A DNA stretch of 60,332 bases, the filler included, from Asterionella formosa (lineage: Eukaryota): assembly GCA_002256025.1 (NCBI GenBank). It is 9 parts of 9 records of this genome, joined end to end, with 100 filler letters (N's around TTAATTAATTAA, not from the genome) between each part and the next. Parts side by side here need not be neighbours in the genome. Positions count along the whole stretch, not along the records: positions 26,885 to 33,498 come from NKIB01012657.1; 8 more parts are not named here. The stretch is one strand, 5' to 3'. How positions within the stretch are numbered: position 1 is the stretch's first letter; the number at the start of each line of letters is the position of its first letter. The notes beneath the pieces were generated by a model. It was not told the DNA's origin, searched no databases, and saw only the letters and a list, made by a program, of their open reading frames with translations. A program made the translations under genes and the position numbers. Shown piece after piece: positions 1 to 60,332 of the stretch.

Positions 1-480
1 ACCTGGTACCCTGGTACCAGGTGCCAGGTACCGTAGTCCACTTCAGCATACCAGTATATGTAATGATAGAAGGAGTACTCTGCAGGTACGGTACCTGGTA
101 TACTGGTCAGGAATTTGGTACACGGTACAGACTACCTGGTAGGCAGATACGGAGCTGCAGATATACCTGTATATAGGCAGATACACGGACACCGATACGT
201 ACTCTTGCTACTTCAATACCAGGATCGTACTACCTCGTACCAAGTACCCGGAGCACCTACCAAGTACCTGCCGTACCAGGTACCTGGTGCCAGTACCGCT
301 TCAGTTGAACCCCTTCTCGAAAAACATGTACTCCGTAGTTCTTTCTGGAGCTTACGTCACATCAGGGTTAGGCATCAAACATACTGTGCAGCCACGATGA
401 ACATGCATACCGGTATACATTCTACATGGTACCAGGTACCGACCATTTCATGCATGTGATGTGTGATGCACATACCAGTA
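1..480. repeat. TACCAGG/CCTGGTA (GGTACC-rich) low-complexity tract
   Basis: Dense TACCAGGTA, TACCTGGTA and TACCGGTA motifs. Similar tracts at ~2590-2650, 4200-4600, 6435-6630, 18050-18450, 41270-41920, 46270-46680 and 49760-49790. Confidence 0.85.
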
Positions 481-599
481 TGTATCCACATTTGGAAGCC
501 CCTTTCTTCTCTGTTTCTCACTTTCTTCAATAAGGGTAGTCTACAGTCTACAGTAACCTGCTGCTGTCGAACGTTGTTGTCACCGCCTCGTTGACCAAC

Positions 600-2402
600 A
601 TGACATTTGCAAAGGCGTTCATCCTGCTGATCCCGGCGTCAGCCACTCAGGCATGGTTGGCTCCGTCGTTTTCAACTCGCAGTAGCAAGGCATCGACTAG
701 ACTTTCCATGTCAGGCGACGAGTTCTTGGTGGGCGTTCTGGGTGATTTGCACTTGGATCCTCGCAAGATGGAAGACTACGAGATCGGCCGTTCCCACTGG
801 CTTCCAATCTTCGAGGAAGCCAAGATGAAGCACGGAAACGCGGCTCTGGTCTCGTTGGGTGACCTTGGCGAGTCCAAGTCGGTGAGACCCAAGGAAACGT
901 CGGAACTTTTTGCGGGCACTACTGCGTGCCACGAGCTTGCGGCAGAATACCTTGGTTCCTTCGAAGTTCCGTACGAGGTGATTGGAGGAAATCACGATCT
1001 TGAGGGACTCGACGAATTCGCCACGGATAAAGCAAACCTTGACATGTTCCTTCGCGTTCACAACAAACCCACACCCAACTTTTCGCGTCTCATCGCTGAC
1101 AAGACTTTGCTGGTAGGACTGAGCTCCACCGTCTTCCGCGATGCCAAGTACACTTCTCATGAAGTCACCATCGATGATGCACAAATGGCATGGTTTGAAG
1201 AAACTCTCAAGAATCACCCGTCTGATCAAGGGTGGAAGATTTTTGTTTTTACTCACGCTCCTCCAAACGGGTCAGGACTTCGTGTGCTTCAAGAAAACCA
1301 CGTCGTCAATGGCTGTTGCTGGCTCAACCATTCCGATGACAAAAAGTGTCGCAAGTTCATCGAGCTAGTTAGGGAACATCGCTGCGTCAAGGCCTGGTTC
1401 TCAGGACACTTTCATTTGGGACAGGACTACCAAGATTCAATTAGTAAGTTCGCCTTTATTGGACGTTGTCAATGATTGAAGGATTGTACTCATGCCATAT
1501 TCCGCACTCCATTTGCAGCATTCCCCACTATCGACCCCAAGGATGGCCCTTATCCAAACCGTGGCTCCTGCGTCTTTGTGCAGACCTCCGTCATCCGTGG
1601 GGGAACCTCGCGAGATGGTCGTCAACAATCCAGAATTATTCGTGGAAATAAGGAAGGCTTTGAGATTTGTACCGTCGATCACCAGAAAGATGGAAAGATC
1701 CGTCTCGACGCCACTATTACCTACAAGGACGATAACCACGAGGTGGGAGTGTATGCACATGAAGATGAAGCCTATGACCATGATAAGTACTTTAAGGTAT
1801 ATGCTCCTTGCGCTGGTGATGAATGTCACGACCCTGATGAATGTCACCTTTCTTATGCCGAGGACGGTTCGCTTATGGTAGACGAATGCATCTCTATGGA
1901 CACTGTAGGTTGGTGGTACCTATCAAATGGCCGTGTCCTTGGTATGCTCAATGGTATGCTCGTTGAATATGACCCTTCAACTCTTGCGCCTCTCGGCCTT
2001 GTTGTTGGTGCAGATGAGTTGATTGGAAAACGTATTGCTGTCATAGATTCCGGTGTAACGGAATGTGATATTTCTGAAGACTCTGGTATGGAAGGAGCTG
2101 ATTGTGCAGAATCACAGGAACGTGAACAAGCTGTTGTGTTGTTCGACGTTAACGATGGTAGTGTCATCGTGGTGCAGCCAAATGAGGATGGTTCCTACTG
2201 GCGCAAGATTGTCCGAAACAAAATGGTACGAATGAAGGAGCAGAGACGTATCAAGGCTGCCAAGGAATTTGCAAGGGACATGTTCAATCTCAATGACGAT
2301 CAAGACCCTAATGTTGTTTCGTCGTGGGGACCATACACCTCTGTTTCCGGTACGGCTAAGAAGACTGGCGTTGCAGGCCTCACCGCTCCTGCTCGGAAGT
2401 GA
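600..2402 (+). CDS. Calcineurin-like metallophosphoesterase, probably plastid-targeted; join(600..1443,1519..2402)
   Basis: Complete motif set GDLH, GDLG, GNHD, FTH, GHFH. A GTAAGT...TTGCAG intron at 1444-1518 joins the two ORFs in frame (QDSI-T-FPTID). Signal peptide ends ATQA-WLAP, followed by an S/R/K-rich transit peptide. Confidence 0.9.
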
Positions 2403-3146
2403 ATTTGATGTTGAAACATTAGTTACGAGTTTCTTTTATTTTAACGGATGATACAACTCGTTTTTAGAGTAGCAATATAAGTGCAGGGTTACTACCTGCT
2501 GTTGAGTACTGGTAGCATGATTATTGTGTTCGCCTTGCCTAGCCTTACCTAGCCTAGGATTCGGCTTCATGTCCTCTTATACATTTCACACTACCAGGTA
2601 CCTGGTACCTGGTAGTCTACCAGGTACCAGGTACCAGTGACTCCGCGGTACATCGACAGTTGCTGATATCAGCTCTGAATCCCAATTATTTTAAGGCTTC
2701 TTCTGTCCTTGGTGTCAATGATGTCGAGAAAGCAATGTCATCAACACGCATCACGAGGATTATTTAGTATACATGAATACGTTAGATTATACCAGTACCG
2801 TACCGGTACTCGCTTGGATATTGCCTTCTACTTGCATATGTGCGTATTGCTATAAACTATGGAAAAACCGACACACGATATACCACTACAATACCTGTGC
2901 GTACATGTTGGTTTTCTTTTCACTCACTTGGTGGTTGGTGGTATTCACCTTCCGGAAGTGAATGGCTGGTTGTTGCAACCTGATGATCAATATACCGGTA
3001 GTAGGATCCGTAGGCCATAGTATGGATAAAATTTTACATGGAATAATTCAGAATAATAAATTTCGGTGATCACACCAAATTGATGCAATAATTTTTATTT
3101 CTGTTGCCATCTTCTCATATTGCCACAATGGTATGTAACATAAAGC

Positions 3147-3340
<194 letters not shown>

Positions 3341-3382
3341 ATCCTTCATTGAGTTTGTTCCTTGTTTGCTTACTGTGTTGTT

Positions 3383-3520
3383 GAGTAGTTATTATGTTAA
3401 AGCATATACAAATGTTGCCTTGCAGTAAGTTGTTCAAAATCGAGCGCACAGTAGTAGTTATTATGTTAAAGCATATACAAATGTTGCCTTGCAGTAAGTT
3501 GTTCAAAATCGAGCGCACAG
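3383..3520. repeat. Tandem duplication, ~69-bp unit x2
   Basis: gtagttattatgttaaagcatatacaaatgttgccttgcagtaagttgttcaaaatcgagcgcacag occurs twice in a row. Confidence 0.95.
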
Positions 3521-4139
3521 TGCGTGGTGTGTATTTAATCATGTCACCTGCCTGCATTTCAACACTGATGAGGGCGGCTTCATGTCGGTGCTGTGTCTAC
3601 ATTGTCAGCCCATCTATCTTGTCATTTGTCAGCAAGACCTTTCCAGATCTTGAAATATGCACATAGATATTGCATTCTTGCCTTTGTTGTTGACGCTTTT
3701 TCCCTTCACATCATCTAAGTTCTCTTCATTCTTCCTCCTCAGGGAAACCCGATGTTAGTAATGAAATTCTTTGAGCAACCCCAATTATACTTGATTCCCT
3801 TTCCTGCAAGCTGTGACTGTGGTTGAGCGCCATGATTTTGCTTCTGCCGATTTTATATTTTAGCTATTTTGCAATGAATATCAAAGCTACATAAACAATG
3901 GTTTCACTATATGCTAGCAATACTTAAATTCTATCTAAGAAACTAATAGTTGTACAAAATTAAAAAATCAATTTATCATGATCTGTTTAATGGTAATAGG
4001 AAATTTCTCATGTTCGACTCATTGTATAAATTTATCCTGTTAATGGAAGGGGCCAAAAACAGTATCATTTTTGTATCAATGATACTGCATTGATACCATC
4101 AAGTTCTTGTTGCTGATACTGTGTTTTGATACCAACTGT

Positions 4140-4200
4140 CATTTTTTCCTCACAACCCGGAAATAATACCGTAATTTCGGAATGATAAGAACGGCCCTTA
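4140..4200. mobile_element. Terminus of a PIF/Harbinger-like non-autonomous element
   Basis: ...AATGATAAGAACGGCCC-TTA is nearly the reverse complement of TAA-GGGTCGTTCTTATCATT at 33272. Related subterminal CCCGGAAAT(G/A)A(T/C)AC sequence at ~6744 and, inverted, at ~31965. TTA/TAA flanks and a GGG start fit Harbinger. Confidence 0.5.
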
Positions 4201-4898
4201 CCGGTATTTGCTGGTACCCCTGGTACCTGGTACGTGGTAACTGATACCTGGTACTCCGATTACCAGGTACCAGGGTACTATGTATGTACTAACGTGATGG
4301 TACATGGTGAGTCACATGGTACCAGGTACCAGGGTACCATCCATCAGGTTCCTGGTAGGTGGGATCTAGATTTCTCATTCACGACAGCAACTGGTATCGA
4401 TGCACTGGTCGGTGTGGTGACACGCAGAATATGATGTACCAAGGTACCAGGTACGAGGTACCTGGTACCTACCGCAGCTACCGTATGATGGTACCAGGTA
4501 CCGGTAGCAAGGAAATCTTTTGGACCGCCGACCAGCACACTACCTGGTACCTATAGCCAGCATGCTCCTTGTATCACGTACTGTAGTCTACCGGTATCTT
4601 AGTTACCGATACTCCTTTATGATCATGAATCTGTTGGAAGTGCAACAAGGTGTCAAGATGTACATCAAGAGGCAAGAATGATACAACGAACTGCTCTACC
4701 GTACTGGTAGTAGCCTAGATGTCGTCACAGCTACTTGTCACATTCACAACTGTATGTAGAGTGCTGCTTCTGCATCCTACATGCCATAGTTAATTCTGCT
4801 ATTGGTATGCTGTGGAGTAACAGGAGTCTGGGAGTCTCAACTCTGAATTCGCTCAAAGCTTATGAATGACATCATTTGATGGCTTCAAAGTCCCCGCA

Positions 4899-6139
4899 AT
4901 GAAGATCATTGTAATTCTTTCGATTTTTAGTTCTGGCGTCATTGCTTTCAGCCCATCCATCACGCCGGCGTTCCTTCGTTCCGTCAGTTCAAGGCTTTTC
5001 GGAGAGTTTGGTGCTTCGTCAACCTCGTTCTACACCACCACCGAGAAGCAAGACTCATATCTTAGTCTCGACGATGTTCTTGAAAAGAGAGTGGCAGATC
5101 CAAAGGTCAGACAAGTGATTCGGGATATGCTGAATGTGTGCGCTGACATCACAGAAGCGTTACGTACTGAATTGGTCACAATCGAAGGCAGCTCCAATAC
5201 TTTTGGAGATTCTCAACTTTCTGTTGATGTGAGTACCGTAATAAATGATGCAATATGTGCCCGATCGATATAAGAGACTTGTGCCACAGGCAAAAGTCTC
5301 GATGCTTTGCGTAACCTTCTTACATTTTGTCCATATGTGTGAAACTGTAGGTGATCGCTGACAACCTCTTGTGGGAGGCAGTCAAGATGTCGTCTGTCTG
5401 CCGTGAGGGAGCCTCGGAAGAGGACCCCATCGTCCGAAACGTCGACGAGGGCGGCGAGGGAGAATTTACCGTTTGCTGGGATCCACTGGATGGGTCATCT
5501 ATTGTGGACAACAACTGGGCTGTCGGCACAATGATTGGAATCTGGCCCAAGTCAACTGGCCTCATTGGAGCTACAGGACGTGACCAAGTCACATCCTTGG
5601 TTGCCCTGTATGGACCTCGCACTACAGTATTAGTTGCCCTTGACCATGGAACCTATGAGTTTACCTATGGGTGTACCCCAGAGGGTTGTATGCTTGCTGA
5701 TGGATCCTTTGAAGCATGGATATGTTCTCGCGAGAATATCAAGATCTCACCTGATTGCAAGATATTTTCTCCTGCCAACCTTCGTGCTGCCCAAGATTTA
5801 CCAGGCTATAAGAAGCTTATTAACTACTTCATGGATAATCGTTACACTCTCCGCTACTCCGGTGGACTTGTCCCTGATGTGTACCAACAGTTTACCAAAG
5901 AACAAGGAATATTTTTAAATCCAACATCCGAGGGTTCTCCAGCAAAGCTCCGACTTGCTTTCGAAGCTGCCCCTTTCGGTCTGCTTGTCGAAAAGGCGGG
6001 AGGAAAGACATCTGATGGGGTGACAGGTGGGTCTATTCTTGATGTTCAGATCAATGCTGTTGACCAGCGAACTCCCCTTTGTATCGGTTCAGCGACAGAA
6101 GTTGATCGATTCAATGACATGTTCTGTATGGTGGACTAG
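4899..6139 (+). CDS. SBP: Sedoheptulose-1,7-bisphosphatase (FBPase class I family) with plastid-type presequence; join(4899..5228,5351..6139)
   Basis: NTFGDSQLSVD-VIAD across a GTGAGT...TGTAG intron (5229-5350). Motifs SEED, WDPLDGSSIVDNNWAVGT, YGPRTT, YTLRYSGGLVPDV and KLRLAFEAAP are SBPase-type. N-terminus MKIIVILSIFSSGVIA-FSP. Confidence 0.92.
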
Positions 6140-6630
6140 GCATTTTCTTTTGACAAACTACATTTACCGACATTTGCTTGTTCATACTCATTCCCTGTCT
6201 CATCAGGACAAGTTGATGGACGGAATTGGTTGTGTGAATAGAATGGCATGGCATGTTGTATCATTTCCTCCTAGTACCCCGATATTTAAAATATCGCTTA
6301 CTTACTCATTTATAGAGTTCCTTCTCGCTCAAATGTTTATGACATCCCTGTGCAGAGGAGGAAATATTTGGTATAGCCGACGTACAGCAGCAAACTTGAG
6401 TGGGTACATATACTCCTCCTGCCCTAGTCTAGCCATCGTACCTGGTACCAGGTACCAGGTACCGTAGAACCAGGATACCGGTACGCACATGTGATTTCGT
6501 GATAGTGCTCATGTTTTTCCTTGTATGATACCGGTAGTATAACAATATGTACGATAGGAAGAAACTCCCAGACCGATTCGTACGATACATTAGAACGTAG
6601 CTGCGTCTAGAGTACCAGGGTACCGTAATT

Positions 6631-6730
6631 NNNNNNNNNNNNNNNNNNNNNNNNNNNNNNNNNNNNNNNNNNNNTTAATTAATTAANNNNNNNNNNNNNN
6701 NNNNNNNNNNNNNNNNNNNNNNNNNNNNNN
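6631..6730. other. Artificial contig linker (N44-TTAATTAATTAA-N44)
   Basis: The same 100-nt spacer with stops in all frames recurs at 13351, 20069, 26785, 33499, 40216, 46924 and 53630. Contigs are roughly size-sorted, 6630 down to 6603 bp. Confidence 0.98.
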
Positions 6731-6989
6731 TTTTTGCTCGAAACCCGGAAATGACACCACATTGTGCGAAAGACGCTGAACCCTGTTTTGAAAGATAAAA
6801 CGATATGAGTCAAAATGTGTGACATAGCAGAAGGGCACTGATTTTCAAAAAATTGAATGTTTTACTCGTGCTACGAGTACTTGAAAATTGATTACTGGTA
6901 CATGATTTGTGAAATTCTACCAAAGTAGTATTTTCCTGTAGGGCTCCGGCAGTGTTCTACTCTAAACAGGTCAATACTGTCTGGTCCCT

Positions 6990-8830
6990 CATCTGCAAAT
7001 AAAAAATATCATGCAAAAGGATCAAGAGTATCGTATGCTAAGTAAGTGGCACAGGATTTTCATATATATGATAATTTTTGGATCAAAACTATGATCAAGG
7101 TATCCCTATGATCAAGGTATCCTGTACTAACTATGATGATTTATTAATATTTTACCAAACTTGAAGTACCATGATAATAAAAACATTATCATCACACAAT
7201 GTATATCAACTGATCAACAACATTTCTCATCAACATCATAAACCTTCTCATTTTATTTTCACTTCAAGTGATTGCCAAGCAAATGAAAATTATTACTACA
7301 ACACGCACATCCTAAAAACAGCTAAACTCTATGCTATCATATGAAATGTTTCATTGTATATCAACCTTAAACATGATCACAATACTATTCACAAGGATTG
7401 TTCAAAAAGGATTGGAACAGATCTTAATTTAATTAACAAATTTAGCAATGATATTTCTGTTTTGACAGCTACCCAACAAGGAATATTTCTCTCCTCTCCA
7501 CTTGTCTCAATGTATATTCCTGTCTCACCCTTTTCTTCCTCTATTCTGAATCATGTGCTGGGCAGTGCCTAATAATGTTGCGTCTCTCTCCCTGCATTTA
7601 GTGACACTCTGAACTCGCCGACTATTCCTTTGTTTGATTGTTTTTATTGTCCTATGCAGTTACAGTAACAATGAAAAGGAATGACTCGTTAGCTAGTCAT
7701 GTTAAACTGTCACAACCTCACCCAATTCCATTGTACTGTCTTGCTTCACTTACCACAAATCAAAGCAAGTGATGCATAAGGCTGTAATAGTAAATTATCA
7801 GTAAATTGTTGAATAAGTAAGTTTAAGGTATCCAATGTTGTCAAATAAAACTTACCGATCCATTTTCGTTAGCATAACTTTGAAAGAAGGTAAACATGTC
7901 CATCAGTTATGCTCCAACAGAAGTGAATAGGTCCAACAACAAGATCACTTACCAATTTTGTTTTGTTTTACATTGGTGTTCCCCAACAAGCAAAATGAGC
8001 CATTGAATCAAATGAGAAAAAAGGAAACTTGCGTTTAGTTTACAATTTGTTGTTGTCCTCCCAACAATTGTCATCCAAGTACCACATTCATGGCTTCAAT
8101 ACCTTAAACATACTCCATCCTTCGAAGGCGCAATGTGTCGAAGCCACAATGTTTTCGTTAATGCGTAAACTTTCCTTTCTTGTCATGTGATTCACTACGA
8201 TATTTCTTTTCATGAAGCAGGCATTGTTTGTTAACATGACAGAACGATTTCAATTATATTTGCCATGTACATGGTTATAAAATTTGTAAATATATAAATA
8301 TATCAAGTGTCGTACATTTATAAAAATCAAAGACACTCTCAAAATGAAACGTCTGGTATTGTTGAGATGATTATATTCGCATATAGATAATTCGAAAATA
8401 TTCAATGCACGATATGTACCGGTACTGTTTCAGAAATTTGTTTGCATCAATATTTTCTACATCCATTAGAACTAATTATTTAGACCATTCAATTAGTGTA
8501 AGTCATAACCCATTTGTATCATTATTTATATGCAAGGATTTTGGTAGCAAATTGTTGAAGCCCCTTTTTTGGGCGGGAGTTCTTCATGTTTACCAGTAAA
8601 TCATATGACAATAACATTTTATCATATATATATACAGAGTACCACTAGTAGCAGGTAGGAAGTGATATACTGGGGGTACCAGGTAGTCAGGGTACCAGGT
8701 AGTCAGAGTACCAGGTAGTAAGCGAGCAACAGAACACCATATGTTCATGACTGTTCCTACTGCAGTGGGCCAGTACATCATCATGTACATCATCATAGTT
8801 TTATGATCGTATGATCATAAAATTGAAAAA
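6990..8830. repeat. Dispersed AT-rich repeat R1, copy 1
   Basis: Aligns by eye along its length with 14385-16030, and in its 3' part with 47024-47700. Confidence 0.92.
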
Positions 8831-11429
8831 AGGATAGGATATTATTAATTGGTCAATGAACTCAATCACTACAAAGGTCGTAATTCGGTTCAAAACTCGT
8901 CCAAACGAGGTTATCAAGACTCTTCAATTTCAGCAGCCTTATCAGAATGTCGTTCCCGCTTAGCTAAAATTGAACCATCAATTGTCACAAAGGATGTGAG
9001 TTTATTTTCAAGACCAAGAAGTTTTGCTGTGAACATGTAAGTTTGATGTTATAGTTTGTGAATTTCAGGTACTGTAAAACAGAATATCAATCTAATGTGC
9101 TTTTTTCTGGTCCTAAAAGAGAATCAAACATCCCGCCCTATCTGGTCCAAGTAGCATGAAAGGCATTTCCAATCACAAACAGGATTAATTTGCCCAATGT
9201 TGCCTAACTCGGCTATACTCAGTGAAACCGTAGTTCAGCATGGAAGTGGAGAGTGACCCAGAGCTTGCCGATTTCATATGGAATGGTTCTGATGCACTAC
9301 TACATCCGATGAATCAGACCATTGATTGTACCAAAAAGGCACGTTTAGATTACATCAAATCAACATTTGGTGGCATGTGCATTAAAAAGTTGAGAGAATG
9401 TCAGAATGTAAGTATTGAATAATCAATTTAAAGGAATCTTAGGTAAGTTCTTGCAGGGCGGGAGATGCTCCGAAAGCATGATGTTTTGAGTCGGTGATTA
9501 TATTCTTATCAATTATGTTTGANNNNNNNNNNNNNNNNNNNNNNNNNNNNNNNNNNNNNNNNNNNNNNNNNNNNNNNNNNNNNNNNNNNNNNNNNNNNNN
9601 NNNNNNNNNNNNNNNNNNNNNNNNNNNNNNNNNNNNNNNNNNNNNNNNNNNNNNNNNNNNNNNNNNNNNNNNNNNNNNNNNNNNNNNNNNNNNNNNNNNN
9701 NNNNNNNNNNNNNNNNNNNNNNNNNNNNNNNNNNNNNNNNNNNNNNNNNNNNNNNNNNNNNNNNNNNNNNNNNNNNNNNNNNNNNNNNNNNNNNNNNNNN
9801 NNNNNAAAGCAATTCTGGTGTGATGTTCTTGCTCCAGTGTATTTTATAGGCAGGACAAGCCGTGGAGAACCATTCATTTTTAACAAATCTGGTGTGACCA
9901 AATTTCAACTCAGTCTCGGGCACAGTGTGAATTGTAATCACGTTTTGTTGCTTCGCTGATCAATGCCAGTACATTAGACTTTTGCTTGTTGGTGCTGAAA
10001 GGAAAATTCCGATTGCAACAAAAATATTTGGGTTTCAATTCAGATACGCAAGAAATTTCAGAGAAGCAACGATATTCGTCATTCTACTGATTTTGTCGAT
10101 ATTGGTGGGAAACCACTTATCAAAAAAGTGTGAGGGAAGAAAGTTCAGTTTCAAATGGTCTCACTGGGGTTGATCAATGGACTGATGAAAGATTTACTCG
10201 GTTATTATAAGGAAATCTACACTGGATTTTTACAAAAGAATTGATCTCAATATGGAAGGAATCATAGTGGAATTGCTACTTCCACCACAAATATCATCTA
10301 CCCTCACTCATTCTCATTCTTCTCTTTTCCCAACGTAAGTGAAGAGGGTATGCATCAATATGTTGAACCACTTCAACCAAATTTTCCTGAGAAGAATATT
10401 GATTACAATGAACAAATTAATCAACAGGACATTGATGACGACGTTGATTTTGAATGGATCTAATAAGTGTGAGACTTCTACAATGCACAAACCATATCAT
10501 AGATGTTAGGAAAACATTGATGCTGCTCTATACTACTAGTAGTGGCGCCTGTACTGTATGTAGCGGTGTTCCTCCATTTTTACTACTATGGTGGAGTGAT
10601 AATTTCACGACTTTGTATTGTCCAGCACAGCATGATCGGAGTGATGCTAAATTTATTATTAATAATTGATTTTCAAATACTGAAGAATAATATAAATTTT
10701 AGTGATAATATAGTTTCACATACTAGTTAAGTTATTAGAAGAATTTCACAAACTAAAATGTCCTGAGGAATAATGAGATTGGATGATCCCAATGGTCCAT
10801 TATTTTTTCTTTTTCACTCCCAAAGAAGTAACCCAAGATGGTCCTTCTTGTTTCGTCCGAAATTTTCCGTCTCCACTTTTCAACTGCAGTTCGATATGAG
10901 CGAGTCTGTAAACTTTTTCAATTTGATTCCAGAAGGGCTATCATCACTTAAAAATATGTTTTCAACTTTTTGTCAATTTTGATGCATCCAGAAATTTGGC
11001 CACGTATTTTCATTCTATCCTGTTCATATCCTGACTTGGTTAGCCATCATTTGAAATTTTCAATTTCTTTGCGGACATTGCAATGGTGTTATCTCTGTAA
11101 CTATAAATTTCGGAAGAACAAATCCCCATCTGAGTGTCACAATCGAAATTGTAGTAACCGTGTTTTCTATGCATATGGTCACTGTCGACATTGCATGCAA
11201 GAACATCGAGTTCCTGGAATACACAATGAAATTCTGTATTGCGGTAGTGCATCGAATCATTCAAGGAAGAAAGTTAATGGCAGTGTAACTGCTGCAGCAT
11301 TTAGGGCGAGTAGACAACAAGAAGAGATTATTTGTCCTTTCCTTGAATCAAGTGGCCACGATCATCCATTTCATGACGACAGCGATGATTCAGTTTATAA
11401 AATATTCAGTCACAACAAGACGAACAATT

Positions 11430-13350
11430 GAGACTAAAAACTCTCCAACAAGGATTGAATTCAGAGACCATGCAATATTCAGATTTCCAAGATCACACCG
11501 GCTTTCTCCCTGAAAATGCAATGGAAATGCCCCTTCCTCCTCAATTTCAACTTCCAAGTAAACATTCCCTAAACATGCATCCAATCGAGTTAGAACTCAT
11601 GTTATTCCTTAACGATAATTACCTATCTTCCACCAGTTTACTTTGATCATATAATGAAATGCCTGTTCAAGGCCAAAGCAATGAAATATTTTGATGGAAG
11701 CATGGTATCAAGCTCCATCCTACCAGACTTTGAAAAAACGCATGGATATTTCATTTCCACCAACATTAGCTGGTGGTCAACTGTTGACCAAACAAATACA
11801 GATTGATAAAAATTCAAATATGGTCATCCCACGCACACTCCATTATTTCGAACCAGTACAGCTCATGGCAGGATTGTTACGTGATTCCGATATCATGCAA
11901 CATTTTGTATGTCACCCACAAGTGAAACTTACAACTTGTGGAGAATGCATATATGACAAAGTAACTTCCGCAACTTGGTTTGAAAATGCATTCAACATTT
12001 CTCCTGCATCTCCTGCATCAGAAAATGGAGTGTTGCCCTAGCAGTTTTCAGTGATGGTTCACCTAGCTACTGATAAACAAATGAATCATTCTGAGCATCC
12101 GTTATTGTTGACAATGTTAAACTTAACGTTAGAAGGAAGGAAAAAAGCTGATGAATGGCAATTGGTATATCTCTTTTGCCAGACATTGAAGTCAGTGATC
12201 TGGAGAAACAAATGAATAATAAGTTATCTGGTGAGCAACGTTTTGTCCTTATGTCGACTCAAATTATACCATTCTGTTACAGGCAGGATTTCTATTGTCG
12301 CCTTTCGAAGAGCGATCCAAACAAGTAATACAATATTTGGGTTCATGGTCTTGGTATGACAAAAGGTTATTTCCATATTGGAATGATCATTGGTGATACA
12401 GAAGAGCACAACAAAATTTGCGGTTTCAGGGGTGGTAATATATTCTATTGACGTCGTGATTGCCTGGTTTCAACTGAAGATGCTGATAATTCTGGCTGAT
12501 ATTGGATGTGAATGTCGCAAAGTGTGAGATTCTAAAAGGTTTTTAAACACATTTCTTGACAGAAATGCACATCCCGATGGAAAATTACCATGTATCCCAC
12601 CTGAGTATTGTGTCTCCCATTCTAATGGCAAATACGCAACAGCAAACGAGTGGTGCCGTGTTATATCGCATAATCTTATTATGCCTGCACTAATAAATCA
12701 TTTTTTTGGTGGTGACTTAGAAAGATTATTTGGTGCAACTCCATTTGAGGTTCTTCATCAATTACTACTTGGAATCATTGTACAATTATCGGACTATCCC
12801 TGAAGAATGGACATAGTCTTTTAAACAAAGAAAATCACCAGATATTCCAGAGAACATCTGTTACAGGATTTCTATTGTCGCCTTTCGAAGATCCAAACAA
12901 GTCATACGATATTTGGGTTCATGGTCTTGGTATGACAAAATTTTATTTCCAAGTTGGAATGATCATTGGTGATACAGAAGAACACAATAAAATTTGTGGC
13001 ATCAGGGGTGGTAATGGATTATATCGACGATATGTTTGTTGTGATTGCCTGGTTTCAACTGAGGATGCTGATAATCCTGATATTGGATGTGAACGTCGTA
13101 AAGTGTCAGATGTTAAAATGTTTTAAAACAAAGTTTCTTGACAAAAATGCATATCCCGATGGAAAATTGCCATGTATCCCACCTGAGTATTATGTCTCCA
13201 AAATTGCCATGTATCCCACCTGAGTATTGTGTCTCCCATTCTAATGGCAAATACGCAACAGCAAACGAGTGGTGCCGTGTTATATCGCATAATCCTATTA
13301 TGCCTGCACTAATAAATCATTTTTTTGGTGGTGACTTAGAAGGATTATTT
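11430..13350 (+). pseudogene. Degenerate Plavaka/CACTA-like transposase with internal tandem duplication
   Basis: Fragments YDKVTSATWF, TDKQMNHSEHPLLLTMLNL, GMIIGDTEEHNKICG, CCDC and FGATPFEVLHQLLLG match the Plavaka-like motif order. Stops and frameshifts present. Block ~12272-12730 is duplicated at ~12857-13350. Confidence 0.65.
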
Positions 13351-14384
13351 NNNNNNNNNNNNNNNNNNNNNNNNNNNNNNNNNNNNNNNNNNNNTTAATT
13401 AATTAANNNNNNNNNNNNNNNNNNNNNNNNNNNNNNNNNNNNNNNNNNNNAATGTTGATGCCCTGCCTATGGGCGTTTAGAGCGAGCCCTCGTCATTTTG
13501 CTTCAATAATAACATCCTCGGCGAGATGCACGTTTTAGAACTTTAGTACTCCGGCCACGATCTGTCTTATATTTCACTATTTCTTGTCCATCTTTCTATG
13601 CGGCTTTTCTTATAGGACTGAGCAAAAAAGAATGGGAGAACAAGGAAAGGGAATTGGTGAGGAATCTCATAAAATGAATGTATAACATATTCTGGTTTTG
13701 TATGTAATGTGATTCTAATCCAGGAATGCATTACAATGGACTATGTAGGCTGTCTTGACTGTACAATTTTTCTCACGTGCAATAAATGGAGTGTGTATTA
13801 TCTAGAAGTGACTCCTAGCAATGCGGGGCTGTGTGTTCAAGGCTACATACAGTATCGATGGTAGACTTTTAGACGGATGTCAGCATACTGAAGCGTACAA
13901 CCCAACTAGGTGCTGATTTCAATTATCTCAATCTGGTTACAAGCATGAAGGGCATGTCATATGATAGCTTGAATAGTTTTGTTTCAAATGTATATATGTG
14001 CATCTTTAATTAGCAGTTATCAGAAAGAAACCAGGCTAAATTTGTTTTTAGTCAATACTCAACTACTAATCAGTCCTGTTTCAGCAATCCCATTCCCATT
14101 TCTACAACTGGAAAACGGCTTGCAGAAACCGGTTCAGCAGTTGAGCAAATCCAGTACCGTTTTGGCAACTGGAGGAAATTCGGCATGATAAATCAGCTAA
14201 TTGCCAATGCATGGACAAAAGGGTCATTTTAAAATGTCAATAGACTCCTCTTGAAAATTTTCGGGTTCCAGTATCTATGTATACCTCTGCTATGTCGGCT
14301 CCTCCCTTAAAATAATAGAGTCGGAGTTAATATTTGCGAGGAATGTGGCAATAACTCCAATTTTGAAGGCCCTTGGCATGATTG

Positions 14385-16030
14385 CATCTGCACATAAAAA
14401 GTATCATGCAAATAGGATCAAGGGTATTGTATGCTAGCTAAGTGGTACAGGATTTTCATGTATATGATAATTTTTGGCTTAAAACTATGATCAAGGTATC
14501 CTGTACTAACTATGATGATTTATTAATATTTTACCAAACATGAAGTATAATGATAATAAAAACGTTATCATCACACAATGTATATCAACTGATTAACAAC
14601 ATTTCTCGTCATCAATATCATAAACCTTCTCATATTATTTTCACTTCTCGTGATCGCCAAATGTAAATTATTTCTACAACGCATCCTAAAATCTGCTAAA
14701 CTCTATGCTATCATGTGCATTGTTTCATTGTTTATCTATCCTAAACATGATCATAATTCTAATCACGAGCTTTGTTCAAAATAGATTGAAATAGATCGTA
14801 ATTTAACTATCAAATTTAGCAGTGCTATCTATGATTTTACAGGCCAGCAAACCAATGTTTCTCTCTCCAATTGGCTCAATGTATATTCTTCCTGTCTCGC
14901 CCTTTTCTTCCTAGTACATTCTGAATCTTGTACCATGCAGTGCTTAAGGTATATCGACTCTCTCCCTGTTGTAAGTGACACTCTGAACTCGCCGACTATT
15001 TCTTTGTTTGATTGTTTTTATTGTTCTATGCAGTTACAGTGGTAACAATGAGAAGGAATGACTTGTTAGCTAAACATGTTACACTGACACAACATCACGC
15101 CCTTCCATCGTATCCTCTTGCTTGCTTCACTTACCACAGCCAAATCAAAGCAAGTGATGTATAAGGCTGTAATAGTAAATTGTCAGTAAATTCTTGAATA
15201 AGTAAGCAAGTTTCAGGTATCCAATGCTGTCGAATAGAACTTACCGATTCATTTTCGTTAGCTTAACTTTGAGAGAAGGTAAACGTGGCGTATCCGCCAG
15301 TTATGTTCCATCAGGAGTGAATAGGTCCAACGACAAGAGCACTTACCAATTTTGTTTTGTTTTACATTGGTGCTCCCCAACAAGCGAAATGAGCTATTGA
15401 ATCAACTGAGAAGAAAGGAAACGTGCATTTAGTTCACAATTTGTTGTTGTCCACTCCCAACGATTGTCATCTATGTACCACATTGATGGCTTCATTACCT
15501 TAAACATACTTCATCCATAGAAGGCGCAATGTATCGAAGCCACAGAGTTTTTCGTTATTGCGTAAACTTTCCTTGTCATATGCTTCTACGATATTTCCTC
15601 TCAAGAAGCAGGCATTGTTTGTTAACATGACAGAACAATTTCAAATATATTTGCCATGTATATAGCTATAAAATTTGTAAATATATGAAGTGTCGAACAT
15701 TTAAACAATTCAAAGGCACTTTCAATATGGCACATCTGCTATTACCAATGATCATATTTGCATATAGATAATTCGAAAATATGCAATGCACCATATGTCC
15801 ATTTTTTTCCACAATTTCGTGTACCGGTGCTGTTTCTGAAATTTGTTTGCATTAATATCTTCTACGTCTGTTGGAACTAACTATTTAGACCATTCAATTG
15901 GTGTAAGTCACAACCCATTTGTATCATTATTTATATGCAAGGATTTTGGTAGCTGATTATTTAAGCCCCTTACTTGGCGGGAGCTCTTCATGTGTGCATC
16001 ATATGATCATAACATTCTATCATATATGCA
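14385..16030. repeat. Dispersed repeat R1, copy 2
   Basis: Homologous to ~6990-8630. Confidence 0.92.
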
Positions 16031-17005
16031 TCATGTGAGGGTCCTTTGATAAGTTTTAACCGCATCACCGCCAGCGCAGGAAGTGCGAGATTTGTAGGAG
16101 GGTTGGTGAGTCTTTTTGATTTTCTTCTTGGATGCTGGGGGATGGGGACTAGTCCAGGAATTTGGAGATTAAATTTTGCCCCTATCTCAGCCTTGGTAGT
16201 GTTCCAGGACAGAAGCATCGAATTTGGCAGGCTGGACCACAAAATTGCTAGTGAGTGTGTCTCATTCTGCAGTTGGAGGAGTGAAGGTTGGATTGATAAG
16301 CTGGTGCAGTGGTACTGGAGTCGACATCGAGATGAAGCTTCGATTGTGTGTGTATAATTTCTTCATTTGTTTGGCGTGCCCTCATGATGATAATTGATGC
16401 AATTACCTCCTGAGGTGTTGAATGGCAAGGGGCATAGCAAATCGGCAATGCTCAAACCACCAAGGGGGCATTGTGAAACTTTTCCCATGTGATTGAGATG
16501 TATGTGAATGTGAATTAGAGGAACATTCAGTTTTATGAGGGAACAAAATCTCAGCAAAGGGTTTACAGAATTGACATTTAGTAAGTTATCATGTAATGAG
16601 GGAACTGATTAGGTGCTACAACAAGGTGACTGTAGTATGTCATGCACCTCCCACACTTACGAGCCAGAATGGTGAACAATGGAGTAGATGATACAATTTT
16701 ATGATGGAGGTGGCAAAAATTTACATAGTGGCTGATTGCTCCATGAAAACCTTAACTTTGAACACTGTCACTGTGACCCTTCTTGAAAGACCTCAAAATA
16801 AGTCTTATGCAACCATTCGAGCTCATTTAATGTTGCCAATGCGCCTGTGGGTTGGCAAGAGCATTCACATCAAGGCGACCATGACCAGGTTGGGGTACAT
16901 TCATCCAATGGAGAGCATTGATGATACCAGGTTACCATTGTTGCTGCATGGACGTGTTTGAGGTATATAAATATAAAAATCAGTTCAATTTATATGGATT
17001 TGTAA

Positions 17006-17160
17006 TAATAACAGCGATCCTACTACTAGCACTGGTGAGCACCCTTGCTCACCATGGAGGGTGACGTATATTTACAGCTACACATAATAACAGCGATCCT
17101 ACTAGCACTGGTGAGCACCCTTGCTCACCATGGAGGGTGAGGTATATTTACAGCTACACA
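17006..17160. repeat. Tandem ~79-bp duplication, each unit with a 9-bp hairpin
   Basis: taataacagcgatcctac...TGGTGAGCA-ccct-TGCTCACCA...tatatttacagctacaca occurs twice. Confidence 0.9.
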
Positions 17161-17214
17161 ATCAAATGAGTCCATTTCAATGCCACTGCAGCTACAAAGT
17201 ATACAATTCGCTAC

Positions 17215-17630
17215 AAACCACAAGAATTGACTAGAAACTCATGGGGATAGACCAAAATGACCGAAATCCACCCAAGAGCAGCATCTTAAATTGAGGGAGG
17301 ATTTTGACAATGTCCCCGCATTCACAAATCAAATCCATTGAGTCCTCTTTCGCCCCACCATACCTACATGGTACATACTGAACAACAAGCAAATGAAAGA
17401 ACCACAAGAATTGACAAGAAATTCATGGAGATAGACCAAATGACCGAAATCCACCAACAACATTATGAAATTGAGTGAGGCTTCTGACGATGTCCCTGCA
17501 TCCAAATCAGATCCAGACAGTCTGTTTTTGTCCCACTGTACCTTTACAGTGAATACTGAACAGCAAACAGATGAAAGAACCAAAATAATTGACAAGGAAC
17601 TCATGAAGATAGACCATATGAGCAAAATTT
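17215..17630. repeat. Degenerate ~180-bp tandem repeat, 2-3 units
   Basis: aaccacaagaattgac...catgg..atagacca.atgac recurs at ~17215, ~17400 and ~17578. Confidence 0.7.
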
Positions 17631-18221
17631 ATGCAACAGCATCATTCAGTTGAGGAATGCTAGTCAAATTTTTGGAAAGAAAATATGAAACAAACAAAGA
17701 ACAAATCCAGGGTCTCGACCCACCTGCAAGACAGGTGTTAGTATTTATGGACTGCCTTGCCACGAAAACTGATGGCCAAACCTTTTTTACTTCTTTTCAA
17801 CACTCCTACACAAGGTACCTGGTAGTGATCACTCTAAAACTCTCCACCACCCCACCACATTTTTCTGGTCCATGGAGCGAAATCAATATAATCCTGTAGC
17901 AAATAGGCTACCGGTAATACTATTGCCCTGCAAAAATTATTGAAATATATGTACCGCTATGTAAGCACAACGATATTTTTCTTGACCATGCCAGCACCGT
18001 GTAGAATCCACAGAAAACTGAAGAACAAGCTGTAAAGTATACTACCAGGAGAACCTGGGACCTCGTACCAGTACCAGATGCTCTACATACGAAACAGAGA
18101 AGGAAATTACCAACCTGGTACCAGTATGTCTTAGCGTAACAGGTAAGGATACGCAAAGGTACCTGGTAACAGGTACCGCTAGCGAGTCCCGAGATATAAA
18201 TATCATGTGTACATTCCGGTA

Positions 18222-18359
18222 GGAAAATGAACTTTCGATCCCCTAACCCTAACTCTATCTTCAGATGCTACCTTGGAAGAGTCTATGTATGTATGTAGGT
18301 TAGGTTCGGTGTACGAAATGTCGAAATGCATATGTTAGGGGAACGAAATATCATTTTCC
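18222..18359. mobile_element. Small MITE, 138 bp, TA-flanked
   Basis: TA-GGAAAATGAACTTTCGATCCCCTAAC ... GTTAGGGGAACGAAATATCATTTTCC-TA: 26-bp TIR with 3 mismatches. Confidence 0.7.
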
Positions 18360-18740
18360 TAAATACCGGTATATGATACTGTACATGTATGTACGATTTT
18401 ATATACTGAGTGATTGCAGGAGGAGTTACGGTACCAGGTACCTGGTACCTGCAGATATTACCAGCAAGTTGCAGTAATTTTGCAAAATCTAAAGCTTTAG
18501 CTATCTTTATCCCAGATCAAAATGTTAGTTTAAGCAAAATGACCGCAACTTGCAGGTGCTCCCATGTACCCCCCCCCAAGAGCACACTTTTCCTTCACTG
18601 ATACTGTGTGTAACATTGATCAACTGTAACGAAACGAGCAAGGATAACACTCCCATAGTTGAACATCTACAAAGAGACGTATTCATCTTCTAACTTGAGC
18701 TTCTTGTAACAACGTAGAAAACCAAATTGTGAAAAACGGA

Positions 18741-20068
18741 ATGACGAATTTTGTTATCGTTTTGCTGTTGGCTTGGATTGTTTCTGTTTACAGTGCAGAT
18801 AAATATCTTTACTTGGACGATAGCGATGCCAAATCTATCATCATTGAGCACACTGATGAGAGTGACTTTGGAACATCAACAAGACCACGGGTTGTAGAAT
18901 TCTATTCTCCGTTCTGTGGGTACGTTTTTGTCGGGCACATGAACGAGTTGGTCGACGATTGACTCAAGGAAGATCAGGGCTGCCTAGATGTCCCTAGTAA
19001 TTTTACAATTGGAATCTTGCGGCTCATTCACTCACCTCTTGTCTTTCTTTGCCATTATTATCGTATCGTTTACAGAGGATGCATCGCTTTCAAGCCAAAG
19101 TACATTGCCCTCGCCAGAGAAACAATGGAGAAAGACCCAGAAATTGAATTTTTTGCTGTTTCCTGTGCCGCCCACAAGGAAACGTGTGATCAATACAAAA
19201 TGAACGGATACCCCAGCATCTTCACCTTCCCAAAAAATTCAAAAGAAGGACTTTCTTTGAAAAGATCGAAAAACCCATTTTCCGATGGATATAATTCTTC
19301 TGATATACTGAAGGCTTTGGGCTCGACCAACGTGGCCAAAGATGGTAGGATACTCGTTGAGGGAGTTGAGAGGAAGGAATTCGCAGAGAAAATAGGTGTT
19401 ACCGACGAGAATGACGAGGATGTCACCAAAGAAGAGGAAAAGGAAGTCACAGAAGAAACTGAAGGAGGTATCGATCAGGAGGAAATGACAATTACAGACG
19501 AAACTGAAGGTGGCACTGACAAGAAGAAAAAGGAAGTCACGGACGAAGCTGAAGACGTCGCTGACGAGGAGGAGCTGGAAGTCAAGGATGAAAACGAAGG
19601 CGGCACCGACGAGGATGAAAAGGATGTCACAAACAAAAACGAAGGTGCCACCCACGAGGAGGAAAAGGATGTTACAGACAAAACCGAAGGTGCTACCGAC
19701 GAGCAGGAAATGGAAGTCCAAGACCAAAACGAAAGTGAAACCAACGAGAAGGACGAGAAAGTGAATAAAGAGGACGCAAATGAAGTCATGGAAGAAACAG
19801 AACGTGATACCAAAGAGGAGGAAAAGAAAGTCGCCGAAGAAATAAAATATGGCGCCGACGCCCTCGAGGGAGAAGAAATCGACCAACATTTCGTGGATTC
19901 AAAGCATGTTGAAGAAGCAAATACCGATGACAAGGGACACGTTGCTGAAATGTCTGCACTTTCCCTCAAGAAGGCTTCCTCACTTTCTGGAATGGGACAA
20001 TCCTCTAGAAGCAAGCTAAAGGCGCTGAAGGTCAAGTATGCGAAGGAAAGGAATATAAGTGGTATTTC
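18741..20068 (+). CDS. Secretory thioredoxin-domain protein (QSOX/PDI-like N-terminus) with acidic 15-aa repeats; 3' partial; join(18741..18919,19076..>20068)
   Basis: Signal peptide. RVVEFYSPFCGGCIAFKPKY is formed across a GTACGT...TTACAG intron (18920-19075). AVSC and GYPS (cis-Pro loop) present. Truncated by the contig end. Confidence 0.85.
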
Positions 20069-20336
20069 NNNNNNNNNNNNNNNNNNNNNNNNNNNNNNNN
20101 NNNNNNNNNNNNTTAATTAATTAANNNNNNNNNNNNNNNNNNNNNNNNNNNNNNNNNNNNNNNNNNNNAGCCTGTGATGCAGGTGCACAAATGAGTCCAG
20201 CCTCCTCTTCAAGCCCTTGATTCCAAGACGATGAATCATATCCTTAAATCAGCAGCAGGAGTTGATGATGCGAACATTCGTGTGTGAAGTTGTGTGCACA
20301 TTCAGACAATCACAATATGTATTTTGACATGATTGA

Positions 20337-23300
20337 TGTTGGAGAAATTATTTTAGGAAAGAAAAATCCCGGCATGAATTGCCTACTACATATTGAATCG
20401 AATGAATCAAAAACGAATATGGTAGCAGAGAAAACTCGGAATTCGAAAACAATCTACATGACCAGTAAAACCTATAATTCTACTAAAACTCTTAAGAACG
20501 ATTACAATCAATTACTGCAACATTGTTGTTCATATCTACAGCCCATTTGGTCCCTGACGTGTCCTTACAGGATACAAGAAAGCAATAGAGGGCTTCGGGA
20601 CGCAATTTCAAAAGTTTCAGTAGAATTAGCCGGCCAGGAAGAGCCGTAATATTACAATCAACAACAGGTGGACTGTTGAGAGTGCGGAGACAAGATCTGA
20701 GGGTACCAGACCATCCAGAGTCTGAAGAATTCGCACAAGGCGCATCATGAGTGGCAAAGGAAAGTTTTCCAAGAAGGCTCAGGCCAAGGGCAAGTTTCTA
20801 GCCAAGGGAGGGAGCAATACTAATGCTTCTCAAACCATCAAGAAGTCAGTTAATGACTATAACTAGTACTACCTCAGATCAGCAAAGCAGGCATCTGATT
20901 ATGAGACTACTACTGAGTGCCTCATCAACTACATCAAGAAAGTGTTTGACTATGGCAGTGACATAGGAATGGTGCTAAAGTTGGTAGAACAAATTATCAC
21001 ATCAGCATGGAAGCCAAGAATGCAAGTGAGCATTGCAACAACAGAAGAAGATCGTGCTGCAGAGAATCGGCAATATGAGATCAAGTTTAAGGCAGATGAT
21101 GACACCTACAGTAAAAGGGTACAGGCCTACGAAAATAATAATACCAAGGCATTTGCATTGCTCTGGGAAAGATGCAACAAAGCCATGAAGAACAAGATCA
21201 AAGCAAGATCCAATTACAATAGGATCGAAAATAACCCAATAACATTGCTTATGGCAATTAAAGAACATGCATTGAATTTTCAAGAGAATTGATATTCAAT
21301 GCCAATCATTTTAGATGCAATGAGAACGCTTTTACATACAAAGCAAAAAGGAGAAAGTCTACAAGACTACACCAAGAGGTTTTGGGTGGCATGAGATGTG
21401 CTCAAGTCACACATTGGAGGACCCATTATACTCACCAAGTTTGGTGAAGCCATGAATAGGTACAACAAGACAGTCATCAAGCAACGAGATAAATTTTGTG
21501 AACAAGCTTTCAGTCAATTTATAGCCTATTTATACCTGAATAATGCTGATAAGGCCAAACATGGATCAATTATGACCGGGCTGAACACTCAACAGTCACT
21601 CAGCAATAATCAATACCCAAAGAGTATCACCAAATCCAATAATGTTCTCAGTAACCACAGGTTCGACATAACAAATAAGCGCAACAGTCACAAAAAACCA
21701 GGAGATCACAATAAAGACAGGGAACAAAAGGATGCAGAGAAGGATGATGAAGATGTGAACTTATCGTTTGCACAGTTAGAAGGAAAATGTTACTGCTGTG
21801 GAAGAGCAGGTCACAAATCTCCTTCGTGCTGAGACAAGAACAAACCCAAAGAGGAATGGGCTAGCAACAGGGCACAAAGCCATGCACAGGCACAGGCTAA
21901 TACATCTGACATGAGTACAGTTACCTCTGTTAATTCCAACAACCCGCCGTCATCACAAGCTTCACAACAAGCAAACGCCAATCAATTTGGATGGACGGGA
22001 GCTCATATGAAATTACAATTTTACCAAGCATCTGAGATGCGTGACTGGATACTATTGGATAATCAATCAAGTGTCACAGTCTTTTGCAACCCAAAAATGG
22101 TTGATAACATTCGAATGTCAACCAACGGAAGCATGCACCTGGCCACAAATGGTGGATCCATGGTAACTACTATGAAGGCTGATCTTCCAGAATGGGGAGA
22201 AGTATGGTTTAATGAAAAGGCAATCACAAACATCTTCAGTTATGCCGAAATGGCAGATAGGTACAGAATTACCTACAACTCCAAGAAAGAAGATGCATTC
22301 ATTGTTCATTTGCCTGACAAAACAGTTCGATTTGAAAGAATTGGGATGAACTTATATCTTTTCAAGCCAACTACAAGAATTAAAGCGGAGAATGCTCAAA
22401 TGTTAAATACACTTGAAGAAAACAAAACATTTTACACTGAACGTCAATTTCAGAGAGCTAAGCAAGCTCGTGATCTATTTCATGCCTTGGGTACACCATC
22501 AATTAACGATTTCAAGGCAATAATTCGTATGAATACGATCAACAATAATCCAGTGACTACCGATGATATCAAAATTGCAGAGAAAATTTTTGGACCTGAC
22601 ATCGGAACACAAAAAGGCAAGACAACTCGTTGCAAGCCGCTGCCAGTCGTGAACAACTACATCGAGATTCCTAAGGAGCTCATCCAAGCTCAACGCGAAG
22701 TGATTCTTTGCATGGATGGAATGAAAGTGAATGGACAATCATTTCTCACAACAATTTCTCGAAACATTATGTATAGGACAGCGCAATGGGTCAAGAATCA
22801 GACAGCTGAAGTCTATCGAGATGCTTTGATTCAAGTATTCCGTGTTTATAATACCGGAGGATTTAAAATTACAACAATCCACTGTGACAACGAGTTTCGA
22901 CCTTTGATGGAACAAATTTCCAATGAATTTCAAGTCACTATGAACTACGAAAACCCAAAAGAACATGTTCCCGAAGCGGAGCGAAATAATTGAGTGATTA
23001 AAGAACACGTGCGCGCAGCTTATCATCGATTACCTTTCAAAAATTTGCCACGACTGATGATTAAGATTCTAGTAGTGACAGAATCTGCAAAGAAACTGAA
23101 TTTCTTTCCGGCAAAGAACGGGATATCCCCGTATTACAGTCCTCGTATGATTCTACGTCAACGAAACCTAGACTATGCTCGACATTGCCAGTATACATTT
23201 GGCACTTATGTCCAAGCACATGAAGAACCTGTGTTTTAAATCACTAATGCACCTCGCAGCCTAGATTGCATTTTTCTACGCTACAATGACAATGTGCAAG

Positions 23301-25934
23301 GAGGTCATGATTTGTTACACCTACCTACAAATTCATTGATCACTAGATGAACAATTACTCCTCTACCACTTACCCCAGCAATCATGAATCAAGTACATGC
23401 TCTTGCTGTGCAGGAGAATATGCCAGACGATCTCAAGATATCTAATCGAACGGAACAACTATTTTATGATAGTGCTTGGATTGCAGGAGTGGATTATGAT
23501 AATGAAGCATTTGAAGATGCACAAGATGAAGATTATGAAGATCAAGATGCTAGTGACAACGAAAGCAATGATGAAATTCTCGGAGAAGAAGACTATGATG
23601 AAATGACTCCGGATGAAATATATGAAGCAGAACAGCTCGAATTAAACGACAATACTCAAGAGGATGACCCTGAACCTGACGAGGGCAACAATGAGAATAA
23701 TATTGAAATGAATGCAGATGATATCCAAGATGAGGATGAAGAACCAGCAAATGAAACTGAAAATGAAGAGGCAATGTTAGAAGTCAATCCAAGTACTGAG
23801 GATGACACAGACCCAAATGTTAGAACTACAAGGTCTGGAAGAGTCTCAAGACCACCATCAAAACTAACTATGGTCCAAAATCATTTGCATACCCAAGCAC
23901 ACTGTCGAGAAGAATACACGACTGATAATGCGAAAGTGATCGCAATGACAATGTGTTATATGAATGAGATGTGTATCGATAAAGAAGCATTTCACTTTGT
24001 TCAGTCATACAGCTTAAGAAAAGGCCTCAAGAAATTTGGCCAGAAAGGAAGAGATGCTGCGTATAAAGAAATGAAACAACTACATGATAGAGTTGTATTT
24101 GAACAGATTAGGATTGAAGACCTAACAGAGATCGAAAAGCGACGCGCAATGGAAAGTCAAATTGTTTTGGTTGAAAAGAGAGACAAGAGTATTAAAGGCA
24201 GAGCTTGTGCCAATGGCAGTTCGCAACCACGTGAATGAATGGAAAGAGATGAAGCAGCTAGTCCTATTACCATGACGGGATCTGTTATGATAACAGCAAA
24301 AATTGATGCGAAGCAAATCGCGATGTTATGACAGCAGATATACCCAATGCATTTGTGCAATTGGTTATCGACGAGAAAGAAAAAGGGGAACGAATCATTA
24401 TGAGGATTGAGTGTTCACTTGTCAATATGTTGACAGAACTCAGCCCCAAGACTCATGAAAAATATGTTGTTTATGAAGGAATCAACAACAATGTCCTATA
24501 CATTAGGATGATCAAGGCATTATATGGCATGTTACAGTCATCATTGTTTTATTACAGGAAGGATATTGAGTCAATTGGTTTCAAGGTCAATCCATATGAT
24601 CCATGCGTTGCAAATCGCATTGTTAATGGCAAACAGCACACAGTTACTTGGCACGTAGACGATTTTAAATTAAGTCACTTGGACAGCAAAGTGAATGATC
24701 AATTTTTGGAATGGCTCAAAAAGAAATACGCTTCTGACAAAATTGGTGAAAAGCAAGGTCATGTGTGGAAAGAAGAATGATTATTTGGCGATGACACTAG
24801 ATTACTCTCTTCCAGGAGTGTTGAGGGTGGATATGACTAAATTTGTGAAATCAATGATTAATGATTTTCCAGAGAATCTTGAAAGTGTTGGAAAATTCCC
24901 ATGGACAGATAAATTGTTCACAGTGCGTTGATACGAAGTTAATGAAGCTTGAATATGAAAAAGCAAAAATATTTCATACTTTTGTTATGAAAGGAATGTT
25001 CCTATGTAAGCAAGGAGGACAGGACATTCAACTAGGAATTGCATTTCTGACAACCCAAACTACTGAACCAAATGAAGTTGATTGGGCAAAATTAGTCAAG
25101 ATCATGAATTTCTTGAAAGCAACTCAGAATGAGGTTGCATCAATGAGTGCTGATGAAACTCAGAGCATTAAATGGTATGTTGATGTGACGTTTGCTGTAC
25201 ACAAAGATTTAAAAGTCTCTCAGGAGCTACGTTGTCACTTGGAAATGGAATTAATTGTTCTATGTCTATGTAACAGAAAGTGAACATTAGATGTTCGGCT
25301 GAAGCAGAATTGGTTGGTGTCGATGACATTGTATCAAAAGTGTTGTGGACGAAATTATTTATTGAAGCACAAGGACACAAGGTGACTACAAATGTCATTT
25401 ACCATGTCAACACTAGCGCAATGAAGCTAGAAGAAAATGGAAAAGCAAGTTCAGGAAAACGCACGCGACATTTCAACATCAAGTATTTTTTTACATTACT
25501 GATCTTATTGAAAGAAAGGAAGTAAAAATAAAGTACTATACAATGGATGCAATGTTAGCAGACTACATGACGAAACCACTGGTTGGAACGAAATTTATTC
25601 ATTTTCATCAGCAAATTATGAATTCAAAGTGAGCATCCGTGTCCAGCAGGAGTGTGTTGGAGAAATTATTTTAGGAAAGAAAAATCCCAGTATGAATTGC
25701 CTACTTCATATTGAATCGAATTAATCAAAAAAGAATTTGGTACCAGAGAAAACTCAGAATTCGAAAACAATCTGCATCACCAGTAAAACCCATAATTCTA
25801 CAAAAACTCTTAGTAACCACGATTACAATCGATTACTGCAACATCGTTGTTCATATCTCAAGCGTATTTGGTCCCTGACATGTCCTTACAGGATACAAGA
25901 AAGCAATAGAGGGCTTCAGGATGCAATTTCAACA
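20337..25934 (+). mobile_element. Full-length but decayed Ty1/copia LTR retrotransposon (CoDi-like)
   Basis: LTRs at 20337-20613 and 25655-25934 (TG start, 3' LTR ends CA), 5-bp TSD ATTGA on both sides, purine-rich PPT before 25655. Gag CCHC knuckle (CYCCGRAGHKSPSC), protease LLDNQS, integrase (MDG...CDNEF...EAERNN), RT (ADIPNAF, KALYG, WHVDD) and RNase H in copia order. Confidence 0.96.
20747..25632 (+). pseudogene. copia gag-pol polyprotein, disrupted
   Basis: Many in-frame stops and frameshifts split it into the ORFs at 20942, 21398, 21911, 22994, 23384, 24328, 24695, 24861 and 25280. Confidence 0.92.
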
Positions 25935-26563
25935 ATTGAAGGATGAGTGAATCTAAATTTAAATAAATGAGGATATGGTTTACCTATGTAGGCTACCGGT
26001 ACCGGTAATTCTTGTATATGTACATAACAAATGGCTGTTTACTCCGAGGACACGGTAAACAGCTATTTTGTCCAAAAAAGGTTGATCTGTTGACACTTTC
26101 ACGTACGGTATATCGGTATGTATTGATCATACCTGTACAAATGAATTTTCAGTGTCGCTCGTATACACATAGCTAGAGAAGCAAGCGCTACGAGGTACCA
26201 GGTACATGCTCAGCTACTGATGGATCGTTTCAGATTTGTCAACTAAGATAGCTATGTGGAGAAATTCGTCACAAAACGTGTTATTCGATGTACCGTATAG
26301 AGGTTCAAAGCAGTTTTTAGGTGGTACCAGGTGAGCAATCCTGCACATCGATACAGATATATATAGAGTCAGGGTTATGTCAAATATATCAGAATTCAAT
26401 AATGAGAGAATTCGACTAACACCCATTCTATACTTTGATGTCAGTTCAGGAAATGAGTTATACATAAGGATTAATTAATAAGCTCATATATCCAACAAAT
26501 ACTACTACTTCTAGTTAGATACTTCACTTTGAATTCAAAAAGAGTCCAATTAGAAAAAAAAAC

Positions 26564-26784
26564 ATGGCAATGTATTCAAGGGTTCCTGTGATTCCTTTGA
26601 TCAAAGACTACAATGTATTGACTATCAAGAATAAGACATTCAGAGTTGCTTTAACCGGTGGAAGGTTTGAATCGTTTGATCAAGATATGATCGATGGAAG
26701 CTCAGTGGAAGCATTGTTAATTGGAGTGAGTCAATTTCGTGACATGGCTAACACATGTGCCTTTAGCCCTGCAGATACCTTTTC
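26564..26784 (+). CDS. Partial ORF of unknown function, possibly a retroelement gag N-terminus
   Basis: Open from an ATG to the contig end (73 aa); no diagnostic motif. Confidence 0.25.
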
Positions 26785-26884
26785 NNNNNNNNNNNNNNNN
26801 NNNNNNNNNNNNNNNNNNNNNNNNNNNNTTAATTAATTAANNNNNNNNNNNNNNNNNNNNNNNNNNNNNNNNNNNNNNNNNNNN

Positions 26885-27827
26885 AAGCCACGGCGGTTCA
26901 ATAGTGCAGTTGAATTTGCTGCGATTCGCCTTGTGTACAATCAGCTTCGTGCTGGTGATTGCGCTTGTTCAGTCATGTCGCTTGCTGCCAAGCTGCGGCG
27001 CTTGTCTGGACAAGATGTTAGCTTGACTGCCATGTAGCAGTGTGTAGCTCGTTGGTGCGCTTCGCAAAACATTGTATATTGTTGTATCACCCACACAGCA
27101 AAAAAAAAGATGTACTGAGTGTCATGCAAGAGTGGTATCTCTAGTATATTAACATGCAGTTTGATTCTTGAAGTGTCACATCATTTTCCTAGTATCGTAA
27201 ATATAGATGAAACAAACATTTATTTTGATATGGCGGGCGGGCTTACCCTAGCTGATGGAGGTGCCAACAATCAGCTTACGCACAAATGGCAGCAGCATTC
27301 GTTGCACAGTGCTGTTGGGTTTTCAATGTCTAAAGAGAAGCTTGTGCTCCTCTTGTTTTTTGAGAAATTAACAATTAAAAGTTTGATTATCCCCCACAGA
27401 TTGCTTATTGTTGTCAGACAAAAGCATGGGTTCAGAAAGTCGGTTTTTTCATTGTAGACTTGCAACATTCGGAAGCCATGGAAAATCAGCCAGTCATGGC
27501 ACCCAGCCATCCTACATTCGGATGGATGCGTTTCAGATGCATGTGATGGCAACAAGCCTCAATGAAATTAAGGATTGTGGAACTAATGTGGACTTCATTT
27601 GTGGAGGATGCACCTCCAAACTACAGGTGTTGGAAATCGGAGTAAATAAACCCTTCAAGGGCTATGTTAGGGATGCTCATGAGAACTGGATAGTCGCAAA
27701 TCCTCATGGCACAAAGGTGAAGCGTCGAGATGTTGCTCAGTGGGTTTGGACAGCTTGGGAGAGGTTTTCACAATCAACAATTTTGAACACTTGGAATTCA
27801 GTTGATTACATCGTAAGTAACGACTGA
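26885..27827 (+). pseudogene. pogo-like (DDE_1) transposase remnant
   Basis: IVNIDETNIYFDM, MDAFQMH and GGCTSKLQVLEIGVNKPFKGYVR are pogo/CENP-B-type DDD motifs; frameshifted. Confidence 0.85.
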
Positions 27828-28057
27828 AGGCCATATATTGGTCAAAAATTATACTGTCACTATTAATGTAACTTCACACTCTGTTTATGCATGCTCTTCT
27901 GTTCCAGTATTGATTTGTAGATGTCTCCTGGCCTTTAATATCCTCTATCAAGCAGAATGAAGCAATTCCGGAATTCCTCTTGCTTTTTTTCTCATCAGAG
28001 AATTTTTGTGAGCGCAGCAACCTCAAGGGCTAGAACAATGAATTATATGGTAGTTGT

Positions 28058-29580
28058 TGCTGAAGGCAATACACGCCTGAGGTGGTCTCTTGCCTGCGAG
28101 TATGCATGTGTTCAAGGCTGGGTGGCGCAAGTAGGTTGACCGTACGAGTGGCTCCCCTGGCGCTGCGATAAGGTCACCCTACAAGTGCCATCCCAGCCAA
28201 GTACACATGTATAAAAGAAGGCAAGTAGCCGCCAAGAAGGGTATTGTTGAGGCAATTCCCGCTCTAGCTATCATTGCGTCATTCACTTACCTACTGCCCA
28301 CAAATAAAGCATAAATGTCAATATTAGTCTACTATTGCCCATCATACAAAGCACATTTCGTTTATTTCCTACTATCTTCACCTCAAAAATTGCCAAAGGT
28401 CCGATATTGCCCATTTTGGGATTGCCGAAATCGGCATGGGGTCTACTTAAGGAAACCATTTTATATACTATACATGCTCAATTTCGTCCTCACAATTATA
28501 ATTCTCACTCTATCCTACCTGCCGTTGCTCAATTTGGGCTTGCAACAGGAACTTTCGACTTTCTTGTTATGCGCCCATCATCTGCTGCGTGTTACGCTTG
28601 TTAGAGCGGACTGGTTAGTACAACAGTCAAACACTGAATGTGATTGTAGATACGATTTTCGAGTTTCCTATTTGATTGCTTCCATGGTCTGTTTTGATTG
28701 CTTCTATCGTTCCGCTCTGTCGTTTTGATTCAATTGTAACTATCCACACAAGGGCATATATATGTATCAATGACTACTCTTTGAAGATGTGGTATCGTGC
28801 CGTTGTTGATCTTATTTCTTGATTTGTATAGTTGTTGACCATGATGTAAATGTTGCTGCCAAGCAATGTTTTTCTTGTACCAATGCGCTTTGCTACCTCT
28901 ACTATGAGTTTGTATCACAAGCTACATAAATACTCAGCTAGAGGGAGTCGATAGTGCTGGAGCAGCCTGGCGATCACGCTTGCTTAGAATGGAATGATCA
29001 GGGTTGCTTGTTTGGTGGGAGGAATGCCTGTGGCGGAAAGACTACTACTGGTGTCAGGCTACTACAGCGATGTGAATGGTTGCAGCAACGAGATCATCTA
29101 TGCTACATAACGATGCAGGTATAAATGGGGTTCAGCTTTTTTCTTCTTATTTCGGTCTTCGATTGTGTGGTGATGGGAAGTCAATGTTACCTGTGTAAGT
29201 ACTACAATGTCACAATGCATACTATGTTTCCATTGAAACTCCTATTTCTTACTTCATTTCTAACCCAAAAACCAATTTTTTCTATTTCTTCATTTGATGC
29301 TACTTATTAAATCGCATTTCATACTTTGGTTGTTTCAAACATCATGTTCAACAATTTTCATTGATGATGCATGTTACAATCATTCTTGTGTGTTTTACGC
29401 TTGTTGTACCATCTCTATGCATATTACCATTATTCTGGTTGTCATGCTAAAATCGGCAATTTTATTGCCGGAAAAATTCGATGTGCCCCATATTGCCATT
29501 AAATAAAAATTACTGAAGAAATTACTTAGTACTTAAAAGTACCCGAATAGCAAGACAATAGCTGGAGCGGGAATTGCTGA
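28058..29580 (+). mobile_element. Non-coding hairpin element (family H), complete copy A, 1523 bp
   Basis: Direct repeat (T)TGCTGA at 28057-28063 and 29574-29580. 197-nt hairpin at 28058-28254. Inverted repeat ATTCCCGCTC(T/C)AGCTAT at 28255 and, reverse-complemented, ending at 29574. Homologous to the copies at 39582, 52960 and 60021. Confidence 0.85.
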
Positions 29581-30033
29581 CATAATGATGGACAATGACT
29601 ACCAGTATGCCTTTACTGTTGCAAGGTCAAGAGTCCAGGGTATAACAGTATATAATATTAAACATACAAAGTATATACAGACTCTATACTGATAGTTGGG
29701 TTTATGGTTGCTACATTCTAAGAATTCAACATGGAATCCTTCACATAGGAAGCTTTAGAAAAAAGTTACCAAAACATAATGTGTTTAGGTAACTTATTGG
29801 GATATGAGCACGGAATCCCCTAAAGCAAACGCATTTCCATTGGGTTTTTCATTCCCATTAGCATTGCTTTTTTGGGTTACCAAAGCCAAAACACTGTTTG
29901 GTTGGCATTTTGGTCCACAGTTAGCAACAGCCTTAACAGTGAAGCTGAGATACTAATATATGTTAAACAAATTTCAAAAATGAGCACTGTTTGCAAAACC
30001 TGACAAGCAAGGTTCTATGTAGCTCAATCGATG

Positions 30034-31236
30034 TTACCAAAAGTTCAAGAGATGGTCTTGCCCGTTTGGTGGATCTAACATCTGAAACGTGCTCCGATCT
30101 GGTTGGCGCATAAAAAATACCCACCAGCTCACATTTGTATAGGCTGTTCCAATAACATATTTGGCTGACACCAGGCCAAGTAACTCAACAAAAAACTTTT
30201 CATAATGAGCATCTGTCTGTTCTATAGTCCAGTCTTTCATATCCCTGAGGGTGAACCCATGAAGATCTGACGAATCCTTGGTTGTAACGTCACATTCACT
30301 CACAAATGTCCATGCTGGTCGGAGCGAGCGGAGCTCGCCAAGAGCGCTGCAGTCATCGGTTGCCACAAAGATAGTTGGTACTCTACCATCAAATATAGTA
30401 CCAATTGCTTTCTGCGCTTCGTCAATGTACATGCTCATCTCGAGATAAATTATTCCTTCAGTTGTTTTATCGCCTCGACGAACTGACATTGCCATGTATT
30501 CATCCGATGACGGCAAATGCGTCTCTAATCCCGAACAAGCCCGCTGTCGGAACCGCGGAAGGAATCTCCACATGCGCTTCATCATGGTACGCTTCAAGTA
30601 ATGACCTTCAACTTGTTGATAGAAGAGATTATCAATGGAAGATGTGCTGTTTGCTGGGCGACGTACACGTAAATCATCCCAGAGTGCAACAAAATTTTGA
30701 TACTCATACGACCCATCATTGAAGGCTTGTTTCACCTTTGGGTGGTCCTTTTGAAGGCCAATGGGCTCAAAGTATCTGTTGACAATAGAAGGGATAGGGT
30801 CTTCACCCTGATCTTTATTTCGTAATCGCAGATGCGAGTTTGATTCATCCAAGTAGAAGCACCTGTTTTGTTCAAAGGATAGAATCGCTCCCAGCAATAC
30901 TCCCTTGAATGCATTCGTCATACCTCCAATGAGGCGAATCACATTCAGTGGTTTATTTGGATCACATCGCTCATACGGTAGGCGGCCAAGGTCTGTTTCA
31001 ACGCACCAATCTCTGGCTCCCTCGGGGAGTGCAAAAGGAAAAGGGTTGAGGGGATCATAATCGGAAATGGGAGCTACTTTTGATTCTTCTGTTCGTGGGT
31101 CCAATCTTCTGGTCGTCAACCTCTGACGAACCAGAAATGCGTCTGAAAGGCCTGATGGCTGTTTATTTACTGTCCATGCCACAAAGCCAAGTAGAGCGAG
31201 GCCGGGAATCGAAGTAAGTAATCCAAGCATAGACAT
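30034..31236 (-). CDS. Type II membrane fucosyltransferase-like glycosyltransferase (GT23/GT11 fold)
   Basis: 400-aa intact ORF with an N-terminal TM and GDP-fucose motifs SVRRGDK, IFVATDD and IGTAYTNVS. Confidence 0.8.
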   Translation of the reverse strand: MSMLGLLTSIPGLALLGFVAWTVNKQPSGLSDAFLVRQRLTTRRLDPRTEESKVAPISDYDPLNPFPFALPEGARDWCVETDLGRLPYERCDPNKPLNVIRLIGGMTNAFKGVLLGAILSFEQNRCFYLDESNSHLRLRNKDQGEDPIPSIVNRYFEPIGLQKDHPKVKQAFNDGSYEYQNFVALWDDLRVRRPANSTSSIDNLFYQQVEGHYLKRTMMKRMWRFLPRFRQRACSGLETHLPSSDEYMAMSVRRGDKTTEGIIYLEMSMYIDEAQKAIGTIFDGRVPTIFVATDDCSALGELRSLRPAWTFVSECDVTTKDSSDLHGFTLRDMKDWTIEQTDAHYEKFFVELLGLVSAKYVIGTAYTNVSWWVFFMRQPDRSTFQMLDPPNGQDHLLNFW

Positions 31237-32038
31237 GGTCAGTTCGATTTATGCGTTTGGGTGGAAGATCTCGAATGAATGTACCCTAGGTGAGCGAGAT
31301 GAAAGTTATTTCCGCCTTTTTCACAAGAACAAAAACGACTATGTTGTATACTATTGTCATATTTATACCCACAGACCAATTGCGTCTGGACAGTACAATT
31401 GCCCAACCGCCGTTATGACACCTCCTTGTTGCCATGGGACAATTTGACCAACACGATGGAACTGGTACAGCCAGAAGATCAGGGTCATACTGAGCTTGAT
31501 TGTCTGTGTGAAAGATAAATAACAAAGTGGGAGGAGCAAATGATTCCCAGAACGTTACCTTGTCTACACGACTATCGAATAAGTTTATTCTCCAAACTTC
31601 AATATGGCATCTGAATCGGGGAATGGCTCGGTCATTTGGAGAGAAACGCCGGTGTCCGCTGTGCTAGGAGCTATGTAGCATAACAGCAAGTTGTGGTAAT
31701 TTTGCTAATTGCCATACCGGGTAGTCATAGCAACGTAGGTCGTCGTGCCGGTAATAGTGATTACAATATCAAATTGATACTTCTGTATCTCTTCGATTTC
31801 CCTTCAATATATATAACCGGCTGGCTTGTTATCTCGAATTATATTTAACTTCAAATTGATTTAGCTAAACTGTCGAGACCAATCTGTTTTGCTTATTCAG
31901 CCATTTGCTTCCATACGTTTTTTGCTTGAAGTTTTACCGTTTTGCTTCAAGCATTCCGAATTTGCTGTATCATTTCCGGGGTGTGGGCAAACAATAACTG
32001 TTGGGATCAAAACACGGTACCAGTCAAAAACTGCTTAA

Positions 32039-33248
32039 GACCACTATATTACCCCGTTTTTGGACTAAATTAGAAAAATGTTCAGCCGACCCCATTTAAA
32101 ACCCTTTGAATAGAGGTCAAGTAATGCATGCAAGTCCTAGATAAATGAATCATTTTAACAATTGGAAGGATTTATCTTGTGATATCGAACTTTTTCAGTC
32201 GTTCATTTTGCATTTCAGTGGTCTTAAGCCATATATATAGTTTTCATCATGGAGATATATTTGTACTTGTCCCCCCCTTCTCACCGGAAAGTTGTGTTTG
32301 TTCAGTCTCATGCTGATCAGGTCTATCTGTTAGATAATTGTTTCTCACACTGCTGTTTTCATCTGAGTTAAATGTAACTGTTGTCAAAGTGGATGCAGTA
32401 GTGAAGTTTCTGGTTGCAAAGGTAAGTATGCTGCTAGTTTCAATTTGATTTGCTGGGGAGTAATCCAATAGAACTGTAGAATTTAAACCCCCTACTACTA
32501 GATCTGTGTTGTTGTTGTTCATTTTCTTCAAATGGTACATCACCATGTCTTTTGTTAGCCACGTAATTTAGCCACCTTTGTTTGCTACTAATCTAGTGAT
32601 AGTACCATATAGTAACACTCCTCCATTGTTAGCCTTTGTAGCTTCTAGCTAGTTCTCTAACAATGTTGTTTAGAACAAGCTTTACTATTTCCTTATCTAG
32701 AGTCTTACACAACTCTGCACTTTGCTCGAGGTTTGGTGCATCTTCGGTTCGTAATAGTACTACCGGTGGAAAGATCCGAAAATATGAAAATAGATATGGT
32801 ATTTTTTGTTTGTCTCCAGAGCATTTCAGGATGCATACCGGTATATATGATGTTGACAGTACAAAGTCACTCAATTTCTATTGTGCGAACTATAGGGCAT
32901 GTTTAAATTGGGATGTTGCACACAATCGCGCCATAGTAATAATCCACCTGAAGAAAAGCGTTAAAGGAAATTATATTAATTTGGAGTATAAAACTTTAAG
33001 AAATATTGTATATGAAGATAAAATGTCGGCCCAGCTAAACGAGGTAATTTTATTTTCTTCCGATGTGCCTCACTCAACATGTTCGTGGTCGTTTATCTCA
33101 ACAACTGGAACACAACATCGATTGGGCGTCAAGACATCCTATATGCAGATGCGTGAAACAAATGACTTTTTCATAGTAAATATTGTCGTATTGCTAAAAT
33201 TTGAAAAATTTGTAGTACAAAATGTAAGATTACCTCGTTATAGTGGTC
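32039..33248. mobile_element. Harbinger-like non-autonomous element, TAA TSD
   Basis: TAA-GACCACTATA ... TATAGTGGTC-TAA. A second ATAGTGGTC-TAA end lies at 33271, directly followed by another element start GGGTCGTTCTTATCATT. Confidence 0.55.
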
Positions 33249-33599
33249 TAAGCAGCCAGTTCATAGTGGTCTAAGGGTCGTTCTTATCATTTTCGATTTG
33301 GTATCATTTTTTTTGAAAAAGTATCATGTAATGGCTACTCGATTTAAACCGAAAAAATCCATTCTCCACATAAATAAAAATGAAATTGTATCACCAAAAA
33401 GTATCACGAAAATTCAACGGTTACGGGCTGGCTACAAACATGTGCTTTTCTTTCCTGACTACCGGTACATAATGATGCCAAACCAGTCCTCAAACCATNN
33501 NNNNNNNNNNNNNNNNNNNNNNNNNNNNNNNNNNNNNNNNNNTTAATTAATTAANNNNNNNNNNNNNNNNNNNNNNNNNNNNNNNNNNNNNNNNNNNNA

Positions 33600-34420
33600 C
33601 CTAGTATGTACCTTAAATTTTATCATCCTCCTCTGAACAAGGCAAGCTGGAATCTGGAGTGTCCAGTATTTGAATAATCTGCTATTCTTATTTTATTGGG
33701 TAAACCTGACTACTGGTATATTGTAATTCACCCACATAGTAGTACTGACATTGCTGCCAGTTGTTCTGGCACTCAGCATCATTTACAGCAGACTGGATCC
33801 CAATCAGTTCTTGTTGTACATATCACTACGCCGTGGTATTACACCCACTACAATTCTGCTTCAAGCATTTCAAATGCCTCCCTTTGAATTGGTGCTGGCC
33901 AGCAGTACTTTATGTTAGCTCAGTACAGCTCATGTTTTGCAGGACATATATTACCTTTCTCCTGGCATTGAGTGTCATGATATGTTCATAGATGGGTGAT
34001 TGAGCTTCAACTCAATGTCTCTGTGGACTATACAGATATCTTTGACCTTGACATTATGAAACCTACACTCAAAGCTTCACTAAGAGTTTACTGACCTTGG
34101 GAGCATTTTCTCCAACATCATGTTTTACATGCCAGTGGGCACCGACTATTGGACAGGCAGCCAATTCAAAGTTTTTGCATGCGTACCTGGAATATATCCA
34201 TTCTATAACAATGGTGCACGCATTACTAGTCATGCTACTGTCCAACATTTCAATCCCAAGCTAGTTTTCAGAAGCTGATACTCTAAAGTCAAAGTGCAAA
34301 ATGCATAAAAAAGCAAGTGTTCATCACATGTGGAATATGTCTATACTTGTCCCTAGCCTTCTGAATTCTTTACAGACATACCTAGACCTTCAACATTAAA
34401 ATTCAAATGGTAATGATAAT
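33600..34420 (-). pseudogene. Possible degraded non-LTR retrotransposon endonuclease remnant
   Basis: The minus strand gives HLNFNVEGLG, resembling the NVNGL start of APE domains; heavily disrupted. Confidence 0.25.
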
Positions 34421-35472
34421 GCATAAATGATGACAAGTGCTGCATGATGTAACATGGGACCGAATTAACAGCAATGTCGTGCTTCAATGGACACACAAAT
34501 CATGTCTTTGGATGGTACTAGTACTATGACAAGAAAAATATTGTTACCTTGCTTATTCACCATCAATAATGTTTGCGAGATGGTAGCATTATCCTTTTGA
34601 TTCACTTGAACACTGAGATTCTTGACAGGTCCTGTAACAACTTCCGCACTGTAGCTCCAGTGACCTCTGTACCTACTTCTCCAGCTGCAATACATCGTTC
34701 CCTATCACTGAAGCCTCAATCACTTCTTGCTATTGTAGTTCCATTCATCAAGATCTCATACTGATCCCTAATAATAGTAGCCTCATCAATACCAAAGCCA
34801 CCATGAAAGCCAGCAGTAATTCCCTCCCTACTAAGATCAACTGGCAAGCCTTCGTTATGGATCGATTGTCTCATTGTCTGAACTATGCCTACCATATAGA
34901 CTAGTTGCGAAATGTCAATTAAATTTTATATTATGTTAAAGCTATCTAATAATTACACTTATGCCACTTGAATGGAAACAATTAGTACCGGTTTTATTCT
35001 TCTGTACCACGGTACAACGGGACCTGTACCTTCATCAGCCTCACCCCACGGAACCCTAGGGACTACATGAAAAAGACAGGTGGAGAATTCAGAAATTGAA
35101 CCCGCCACCTCATGAGGTGTGAATTAAGCTATTATCCACCATATAGACTAGTTGCACTTGATTATTGATGATTTGTCTCAGTACATAGTAGACTACCTGG
35201 TGCTCCTTTATGATGATAGCTTACATATGGGAATAAGCAGCATCATGAAATAATGTATTGACACCGATAACACAGTAAAACAAGTTCGCTTGTAGGGGAA
35301 GGCGATCAAACAACAGAACATGGAAACAAGGAAGACACCATGATGACACCCAATCTGACTCAAAATAACAATCAAGGCAATATATTATAAGCGATTTGTT
35401 CCATTTGCTCTTTCATTCACAAGTAATATTTTATGCATCAGCCCCATAAAAGCCTAAACCACTCCAGGCTGC

Positions 35473-36098
35473 ATGAGCATCAAATGGCGGGAAGCCCTAG
35501 GACAACAAGCGGGAGAGATCAATGAAACAAGCACTAAAAGCAAGATTTGGGCGAAAACCGCTATATCCCACCTATGGAAACTTGCTCAGGGAGCATGGAA
35601 GGCTAGGAACAAAGAATTACAAAGAGAAACACGCAGACATCGCGCAATCAGCTCAGAATGAAAAGATTTGTATGATATATCAATTACAAAGCGAAATGTA
35701 AAACAGACATAAATCATTTCATACACAGATTTACACACAATGCTGCAATCCAGGAGCAACAAGAAAAAAGGTTTCTGGAAAGGGCTGAATTTTTCATAGC
35801 AGCCTCGAGAAAAATGGCAGCCATGGGACAACAAACAATAGTAACACAGCATTTCAGTCATGCATCCAGTCCATGGGAGGAGTCATCAAGGATACCCCCA
35901 AAAACACCAAGTGTCACCACGCAACAAACAATATTCGCAATCCAGGCCTGCAACCTGCAAGATTGTCCCCCAGTGGTTTCAATGAACCTGGCTCAGAACC
36001 TAGATACAACAACTTTCCGCGACTCCTACATGATGGAGTGGTCTCCACGAAAACCTCCACTGCCCCCTTCTATGGGCTATGGAGCACAACAAATATAA
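35473..36098 (+). pseudogene. C-terminal remnant of a non-LTR retrotransposon ORF
   Basis: WAKTAISHLWKLAQGAWKARNKELQ carries the W..RN motif typical of LINE RT C-termini; broken frames follow. Confidence 0.45.
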
Positions 36099-36149
36099 TC
36101 CTGTCACTAGGCTAGTACTAATGCACTATAAAAATTATTACCACATAGA

Positions 36150-37131
36150 CTAAACCACTCCAGGCTTTCCAAAGATTTTGAAATTGTTTTCAAGGGCAAC
36201 TTGAATCATATCAAAGGACATGAAAATAATTCCTTGTCCAGGAACTACACGGCCCAAGCGGGGGACGACTCCAGCATATAATGCGGCAACGCCTTCCTTG
36301 GAAATGATTTGTTTGAAGCAATCCATAGTGCTGGAGTACTGAGAAGCCTTTGTTCCTTGCATTCGGGTCTAAAGAGTCGGGTACCATTGAAAAGGGGTAA
36401 AGTGAGACTGTGACAAAATCAAATGGCAAATCGCATTAAAATTTCAACAAAGAAACAAACAAATTTACCTTGACGACATCAAATGGATTGTTTCCCAAAG
36501 TGCTAAAGCATCCAGCACTCATACCACCCAACAAACCAATCAAAGGCGTTGTCGCTTTTTCACCGTCATTGGTAACGATCCGCTTGTATTCGTTGAACCA
36601 CATGAAGCGTAATCCTTGATTCGATCCTTGCTTCAAGGCAGTTGCAAATGCACCTTGATAAATACCTCCAATACCTTCTGTCGCTATAATGTGCTTGAAT
36701 CCCTTGACGAAAGGCAAATCCATTTCAATGCACTTCGTTTTCACTGTCTCGACAGGAGCCACAATGATAATTGCTTCACTAACACCAGCACCGAGACCGG
36801 CCACAAAGTTCTTGGCCACGGTCAAATTACCTTTCTCGTCACGCAACATGTCCTTGATGACACTGTTGAGGCCGAAACGGATACCAGCCTTGGGGATGGA
36901 TCCCAACAACGTGGGCGCCAAACCTCGATACAGAGAAATAACTCCTGTGGTCCTGACAGTGTAGGTGAGACCGGAAATCATGCCCGTATATGGCAACTTG
37001 GCTCCCTTCGTCTTGGACTGAAGCTGCAGTTGGGTCTTGATGTACTCCATGGGCCAGACGGCTGTTGCTTCCACCCCGCCGGCGATACAACCGGCACTCA
37101 TCGCCAACCAGGGATTGCCGCTCTTGCCCAT
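36150..37131 (-). CDS. Mitochondrial carrier (SLC25), citrate/tricarboxylate transporter-like; complement(join(36150..36368,36469..37131))
   Basis: Three PxD/ExxK signatures (WPMEYIKTQLQ, APVETVKTK, NPFDVVK-TRMQ across the GT-AG intron at 36369-36468). Substrate contacts KAGIRF, KQGSNQ and PRLGR are citrate-carrier-like. Confidence 0.92.
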
Positions 37132-38459
37132 GATAAAAGTATGATTTGATTAGAAGAACTGTGCTGTAAGAAAAGGCAAAAAAAACAGTCAAAGCAAGAA
37201 ATGTCGCTCGATCGGTTCTTCGGTAGTTGTAATGCGATCCTGAACTGGGAATGCAAGCAAAAGAACAGAAGTTAATCGGCATGCATTCTTTGTTGCGTTT
37301 ATGGCGAAGGCGTCCAACAGATGTTCTTATCACCGGTGCTTAGCCTTGGATTGATGGCTTGTGATTGGTCAGCAGGTCGACTTTTTTGTTGCTGGGTTCG
37401 CATCAAGTGACCACTGCCTCGCGTAAAATAGTGGTAATAATTAGTATTGTATACGAAGGAAACAGGGATGTGCACGAAGCGCGCATTTAAACCACAGAAA
37501 AAACAGGAAAGATTGGAATACAGGCAGGCTGAGGAAAAATTGAGCAACCATGCACGGGAGCCAATTAAAAAACCTAGCAAAAATTGAAGATGAAGTTCGA
37601 AAGCAAGCAAGCAAGCAACATGTAAACCATAGAAGAAGAAGGTCATGGAAGAGTCGATCTGCCAGAGAACAACCATGCAGAGGGTTCAAGGCAGAAAGCT
37701 CACAATTCTGTGAATTAGCTTTCAACAAAATCAAATCGTTGATCACCAAGCCTTGCAAATTTATAGTTTTTAGATAAAAATTTACCCACCCGAACTCCCA
37801 CCCACAGCTAATGTGCAAAAATGACTGCAGCTATGGGAAACCCAGAGGAAAGGAACTACCCAAGCTACTTAGAACCAAATTCAAAAACCACCTACAAGTC
37901 TAGATTAGCTGGTGCAACAAATCAACCTCAACAAAGAATCAAAATAGTAACAAAGGACCATTCGCTGAAAAGGCAATCGAATGAGTCGGTAATTGAGTCG
38001 AAGTAACTTCGATATTCTCCTCCTATGATATATACAAAAAGGATATGATATATCATAATAGAATAATAGCGGGTTCTTTCCAGCTCATTAGGCTGATTTC
38101 AGTCTCTCTTTGAGACTCGATATGAAAACCTTGATGTCACTTTCCTTTAACTTTAGCTACGATGTGGGGTGATGCTCCCTCTGTTCTGGAAGGTCCGGTA
38201 AAACACAGTTTTTACTTAAGAAAAGATTAAGCTAAATATCTCGATTACCAGACCTTCCTGGTGAATAAAAGGGCCATACTGGTGTTCAACTATAGTTGCA
38301 ACAATTCTTTTGATCGGCCTGCTCGATCCACTTCCTTAAATAAGCCCTCAAGAAGCAATATAAATTTTATATGCAAGACGATGCTGGCAATGGGTGTGTC
38401 CATTAGATTAGTATATTTAGGTGCTGTGTATAATGCTAAATATTTATACATGTGGATCG

Positions 38460-39587
38460 TTTTTGGTATTGCCGAAATTGGCAAAGGATTTACTTAAGGA
38501 AACCATTCTATATACACTGTAGATTTAATTATCATGTATCTAGTATTCACCAATTTGTTGTCATATAGCTACATCGATTTTTTTGTTTTCTAAATATGTG
38601 GGCGGAAATGCAGCTTTGACACAGGAGCCAATCATTGACGATCATGCCCAATCTGAAGCAAGATGGGTTCATTGATTACGCCAATAACCAGCGATTCGTC
38701 TTCAAACAGATGTGGTTGTTGAATTGCTTGTCGTCTGGTGGATTCATGTCATCGCATCATACCTACTACTTTATTGTGGTGGCACCCAAAATTGCTGTTT
38801 CTAATTCAATTGATCTCCAAAAGTCTCATCATTCATTTTCAGATTATGGTTACTGGCAATTCGGATGAATGCTCTGCTTCGATAATATCATTTATTGGAC
38901 TATTGGGGAAAAATTCATGGGTTGCTCTGGTAAGGAGTCAATTTCGAGCCATATTTGTCACTTCGTTTTTTCAGAAGAATTGGTCAGTTATTATTCAAAA
39001 ATTATTCATTTAGTATGGTTTCTACGTGAAAAGCAGATATGATGTCAATGCTTTACTAGTGTGCTTTTTAGCTGCTCTAAAATATATATTTGCTCTGTTT
39101 TCATTCACTGTTATTATAATTCTAACATCTGGCTGATTATTCTACAATTCACAACATGAACTAGATGCTGTTGAATCTCTCAAACATCAGCCATGATTTC
39201 TAACCCAAAACAATTCTATATAATTCTCACATGAGGCTACTTTTTACATAGCATATCATACTTTGGTTGCTCCAAACATCATGTTCAATTTTTATTGATG
39301 TTATATGTTGCTCTCATTCTCGTATGTTATGATGCTCATTCTACCACGCAAATATGATGTATTCCCTGTATGTCATATATGCTAACTACCCTTGCTGTCA
39401 TGCTAAAATCTGCAATTTTAAGAACGCCGAAAAAATTGATGTGCCCCATATTGTCCCTAAGAAATCGAAATTCCAAACAAATTACCGGTACTCACCGGAG
39501 GTATGAAAAGCCAAATATTACATACCCAAGTACCGGTACCACTCCAAGAGCAAGACGGTATGTGGCTACTACGGGAACAATTGCTGA
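38460..39587 (+). mobile_element. Family H element, older 5'-degraded copy, head-to-tail with copy B
   Basis: 38460-38550 matches the family left-internal sequence (ATTGCCGAAAT..TACTTAAGGAAACCATT). 39200-39460 matches 29260-29500. Ends gcaagac...cgggaacaatTGCTGA. Confidence 0.75.
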
Positions 39588-40215
39588 AGGCAAGTAGCCG
39601 CCGAGAAGGGTATTGTTGAGGCAATTCCCGCTCTAGCTATCGTCGCGTCATTCGCTTACCTACTGCCCACAAATTTACCATAAATGTCAATTTTAGCCTA
39701 CTATTGCCCATCATATAAAATATATTTTGTAGATTTCCTATGTTCACCTCGAAAATTGCCAAAGGTCCGATATTGCCCATCATTAAAATATATTCTTTAT
39801 ATTTCATATGTTCGCATGTTGGCAAGACAACAGACACCAATTGCCCCTCGGTTTTCCAGCCCAGGGATTGCCGAAATCGGCAAGGGGTCTACTTAAGGAA
39901 ACCATTTTATATACTATACAGATTCTAATAATTTATATCTAGAATTCACCTCGTTTTTGTTCGTCTCCTGAAAAGTGGACTCCGGCAATTCACCTTTCAC
40001 CATGCCAATCGTCGTCCATCATGACCGGTTTGAAGCGAAATCAGTTCCGCGATCCGCAATGACGCCAGTAGCGATTCTTTGCCTAACGGATGCGGTTGAT
40101 TGTTGGATTGCTTGTCTTCTCGAGGTATTCATGTAGTCGCATCGTCCATATTTCGTCGGACGCACGATGATATCGATACATCTGATGTTGGAGGCAAGTT
40201 TTTGCTCCGGTCATG
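39582..40215 (+). mobile_element. Family H element copy B; hairpin core deleted, truncated by the contig end
   Basis: TGCTGAAGGCAA is joined directly to GTAGCCGCCGAG (155-nt deletion between two AGGCAA repeats). The remainder is near-identical to 53121-53629. Confidence 0.88.
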
Positions 40216-40315
40216 NNNNNNNNNNNNNNNNNNNNNNNNNNNNNNNNNNNNNNNNNNNNTTAATTAATTAANNNNNNNNNNNNNNNNNNNNNNNNNNNNN
40301 NNNNNNNNNNNNNNN

Positions 40316-41103
40316 GCTGTTTCCTTACTCATGACTCTCCTTTCGTCATTGTTAGTGCCATGAAGAAGTTTAGAAATATCATCGACATTTAGAGCCGAGA
40401 GGGAATGTAGTCTCCCAATTGGAGATTCTTGGCGAGTCTCTATCTCGCAACTAGTAATCTTCTCTTCACAGCAGGGATTCATGATTGATTCTGAGTATTT
40501 ATGCCTTTCCTTCATGCCTTGAATGTCGTCGTTGCTTTCAAAATTAGTATTCTCTTTCTTATAATCCTCGCCGAGCAAGTCCAAGAGAGTAGTCGTGAAT
40601 TCGTGGCAGTCTTGTTGACGATAACCGACAAAAAGATGAGACCGAATGTCGAGAAACGTCTTGAACGCTTCCGGACGAACTGTTGCCTGTGATTGGAGCT
40701 GCTCCATCAGAGTCAGGTATTCTTGCCTTAACCCGAGCTTTTCTTCTTTTAGTTCTTCTAGTGCCATTTCGCGCAAATATGCATTAAACTTGTCTAGACT
40801 GGCCAACATTTGTAGACCTGAGTTCATATAGCAAGTGTTTCCCAGATTCCTCAGACCACCATAGCACAGAGAAACAGCGATACCCTCGCGAGTCAGTGTC
40901 GCGTCGTGTTCAACATCCTCCATTTCGACATCATTATCATCAGATAAGGACGGGACTGAAACTGACAAGTCGTCGATTGACGGCGAGACCAGAGCGGCAT
41001 CAGCATGCCCTAAATTTGAAATTGCATTTACAAAGTCGTCATCGTCATCGCAATAGCAATTTAATTCCATCATGTTCAGAGGAGAAAGGATAGCAGTAGA
41101 CAT
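40316..41103 (-). CDS. Ubiquitin-specific protease (peptidase C19), 3' partial
   Basis: Cys box GGLRNLGNTCYMNSGLQML and QQDCHEF motif; open to the contig end. Confidence 0.92.
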
Positions 41104-42025
41104 CTTGGATAGCTATTTAGCAATAAATGAGATTACGTTTTGGTGAGGTGAGGTTAGTAGGAGCAACGTGGTGCAATCCTTAGGTCGTTGCTCGTTGGAA
41201 ATTATAACACGAAATTAATCCAGTCTCTTTATCGGCGAATTGTATGTCTACCGCTGAACTGGGTTTACTGTACCTGGTACCAGGTACCAGTTTACCTAAT
41301 TGTGTGTAAATGTAGTTTTGGTCTTGTATGATGAACCAAATGTGAATTTTGTGGACAGGATAGGGCCACGGTGGTCTTTGCATGTCGTAAATGCCCCTAA
41401 TCCGATCCCTCGGTATGACCGTTGGTGTTATGCTGTCTTTTCGGTACCAGGGGCACCTGGCAGCCTGGTACTTCCGACTAGGTACACCCTGCACTGGTGC
41501 GTATGTAGGGAACCTGTACCAGGTAACTTGTACCGGAGCACCGGTAGCCAGTGCACCACGTCGTACTTGGGACCGTCTAGTATCGAGCTACGTACGAGGT
41601 ACCCTGGTACCAGGGTACCAGTGGACGTATCCCATACACACTAAATGCCGGTAGTTAACTGGTATCTGGTACCAGTACCTGGTAAGTACCAGGTACCGGT
41701 AATGATTTTGTTGATGAATCATTTTTTACCACGAGGACAAGCAAAGATTCGTCTTCTTTTCAGATCGATTTGCTTCCTCAGCCATCCTCGAAATGATTCC
41801 TACAGTATGTAGCAGCAATACTGGTACCAGGTGTGCTCTGCCTCGAACGAGGAACAAGACCGGTACCTGGTACCTGGTACCACCGGGACATGAATGGTAC
41901 ATGGTACCAGGGTACCGGTGTACGTTCGAGCGACAATTGTAGAGCTAATATTTTTATGGAATGATATTGGCAGAGTTTAAAAACTTACTTTCACAACTAA
42001 GCGGTGACGCATCTGTTGTGTCCTT

Positions 42026-42097
42026 GCGACTGTGGCGCAATGGCAGCGCGTTGCACTCCTAATGCAGAAGTTGCGGGTTCGACTCCCGCCTGTCGTT
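42026..42097 (+). tRNA. tRNA-Arg(CCT)
   Basis: Cloverleaf: acceptor GCGACTG/CTGTCGT (one G-U, one U-U), D stem GCGC/GCGC, anticodon stem TTGCA/TGCAG with loop CT-CCT-AA, T stem GCGGG-TTCGACT-CCCGC. T-run terminator just downstream. Confidence 0.9.
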
Positions 42098-44775
42098 TAA
42101 ATTTTTTAATGTAAATAGGTGTTCTACTGCAGATGATGAGAAAGACAAGTATTGAAATGCTTGATTAGTTTTTTTCATCATGATTGCTATTTGTAACTTG
42201 TTTTGAGATAAGTTCTTATCACCAAAATGTTTGCCAGTTCCTTTTGTTCCCTTGTTCTTTATGATGATATCAAAGTAGGATTAGAATAAATGTAGATGGT
42301 TTAAAATCAAAGATTGAAACAATATCATTAAAAGATTTACTGGTATAATCCTTTCATTTTTGGCGCGCCAACAATAAAAGTCAGTTGTGTTATTCATGAA
42401 GAATTATAAATAGATCATTCATTTACGCTTCTTCCTTCGAAGATGTAATCCAAGTATTTAACCATATAGTACAAGTAATAAAGTGTTAGATCATGATCAA
42501 ATACCTACCGGAATTGATCATTCATTCAAATATCTTCAATAGCGGTGACGTACTGCCTGTATTCTCTGTATCATGAAAGTACCGGTATACTTTGAAGGTA
42601 TGTAAAATAGGTACCAAAAATACTTGTCTTACTCCGTACCAGGGATATGATTAGCTACCGGAAGTACGTTCGAGGTTCTTCCAAGAAGTCTTGAAAAGTT
42701 TATCATATCATTCATACTTAAAAAAAAGGGTATAGACATAAAGAAATGTAAATAAAACTTAATTTTGTTTTCGACATTGATAATATTTCTCTTCCCTACA
42801 TGCAGAAGTGAGAAGGAGGATTGATACTCTCCTGTCACCTATCAATCAACCATGAAGCAAAGCAGAGGTACCGGTAATTTATGTGCTCATTTGCTGCTCA
42901 TATGTCTATTGTAGCGCAAATTTTTATGATTGTTTTGCTTCTCATATGTTTATCAAAAGAAACCTGGCTTGTTAATGATTCTTTCGTTTCATGTTTGTGT
43001 ATAAAAAAGTGCTTCTGTACAGAAGTCACGACGTCGTCTTGGTGCACATGCGTGTAAAGAAACGCTATGTGATTGTTTCGTTGCACATCTGTGGAGATGG
43101 TTTACACATTTCAAAACTTTCGATAAAATTGTTCTTATCTCCTACAGGAAAATTATACAAGAAGGTTAGAGAATTTGAGTTTCCTCCCATTCTTAATGGT
43201 GGAATTTTGAATGTAACATCAATAATTTCGCTGACTCTTTCATTTCATCTTGAAGAAAAACATGTCAAAGTAAATGATACATGTCAAAGCAAAATATGTT
43301 AGGTTGAAAGCTGGAATAGCATTTGATAAAAGCACTCCAAACATTAGTGCAAAAGATCAATTGTCTTGATTGAACGATTTCTATCTTTAGATTGTAGATT
43401 GACTAATTGATGCAATATAAGAAACTGTTTGACATGATGACAATATGTATAAAATCATGCATGTATATATGTTTATGATCTGACACGCACGCAAAAAGTT
43501 ATTGATCAATATCTTTTTATGTATGATCAATAAAAAACCGTCATACTGCGATAATTTTGGGTCGATAATAGAGTGAAATGTTAGGCCTACCACTTTTTTC
43601 ATTCACAGACGTTGCTATTATTTATATGATTATCTATTCCAATGATCTCCTCATCCTTAACAGAATCTTCAATATTGACCATTTCATCAAGAAACGTAAA
43701 TACCGTAACTCAATGACCTCGTATATTCATTCTTCTTTCTTTCGCTCCTTAGAGTCTTTGAGCAGTTCAACAGCTACTGCAATAGTATGATCAACATACT
43801 GCACTGCCTCAATTTTCTTGTTCGCAATTCTCCTTGAAATATATCCAACTCTGCATTTTTGACGTTCTGGATGGAGTTCCTCACAGTCCATCGTTTCCCG
43901 GATTGCATCCTCGAGTTATTGTAGGACTTCATCCAGCACTGTACACCAATGCAAGAAGACCATTGATTCAACTTTCCCAGTTGATTTTCAAAAATGATGA
44001 TGGGCACAGCTGCGCACATTATTCTTTGCCATCAGCCAATGACCTGGCCATCAGGAATGGGCGCGTCGTCAATTCAACATGCATTTTGACAATAACTGTA
44101 ATGATGATGGTGATGGATAAAATTATATAAGAAAAATCAAGGCATTAGCATCGCTTGATATATACATGTACCAATGTTTATATGTATGGTAATTGGTTTC
44201 GATACATTTATTTAAATGCTACATGTTTAATTACAAAAACGGAGTTTATGTTCATGTCTATGTAACTAATAATAACGCATTTTTTCCGAGTAAGGTGACC
44301 TTCACGTAGAAAATTGGTATGTAGTCTACATAATCCGTGCTAAAATAAGCTGCTTGGCAATGAGGGTTCCGATAATCGAGGATGCAACTATTATCGGACA
44401 GAGGGAGTACCATGTAGCAGTCAACAAAGCAAGGAGAGGGTGGACGAGTCGCGCTTTATTTGTCCCAGGGACTGGATCAGCGGTCCCAGATGCTTGCTGC
44501 AGATGCTCCTTCTGAGAACTGATACCGGTACTTGTGGTTTCGTTTCTTTTGCTCTTCTCTGTTTTCAGATATTTCACCTTTCTTAAGGATTCGCACAAGT
44601 AACTGGGCCAATCACGTCGTTTCCCACAAGGGTTGGCACTGCAGGTTTCTTCAGATCTTTGCCATTCCCTTCTGACATTTCTTGGCCTTGCTTGCGCTTG
44701 ATGTAACAAATATTTACTGTTCTCCGAAGTAGCAGGCACCACGTACCTGGTACCTGCTACCACCATTCGAGAGTA

Positions 44776-46027
44776 CCACCTAAAAACTGAGAGTCATCCT
44801 TTAAAACAGGGTAATCACACGTTTTGGGACGAATATTAGAGATACGTTGATTCTGTTTCAGACAAACTTGTTTCTTGGCATGCATGGAGGGGCAATATCC
44901 ATAAATGTAAGGTGAGCTTTCGTGGCCGTTCTTGCGATAAATAGGTCGAAAGGTAGCTGTCGCCAAAATTTGGGTCAAATCAGATTTCCCTACTGAGCCG
45001 GCAATGCATTTTTGAAACTTAGAGCACATTTCAGCTAATTTAATTTTTTAGTGATGCTTTGTTATTTATTTATTGTCTTTTGTTTATATACTTATTGGCT
45101 TCGATTGATCATCAATGTCACATGGAGTGATGTTGCTCCGCCCTGTTCACCATGTATAAATACGATCAGTTTAGTGTACTATTTTAAATCACGGTGGCTT
45201 GTGATGATGAACAAACAGCACTCGGTCGTGCCTATGAGCGCACGAAGAATCTACGAAGAAAATGAATATGTACCCACTGATGGCAGAAGCTTAACGGTGT
45301 ATTATTGCTATGCAACTGAAAAAATCATATACTTTGCCGGCATTATCATGACAACCATTGAAACAAATGAAAATTGTTGATTTTCTAACAGGAAGCATTG
45401 TTATTATTAGTCCTTTGAGTAGAATAGATTATTTCGCAAGTATATTATGAAACGAATTTCATTGTAGCTTGTATATTCGTCAAGTCGAATATGTGAATTC
45501 GGAAAACTCACGCACTAATGATGATTTCTCGATCCCTCTTTGTCACATCAAGATGCGATGCTTTCAAACAGATGCGCCGCTCTATGATATACTATAATTT
45601 ACACGAGATCAAATTCAAAAACAATTATTGATTTATAATTCAATATTTAACTGCTTAAAATTGTCTCTCGTGGCTTTGTCAATCAGCAACACCGTCATGA
45701 CGTTTACACAGCTTCATAGCCAGCAAGTATTGTATGACCTACATAATTTATGTATGAAGATTTTCAAACAACAAGTGATGATTTAAAAACCAATATATTA
45801 ATAGTCGTCCTTATTTGGCAAAACAATGACATGAGAAACTTTTTTATATCAAGAAATATTGACTTCACCCTACCGGTAGTTATAATTATATAATTAGATC
45901 TAGTGGTACCTGAGAGAACGAGCTGCAATAACCTTCGTACTTGCTTCAACATTACCATCCAATCGGACTGAAATAATTTGAGTCGTAACATGGGATTAAA
46001 TAAGGATGACTCTCAGTTTTTAGGTGG
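44776..46027. mobile_element. Non-autonomous TIR element (Tc1/mariner-type MITE), 1252 bp
   Basis: Perfect 26-bp TIR CCACCTAAAAACTGAGAGTCATCCTT at 44776-44801 and 46002-46027, TA duplication in a GTAC context. A solo matching end CAGTTTTTAGGTGG-TAC lies at 26311. Confidence 0.9.
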
Positions 46028-46811
46028 TACCTGCTACTCGGAGTATCAGGTACCGGTACCACTTAATAACTGTAAGCCACCGCTATGGCTTTCTGCAACA
46101 ATTGTTGCCTTTGGAAAAATTATATCCTCATGGCTTGATACACTGAATCAAAACTGATTACCTGGTACTTAATGGTATAGCAGAGAGCATCGTCTAGCAT
46201 ACACTTGCACATGCATCAAGTTTTAACATAAATATTTTGAGTCTGAAGATGGAGTATTACAGTTTTAAGTGGTACCTGGTACATACTATATAGTAGGAGT
46301 ACCAGGTTACCTCTTCGAGAAAATGAGGCGACCGTATACTATCTTAGTATCAGGTACCGTTAGTACCCCTTGCATTGTATGTACCAGTGCACCAGTGTAC
46401 CAGTATGCCGGGACCAGGGACCAGGGACTAGTACCTGATACCTACCACGTAGCATACTAGCCATACAGGAACTGGTGTTCCTGGTCCCAGGTGCAGCGAA
46501 TTCTTCAGAAGGGGATACCAGGTACCTGGTACCTGGTACCCGGTACTACCAGGTACCAGGATAACCCCTGTAGCAAGTAGCTGGAGGCACCCTATTAATG
46601 TTTTTCTGGTGGTACCAGGTACCAGGCACCAGCGGGCAGTAGAGCACTGATGTGTTTTAGCACCAGGTACCAGGTGCCGGTATGTATTTATTACCTGCAT
46701 TGAATTGTAAAGTGCATGCACGCATGACTGCTACATGTACAATATAAAGAGAATTACCGAAAATGCATCTTACGATCACATCTGCAAACAAAACAACGTG
46801 CGTTATCCATC

Positions 46812-46923
46812 ATGAAGCTATCTACGGTTGCCGTTGCCCTTGCTCTTGCCGTCTCCGCCAGGGCCGCTGATGTCCCCAGCTTGACCCCTGAAAACTACGA
46901 TGAGCTTACTGCTGGGAAGGTAC
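46812..46923 (+). CDS. 5' fragment of a PDI/thioredoxin-like secretory protein
   Basis: MKLSTVAVALALAVSARAA-DVPSLTPENYDELTAGK: signal peptide plus the LTxxNFD-type start of a thioredoxin fold; cut by the contig end. Confidence 0.7.
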
Positions 46924-47023
46924 NNNNNNNNNNNNNNNNNNNNNNNNNNNNNNNNNNNNNNNNNNNNTTAATTAATTAANNNNNNNNNNNNNNNNNNNNN
47001 NNNNNNNNNNNNNNNNNNNNNNN

Positions 47024-47700
47024 TTATGTATTGCGTAAACTTTCTTTTCTTGTCATGTGCTTTACTACAATGTATCTTTTCATGAAGCAGCAGGCATTGT
47101 TTGTTAACATGACAGAACGATTTCAAAAATATATATGCCATGAATATAGTTATAAAATTTGTAAATATATATATATATGTATTTTAAAATTTGTAAATAT
47201 ATATATATATATATTAAGTGTCATACATTTATAAAATTCAAAGGCGCTCTCGATATGGAACATCTGATATGGTTGAGATGATCATACTTGCATATACATA
47301 ATTCGAAAATACTCAATGCACTATATGTCCATTGTTTTCCACGACTACGTGTACCGGAACTGCTTCTGAAATTCGTTTGCATCGATATTTTCTACGTCCG
47401 TTGAAACAAATTATTTAGACCATTCAATTGGTGTAAGTCATAACCGCAAGGGTTTTGGTAGCAAATTGTTAAAGCCCCTTTTTGGGCGGGAGCTCTTCAT
47501 GTGTACCGATACCACATCATATGACAATAACAATATATCATATATATACACAGAGTACCAGTAGCAGGTAGTAAGTGATATACTGGGGGTAGTCGGAGTA
47601 GTAAACTAGCAACAGAACACATGTGTTCAGGACTGTTGCTACTGCAGTGGGACAGTAAATCATCATAGTTTTAGGATCATATGATTGTAAAACTAAAAAC
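47024..47700. repeat. Dispersed repeat R1, copy 3 (3' part)
   Basis: Homologous to ~8160-8830. Confidence 0.9.
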
Positions 47701-47710
47701 CAATAGTCGG

Positions 47711-49388
47711 AGGTCTGACATGAAACTTGATGTGCCGTGTTGACAGCACAGACAGTGTCTGCATTAAACACTTGATATGGAGTGTTGACTCTGTGGTATT
47801 CGCTTCTCTCATATGAAGAATGATCAGGATGGATCAAAAAACTACAAGCCCAGACATGTGTATACAAATCCTGAGGATTTTGCTGTGTGTCCAATCACTG
47901 TTTTGTTTGAGTACATGTGTGTCAACCCAGATATTATCCAAAACCTTGATGGGCCACTCTTTCCAGGTGCAAATCAAGAGGATCGCTTTAGAAAGATTCT
48001 CAAGCAACTTTTCAAGAAGCATGAGGGGAATTTAGATGAGTATGATATTGATGAACTAGGCACCCACAGCATACGCAAAGGTGCAACAACTTATGCTTCC
48101 AGTAGATCAACAGCAAGCCCATCAAGTGTTGCAATTAACAACCATGGGGGTTGGACTCTAGGCAGTGTCAGAGATGTCTATATGCTGTATGATAAAGAAA
48201 GTGACCATTATGTTGGTCGCATTTTAGCTGGGTTACCATTACTCTCAGCTCGCTTTGCTGTTTCTGAGCCAAATTTTTGGGTGAAATGTCCATGTAATGA
48301 TAGTGCCATACAAGACCAGTTAATTCTTGATGGAAAGGTTCTTGCTGGCTTGCGGGCCTTATTTGGTGATGTGCTTTGCCGACAAGTAGTTTTCATTCCA
48401 TTTCTACGAGTGGGTCTTGCTTGTGTGTTGCATCACATGGAGAATCTACAAATACTGAGAAAGTATAAAACATCATTGATGCATTTAACAGGAGTGTCTA
48501 CATCAAATGAAATTGCAGCACTTTCAGATCATGTTTGTTGTTCGATATCCATTTGAAGAAAAGGATTTTTTCGCAATTAAATTGACTGGCATTCCTCCAC
48601 ATGTTGCCCACCTTGCTGCCATAGAGCAAATGAGAGGTGACTTTCTCCAACTTGGTCCATCATTGCTTAGTGATTTTGAGAAAATGCTCAATGATCGAAC
48701 TTATGCTGGTGTCATTTCAGAAAATCGAATGGAGGCCATCATGGAAAAAATTATTGGGCAAAAGCTCCATGGGTTGACTAAACGACTAGACCAAGCAGCA
48801 ACAAGGAATTATGCTGCATCAAACAACCCAACAACTCCAAACAACCAGAAATCATCCTCCCATCTGTTTTTGCATCCTCATGATGGATTGTTCTGGAGAG
48901 TTCCAGTTGGATGGCAGTTCCCGCTTTGTACTGTAGCTGTTGCTTACTGTTTATGGCATATGGGAGATGACAGGAATAAAATTGGTCCATTAAAGTTTTT
49001 AGACAATCATGATGTCAGTTTTGAGACTGTCACAAGGGTGAATGCTGATGGTGCCAATGGTGAGGAGCAAGTTGTTGTCTGGAAAGGATGCAAAAGGGGG
49101 ATCAAGTATTTAGATGAATTCAGGAAGATAATGAAAAGATTGGATGGCAGAGCAAAAAATCGAAGACTCCTGAAACCTCCAATTACAAGAGAAAATGTCC
49201 TTGTTGCTCTTGAGCAATGCAAGGACTGTCTTGGCATTTCACCTATGACTGCTCAAGGGAGGAAGAGACGTATTGCAAGTCTGAAGTGGAACACTGCTTT
49301 TAGACAAATGCCTACAGAGAGAAATGTTGTAAGAAGTTGTGGCACTAATGCTGGAAATTGTATTCCATGCATTGGTGATCCATGGTGA
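47711..49388 (+). pseudogene. Crypton (CryptonS-like) tyrosine recombinase, 5' truncated and frameshifted
   Basis: Catalytic set *NLMCR (probable WNLMCR), HMKNDQ, GTHSIRKGA, GGW and DVY, then DHYVGRILAGLP. The C-terminal ORF has RVPVGWQFP...LWHMGD...PL. Frameshifts near 47790 and 48540. Confidence 0.85.
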
Positions 49389-50030
49389 TCCAATGTTTAT
49401 TGCCATTTGAAAGATGGTGAAGCATCAGCAAACTTGCAAGAAGTCTAAATGTTCATTCACTTTCTATCTATTTAATTAAATAATAACCATATACTAGTAC
49501 ATTTGCATATGCTTCATCACTAGATTGGTGCTCTACCCTGCTTTATATCATACAGCCAAATACTAACTAAGAGTAATGCTCTGGCTATCTATGACCATAT
49601 CACCATTGCTTTGTACATTACCATTAATACAGTATCAGTGTGGTTGTTTTTATACTGCTAGCTATACTACTATATCTTAAGATTTGATTGACAATTTATC
49701 AGTATAAAGTACAACTGGTAGTATATTTAGTGCAATACCTCTTCGACTATTGATGGCACCAGGCACCAGGTCCAGGTACCAGTAGCGCTAAATCCTGTTG
49801 TATATGGACATAAAATTTCGTGTACAGGTACACCGTGTATGTTTGATGTACGTACGTAGTTATTATGTCGTACAGTATTCGAAATGATCAACCATAGAGG
49901 ACTACTTAGACTAACATAAACCCGGCATTTCAAATCTGTGTTGAAAATCATCCACATTTTTCCGTCCAGTTGAGGCAGATATATACCGGTAAATACCGGC
50001 ATGCAATACTGATGAAACAACATTCGATGT

Positions 50031-50172
50031 ATGTAATGATGGGTCATTCAAGATGAAGAATGTTTTTTCTCCGATGAATCATATGTAATAATGGGTCATT
50101 CAAGATGAAGAATGTTTTTTCTCCGATGAATCATATGTAATAATGGGTCATTCAAGATGAAGAATGTTTTTC
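50031..50172. repeat. 52-bp tandem repeat x2.7
   Basis: atgtaat(g/a)atgggtcattcaagatgaagaatgttttttctccgatgaatcat is repeated head-to-tail. Confidence 0.95.
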
Positions 50173-50835
50173 ATCACAGGAGCAAGTTACGTTCTTATTG
50201 CTTAAACGGACAACGTGATGAATGCCAACTGCCGAATTTCATCATAACAAATAAACGACGTCTTCAATTCACATTTGAGGCATTGTGATGACGACGCCTT
50301 CGAAACCACAAACCGCAAATGTCCTATGCACTGGTAATCGCCGCGTTCAATATGAAACCTGACCCAAACACACGAAGCGAAACCGCAAGGCAGGAACCGT
50401 TACCAGTTTATGTCAGTTTTCAGAAAGTGAAAATGTTGCGTACGTTTGGCGATTGGCTGATGAGGGGTAATTTTCTTTTCTTAGCTTCTTTATAATATTT
50501 ACCGGTACCGGTAGCCATGTTTGATATTGCCCTGGCATCCGAATCCAATCAGAAACGACAACAAGTCCTCGATGGCTCGATGTGTACCTGTATATCAGTG
50601 GTGTATTCTCTGTCAGCATATTTTTCCGTTGTCACGTGATTCTTTATTTTCGTCCACATTTCAATTTCAAATTTTTATTCAATTGTCCTTGACCAAATAT
50701 AATTGATATTCAGGAACAGCATAATTGCATTATAATTTCTAAACGTACTCAACAGTAAACTGTTTAGACCAATAGAATAGCATTGCAAATATCCTCGCAC
50801 ACAGACTCCCCTTCTACTCTTTACTACTAACAATA

Positions 50836-52003
50836 ATGACTACGATTGCCCCCGTGGTCCTTCCATTTCCTCCCGTGATTGCCGTATTTACGAGAGATGT
50901 TCTAAATAATAATGCAGCCATCGTTGACTTCAACATAATCTGGAAGGAAATGCTCAGGGCTTTGACTGATCGTGGTTTGGAAACGTTGAAGACAAAACCA
51001 AACAGTGTGCCTGACTTCCAGATACTAAAATGTTGGGCGACACGCACACATGCCAAACAAGAAGAAGTTGTTGCTACAGCCATGGTACAAAACATCAGAA
51101 ACAGAGGTGGGGATTTCTATCAATTTGATGTTGCAGCGAAATCATGGGGGATGCCTATTTCGAATGAGGCAGCAATTGCTTATTCCACGATTCCTCTCGC
51201 TGCTCAATATACGGCTGAACTTGAGGAAACGAATAAAGCGATTATCAATGAATGGGAGACTTACATAAAACCAGTCGGGATGTCGGCCTCGTGACCTTAA
51301 TCAGGTTTCATCAAACAACCGACTCACTACAATGGGCTTGTAATTTCTCCAAATTCCTCCTGATTCCCATTCTCGTCATTCAGTTCATTGTTCCAATTGT
51401 GGTGGCTATCAGTACTTGGAGAGATTATGGCTCAAGTTTTGATGGAAGACTTTTTCCAAAGAAACAAGGAGCTGCGGAAGAAGCTAGCCGTATAGACAAT
51501 GGATCGCTTGCTGGCGCCGTTGCTTGCATTTACTTCGTGAGCCTGCTTTTCTGGTTAATTCAGAAAGTTCATCAATCTGGACTCCACCTTACCGCTGGAA
51601 ACATTACTCAAACTGGTGGAATCATTATGTATACAAAATCTGTGACCGATTCATGCACTTTGTATATGAGCCTTTGGCGTACCTGGTCAATCTTTGGTAT
51701 GTTTTCCTCCAGCCAGACACTTATACCATTGTTTTTAGTGCGACAGCATTGCAATTCATATTGGATCTAGACGACTTGTTCAAAGCAATGTTCATCAACA
51801 TATTCCCACCAAATGTCGACAACTATATGGCTTTGAATAACGAGGAAAATTCAAGTGCACTACCCAAAAGGCAGGTGAAAAAAGGATTCCTTCCATATTT
51901 CCACTTTTGGGAACTTTTTTTCTTTTCCGTTAATCTTGTTTGTTGCGTTATTGCGGGTTTCGGAATATTTTACCTTCCCATATTCAAGCCATCAGTGATT
52001 TGA
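50836..52003 (+). pseudogene. Multi-pass membrane protein gene split by two -1 frameshifts (pseudogene or sequencing error)
   Basis: Three overlapping ORFs (50836, 51252, 51524) would join into one protein with several TM segments and ALQFILDLDD. No obvious intron at the shifts. Confidence 0.55.
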
Positions 52004-52442
52004 ACATGACTTGTTGTGTGAGCATGTGAATTTCTCTGTACGTCTACCATAAATATTAACAATATTGATTAATATAAATATATAATTTCACATTCAGAGG
52101 GTTCACTGCTGTTTTCGAAAGGATCCCACACCAACCCGCAGTACCTGTTGTAGAAAATCAAATAAATAAAATGTAATGAAAATGAATTCATTCTCAATCC
52201 ACAAACCACCACCAGCATGAAATAGCTTGGTGCTTTGATCAACTTTTGACGTGTTCATTTGCGATGCAGTAGCTTATTCAGAGTCACACGTTTAGTCTTC
52301 CTTATTTCCATCACATGTTGGACAAGTCCAATAATCCTGTGATGCTTGAATCCCTCTGACAAAATTTGCTTCCATTTCTTTACCATGCCTCTGGGACTTA
52401 GAAAACTCTCTCTTGGGATTTTGACAGAGATAAAGAAAATTT

Positions 52443-52541
52443 TTCCTTCCTTCCTTCCTTCCTTCCTTCCTTCCTTCCTTCCTTCCTTCCTTCCTTCCTG
52501 CACAGCTTGGACAACTTGGACAACTTGGACAACTTGGACAA
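52443..52541. repeat. (CCTT)n microsatellite followed by (CTTGGACAA)x4
   Basis: Read directly. Confidence 0.95.
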
Positions 52542-52959
52542 CGCCATCATTGCTCGACTCTGGAAAAAATCGGCTTCTATTTCATTACCACATAACTGGT
52601 TATTGGACATGAAATCAGGGATTGAGAACATTGTTCGTTGGGGTTTTGAACGAGATCAACAGAATGGAAGAGAGATGCATTAGCGGCTGCAGCAAAACCC
52701 GAAAACGATGAAGGAATTCGCCAAGCATTTCATGTGACGAACCTTGCGAAAGCTACGCTCTCTAAATCACTTGTACTTGCCAGGTCCCGTTGGCACGGGA
52801 TAGATATATTGCATTCTTTCCCCAGGATCTAGTTTGTAATATCGCATTCTTGCGTTGATAAACAGAACAAAGCAATTGTGAACTTTCGGAACGATGCATA
52901 CAATGAAATAATTATGATGCGTTTATAACACGTTTGTCGATGTGCTCAATCGATGCGAA

Positions 52960-53629
52960 TGCTGAAGGCAATACACGCCCGAGGTGGTCTCTTGCCTGCG
53001 AGTATACATGTGTTCGAGGCTGGGTGGCGCGAGTAGGTTGACTGCACGAGTGGCGCCCCCGGCGCTGCGAGAAGGTCACCCTACGAGTGCCATCCCAGTC
53101 GAGTACACATGTATACGAGAAGGCAAGTAGCCGCCGAGAAGGGAATTGTTGAGGCAATTCCCGCTCTAGCTATCGTCGCGTCATTCGCTTACCTACTGCC
53201 CACAAATTTAGCATAAATGTCAATTTTAGCCTACTATTGCCCATCATATAAAATATATTTTGAATATTTCCTATCTTCACCTCGAAAATTGCCAAAGGTC
53301 CGATATTGCCCATCATTAAAATATATTTTGTATATTTCATATGTTCGCATTTTGGCAAGACAACAGACACCAATTGCCCCTCGGTTTTCCAGTCCTGGGA
53401 TTGCCGAAATCGGCAAGGGGTCTACTTAAGGAAACCATTTTATATACTATACAGATTCTAATAATTTATATCTAGAATTCACCTCGTTTTTGTTCGTCTC
53501 CTGAAAAGTCGACTCCGGCAATTCACCTTTCACCATGCCAATCGTCGTCCATCATGACCGGTTTGAAGCGAAATCAGTTCCGCGATGACGCCAGTAGCGA
53601 TTCTTTGCCTAACGGATGCGGTTGATTGT
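52960..53629 (+). mobile_element. Family H element copy C; best-preserved hairpin, truncated by the contig end
   Basis: TGCTGA start, hairpin at 52960-53156 with ten intact CGAG motifs, then ATTCCCGCTCTAGCTAT and the left-end body. Confidence 0.9.
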
Positions 53630-54229
53630 NNNNNNNNNNNNNNNNNNNNNNNNNNNNNNNNNNNNNNNNNNNNTTAATTAATTAANNNNNNNNNNNNNNN
53701 NNNNNNNNNNNNNNNNNNNNNNNNNNNNNGTATTAACTTGTGTAGACTCTACGACTTGGATCGTGATGGAAATTAATATAAGCCAACCACATCACTTATA
53801 TGATTATTCGACCAGAATCATGACATGCACGAAATATTTCTGCATCATGAGGCAGCAGACGAAATGATTCTGTGAACACTTCCGGCAAGCCGACAACATC
53901 AAGGCCAGAACTGCCTGAGCCTTTAGCATTCAGCTTGATAATCGCTCCACAACAAGCATGCAAGTTGCAGCTTCGACTTTTGAAATAGATCTCAGGACAA
54001 GGATATCGCCATCGCAAATGTCATTGGCATCGCTCGTGTTGTTGTTGATTGTTGTTTCATGATGGTGACCGGTAAGAATACAATTATAGTAAATTCATTA
54101 ATAAATAGCTAGAATACAATAATATGCTGTTATTTTTTCTGTAGACATAAAATATTTGGGGGTGTTGTGCCAGATGTACGAAGGGGGGTACAGGTATCTG
54201 GGGGGATACGAGACACCAGGTTTTACGGT

Positions 54230-54412
54230 ACCCGGTCGGAACATGACTTGGCTACAGTGAAACTGTATGTATTGCTACGCTGGTACTGTGAAACTGTAGG
54301 TTTGCCCTGCCAGCATTCCCTTCTTCCCCTTTGTCTCAATACCCAGTTGGAACATGATGTGGCTACAGTGAAATTGTACCTATTACTACGCTGGTACTAT
54401 GAAACTGTAGCT
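54230..54412. repeat. Imperfect ~70-bp direct repeat, 110-bp period
   Basis: taccc.gt.ggaacatga..tggctacagtgaaa.tgta...ctacgctggtact.tgaaactgtag occurs at ~54230 and ~54340. Confidence 0.85.
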
Positions 54413-56689
54413 TTGCGCTACCAATCTAATGTCTATTACTGAGTCACTGAGTATGTTGGTGCTGCATCGCTTCTGATCCAGCACTTGTCCAATGTATAAT
54501 CCTATAGTTGACAGACCATTATCCCTTTCTGCTTCCTTGTTCTGTTACAGTCACGTTTTTCTTGACAACTTGACATTTGCACACTATCGATAGTGCCATA
54601 TATCACTTGTTATCTGGAATGGCAAATATTCCGAGTGCTACAAGGAATGGAACAATCTTGGTTGTAAAGGGGATACCGATCGCAGATTTTTCAATCAGGA
54701 AAAACCTGTTTCTATGGCGTATTTCATGTCTGTTCAAGAGACAACGGAAGAGTAAGAAGGAACGACTCCTACTGGTTAGATACTTTGATCATGATGACAA
54801 AGGCAAGGAGAAGAGACTAGATGACAGTTTCCTAGATTTTGTTCTTAACAAATTCTATGTGTTCCTAGAGTCTGGCTTGTTTAACAAAACATCATTTGAA
54901 ACTTCAAGGAAATTTCGGAATCATATAGGACCAGCGATGATTTTAAGGAAAACTCACTTTCCTCGAGATTTTAGACTACATCAGAAAGACAACAATATGC
55001 CACCAAATGCACCCATGAACAACATCCAGACTGGCGACCATGTCCTGTTTCAATATTTCCAACTCCTTACTGGATAAATGGGACAAATCACTTTCCTCCT
55101 TGACCAGTTCTTTATTTACTTTCCAATCACTCCTACAATTTCGGAACTCTTTGGTGACAAGTCATGGACTGCTTCTTCCAGATTGGCAACCATGTCTGGA
55201 GTTGCCTTTAATTTTGCATTTTGCTTTTTCTTTGGAAGGAGGAGATTTTATATCAAGTCTATCAGATTCGATAGACTCAATTAGACGCTCTGAGGAAGTA
55301 GAAACAAGATCTACCACGGGCATACAATCAACACGATCTTTACTTCTTGGAATGGTATTGGGTGAAGATGAACTGGCATCAACTATTTCGTTTTCACTCG
55401 CCTGTGTCAATGCATAAATGGAGAATACACGACATCAGTGATCTTTATTTGGAATGACAGGTATGAAAAATTCCATCGGCTTGCTTGTCAGGAAAAAAGT
55501 TTCCCAATTTTTGCGATGCTTCTCAAATGTGGCCGTAATGGTGCACAGAATCTTGTTCCTCTTTTCTTCTGTATCAATACCAGCAACAACAATATTAGTA
55601 AAATACAGGGATCATTTAAAACGCCCCCAAAACGGAGAATTTTATCAACATCATTGGACTCATTTTGACAACCTTTGTTGCTGTATGACATTGGAATCAG
55701 CTATTGATTGAATAATGGTTCTGGTACCCTCATAAATATTTTACACTTTGGAGTGGCGAGAACATATTGTGGGACAAGCTACACTACATATAGTATTTTT
55801 GCTATATATATAAAGCGGTCACTTTGTGGAAAGTAGTATATGTGTGGCAATGGGGTTAGGCTGTCCTATATAGTGCCTCTGATGTTGCCAATAAAGAGAT
55901 TTCTTAAAACAATGGGATAGTACAATGCTATTAATCAAAGTTTCGATTGTTATTTCGATTCCCCCTGCTATTCAAGGTTCATGTGATACTACTATTTACT
56001 GAATGAAATGAAGCTACTTCCTGATTAGTGATGTTGCGGCTCTAATTCTGCAGCATACAAACGTGCTCGCCAATAGCTAGTCAATGAGAATGGAAGACTC
56101 ATGATTAAGGCCATGAGCAACAAACTGCGCCGCCATCTGGTCCATCTTCACTTTGATCCACATCTCATCTTGAAGAACAGATTCGAAATACGGATCGATG
56201 TTCGCAATGGGCGAACGAAGATCAAAAGGTATTATTTTCTTGATTTCGGTTAGAATTGGAATCGGGTATGGCCTTCCATGCATCGTTCTCCAATTCTGTC
56301 GTATAAATTGACCAAAGCTTTTGATTTCGAGTAACAAACAAGCAATCAAACTTCGCCAGCATAATTCCCCATCAATATCAAGACCATGATATCATTCGTT
56401 ATAAGACTGAGATCATCGTTGTCCCCACAAGAAGGTAGCTTGTAAGGGATTCAACAAACACACATGGCTTGTAAGAAATTCGATTAATGATATGCAAATG
56501 GAGAGAAAATGACGAATACTACCGGTACAAGAATCGGATCAAAGTATGTACCGGTAGAGCATTCAAATCGGAATGGCAACAAGGAACGCACCGTTGTTGC
56601 ACAGATTTCATTCTGATAGCATCGTTGGGTACAAGGTTTACATACACGTAAGATGATCTGTGTAAAGTCATAACCTTTGTTAAAACAAT

Positions 56690-57070
56690 AATTGATCAAA
56701 GAGCAACAGCTATTGATCAATCAAACAACGTATCAAAATATCAAAGCATTTGGTTAGCAGATTAAATTTGATAGCTAATACATATGACTTCTACCTGATG
56801 TCTGTAAGAAAGTAATCTGACAAACAAATTTGATTGACCACACCAACATGGTCATTGATATATCAAAATTATCATCAACATAACACAACATTTGATCGAA
56901 ATATCAACAATTTGGATTAACCAATTAGATTTGATAGCTAATATATACAAGTTCTTATACACGCATAACCTAACATGTGTATGCTAGTACTAACCTAATG
57001 TACAAATTTGATTGATCATACAGACACTGCCGTTGATATATCAAAATTATCATCAACATATCAAAATATT
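56690..57070. repeat. Degenerate ~165-175-bp tandem repeat
   Basis: att.(a/g)atttgatagctaata and ttgatatatcaaaattatcatcaacata each recur once per unit. Confidence 0.75.
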
Positions 57071-58429
57071 TGAATAATCAATCAGTTCTTCAACGTAGCT
57101 ATGCTGAATGAAACGTTAGATCTAATGGAAAATCTATTCACAGATGAACTTGTTATTCCATTCGGAAACTCTAACAAGAACAAATGATGCAACGACTACA
57201 GCGAAAAAATGTGAGGAGTCTTTGATGGAATCAAGAAGATAAAATTGGAACAACACCACCAGTATAAGAAAGATGCAGCTACTGGCTGCGAAAAAAATGC
57301 AAACGACAAATATTTTCCAACCGTTGCCTATAAAAATAACTACATGTATGTTAAAACTTTAATCAATGGCTTTGAGCCACTTCGGCCGTTTTTGTCACTT
57401 TTAAAATGGATAGATCTCAGTAAATATGTGTTCAATTAAAAAATGATTTAATTCTGATGTAGCTTACCGGTAATGAACTAACTAATATCGTGCCAAAGAG
57501 CGAAAGGAGGGATCGATTTTAGCATAATTCTAGAATTAGTCGGAAAACGATATGCATAATAACGTGGCTCAAGCAATGTATAACAACTGGTACCAGGTAC
57601 CATGTATTCAGTCATGCATGTCGAACGGGAATACCGTATTTTATTGAAGTGCCAATGATTGCGCACGTGCTGTGCTGACATCATCTAAAAGGAAATCATG
57701 CTCAAATCACCTACCGGTATGTACATTTACCAATTTGCACATACCGGCAAACCCACAATCACCAATCATCCTTCTTCTTTGAATAATGACTTGCAAAATA
57801 CAGGATGCGACGGTAAGTGCTGTCAGAAATGTAACCTCCAATGGCTCCAAATACCGTACTGGGTGAGCTTACCGTTCATCAAGTTACTCAATATCCTGCT
57901 TACTGCAATCATCACGGTGGAAAGTAAAGTCGTGAATAAGTCCAGAGATGGCCAGGACGTCAGGGAAGAGAAGATTGCCGTAGAATTGAGAGATCCAAGA
58001 GAACCATACTTTTATGGCGAATACGCGTTGTATCGAGATCATGTTACTGGTTCTGACAAGCGCGTTTCTCACGAAAGATAGCGCTGGCTTCAACATTCTT
58101 ACAAATTCTTTTACCTCGGACAGGTTTGTTCGATGACATGTCATCATCTGGGTTTTGTTTCTTCCAAATGCTCGACCACTTTGCTGAAGTTTTGAGCGAA
58201 TGGAAGCAGAATAGGAAAGTGACCATCGTGGGAATTCTTCAACATGATCTATCTCTGAGCCACTATCATGCCGACTACCCGGAGTTTCTAGAGGTGCGCA
58301 AATTTATATCGATGAATCCTAACTTTGTCAATAATTCCAAATAGCAAGATGTGCATTGGTGTCCTTATACGTACTGTTACTTTTTTCCTATTCCTCACAT
58401 CCACTTTTTCAGTACTGGTTTTTGAAGTT

Positions 58430-58933
58430 TCAAACATGATCTGAACTAAGTTCCTTTCTTTCGTCGTCATTTGCAAGTTTCTCGCTCCATTTCACCAGAC
58501 CCATGCAGACACCTGAATGGAGAAGGAGAATGATTGCAATGCACAGCAAGTTGATCTTGACACCAAGAGCGATACTCGACAAAACGATACCAGTACTAGC
58601 ACCAAACATGGAAGCGACGACTCCAATCACTTCGATTGTTTCAATCCATGCTTTTTCACCATCAGAAAGTAAGGATCCGATGATGACGGTGAGGAACATG
58701 GCGAAGAGTGTCGTCAAAAAGCTCCAAAGAGTGAAAATGTTAAATGCGAAATGGTTATGGAATTTGCTTTGCAGCATCCAAAACACAGCCAGGCTACTGA
58801 ACTGCAAAAGAAGACCGAGTAAGAAGCCAAGGAGGGCCATAACGATTGATCCAGTACATCTGTGGGCGGCAGTCCCCTTGGGCTCTTGGTCAAGCAAGGG
58901 ATCATTGAGTTCGTAGGTAGAAGCGGCAATCAT
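58430..58933 (-). CDS. Hypothetical 4-TM membrane protein
   Basis: 167-aa intact ORF with four hydrophobic segments and coding-like composition. Confidence 0.7.
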   Translation of the reverse strand: MIAASTYELNDPLLDQEPKGTAAHRCTGSIVMALLGFLLGLLLQFSSLAVFWMLQSKFHNHFAFNIFTLWSFLTTLFAMFLTVIIGSLLSDGEKAWIETIEVIGVVASMFGASTGIVLSSIALGVKINLLCIAIILLLHSGVCMGLVKWSEKLANDDERKELSSDHV

Positions 58934-59212
58934 AATTACGAGGTCAATTTCGTTGATGCCTTGATTTTATGAGAGAAATGCGTTTAAGTTGTCCTCATGG
59001 AAGGTGAAGTTCAGTTTGAAACAGGTCACGGACAGAAATAGTTTTAAACTATACGAAATTACGTGGAACGTGATGGCTTTGGAACCAGTGTACCGGTAAT
59101 CGGTACTCAATTAATTTATGAATACAAGATGAGAAAACAATGAAAAATAAACTTATTGACACAATTGCTGCCATTCCGGATATTATGTAAGCAACGTCGT
59201 GTAATGCTATAT

Positions 59213-59737
59213 TTACACAACAGTCAAGGCAATATAAACGGGTTCCTTGCTCTCTTTATCCTTTTTGTTCTTGAACTCGGCATGCTTGACTAAGCAGTAC
59301 ACCATGCAACAAAGAATATAAATTGCAGCAACTATCGAGTTTTTCTTCATTCCTGACCAAGGCAAGCCCATGATGCGAAGTACAATAAAGATCGTCACAT
59401 AAAGCCCAGCCATCAGTCCACCAAAGAAAGCGCCTTCCGTACCCATTGAAACGTGTTCACCGCTGCTTAGCCACACAATTGCAAAGCAAATTAGAGTGTG
59501 CATTGCGGACATTATAGGCACAAAGTACATCGCGACAGTCTCAATCTTCTCCGGATCAACCTGGCTGGAAATCCATAGCACAGCAATGGACGAGAGGACT
59601 TCGAGTGCACCGACAGAGAGCCCAATGAAAGCAACTAAGAAGTGCTTGAGTACAAGCGATGTCCCTGGAGATTCCTTCTTGGCCTTATAATAGGCGATAG
59701 GAATCAACGGAAGTGCATATGTAATTGCTTTCGACAT
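59213..59737 (-). CDS. Hypothetical 4-TM membrane protein, possible distant paralog of the neighbour
   Basis: 174-aa intact ORF, same strand and similar TM layout as 58430-58933. Confidence 0.7.
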   Translation of the reverse strand: MSKAITYALPLIPIAYYKAKKESPGTSLVLKHFLVAFIGLSVGALEVLSSIAVLWISSQVDPEKIETVAMYFVPIMSAMHTLICFAIVWLSSGEHVSMGTEGAFFGGLMAGLYVTIFIVLRIMGLPWSGMKKNSIVAAIYILCCMVYCLVKHAEFKNKKDKESKEPVYIALTVV

Positions 59738-60020
59738 GGATTGGTTGATGTTCTAGATATTTTTGTGATAAGGTTGCTTTGGATATTACATTTTGAGGGA
59801 AGCGATACGGAATTGGAAGCGTGTGCACTCCAAATTGATGAACATCTTTTCCCGTGAGTCGCTACACCGCCGACAGTCGATCCTTAATTGCACCAACATC
59901 TGATGTAATTCATGTGCAATACACTCGTTTTGATTTTCCCGTCATAATCTTAAAAGAAAGGATTTCCGGTACCATTAAGCTACAAGGAATATGAAGAATC
60001 CTACCGTACTCCTTGCTTCT

Positions 60021-60332
60021 TGCTGAAGGCAAGACGCGGCCGAGGTGCGTGGTCTCATCCTATCGAGTAAATACGTACATCTGTTCGAGGCTGGGTGGCG
60101 CGAGTAGGTTGACCGTACGAGTCGCGCCAAAGCCCTGCGGGAAGGTCACCCTACGAGTGCCAACCCAGCCAAGTACACATGTAAATGAGAAGGCAAGTCC
60201 CGCTCCAGCTATCGTCTTGCCATTCGGGTACTTCTAAGTAATTTTTAGGCTCTAAGTAATTTCTTAAGTAATTTTTATTTAAGGGCAATATGGGGCACAT
60301 CGAATTTTTCGGCAATAAAATTGCCGATTTTA
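60021..60332 (+). mobile_element. Family H element copy D: hairpin joined to the opposite (right) end of the body
   Basis: TGCTGAAGGCAA start and a diverged CGAG hairpin to ~60196. 60197-60332 is the reverse-complement homolog of ~29447-29574. Confidence 0.85.

Follow-up and report, generated by a model that had tools for sequence, protein, structure and literature searches.

To our knowledge, eukaryotic transposons that use a fixed short site and lack a DDE transposase are few, namely Helitron-like elements, Replitrons and Cryptons, and their cis-acting sites are poorly defined. We know of no hairpin in Cryptons. Among prokaryotic elements, IS200/IS605 carry subterminal hairpins, insert in an oriented manner by a fixed short motif, and pass through a circular intermediate with joined ends; their cleavage needs neither duplication nor terminal inverted repeats. 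In the passages cited here, head-to-tail tandems and joined ends are reported for HLE2 (Helitron2/Helentron, HINE/DINE-1; PMC3627910, PMC4067079, PMC5148889, PMC11417382), HUH transposons are described as using hairpins, short targets and one insertion orientation (PMC10288648), and the terminal direct repeats of Cryptons are taken as the site of crossover between circle and target (PMC3212892).

We analysed repeat family H in a 60,332-nt stretch of DNA (the window). Its linkers (N44-TTAATTAATTAA-N44) reveal that nine assembly contigs were linked end to end, a break in contiguity that the first-pass annotation had overlooked. Contig ends truncate copies B, C and D, which leaves A as the one complete copy (Table 1). 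Outside data were Logan contigs from four runs (X1, X2, X5 and X6) belonging to three studies; the stretch is contained in 20 runs, none of them on record as RNA. In X1, 46,642 contigs matched the element (4,040 at least 99% alike, 13,659 at 95-99%, 23,454 at 90-95% and 5,489 below 90%), and in all four runs the summed depth of Logan contigs within family H exceeded that of single-copy flanks more than 100-fold. A metagenome scan for the inverted repeat returned at least 120 loci; of the 120 listed, three are relatives (L015, L069 and L070) and 117 are chance matches. The flank of L070 encodes phage tail-fibre-like and phage small proteins; because the phage family match passes through the shared word, we treated this contig as an assembly chimera with phage DNA and left its flank uncounted. 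A 25-mer had no match in genome contigs or in viral contigs, and a 20-mer had none in viral contigs and two in contigs of bacterial MAGs, where the common sequence consists of those 20 letters alone, as expected of chance.

The word TGCTGAAGGCAA occurs exactly four times in the window, always on the + strand (28058, 39582, 52960 and 60021), against an expectation of about 0.38 (0 of 100 shuffles reached four), and in a seven-copy alignment it stands at the start of all four window copies and of all three related metagenome loci. The copies had been described as four common starts in differing upstream sequence: the shared start was recovered in 4/4, but at 39582 what precedes the start is no unrelated flank: it belongs to X, a diverged member of the family, whose right end it forms. 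The right end of copy A (28058-29580) is as had been described, reading ...GCGGGAATTGCTGA and ending on TGCTGA with 29580 as its last base. In the sequence, each unit extends from one TGCTGA to the next, starting with (A)GGCAAT and finishing with GGG(A/T)AT. Its right terminus bears a 20-nt inverted repeat, a second copy of which lies directly inboard of an imperfect hairpin of ~190 nt at the left terminus of the unit. The first-pass annotation had placed this left repeat inside the hairpin, whereas it lies just inboard of the hairpin foot, 194 nt from TGCTGA, and had overlooked the degenerate copy of the junction beside the hairpin (28245..28250). The TGTTGA of this inner copy is kept in all six copies that retain the region (A, B, C, L015, L069 and L070), and the inner boundary echoes the junction sequence, also with a single core. 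The body of copy A contains 11 GGCAA/TTGCC words where 2.2 are expected (0 of 2000 shuffles reached 11), a density of 7.2 per kb vs 2.1 per kb in the remaining window. Copies A and C differ at 31 positions, 12 of which are changes from CpG to TpG or CpA, and copy A is an old, CpG-decayed copy.

Table 1. Positions of family H features along the window
Feature	Positions	Strand	Remarks
Left TGCTGA core, copy A	28058..28063	+	Preceded by T at 28057; boundary common to dozens of Logan contigs
Hairpin unit, copy A	28064..28244	+	Rod ~28078-28234; begins AGGCAAT, finishes GGGTAT; from fold and seven-copy alignment
Inner degenerate core TGTTGA, copy A	28245..28250	+	Context GGGTATTGTTGA-GGCAAT, closely resembling the junction of the two ends
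Inner (left) 20-nt inverted repeat GCAATTCCCGCTCTAGCTAT	28252..28271	+	Pairs with right repeat in natural junction
Body of copy A, non-coding	28272..29557	+	Many GGCAA/TTGCC words, some as short palindromes; no long ORF
Right 20-nt inverted repeat, copy A	29558..29577	+	Final 3 nt overlap the core; 3 nt from end
Right TGCTGA core, copy A	29575..29580	+	A second copy with its end at 29580 in an X1 contig
Element X, diverged family member	38461..39587	+	67-87% identity; lacks left ~300 nt; right end on TGCTGA
Head-to-tail junction X/B	39553..39593	+	Right end of X, single TGCTGA (39582-39587), left end of copy B
Copy B	39582..40215	+	Cut by contig end; hairpin core deleted between two GAAGGCAA words
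Copy C	52960..53629	+	Cut by contig end; least decayed hairpin, ten CGAG motifs at mirror positions
Copy D	60021..60332	+	Cut by window end; TGCTGA, hairpin, inverted repeat, then right-end-type sequence inverted

At the left boundary (28057/28058), 69 Logan contigs of X1 (39 + 30) and 45 of X2 (20 + 25) cease to match, and the consensus of their loose ends reaches an agreement of only 0.37-0.40; the X1 consensus ahead of 28057 finishes with ...CGGGAA, which is right-end sequence. Among the best-supported rows of the Logan comparison, none placed a cluster of loose ends near 28061-28064. The four flanks of A, C, D and L069 are mutually unrelated. TGCTGA is conserved at 7/7 aligned left ends and at 4/4 right ends (A, X, L015 and one X1 contig), the sample of right ends being small, and its orientation relative to the element is identical in every copy. 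Outside the 6-bp repeat, no sequence is common to the two sides of copy A (GTTGT on the left, CATAA on the right), and the earlier description is upheld: the TGCTGA on either side is constant and oriented, and no variable duplication lies beyond it. One X1 contig passes from 29580 through 27 other letters to 28057, each of its two copies having its own TGCTGA.

Contigs bridge both junctions of copy A in all four runs (among them X2, X5 and X6), and hence every run contains the insertion. No empty site skipping 28058-29580 was found among the best-supported Logan joints listed, and a BLAST search with six flanks as queries returned no paralogous empty site in the window or in 120 metagenome loci. 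With no empty site found and copy A present in all four runs, it is mainly from the junction between X and copy B that we infer TGCTGA to be the insertion target of family H.

That junction is one of two in assembled DNA (window 39553-39593 and locus L015) at which a right end and a left end share a single TGCTGA. It had been predicted that joining the ends would give a form with one TGCTGA and the two inverted repeats on either side of the hairpin, and that the stem would thereby be lengthened; the first part is realized at both junctions, and as to the second, pairing of the right with the inner repeat in L015 yields a single rod. This natural junction of L015 folds with -76.6 kcal/mol (z = -9.8), the 20-nt inverted repeats closing a rod of ~240 nt. 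X and B belong to diverged subfamilies (67-75% identity), so their junction is not a concatemer of a single copy; it is consistent with one element having inserted at the TGCTGA that ends a resident copy. Circles were not seen among these data, both junctions being head-to-tail neighbours in assembled contigs.

The hairpin of copy A folds with -53.5 kcal/mol (z = -6.1, 0 of 200 shuffles as stable), and a second hairpin fold gave z = -6.25. The motif CGAG is present ten times in the hairpin (as seen in copy C) and CTCG not once, and the fold differs between strands (+ strand: -49.2 kcal/mol vs - strand: -42.5 kcal/mol). Two features go beyond what had been noticed earlier: the ten CGAG motifs lie at mirror positions on the same strand, and the hairpin has the look of a unit of its own, 187 bp long, that is followed in tandem by one of 1.33 kb. 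Deletions of 39-113 nt in Logan contigs fall within 28098-28227, around the hairpin tip. Since copy B and many Logan contigs lack most of the hairpin, it may be dispensable. None of the 65 predicted pairs showed a double, compensatory change in the four sequences available, so this comparison does not demonstrate selection on hairpin structure. Folds of the right ends (A, L015 and X) did not surpass those of shuffled sequence (z = -0.95, -0.85, +0.82 and +0.19). A literature search for hairpins with tandem G-A mismatches in transposons or replication origins returned nothing relevant.

The first-pass annotation had regarded short terminal direct repeats as typical of Cryptons and Replitrons, in agreement with the passages cited (PMC3212892, PMC10288648), and had overlooked the closest structural match, namely the asymmetric inverted repeats and terminal stem-loop of Helitron2/Helentron-type elements. 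As far as the HLE2 accounts cited above go, HLE2 and H have in common numerous non-autonomous copies and short inverted repeats placed asymmetrically, one at a terminus and one subterminal; a stem-loop occupies the interval from the subterminal repeat to the end and comes to lie between the two repeats when the ends are joined. By the same accounts, however, the stem-loop of HLE2 is roughly 5-20 bp, the ~190 nt of H being about ten times any described there; the subterminal repeat lies 20-60 from the end in HLE2 vs 194 nt in H; and the 6-bp direct repeat that H invariably has at its two ends has no counterpart in HLE2. HLE2 elements insert, free of duplication, between T and T or behind TTTT. 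This is not seen in H: TGCTGA, and not T, is its constant flanking motif, and in a small sample the outer letters read T, A, T and G on the left (A, C, D and L069) and C and A on the right (A and the X1 contig). The hairpin of Helitron2 at the repeat-terminal end, in which the terminal repeat takes part, is likewise absent from the right ends of H (A, L015 and X; z from -0.95 to +0.82), and RepHel, the partner of HLE2, was not found for H among the window ORFs. In the manner of working proposed for it, H is similar to IS200/IS605, a prokaryotic Y1 HUH group with single-strand "peel and paste" transposition (PMC10288648, in the part cited), a group to which we do not claim that H belongs. The target of IS200/IS605 is 4-5 nt, with differing end motifs and hairpins at both ends, whereas H has the same hexamer at both ends, one giant hairpin and true inverted repeats.

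Our foremost reading, which we hold tentatively, is that family H, present at very high copy number in a eukaryotic freshwater alga, is a DNA transposon of the non-autonomous kind, with fixed-site insertion at TGCTGA through a joined-end form and a putative HUH-type enzyme. The element would be copied or excised as a joined-end form (circle or concatemer) holding one TGCTGA, in which the two inverted repeats and the hairpin would make up a single split palindrome of ~240 nt (GGGAAT-TGCTGA-AGGCAAT...). An enzyme acting in trans would nick and rejoin at TGCTGA, and the element would enter a target TGCTGA in one orientation only, leaving one TGCTGA per side and no further duplication. Because the inner core has decayed to TGTTGA, the composite of hairpin unit and 1.33-kb unit would travel as one piece. 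In our view, the enzyme is most likely a HUH-type (rolling-circle or single-strand) nuclease, given that the layout of repeats and stem-loop is that of Helitron2/Helentron-type elements, that the target is short, asymmetric and orientation-specific, and that the hairpin differs between strands. We favour such a nick-and-join enzyme over a tyrosine recombinase, and its class is arrived at by deduction, as no empty site, circle or autonomous partner was found.

Recombination of the Crypton kind, in which the single TGCTGA crossover region of a double-stranded circle recombines by a tyrosine recombinase with a chromosomal TGCTGA, is in our judgement unlikely, although the single-core junctions and the absence of other duplication fit it equally well. 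In the passages cited, Cryptons have terminal direct repeats of 4-6 bp and no other duplication, the repeats are thought to be recombination substrates, and Cryptons are known in stramenopiles, with CryptonS (repeats of 5-6 bp) in oomycetes and a diatom (PMC3212892); short inverted half-sites, ATTGC and GCAAT, are also found around TGAAG in the junction of H. The same passages, however, describe Cryptons without terminal inverted repeats, of which H has a 20-nt pair, and a double-strand recombinase does not need the 190-nt hairpin. Moreover, the arms immediately beside TGCTGA are not mutual inverted repeats, four unrelated target flanks conserve nothing past TGCTGA except a frequent preceding T, and the tyrosine recombinase that would be the partner was not found as an ORF in the window. 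In a reading modelled on the Replitrons (Y1 Rep HUH elements of algae, protists and non-seed plants), both TGCTGA would belong to the element as terminal direct repeats without need of a 6-bp target, and the single-core junctions would arise from replication of a circle or from recombination. We regard this as quite unlikely. Adjacent copies should then give two cores, whereas both junctions have one, as does the degenerate inner junction, and one of the junctions unites diverged subfamily members and is hence no replication concatemer. With Replitrons, in the part of PMC10288648 cited, H shares direct repeats of 6 bp at each terminus, a palindrome towards one end (the right end in Replitrons), the absence of regular target duplication (in most Replitron families), short non-autonomous derivatives and algal hosts; the X1 contig with two copies 27 nt apart and TGCTGA on each is also as expected if both repeats travel, as they do in de novo Replitron insertions. 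In Replitron-1 both repeats travel and the target is RG only (PMC10288648), whereas the junctions of H, with their single core, argue for a single repeat in each unit; neither terminal inverted repeats of 20 nt nor a long hairpin, both features of H, is mentioned for Replitrons in the part cited, and their partner, a Y1 Rep, was not found for H in the window.

The TGA on the flanks of both the 1.33-kb unit and the hairpin unit would also be explained by a nest of DDE cut-and-paste elements, in which an inverted-repeat element of 1.33 kb, having duplicated TGA as its 3-bp target (PIF/Harbinger-like TNA), lies beside or inside a separate palindromic miniature element. Both units begin with GGCAAT, 9/12 positions agree between the outer left terminus and the inverted repeat, the enrichment of GGCAA/TTGCC resembles subterminal transposase-binding sites, the body is inverted relative to the hairpin in copy D, and a pogo-like DDE_1 remnant adjoins copy A. 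We nevertheless consider such a nest very unlikely. The TGC ahead of the left TGA is constant in all copies despite unrelated sequence farther upstream; duplications of DDE MITEs vary in sequence and orientation, and a non-palindromic hexamer that is always in one orientation is not what symmetric DDE insertion would yield. The boundaries common to dozens of copies belong to the composite and not to the 1.33-kb unit alone, the left boundary lying 194 nt outside the 20-nt repeat, and the tips of the inverted repeats have neither TA nor the variable duplication of PIF/Harbinger-like MITEs. That H is no transposon at all, and instead a tandem or satellite repeat or an episomal, plasmid-like circle with fragments assembled beside unrelated DNA, strikes us as highly improbable. 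Head-to-tail junctions and a very high depth would be expected of it, the contigs come from metagenome assemblies, and the relative L070 is a chimera with phage DNA. Yet the nucleotide at which unrelated flanks begin is identical across dozens of contigs, and across four whose flanks are longer, unlike random repeat phases; the copies are highly diverse (5,489 of the 46,642 X1 contigs are less than 90% alike); copy A is old and CpG-decayed (12/31 of its differences from C); and insertion A is bridged at both ends in four runs from three studies.

Also doubtful, in our estimate, is a bolder proposal, that H represents an undescribed eukaryotic class of site-specific elements outside Helitrons, Replitrons and Cryptons. 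Its sole cis site, on a small circle, would be the split palindrome of ~240 nt, cut asymmetrically at a TGCTGA 20 nt from its base; strand-specific mismatches of CGAG opposite CGAG at regular intervals would mark the active strand; modules bounded by TGYTGA would form chains, with the 187-bp hairpin module as the minimal mobile or origin unit; and the enzyme family would be new to eukaryotic transposition. H blends features that now separate Helitron-like elements, Replitrons and Cryptons, so annotation tools keyed on T-T insertion, CTRR ends or absent inverted repeats would miss or misfile it. Because of its high depth, sharply defined ends, natural joined-end junctions and large hairpin that differs between strands, family H is a good substrate for studying how such elements choose strand, nick site and target. 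Should the partner enzyme prove new, H would enlarge the range of site-specific integrating DNA in algae by one class.

The element had been called non-autonomous, which agrees with our finding that it is non-coding: copy A has no long ORF, the longest stop-to-stop frame being 137 aa with no family match. The first-pass annotation had identified no autonomous partner, and no Rep, HUH, helicase or recombinase domain was present among 57 window ORFs of at least 110 aa (Pfam, E <= 0.001), and no Rep, helicase or recombinase among 19 window ORFs in a relaxed rescan (E <= 0.5). A 63-aa frame at the end of copy B was dropped as a coding candidate because a 7-nt deletion breaks it in C and a stop codon breaks it in L015. 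With a ribozyme or retrozyme in mind, 27950-29700 was searched against Rfam and gave no match at E <= 1. The pogo-like DDE_1 remnant lies outside the element, and the window ORFs also include a weak match to RVT_2. The FBPase ORF, compared with a protein atlas, fell among both bacterial and eukaryotic clusters and gave no indication of host lineage. Over the whole window, one tRNA is the only member of a known RNA family.

Family H, an abundant non-coding mobile element carrying a hairpin and 20-nt inverted repeats, is bounded by TGCTGA, which is constant and in the same orientation at both ends. The word TGCTGAAGGCAA opens all four left ends in the window and is found there on the + strand only (four occurrences vs. 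~0.38 expected; 0 of 100 shuffles gave four). It also forms the left end in 3/3 related metagenome loci (L015, L069, and L070), the relatives among the 120 loci listed from an inverted-repeat scan of metagenome contigs that returned mostly chance matches. As the first-pass annotation had stated, the left ends of A, C, and D in the window follow different sequence; copy B, contrary to it, is preceded by the right end of X, a diverged family H relative. The left inverted repeat, previously placed inside the hairpin, lies beyond the hairpin foot instead. Copy A has no duplication besides TGCTGA and no long ORF, and the family H element matched no known RNA family. The flank outside the left end is unrelated in L069 and encodes phage tail-fibre-like proteins in L070. 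In L070 (396-1008), phage DNA adjoins the left end, with matches to tail fibre phrog_4492 (E = 1.7e-18) and to small phage protein phrog_20370 (E = 3.8e-11). The two meet exactly within a coding stretch that shares the family H terminal word, and coverage is 1.5; this locus is probably an assembly chimera, and its flank, treated as such, was left out of the target-flank count.

Coordinates of features in the window
Feature	Position	Remarks
Copy A of family H	28058-29580	complete; right terminus ...GCGGGAATTGCTGA
Left ends of copies B, C, and D	39582, 52960, 60021	+ strand
20-nt inverted repeat, left (inner) copy	28252-28271	194 nt inward of left TGCTGA, just inboard of hairpin foot
20-nt inverted repeat, right copy	29558-29577	three letters overlap terminal TGCTGA
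Element X	38461-39587	
X-B junction	39553-39593	
Word GATGCTGGCAATGGG	38379-38393	70 nt upstream of X alignment start
Pogo-like DDE_1 transposase remnant	27119-27824 (+)	PF03184, E = 4.7e-07; just upstream of copy A
~280-bp direct repeats	20337-20616, 25655-25937	90-91% identity, 5.3 kb apart
Further repeat family	7106-8651, 14485-16049, 47068-47567	on three contigs, 83-95% identity
53-nt inverted repeats	44749-44801, 46002-46054	83% complementary, 1.2 kb apart
52-bp unit	50030-50185	three tandem copies
Linkers 1-4	6631-6730, 13351-13450, 20069-20168, 26785-26884	N44-TTAATTAATTAA-N44
Linkers 5-8	33499-33598, 40216-40315, 46924-47023, 53630-53729	N44-TTAATTAATTAA-N44
283-N gap	9523-9805	distinct from linkers

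Logan contigs from four public sequencing runs of three studies (X1, X2, X5, and X6) were compared with window positions 27300-30300 at a likeness of at least 85%. The match breaks at 28057 in 39 contigs of X1 and 20 of X2, and at 28058 in 30 and 25, respectively. Consensus agreement beyond these breaks is just 0.37-0.40, so the flanks are unrelated, and (T)TGCTGA is thereby fixed as the point where dozens of copies begin on the left. One X1 contig reaches 29580, continues with 27 foreign letters, and restarts at 28057; it thus carries a pair of family H copies separated by 27 nt, neither sharing its TGCTGA with the other, and shows that a further copy also ends on the right at 29580 (the right-end sample is four). 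The first-pass observation is confirmed and strengthened. Loose ends at 28417 and 28474 point to the B/C type as the dominant subfamily. Summed depth in X1 was 0.47-2.6 million within copy A and ~870-1,040 in adjoining single-copy contigs, with a ratio of element to flank >100 also in X2, X5, and X6; since summed depth, as the tool warns, is not a copy number, we state only that family H is very abundant. It is also diverse, judging from the likeness of X1 contigs to the copy A region (n = 46,642; ≥99%: 4,040; 95-99%: 13,659; 90-95%: 23,454; <90%: 5,489).

The first-pass annotation had predicted that joined ends would share one TGCTGA and lengthen the stem, and such junctions are present in L015 and in the window. 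Read in copy A orientation, L015 runs from the right end ...ATAGCTGTAGCGGGAAT through TGCTGA into AGGCAATACACGCC..., and continues with the full hairpin, inner repeat, and B/C-type interior; a single TGCTGA thus serves both the right end and the left end. Folded single-stranded, this junction is predicted to form one continuous rod of ~240 nt, the inner repeat being base-paired with the right one (-76.6 kcal/mol, z = -9.8, 0 of 200 shuffles). At the second junction, a single TGCTGA lies between the right end of X and the left end of copy B. X is collinear with the B-type interior (66-67% identity) and is 73% identical to the right end of copy A; because X and B come from diverged subfamilies, their junction is no concatemer from one copy, and its sequence is consistent with an element having inserted at the terminal TGCTGA of a copy already in place. 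The X1 loose-end consensus before 28057 finishes ...CGGGAA, which is right-end sequence and hints at joined ends in that run as well. Upstream of X, GATGCTGGCAATGGG looks like a left terminus cut short (TGCTG-GCAAT); it may belong to X itself, as a left end lacking hairpin and inverted repeat, or be a chance match.

These data fit an enzyme that would break and rejoin DNA at TGCTGA, in the joined-end form and in the target. The original interpretation is partly supported: the sequences bear out the fixed core and the joined form, and we infer the circle, TGCTGA as target, and the enzyme class. Symmetric DDE cut-and-paste does not explain a non-palindromic hexamer always oriented one way, nor a common boundary 194 nt outside a good inverted repeat. 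An HUH nuclease and a tyrosine recombinase would both leave the TGCTGA footprint; we tentatively prefer the former, at slightly less than an even chance, and regard the latter as unlikely. The preference for HUH rests on a layout (terminus, stem-loop, inverted repeat ... inverted repeat, terminus) that matches Helitron-like group 2, on a hairpin that differs between strands, on a target without conservation outside TGCTGA, and on the behavior of HUH transposons, which, as described in PMC10288648, recognize very short targets, enter them in a single orientation, and have their hairpins read on single strands. No match to a Rep, helicase, or recombinase was found among 57 window ORFs (E ≤ 0.001) or among the 19 of these rescanned at E ≤ 0.5. 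Copy A gave no empty site among the best-supported joints listed, both its junctions being bridged in all four runs, and six flanks gave no paralogous empty site against the window and the 120 metagenome loci listed.

The stem-loop and inverted-repeat layout common to family H and Helitron-like group 2 is described in PMC3627910, PMC4067079, PMC5148889, and PMC11417382; in the first of these, Bao and Jurka suggested that rolling-circle replication stops where the two repeats pair with each other. Family H, however, departs from group 2 in not following the T-T insertion rule and in a stem-loop about ten times too long, and from Helitron2 in having no hairpin at the repeat-terminal end in a fold test. 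Its 6-bp terminal direct repeat is a trait of Replitrons (PMC10288648) or Cryptons (PMC3212892) and not one of Helitrons. Junctions that hold a single core weaken a Replitron-type reading, in which the element would own both TGCTGA repeats. Family H draws on features that define three known groups without fully matching any of them; we class it as a non-DDE, site-specific element, tentatively HUH-driven, and assign it to no named family.

The hairpin of copy A (-53.5 kcal/mol, z = -6.1, 0 of 200 shuffles) probably forms a separate unit. Its border with the inner repeat, GGGTATTGTTGA-GGCAAT in A and B and GGGAATTGTTGA-GGCAAT in C, nearly copies the external junction GGGAATTGCTGA-AGGCAAT, so that family H looks like two head-to-tail units, a 187-bp palindromic one and one of 1.33 kb, both starting (A)GGCAAT and ending GGG(A/T)AT. 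The inner hexamer is TGTTGA in 6/6 copies retaining the region; with the core between the units decayed, we propose that the pair would move as one. The outer left terminus GCAATACACGCC and the inverted repeat GCAATTCCCGCT agree at 9 of 12 positions in direct reading. GGCAA/TTGCC words, some arranged as short palindromes, number 11 in copy A (2.2 expected; 0 of 2000 shuffles), a density of 7.2 per kb vs. 2.1 per kb elsewhere in the window, and are putative binding sites for one protein.

The hairpins of copy C (52980-53138) and L015 (555-755) each contain ten CGAG and zero CTCG, at mirror positions (21/176, 40/157, 56/141, 71/125, and 88/109; spacing 15-19 nt), so CGAG stands opposite CGAG five times; these positions are retained in copy D (79% identity). 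In the predicted fold, two facings form C:G, G-A, A-G, G:C loops, and a third is paired as TCGA/TCGA; facing CGAG could thus give tandem G-A mismatches. The hairpin strands differ (-49.2 kcal/mol for + and -42.5 for -, a difference of ~6.7 kcal/mol). The palindrome is unstable in the population: deletions of 39-113 nt around the tip, within 28098-28227, are common among contigs, L069 and L070 have shortened hairpins, and copy B has the right arm only. Compensatory changes were found at 0 of 65 pairs in four sequences, which is no demonstration of selection on hairpin structure. Copies A (28058-28414) and C (52960-53313) differ at 31 of 357 columns (22 transitions), 12 of the 31 being CpG to TpG/CpA, with 12 CpG in A vs. 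23 in C; by this measure copy A is old, and the pattern points to cytosine methylation and decay of old copies. In copy D (60021-60332), TGCTGA and hairpin are normally oriented and the sequence past the inverted repeat is of right-end type, inverted, which suggests a body inverted between its two inverted repeats or a symmetric derivative; its contig stops short of the other terminus.

The 60,332-base window is non-contiguous: eight linkers spaced ~6.7 kb apart divide it, and the nine resulting pieces, ordered roughly from longest to shortest, measure 6,603-6,630 bases. We read these as whole assembly contigs placed end to end, so distances between features on different pieces are meaningless. 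Copies B, C, and D (3/4) are truncated by a contig end 310-670 nt past the left end; assemblers typically break contigs at abundant repeats. By its coding content the DNA is eukaryotic (mitochondrial carrier, ubiquitin hydrolase, FBPase, the DDE_1 remnant, and a weak Copia-type RT match), and public runs containing the stretch are labeled algae, freshwater, riverine, or lake metagenomes. The DDE_1 remnant has no family H ends at its borders, and summed depth over its parts 27502-27602 and 27704-27804, ~100-300-fold the value for single-copy contigs in the compared runs, marks it as another abundant transposon. The ~280-bp direct repeats flank + strand ORFs with just weak zinc-knuckle and RVT_2 matches, and together these are probably a degenerate Copia-type LTR retrotransposon; the 53-nt inverted repeats may mark a separate inverted-repeat element.

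Follow-up and report, generated by a model that had tools for sequence, protein, structure and literature searches.

The window, that is, the whole 60,332-nt stretch of Asterionella formosa DNA that was analysed, consists of separate contigs of ~6.6 kb, with N44-TTAATTAATTAA-N44 linkers every ~6.7 kb. At the end of the contig covering 47024-53629 sits a copy of a dispersed element that begins with a long hairpin. The features of this copy, of its relatives in the window, and of a recombinase gene in the same contig are as follows.

47715..49331, + strand: 5'-truncated, frame-broken Crypton-like tyrosine-recombinase gene, 3.6 kb left of the hairpin
52960..52965, + strand: TGCTGA, the 6-nt left bounding repeat, at which the similarity of all copies starts; the same 6-mer lies at 29575-29580
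52966..52979, + strand: unpaired left terminus AGGCAATACACGCC, with one GGCAAT (= ATTGCC)
52980..53138, + strand: hairpin core, five CGAG/CGAG sites with 7-12-bp helices between them and a CCC loop at 53058-53060
53140..53165, + strand: small palindrome GGGAATTG-TTGAGG-CAATTCCC, to which 53139-53156 are assigned, outside the stem
53154..53177, + strand: left copy of the sub-terminal inverted repeat, GCAATTCCCGCTCTAGCTATCGTC (5 matches in the window, 0.00 expected)
53178..53629, + strand: "A arm" with a cluster of ATTGCC/GGCAAT, running into the contig end (linker at 53630)
28058..29580, + strand: the only complete copy, 1523 nt, with a decayed hairpin (28078-28236), an A arm with an internal deletion and, in its right part, an inverted B arm (29155-29577) and a terminal TGCTGA (29575-29580)
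39582..40215, + strand: hairpin-less copy, missing 147 nt between two GAAGGCAA direct repeats
60021..60332, + strand: diverged copy, outer stem disrupted, with a 31-nt deletion that fuses the hairpin to a B-type arm

The hairpin and its CGAG register

An initial annotation, made from the sequence alone, placed a 197-nt hairpin at 52960..53156. The observation holds, the stem proper measuring 159 nt (52980-53138) and being preceded by an unpaired terminus at 52960-52979. Its + strand carries ten CGAG motifs, five starting at 52980, 52999, 53015, 53030, and 53047 and five at 53068, 53084, 53100, 53116, and 53135, all in one orientation and spaced 15-21 nt apart. Motif search and simple arithmetic confirmed the proposed register, since the starts of facing motifs add to 106115 in four pairs and to 106114 in the fifth. 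Both arms indeed carry CGAG instead of setting CTCG opposite CGAG (10 CGAG and 0 CTCG; CTCG is absent from the + strand of 52940-53180). Aligning the left arm to the reverse-complemented right arm recovered the complementary segments described between the sites, together with the five CGAG/CGAG sites and 4 single-base bulges. The bases that precede the ten motifs (C, G, T, G, A, G, A, T, A, C) and those that follow them (G, T, G, T, T, A, T, T, A, A) vary, leaving CGAG alone as the constant part, and these conserved bases are just the four required for a pyrimidine-GA-purine tandem.

The pattern CGAG-N11-17-CGAG-N11-17-CGAG matched 9 times in the window against 0.00 expected from 100 shuffles. 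All 9 matches lie on the + strand within hairpin copies, 8 of them here and 1 at 60086, and no further cluster of at least four CGAG or CTCG was present anywhere in the window. Folded as DNA, the + strand of the 197 nt reached -47.6 kcal/mol (z -5.2), which 0/200 shuffles equalled, and the - strand -42.2 kcal/mol (z -4.5); the hairpin is the most stable among 1852 folds scanned in 186-nt windows. Tandem Repeats Finder found no tandem repeat at the locus, a tRNA scan found no tRNA-like part there, and Rfam returned 0 matches at E up to 1 for both strands of 52700-53629. Another structured region, at 46340-46700, is a GGTACC-type palindromic simple repeat and was set aside as unrelated to the element.

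Strand asymmetry

Folding both strands, a check suggested with the initial annotation, gave the more stable structure on the + strand under DNA and RNA parameters alike. In the parallel comparison as DNA, the + strand reached -48.4 kcal/mol and the - strand -43.7 kcal/mol; as RNA, the values were -105.9 (z -10.1) and -82.4 kcal/mol (z -5.2). The + strand was favoured in 4/4 copies folded. In size, the asymmetry ranks 4th among the 1852 windows, the other high-ranking windows being due to base composition.

Mismatches were counted in the stem of metagenome contig L001, a consensus-like copy. On its + strand, the non-Watson-Crick pairs comprise 10 G·A/A·G (five tandems), 1 extra G·A, 1 A·A, and 5 G·T, and the disfavoured pairs are 0 A·C, 1 T·T, and 1 T·C. 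Purine·purine pairs thus number 12 against 2 pyrimidine·pyrimidine, and G·T 5 against 0 A·C. With each tandem taken as a single event, the score is 12 for the + strand and 2 for the - strand (two-sided sign test, p ~0.013). Together with the folding energies, this bias supports the earlier proposal of a fold selected on one strand, in that the fold looks selected, and the strand-biased design points to reading as a single strand. The stability attributed to tandem G·A pairs agrees with the literature, in which GA-AG stacking in DNA is well documented (PMC8163305). The parallel drawn with Streptomyces and parvovirus-like hairpins stands in part: sheared G:A pairs do occur in Streptomyces telomere hairpins, but as described in PMC4513846 they close loops and are not periodic motifs of a stem.

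The same motifs might be read in duplex form, as head-to-tail sites for the arm-binding domain of a recombinase or for an accessory protein, with the palindrome as a relic of inverted duplication. Iterons and accessory sequences near nick or crossover sites are known from several systems. They are common beside such sites, for example in pMV158 (PMC10288648), and here all ten motifs point in the same direction, their spacing of 15-21 nt corresponding to ~1.5 helical turns; ATTGCC, the second repeated motif, resembles a candidate protein site as well. However, four conserved base pairs with unconserved flanks offer little for duplex recognition, and duplex sites leave the exact facing of the motifs, the complementarity of the spacers, and the wobbles, all G·T and none A·C on the same strand, without explanation. 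We regard duplex sites as very unlikely.

A single strand could also be RNA. The fold might act in a + strand transcript that starts at the left end or reads through it, serving as a decoy, a stabilising leader, or the precursor of small RNAs, and the periodic internal loops would prevent its treatment as perfect double-stranded RNA. The strand gap is largest under RNA parameters, and RNA commonly contains G·U pairs and tandem G·A. Part of the stretch is present in contigs of 6 RNA-library runs; a 335-nt contig of one of them, X15, covers the right-end/left-end junction described below and the entire hairpin, and the element/flank depth ratio in another, X16, exceeds that of the DNA runs. Yet the contigs from RNA runs carry no strand, start, or end information, and carry-over of high-copy DNA would look alike; nor does any Rfam family match. 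The motif is always pyrimidine-GA-purine, the context that sheared pairs need in DNA. This context was reportedly defined by Cheng, Chou and Reid in 1992, and RNA is said to tolerate others. The position at a transposon terminus, the arm conversion in contig L002, and the symmetric deletions (see below) point to DNA events, and we consider a role as RNA unlikely.

Ends, arms, and junctions of the element

The similarity of three window copies and L001 starts exactly at TGCTGAAGGCAA, and the left TGCTGA is found in all 4 window copies as well as L001. Run X1 has 85 contigs that end at 52959-52962; their flanks are unlike (consensus agreement 0.36-0.50), and depth goes up ~50-fold. Contigs of X1, X4, and X16 also show unlike flanks left of 52958-52962. 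The sharp similarity boundary, the unlike flanks, and the jump in depth bear out the initial view that a dispersed element ends here. This element is a non-autonomous DNA transposon, present in many copies and lacking coding capacity, and the hairpin forms its left end.

The full element is ~2.1 kb long (1.5 kb in the complete window copy) and non-coding, the longest ORF in metagenome contig L002 being 83 aa. The A arm of the present copy shares 96.5% identity with 39586-40103 and 97% with L001 and L002. ATTGCC occurs 8 times in the 670 nt of this copy as compared to 1.14 per kb window-wide, and its clusters are confined to near the two ends of the element. The sub-terminal inverted repeat is 24 nt long; its left copy lies ~190 nt inside the left terminus, and its inverted copy is found at the right terminus (29558-29577). 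In the one complete copy, TGCTGA stands at 28058-28063 and 29575-29580, and the outer flanks share nothing. The left ends are preceded by A, T, T, and T, and the right end is followed by C.

L001 contains a right-end/left-end junction with a single TGCTGA, as does one contig of X15; X1 and X16 each have one joint consistent with such a junction. Tandem insertion would give the same picture as a circular intermediate. The joined ends hold 11-bp inverted repeats (9/11 matching) centred on TGAAG, 3 nt off TGCTGA, and being off-centre they fit a recombinase core site imperfectly. In our own comparison, the small palindrome at 53140-53165 resembles the joined right and left ends of the L001 junction, GGGAATTGCTGAAGGCAAT.

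Several element types were considered and rejected. A solo LTR does not fit, as there is no internal retroelement and the ends are unlike; a DDE transposon with target duplication does not fit either, the repeat being identical in all copies with nothing duplicated outside. A pogo-like DDE_1 ORF at 27387-27824 was dismissed as mobiliser for want of a TA duplication and matching ends. The hairpin was also not accepted as an independent MITE with an 8-bp duplication, since the right GAAGGCAA repeat belongs to the stem; with this repeat partly inside the stem, the missing core of the 39582 copy fits slippage deletion better.

The layout of the ends also brings to mind rolling-circle transposons of the Rep/HUH type (Helitron2/Helentron or Replitron), for which the hairpin would be a recognition or termination structure on the transferred strand. 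As in Helitron2-type elements, a stem-loop lies outside one inverted repeat, here the left one, and such elements are reported to occur with joined ends and as tandem copies (PMC5148889). A 6-bp terminal direct repeat with a palindrome is known from Replitron-1, and HUH enzymes recognise strand-specific DNA hairpins (PMC10288648). Against this, 0/91 ORFs in the window (60 kb of genome) have a Rep, helicase, or Helitron-like domain, and the flanks show no T-T insertion site. The left repeat lies much farther from the terminus than the 20-50 bp described for Helitron2-type elements, whose described stem-loops are short (PMC5148889), and Replitrons are reported as not detected in diatoms (PMC10288648). 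Unlike read-through tandems, the abutting ends at 39196-39593 differ greatly in age. On balance, we judge a Rep/HUH origin improbable.

Decay and rearrangement of other copies

The homologs initially reported at 28058 (90.5% over 357 nt) and 60021 (81.6% over 179 nt) were both recovered, the latter ending where the window ends. The metagenome contigs contain at least 2 copies, L001 and L002; 0 further copies were found in viral contigs and 0 in the genome contigs searched.

Retention of CGAG in register across diverged copies, the check proposed for these homologs, failed: 2/10 sites are kept in the 28058 copy and 6/10 in the 60021 copy, and the left arm of the latter has unmatched 4- and 6-nt insertions by which the register is lost. 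Of the 14 substitutions in the 28058 hairpin, 10 are at CpG, and the loss of CGAG in old copies can be put down to CpG decay of dead copies. CpG decay accounts for this loss and gives no positive sign of selection. Compensatory changes numbered 0 among 5 copies, which are either near-identical or decayed. Across runs X1, X4, and X16, 1/40 CGAG positions (53136) varies at 10% of depth or more.

Several rearrangements involve the hairpin. In L002, a patch of the right arm has changed from CGAGA to CTCGC, the exact complement of the left arm. Among 15 listed joints in X1, 7 delete the hairpin centre with one end in each arm, including a 52998/53100 joint with 6-nt microhomology, and the 39582 copy has lost its hairpin between 8-nt direct repeats. 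The L002 patch, the symmetric deletions, and the 39582 loss indicate that the two arms interact as DNA. X1 depth is lower over the hairpin than over the A arm, and many copies have internal deletions. The 39582 copy is preceded by an older right-end-like arm (39196-39485), so that a young left end and a far older right end meet within 39196-39593 (93-96% and 75% identity, respectively). This age contrast fits insertion aimed at a resident half-site.

These data also bear on whether the hairpin has any role. It might be a passenger palindrome or a miniature derivative inserted in tandem, its pattern being a historical accident. A 186-nt module starts with TGCTGA-AGGCAAT (left-like) and stops with GGGTAT-TGTTGA (right-like), and may thus once have been a separate mini-element. 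The hairpin-less 39582 copy is young, and its 96.5% identity to the present copy suggests that hairpin loss may be tolerated; internal deletions are frequent among copies, and dead copies decay freely. However, to arrive at five identical two-base mismatches from a perfect inverted duplication would take ten specific transversions, and CGAG repeats promote deletion, as in the 52998/53100 microhomology, yet the family consensus retains them. We give little credence to a hairpin without a role.

A tyrosine-recombinase gene in the same contig

All 26 aligned relatives of the truncated recombinase keep R, K, H-x-x-R, W, and Y, and a C-terminal extension is conserved. The structure predicted for a full-length relative matched Cre, Tre, or XerH in all of the best 18 Foldseek matches listed (probability 1.00, best E 2e-3). 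By this predicted structure, a tyrosine-recombinase family of Cre fold is present in this genome. The model of the truncated 255-aa ORF in the window gave no fold match, and Pfam had no match to the ORF itself, even with the E limit relaxed to 10. Searching PDB sequences with the recombinase profile returned only two weak, irrelevant rows, and in viral contigs the profile gave 31 pattern matches, of which 0 were confirmed.

Flank comparison in this one contig revealed no link between the recombinase gene and the hairpin element. The interval 50878-52960, between the recombinase side and the hairpin, holds no ATTGCC cluster, and the flank left of 52960 has neither arm similarity nor terminal features shared with the element.

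Proposed model

We tentatively favour, with a probability of about 0.3, a model in which the hairpin is a cis-acting left-end module of a TGCTGA-bounded, non-autonomous transposon that moves through a joined-ends circle, folds on its + strand, and is served by a Crypton-type recombinase. The model builds on observations of the motif and its register, of strand asymmetry and element boundaries, of joined-end sequences, of the terminal repeat (one complete copy), and of a tyrosine-recombinase family in this genome. The element bounded by TGCTGA would move via a joined-ends (circular) form. On the + strand only, helices of 10-12 bp would be joined at the five identical CGAG/CGAG sites, where stacked G·A pairs, two per site, would keep the rod continuous. 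The - strand would bear destabilising C·T/T·C pairs at the same sites, so that duplex DNA should not extrude as a cruciform. The fold would then appear only when the + strand is single-stranded, in a replication or transposition intermediate. Lying 20 nt from the crossover or nick site, it could mark the end and the + strand for the mobilising enzyme or a host factor. Integron integrases act on folded attC sites. By analogy with an integron integrase on its folded attC site, a Crypton-type tyrosine recombinase would be the favoured enzyme, a Rep/HUH protein being the main alternative.

Folding as single-stranded DNA in vivo, a need for the fold in transposition, and the identity of the reading enzyme are steps that we infer. 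The hairpin may serve as an origin or a recombination site, as initially proposed; the telomere role put forward with these can be dropped, the hairpin being internal to chromosomal DNA and at one end only.

We know of no eukaryotic tyrosine-recombinase element that uses folded single strands. The proposed use of one counts against the model, as do the sub-terminal inverted repeats, the unlinked recombinase gene, and a terminal repeat seen in one copy. The 0 compensatory changes in 5 copies, the loss of CGAG or register in diverged copies, and the young hairpin-less copy weigh on the same side, along with the X1 depth dip over the hairpin, the off-centre repeats of the joined ends, and an asymmetry that is not unique in size.

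Novelty and implications

A limited literature search found no description of such a hairpin, and in one diatom-TE preprint the terms had 0 occurrences. This agrees with the initial remark that no diatom transposon end of this design is described, and the hairpin design is new as far as our searches reach. One-strand terminal hairpins typify transposons and replicons that are processed as single-stranded DNA. The described eukaryotic examples that we know of are short Helitron-type stem-loops, and we know of no biochemical demonstration of the Crypton or Replitron mechanism. The 159-nt design, interrupted five times by one stable purine-purine motif on a single strand, would allow folding of one strand with the duplex kept from extruding.

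A eukaryotic Crypton-like (tyrosine-recombinase) family with a left end recognised in its folded, single-stranded form, periodic tandem sheared G·A pairs giving the strand specificity, is a long shot. If true, it would be the first structure-specific single-strand recombination in eukaryotes, parallel to integron attC or CTX phage sites. The G·A device would couple excision or copying to replication and explain the high copy number of a "cut-out circle" element. If the recombinase link holds, a high-copy family with sharp ends, joined ends, and a distinctive structure would make a convenient model. The motif also lends itself to testing how proteins recognise tandem sheared G·A within long helices of DNA or RNA. 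Even as a passenger, the hairpin would belong to a new and clearly delimited repeat family, one at which short-read assemblies of this alga break.

Comparison with known systems

Foldback elements and palindromic MITEs have long inverted repeats with internal sub-repeats, are high-copy and non-coding, and carry sub-repeats that are complementary between the arms. The present element shares the long inverted repeat with sub-repeats, the high copy number, and the lack of coding capacity, but it has CGAG on both arms, a palindrome at one end, and no target duplication of its own. Its arms are thus not reverse complements with sub-repeats included, as those elements would require.

Integron attC, IS200/IS605 ends, CTX phage attP, and the single-strand origins of rolling-circle plasmids are one-strand imperfect palindromes. 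In these prokaryotic sites, mismatches or extrahelical bases set the strand choice, and their sizes of 60-200 nt overlap with that of the hairpin. They differ in being prokaryotic and in using bulged bases instead of periodic tandem G·A, and we claim no homology.

Streptomyces telomere hairpins contain sheared G:A pairs and resemble parvovirus ends (PMC4513846). The likeness lies in single-stranded DNA hairpins with sheared G:A that are read by replication proteins; in the description given there, the G:A pairs close loops at the ends of linear replicons, whereas here they are periodic, chromosomal, and at one end (PMC4513846). Chromosomal DNA lies to the left in 3 window copies and only one end has a hairpin, unlike a hairpin telomere.

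Helitron2-type elements (HLE2) have short inverted repeats with a stem-loop outside one of them, and in a "reverse" form, including the Phytophthora (oomycete) proto-Helentron, the stem-loop is at the 5' end (PMC11417382; PMC5148889). The topology of inverted repeats with a stem-loop outside one is matched here, and joined ends occur here too; tandem copies are known from HLE2. HLE2 are described with short stem-loops, repeats of 12-16 nt near the ends, and T/T insertion (PMC11417382; PMC5148889), whereas the present layout has a repeat of at least 24 nt, a left copy ~190 nt inside, and a stem-loop of 159 nt. For 28058-29580, no insertion site between T and T can be rebuilt.

Replitron-1 has the 6-bp repeat TAAAGG at both termini, an 11-bp palindrome at the right end, and target RG, and Replitrons are described from several stramenopile groups, including algae, but were not detected in diatoms (PMC10288648). 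The complete copy likewise carries 6-bp direct repeats at its two termini and a palindrome close to one of them, here a 159-nt hairpin at the left end as compared to 11 bp at the right. No Y1 Rep, a transposase for which Pfam may lack a model, was found among the 91 window ORFs.

Cryptons are found in oomycetes and one diatom; their 4-6-bp terminal direct repeats are taken as the recombination substrate, and a circular intermediate is proposed (PMC3212892). They are described without inverted repeats, and most CryptonS end in TATGG (PMC3212892). The present element differs in its TGCTGA, its sub-terminal inverted repeats, and its terminal hairpin, and it is non-autonomous and high-copy, with no link found to the recombinase gene. 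It resembles Cryptons in its short terminal direct repeats, of 6 bp in the one complete copy, with no target duplication beyond them, in its stramenopile host range (PMC3212892), and in the presence of a Cre-fold tyrosine recombinase in the window.

Geometry of the CGAG hairpin

Re-reading of 52960-53156 bore out the sequence description in the initial annotation. The ten + strand CGAG motifs are confirmed, with starts from 52980 to 53135 and no CTCG there, and the facing arrangement holds as well, the starts of paired motifs summing to 106115 in four pairs and to 106114 in one. A pattern of three CGAGs with gaps of 11-17 nt has nine matches in the window, all on the + strand (eight at the 52960 hairpin and one at the 60086 copy), compared with 0.00 expected from 100 shuffles; at least four CGAG or CTCG motifs spaced within 30 nt occur nowhere else in the window. 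The array does not count as a tandem repeat, since a tandem-repeat search finds none. It might be read as a set of iterons acting in the duplex, which we consider distinctly improbable; comparison of the ten units found no conservation beyond the four bases, and the strand forms a single long hairpin with a CCC loop at 53058-53060.

The claimed fold was supported when both strands were folded as DNA: the + strand reaches -47.6 kcal/mol (z -5.2), the - strand -42.2 (z -4.5). Among 1852 overlapping 186-nt windows scanned by RNA folding (mean -38.7, sd 10.8), the one starting at 52980 was the most stable, at -112.0. Stem anatomy was derived from L001, a consensus-like metagenome contig that has the majority letters of sequencing run X1 at 53043, 53045, and 53144, by aligning its left arm to its reverse-complemented right arm. 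Five CGAG/CGAG sites, each reading C-G, G·A, A·G, G-C, lie between helices of 7-12 bp; the other + strand imperfections are five G·T, one G·A, one A·A, one T·T, one T·C, and no A·C, along with four single-base bulges. In the 52960 copy, the loop-distal neighbor pair is never Watson-Crick at any of the five sites (C·A, G·A, T·T, G·T, A·A), while the loop-proximal neighbor is paired every time, and the CGAG motif is therefore polar. Cheng, Chou and Reid reportedly found in 1992 that tandem GA stacking requires a pyrimidine-GA-purine context. For DNA, stacking of tandem GA-AG is well established (PMC8163305). The design of the hairpin is real and far from chance.

Strand asymmetry

Where one strand has a G·T or purine·purine pair, the other has A·C or pyrimidine·pyrimidine, and asymmetry in a near-palindrome can arise only through mismatch identity. 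With tandems counted once, 12 mismatch events favor the + strand and 2 the - strand (P about 0.013 by a two-sided sign test). For L001, the + strand reaches -105.9 (z -10.1) with RNA parameters as compared to -82.4 (z -5.2) for the - strand, and -48.4 as compared to -43.7 with DNA parameters; the + strand was more stable in all four copies folded. The size of the asymmetry ranks fourth among the 1852 windows, the others being due to skewed composition. A role of the hairpin as RNA is conceivable and rather unlikely.

Boundaries and plan of the element

Similarity between copies begins exactly at TGCTGAAGGCAA, giving a sharp left boundary. That this is the end of a dispersed element, as first proposed, is upheld by contigs with dissimilar flanks that stop at 52958-52962 (X1, 85; X4, 7; X16, 19; all sequencing runs), and by summed depth, which across the boundary climbs in X1 from 2,000-51,000 to 0.4-3.5 million and in X4 from 6 to 13-595. 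The flank at 52523-52932, left of the hairpin, is multi-copy in X1 (two variant positions are covered by 11 and 21 contigs) and single-copy in X4, at depth 6; X1 and X4 probably contain different strains or species. The stretch was found in 20 of 24 listed runs from 14 studies, which were chiefly metagenomes from fresh water, rivers, or lakes, with one "algae metagenome" among them; the host is probably a diatom.

Order of parts in the complete copy, 28058-29580
1, TGCTGA
2, AGGCAAT, with 14 unpaired bases altogether
3, hairpin
4, small palindrome GGGTATTG-TTGAGG-CAATTCCC
5, inverted repeat GCAATTCCCGCTCYAGCTATCGTC
6, A arm (the part right of the hairpin)
7, inverted B arm (the right-end part), terminated by the same repeat GCAATTCCCGCTCYAGCTATCGTC
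8, TGCTGA

No duplication lies beyond the two TGCTGA of this copy. ATTGCC/GGCAAT occurs nine times in it, confined to about 365 nt at the left end and 125 nt at the right end, and eight times in 670 nt at 52960 vs 1.14 per kb window-wide. Comparison with L002, another metagenome contig, indicates that about 500 nt were lost from the complete copy in the window and that the unit at full length spans about 2.1 kb; its longest ORF has 83 aa, and the element is non-autonomous. An A-arm sub-module with the perfect palindrome TTGCCGAAATCGGCAA is present at 38464-38758, 39864-40143, 28417-28474, and 53396-53483; it stands alone at 38464, and the element is therefore a mosaic.

Linkers of 44 N, TTAATTAATTAA, and 44 N recur every ~6.7 kb, with a spacing that drops slowly from 6720 to 6706 nt.

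Linkers
6631-6730
13351-13450
20069-20168
26785-26884
33499-33598
40216-40315
46924-47023
53630-53729

We infer that the window consists of separate ~6.6-kb contigs, length-sorted and glued, so that parts on either side of a linker are neighbors only by construction; the ORF at 40264-41103, for instance, begins inside a linker. The copies at 52960 and 39582 both extend into contig ends, as is typical of assembly-breaking repeats.

Joined ends, arm interaction, and decay

In L001, the inverted B arm continues directly into the left end with one TGCTGA between them. The same arrangement is found in a 335-nt contig of X15, an RNA-library run, and is suggested by joints in X1 and X16 (the latter also an RNA-library run). 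It appears again at 39196-39593, where the right-end part is 73-75% like other B arms and the left-end part 93-96% like other A arms, presumably because a young copy was inserted beside an old right end. The joined-end sequence GCGGGAATTGC-TGAAG-GCAATACACGC is an 11-bp inverted repeat (9/11 matching) with a 5-nt center, and it is nearly duplicated by the small palindrome within the left end.

The right arm of L002 reads CTCGC vs CGAGA in all other copies, the exact complement of its left arm. Sequence is otherwise unchanged within 12 and 7 nt on either side. CTCGC is a templated patch rather than an assembly switch. Seven of the 15 listed X1 joints cut out a middle stretch of the hairpin, with one endpoint per arm, one of them at a 6-nt microhomology, CGAGTA, and the 39582 copy lacks 147 nt between two GAAGGCAA repeats. 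The patch, the joints, and this loss are signs of the arms meeting as DNA. Variants at 10% of depth or more in X1, X4, and X16 hit one of 40 CGAG positions (53136), under a 90% likeness threshold that favors young copies. The family keeps the motif despite the instability, and the hairpin is hardly likely to be a passenger.

Retention of CGAG, which had been expected in diverged copies, is partial: 2/10 are kept at 28058 and 6/10 at 60021, where register and stem are broken. In the 60021 copy, the left arm contains unmatched insertions of 4 and 6 nt and the central stem is broken; this copy folds at -62.9 vs -97.8 for L001. Ten of 14 substitutions in the 28058 hairpin fall at CpG, eight of them CpG transitions, although just 34 of 197 bases are CpG positions; this pattern at 28078-28236 fits cytosine methylation of the element. 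CpG observed/expected is 0.72 for the whole window, and G-to-A vs C-to-T changes at 28078-28236 stand at 6:2 on the + strand, a bias too small for interpretation. No compensatory change between arms was found among the copies compared. The covariation and in-register retention anticipated by the initial annotation thus had no positive outcome, yet they did not cleanly fail, because the copies are dead and not independent lineages.

Candidate enzymes and reading of the design

Genes and repeats
24307-24777, +, RVT_2 (copia-type reverse transcriptase), weak (E 0.0064, under the Pfam cut-off)
27119-27824, +, DDE_1 transposase, pogo/Tigger-like, C-terminal part (Pfam match 27387-27824, E 4.7e-7)
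47715-49331, +, tyrosine recombinase gene, 5'-truncated and frame-broken, with KNDQ, GTHSIRKGATTYA, and GGWTLGSVRDVYMLY in its ORFs
6990-8829, 14385-16027, 47029-47699, dispersed repeat family, 72-83% identity
46340-46700, GGTACC/CCAGGTACC-type palindromic simple repeat adjoining a contig end
50030-50185, 52-nt unit three times in tandem (98% and 83% identity to the first)

The DDE_1 gene is cut by the contig start and stops 234 nt short of the complete element's left end. The 46340-46700 repeat has a strong fold on either strand (-80 to -88 kcal/mol per 186 nt as RNA), and one copy of the 6990-8829-type repeat stands where the 5' part of the recombinase gene would be.

Of 3135 candidates, 43 are longer relatives of the recombinase ORFs at E up to 1e-3; two are named Fragilaria crotonensis, one Aphanomyces stellatus, and one is labeled integrase. 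The relatives in these two species and in many metagenome contigs measure 450-940 aa, and the recombinase has a long conserved C-terminal extension. All 26 of 26 aligned sequences share R, K, H-x-x-R, W, and Y without exception. No Pfam model detects the window gene; among 21 relatives scanned, three matched Phage_int_SAM_4, one the phrog_1 integrase (E 1.8e-6), and two phrog_216. For a modeled 585-aa relative (pLDDT 74), the best 18 listed structural matches are all Cre, Tre, or XerH, with Tn1549 integrase, Flp, and XerA lower; probability is 1.00 for the top matches and the best E is 2e-3, none listed having E up to 1e-3. The product of 47715-49331 is a truncated Crypton-like recombinase. 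The 3.6 kb between its gene and the hairpin contain no arm similarity and no ATTGCC cluster, and the only link to the element is that such enzymes exist in the genome.

The design is best explained by selection for the + strand fold at a mobile-element terminus. In the reading we favor, the + strand would fold as a single-strand DNA structure that is read beside a crossover or nick site. That a Crypton-type recombinase is the enzyme is tentative (probability roughly 0.3) and slightly likelier than a Rep/HUH enzyme, which comes next and is doubtful. Rep, helicase, or integrase models in Pfam match none of the 91 window ORFs scanned.

Comparison with known systems

The literature searched holds no description of such a hairpin. 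Cryptons (PMC3212892) lack inverted repeats; their 4-6-bp terminal direct repeats are the presumed recombination substrate, and a circular intermediate has been proposed. CryptonS, from oomycetes and one diatom, has 5-6-bp repeats, mostly TATGG. PMC11417382 and PMC5148889 describe Helitron2-type elements with 12-16-nt inverted repeats, a stem-loop outside one, and T-T insertion, as well as a reverse form with a 5'-end stem-loop. PMC10288648 describes Replitron-1 as carrying the same 6-bp direct repeat on either end plus an 11-bp palindrome, and reports no Replitrons found in diatoms. Our element shares some features with all three and departs from Cryptons and from Helitron2-type elements in at least one defining feature each.
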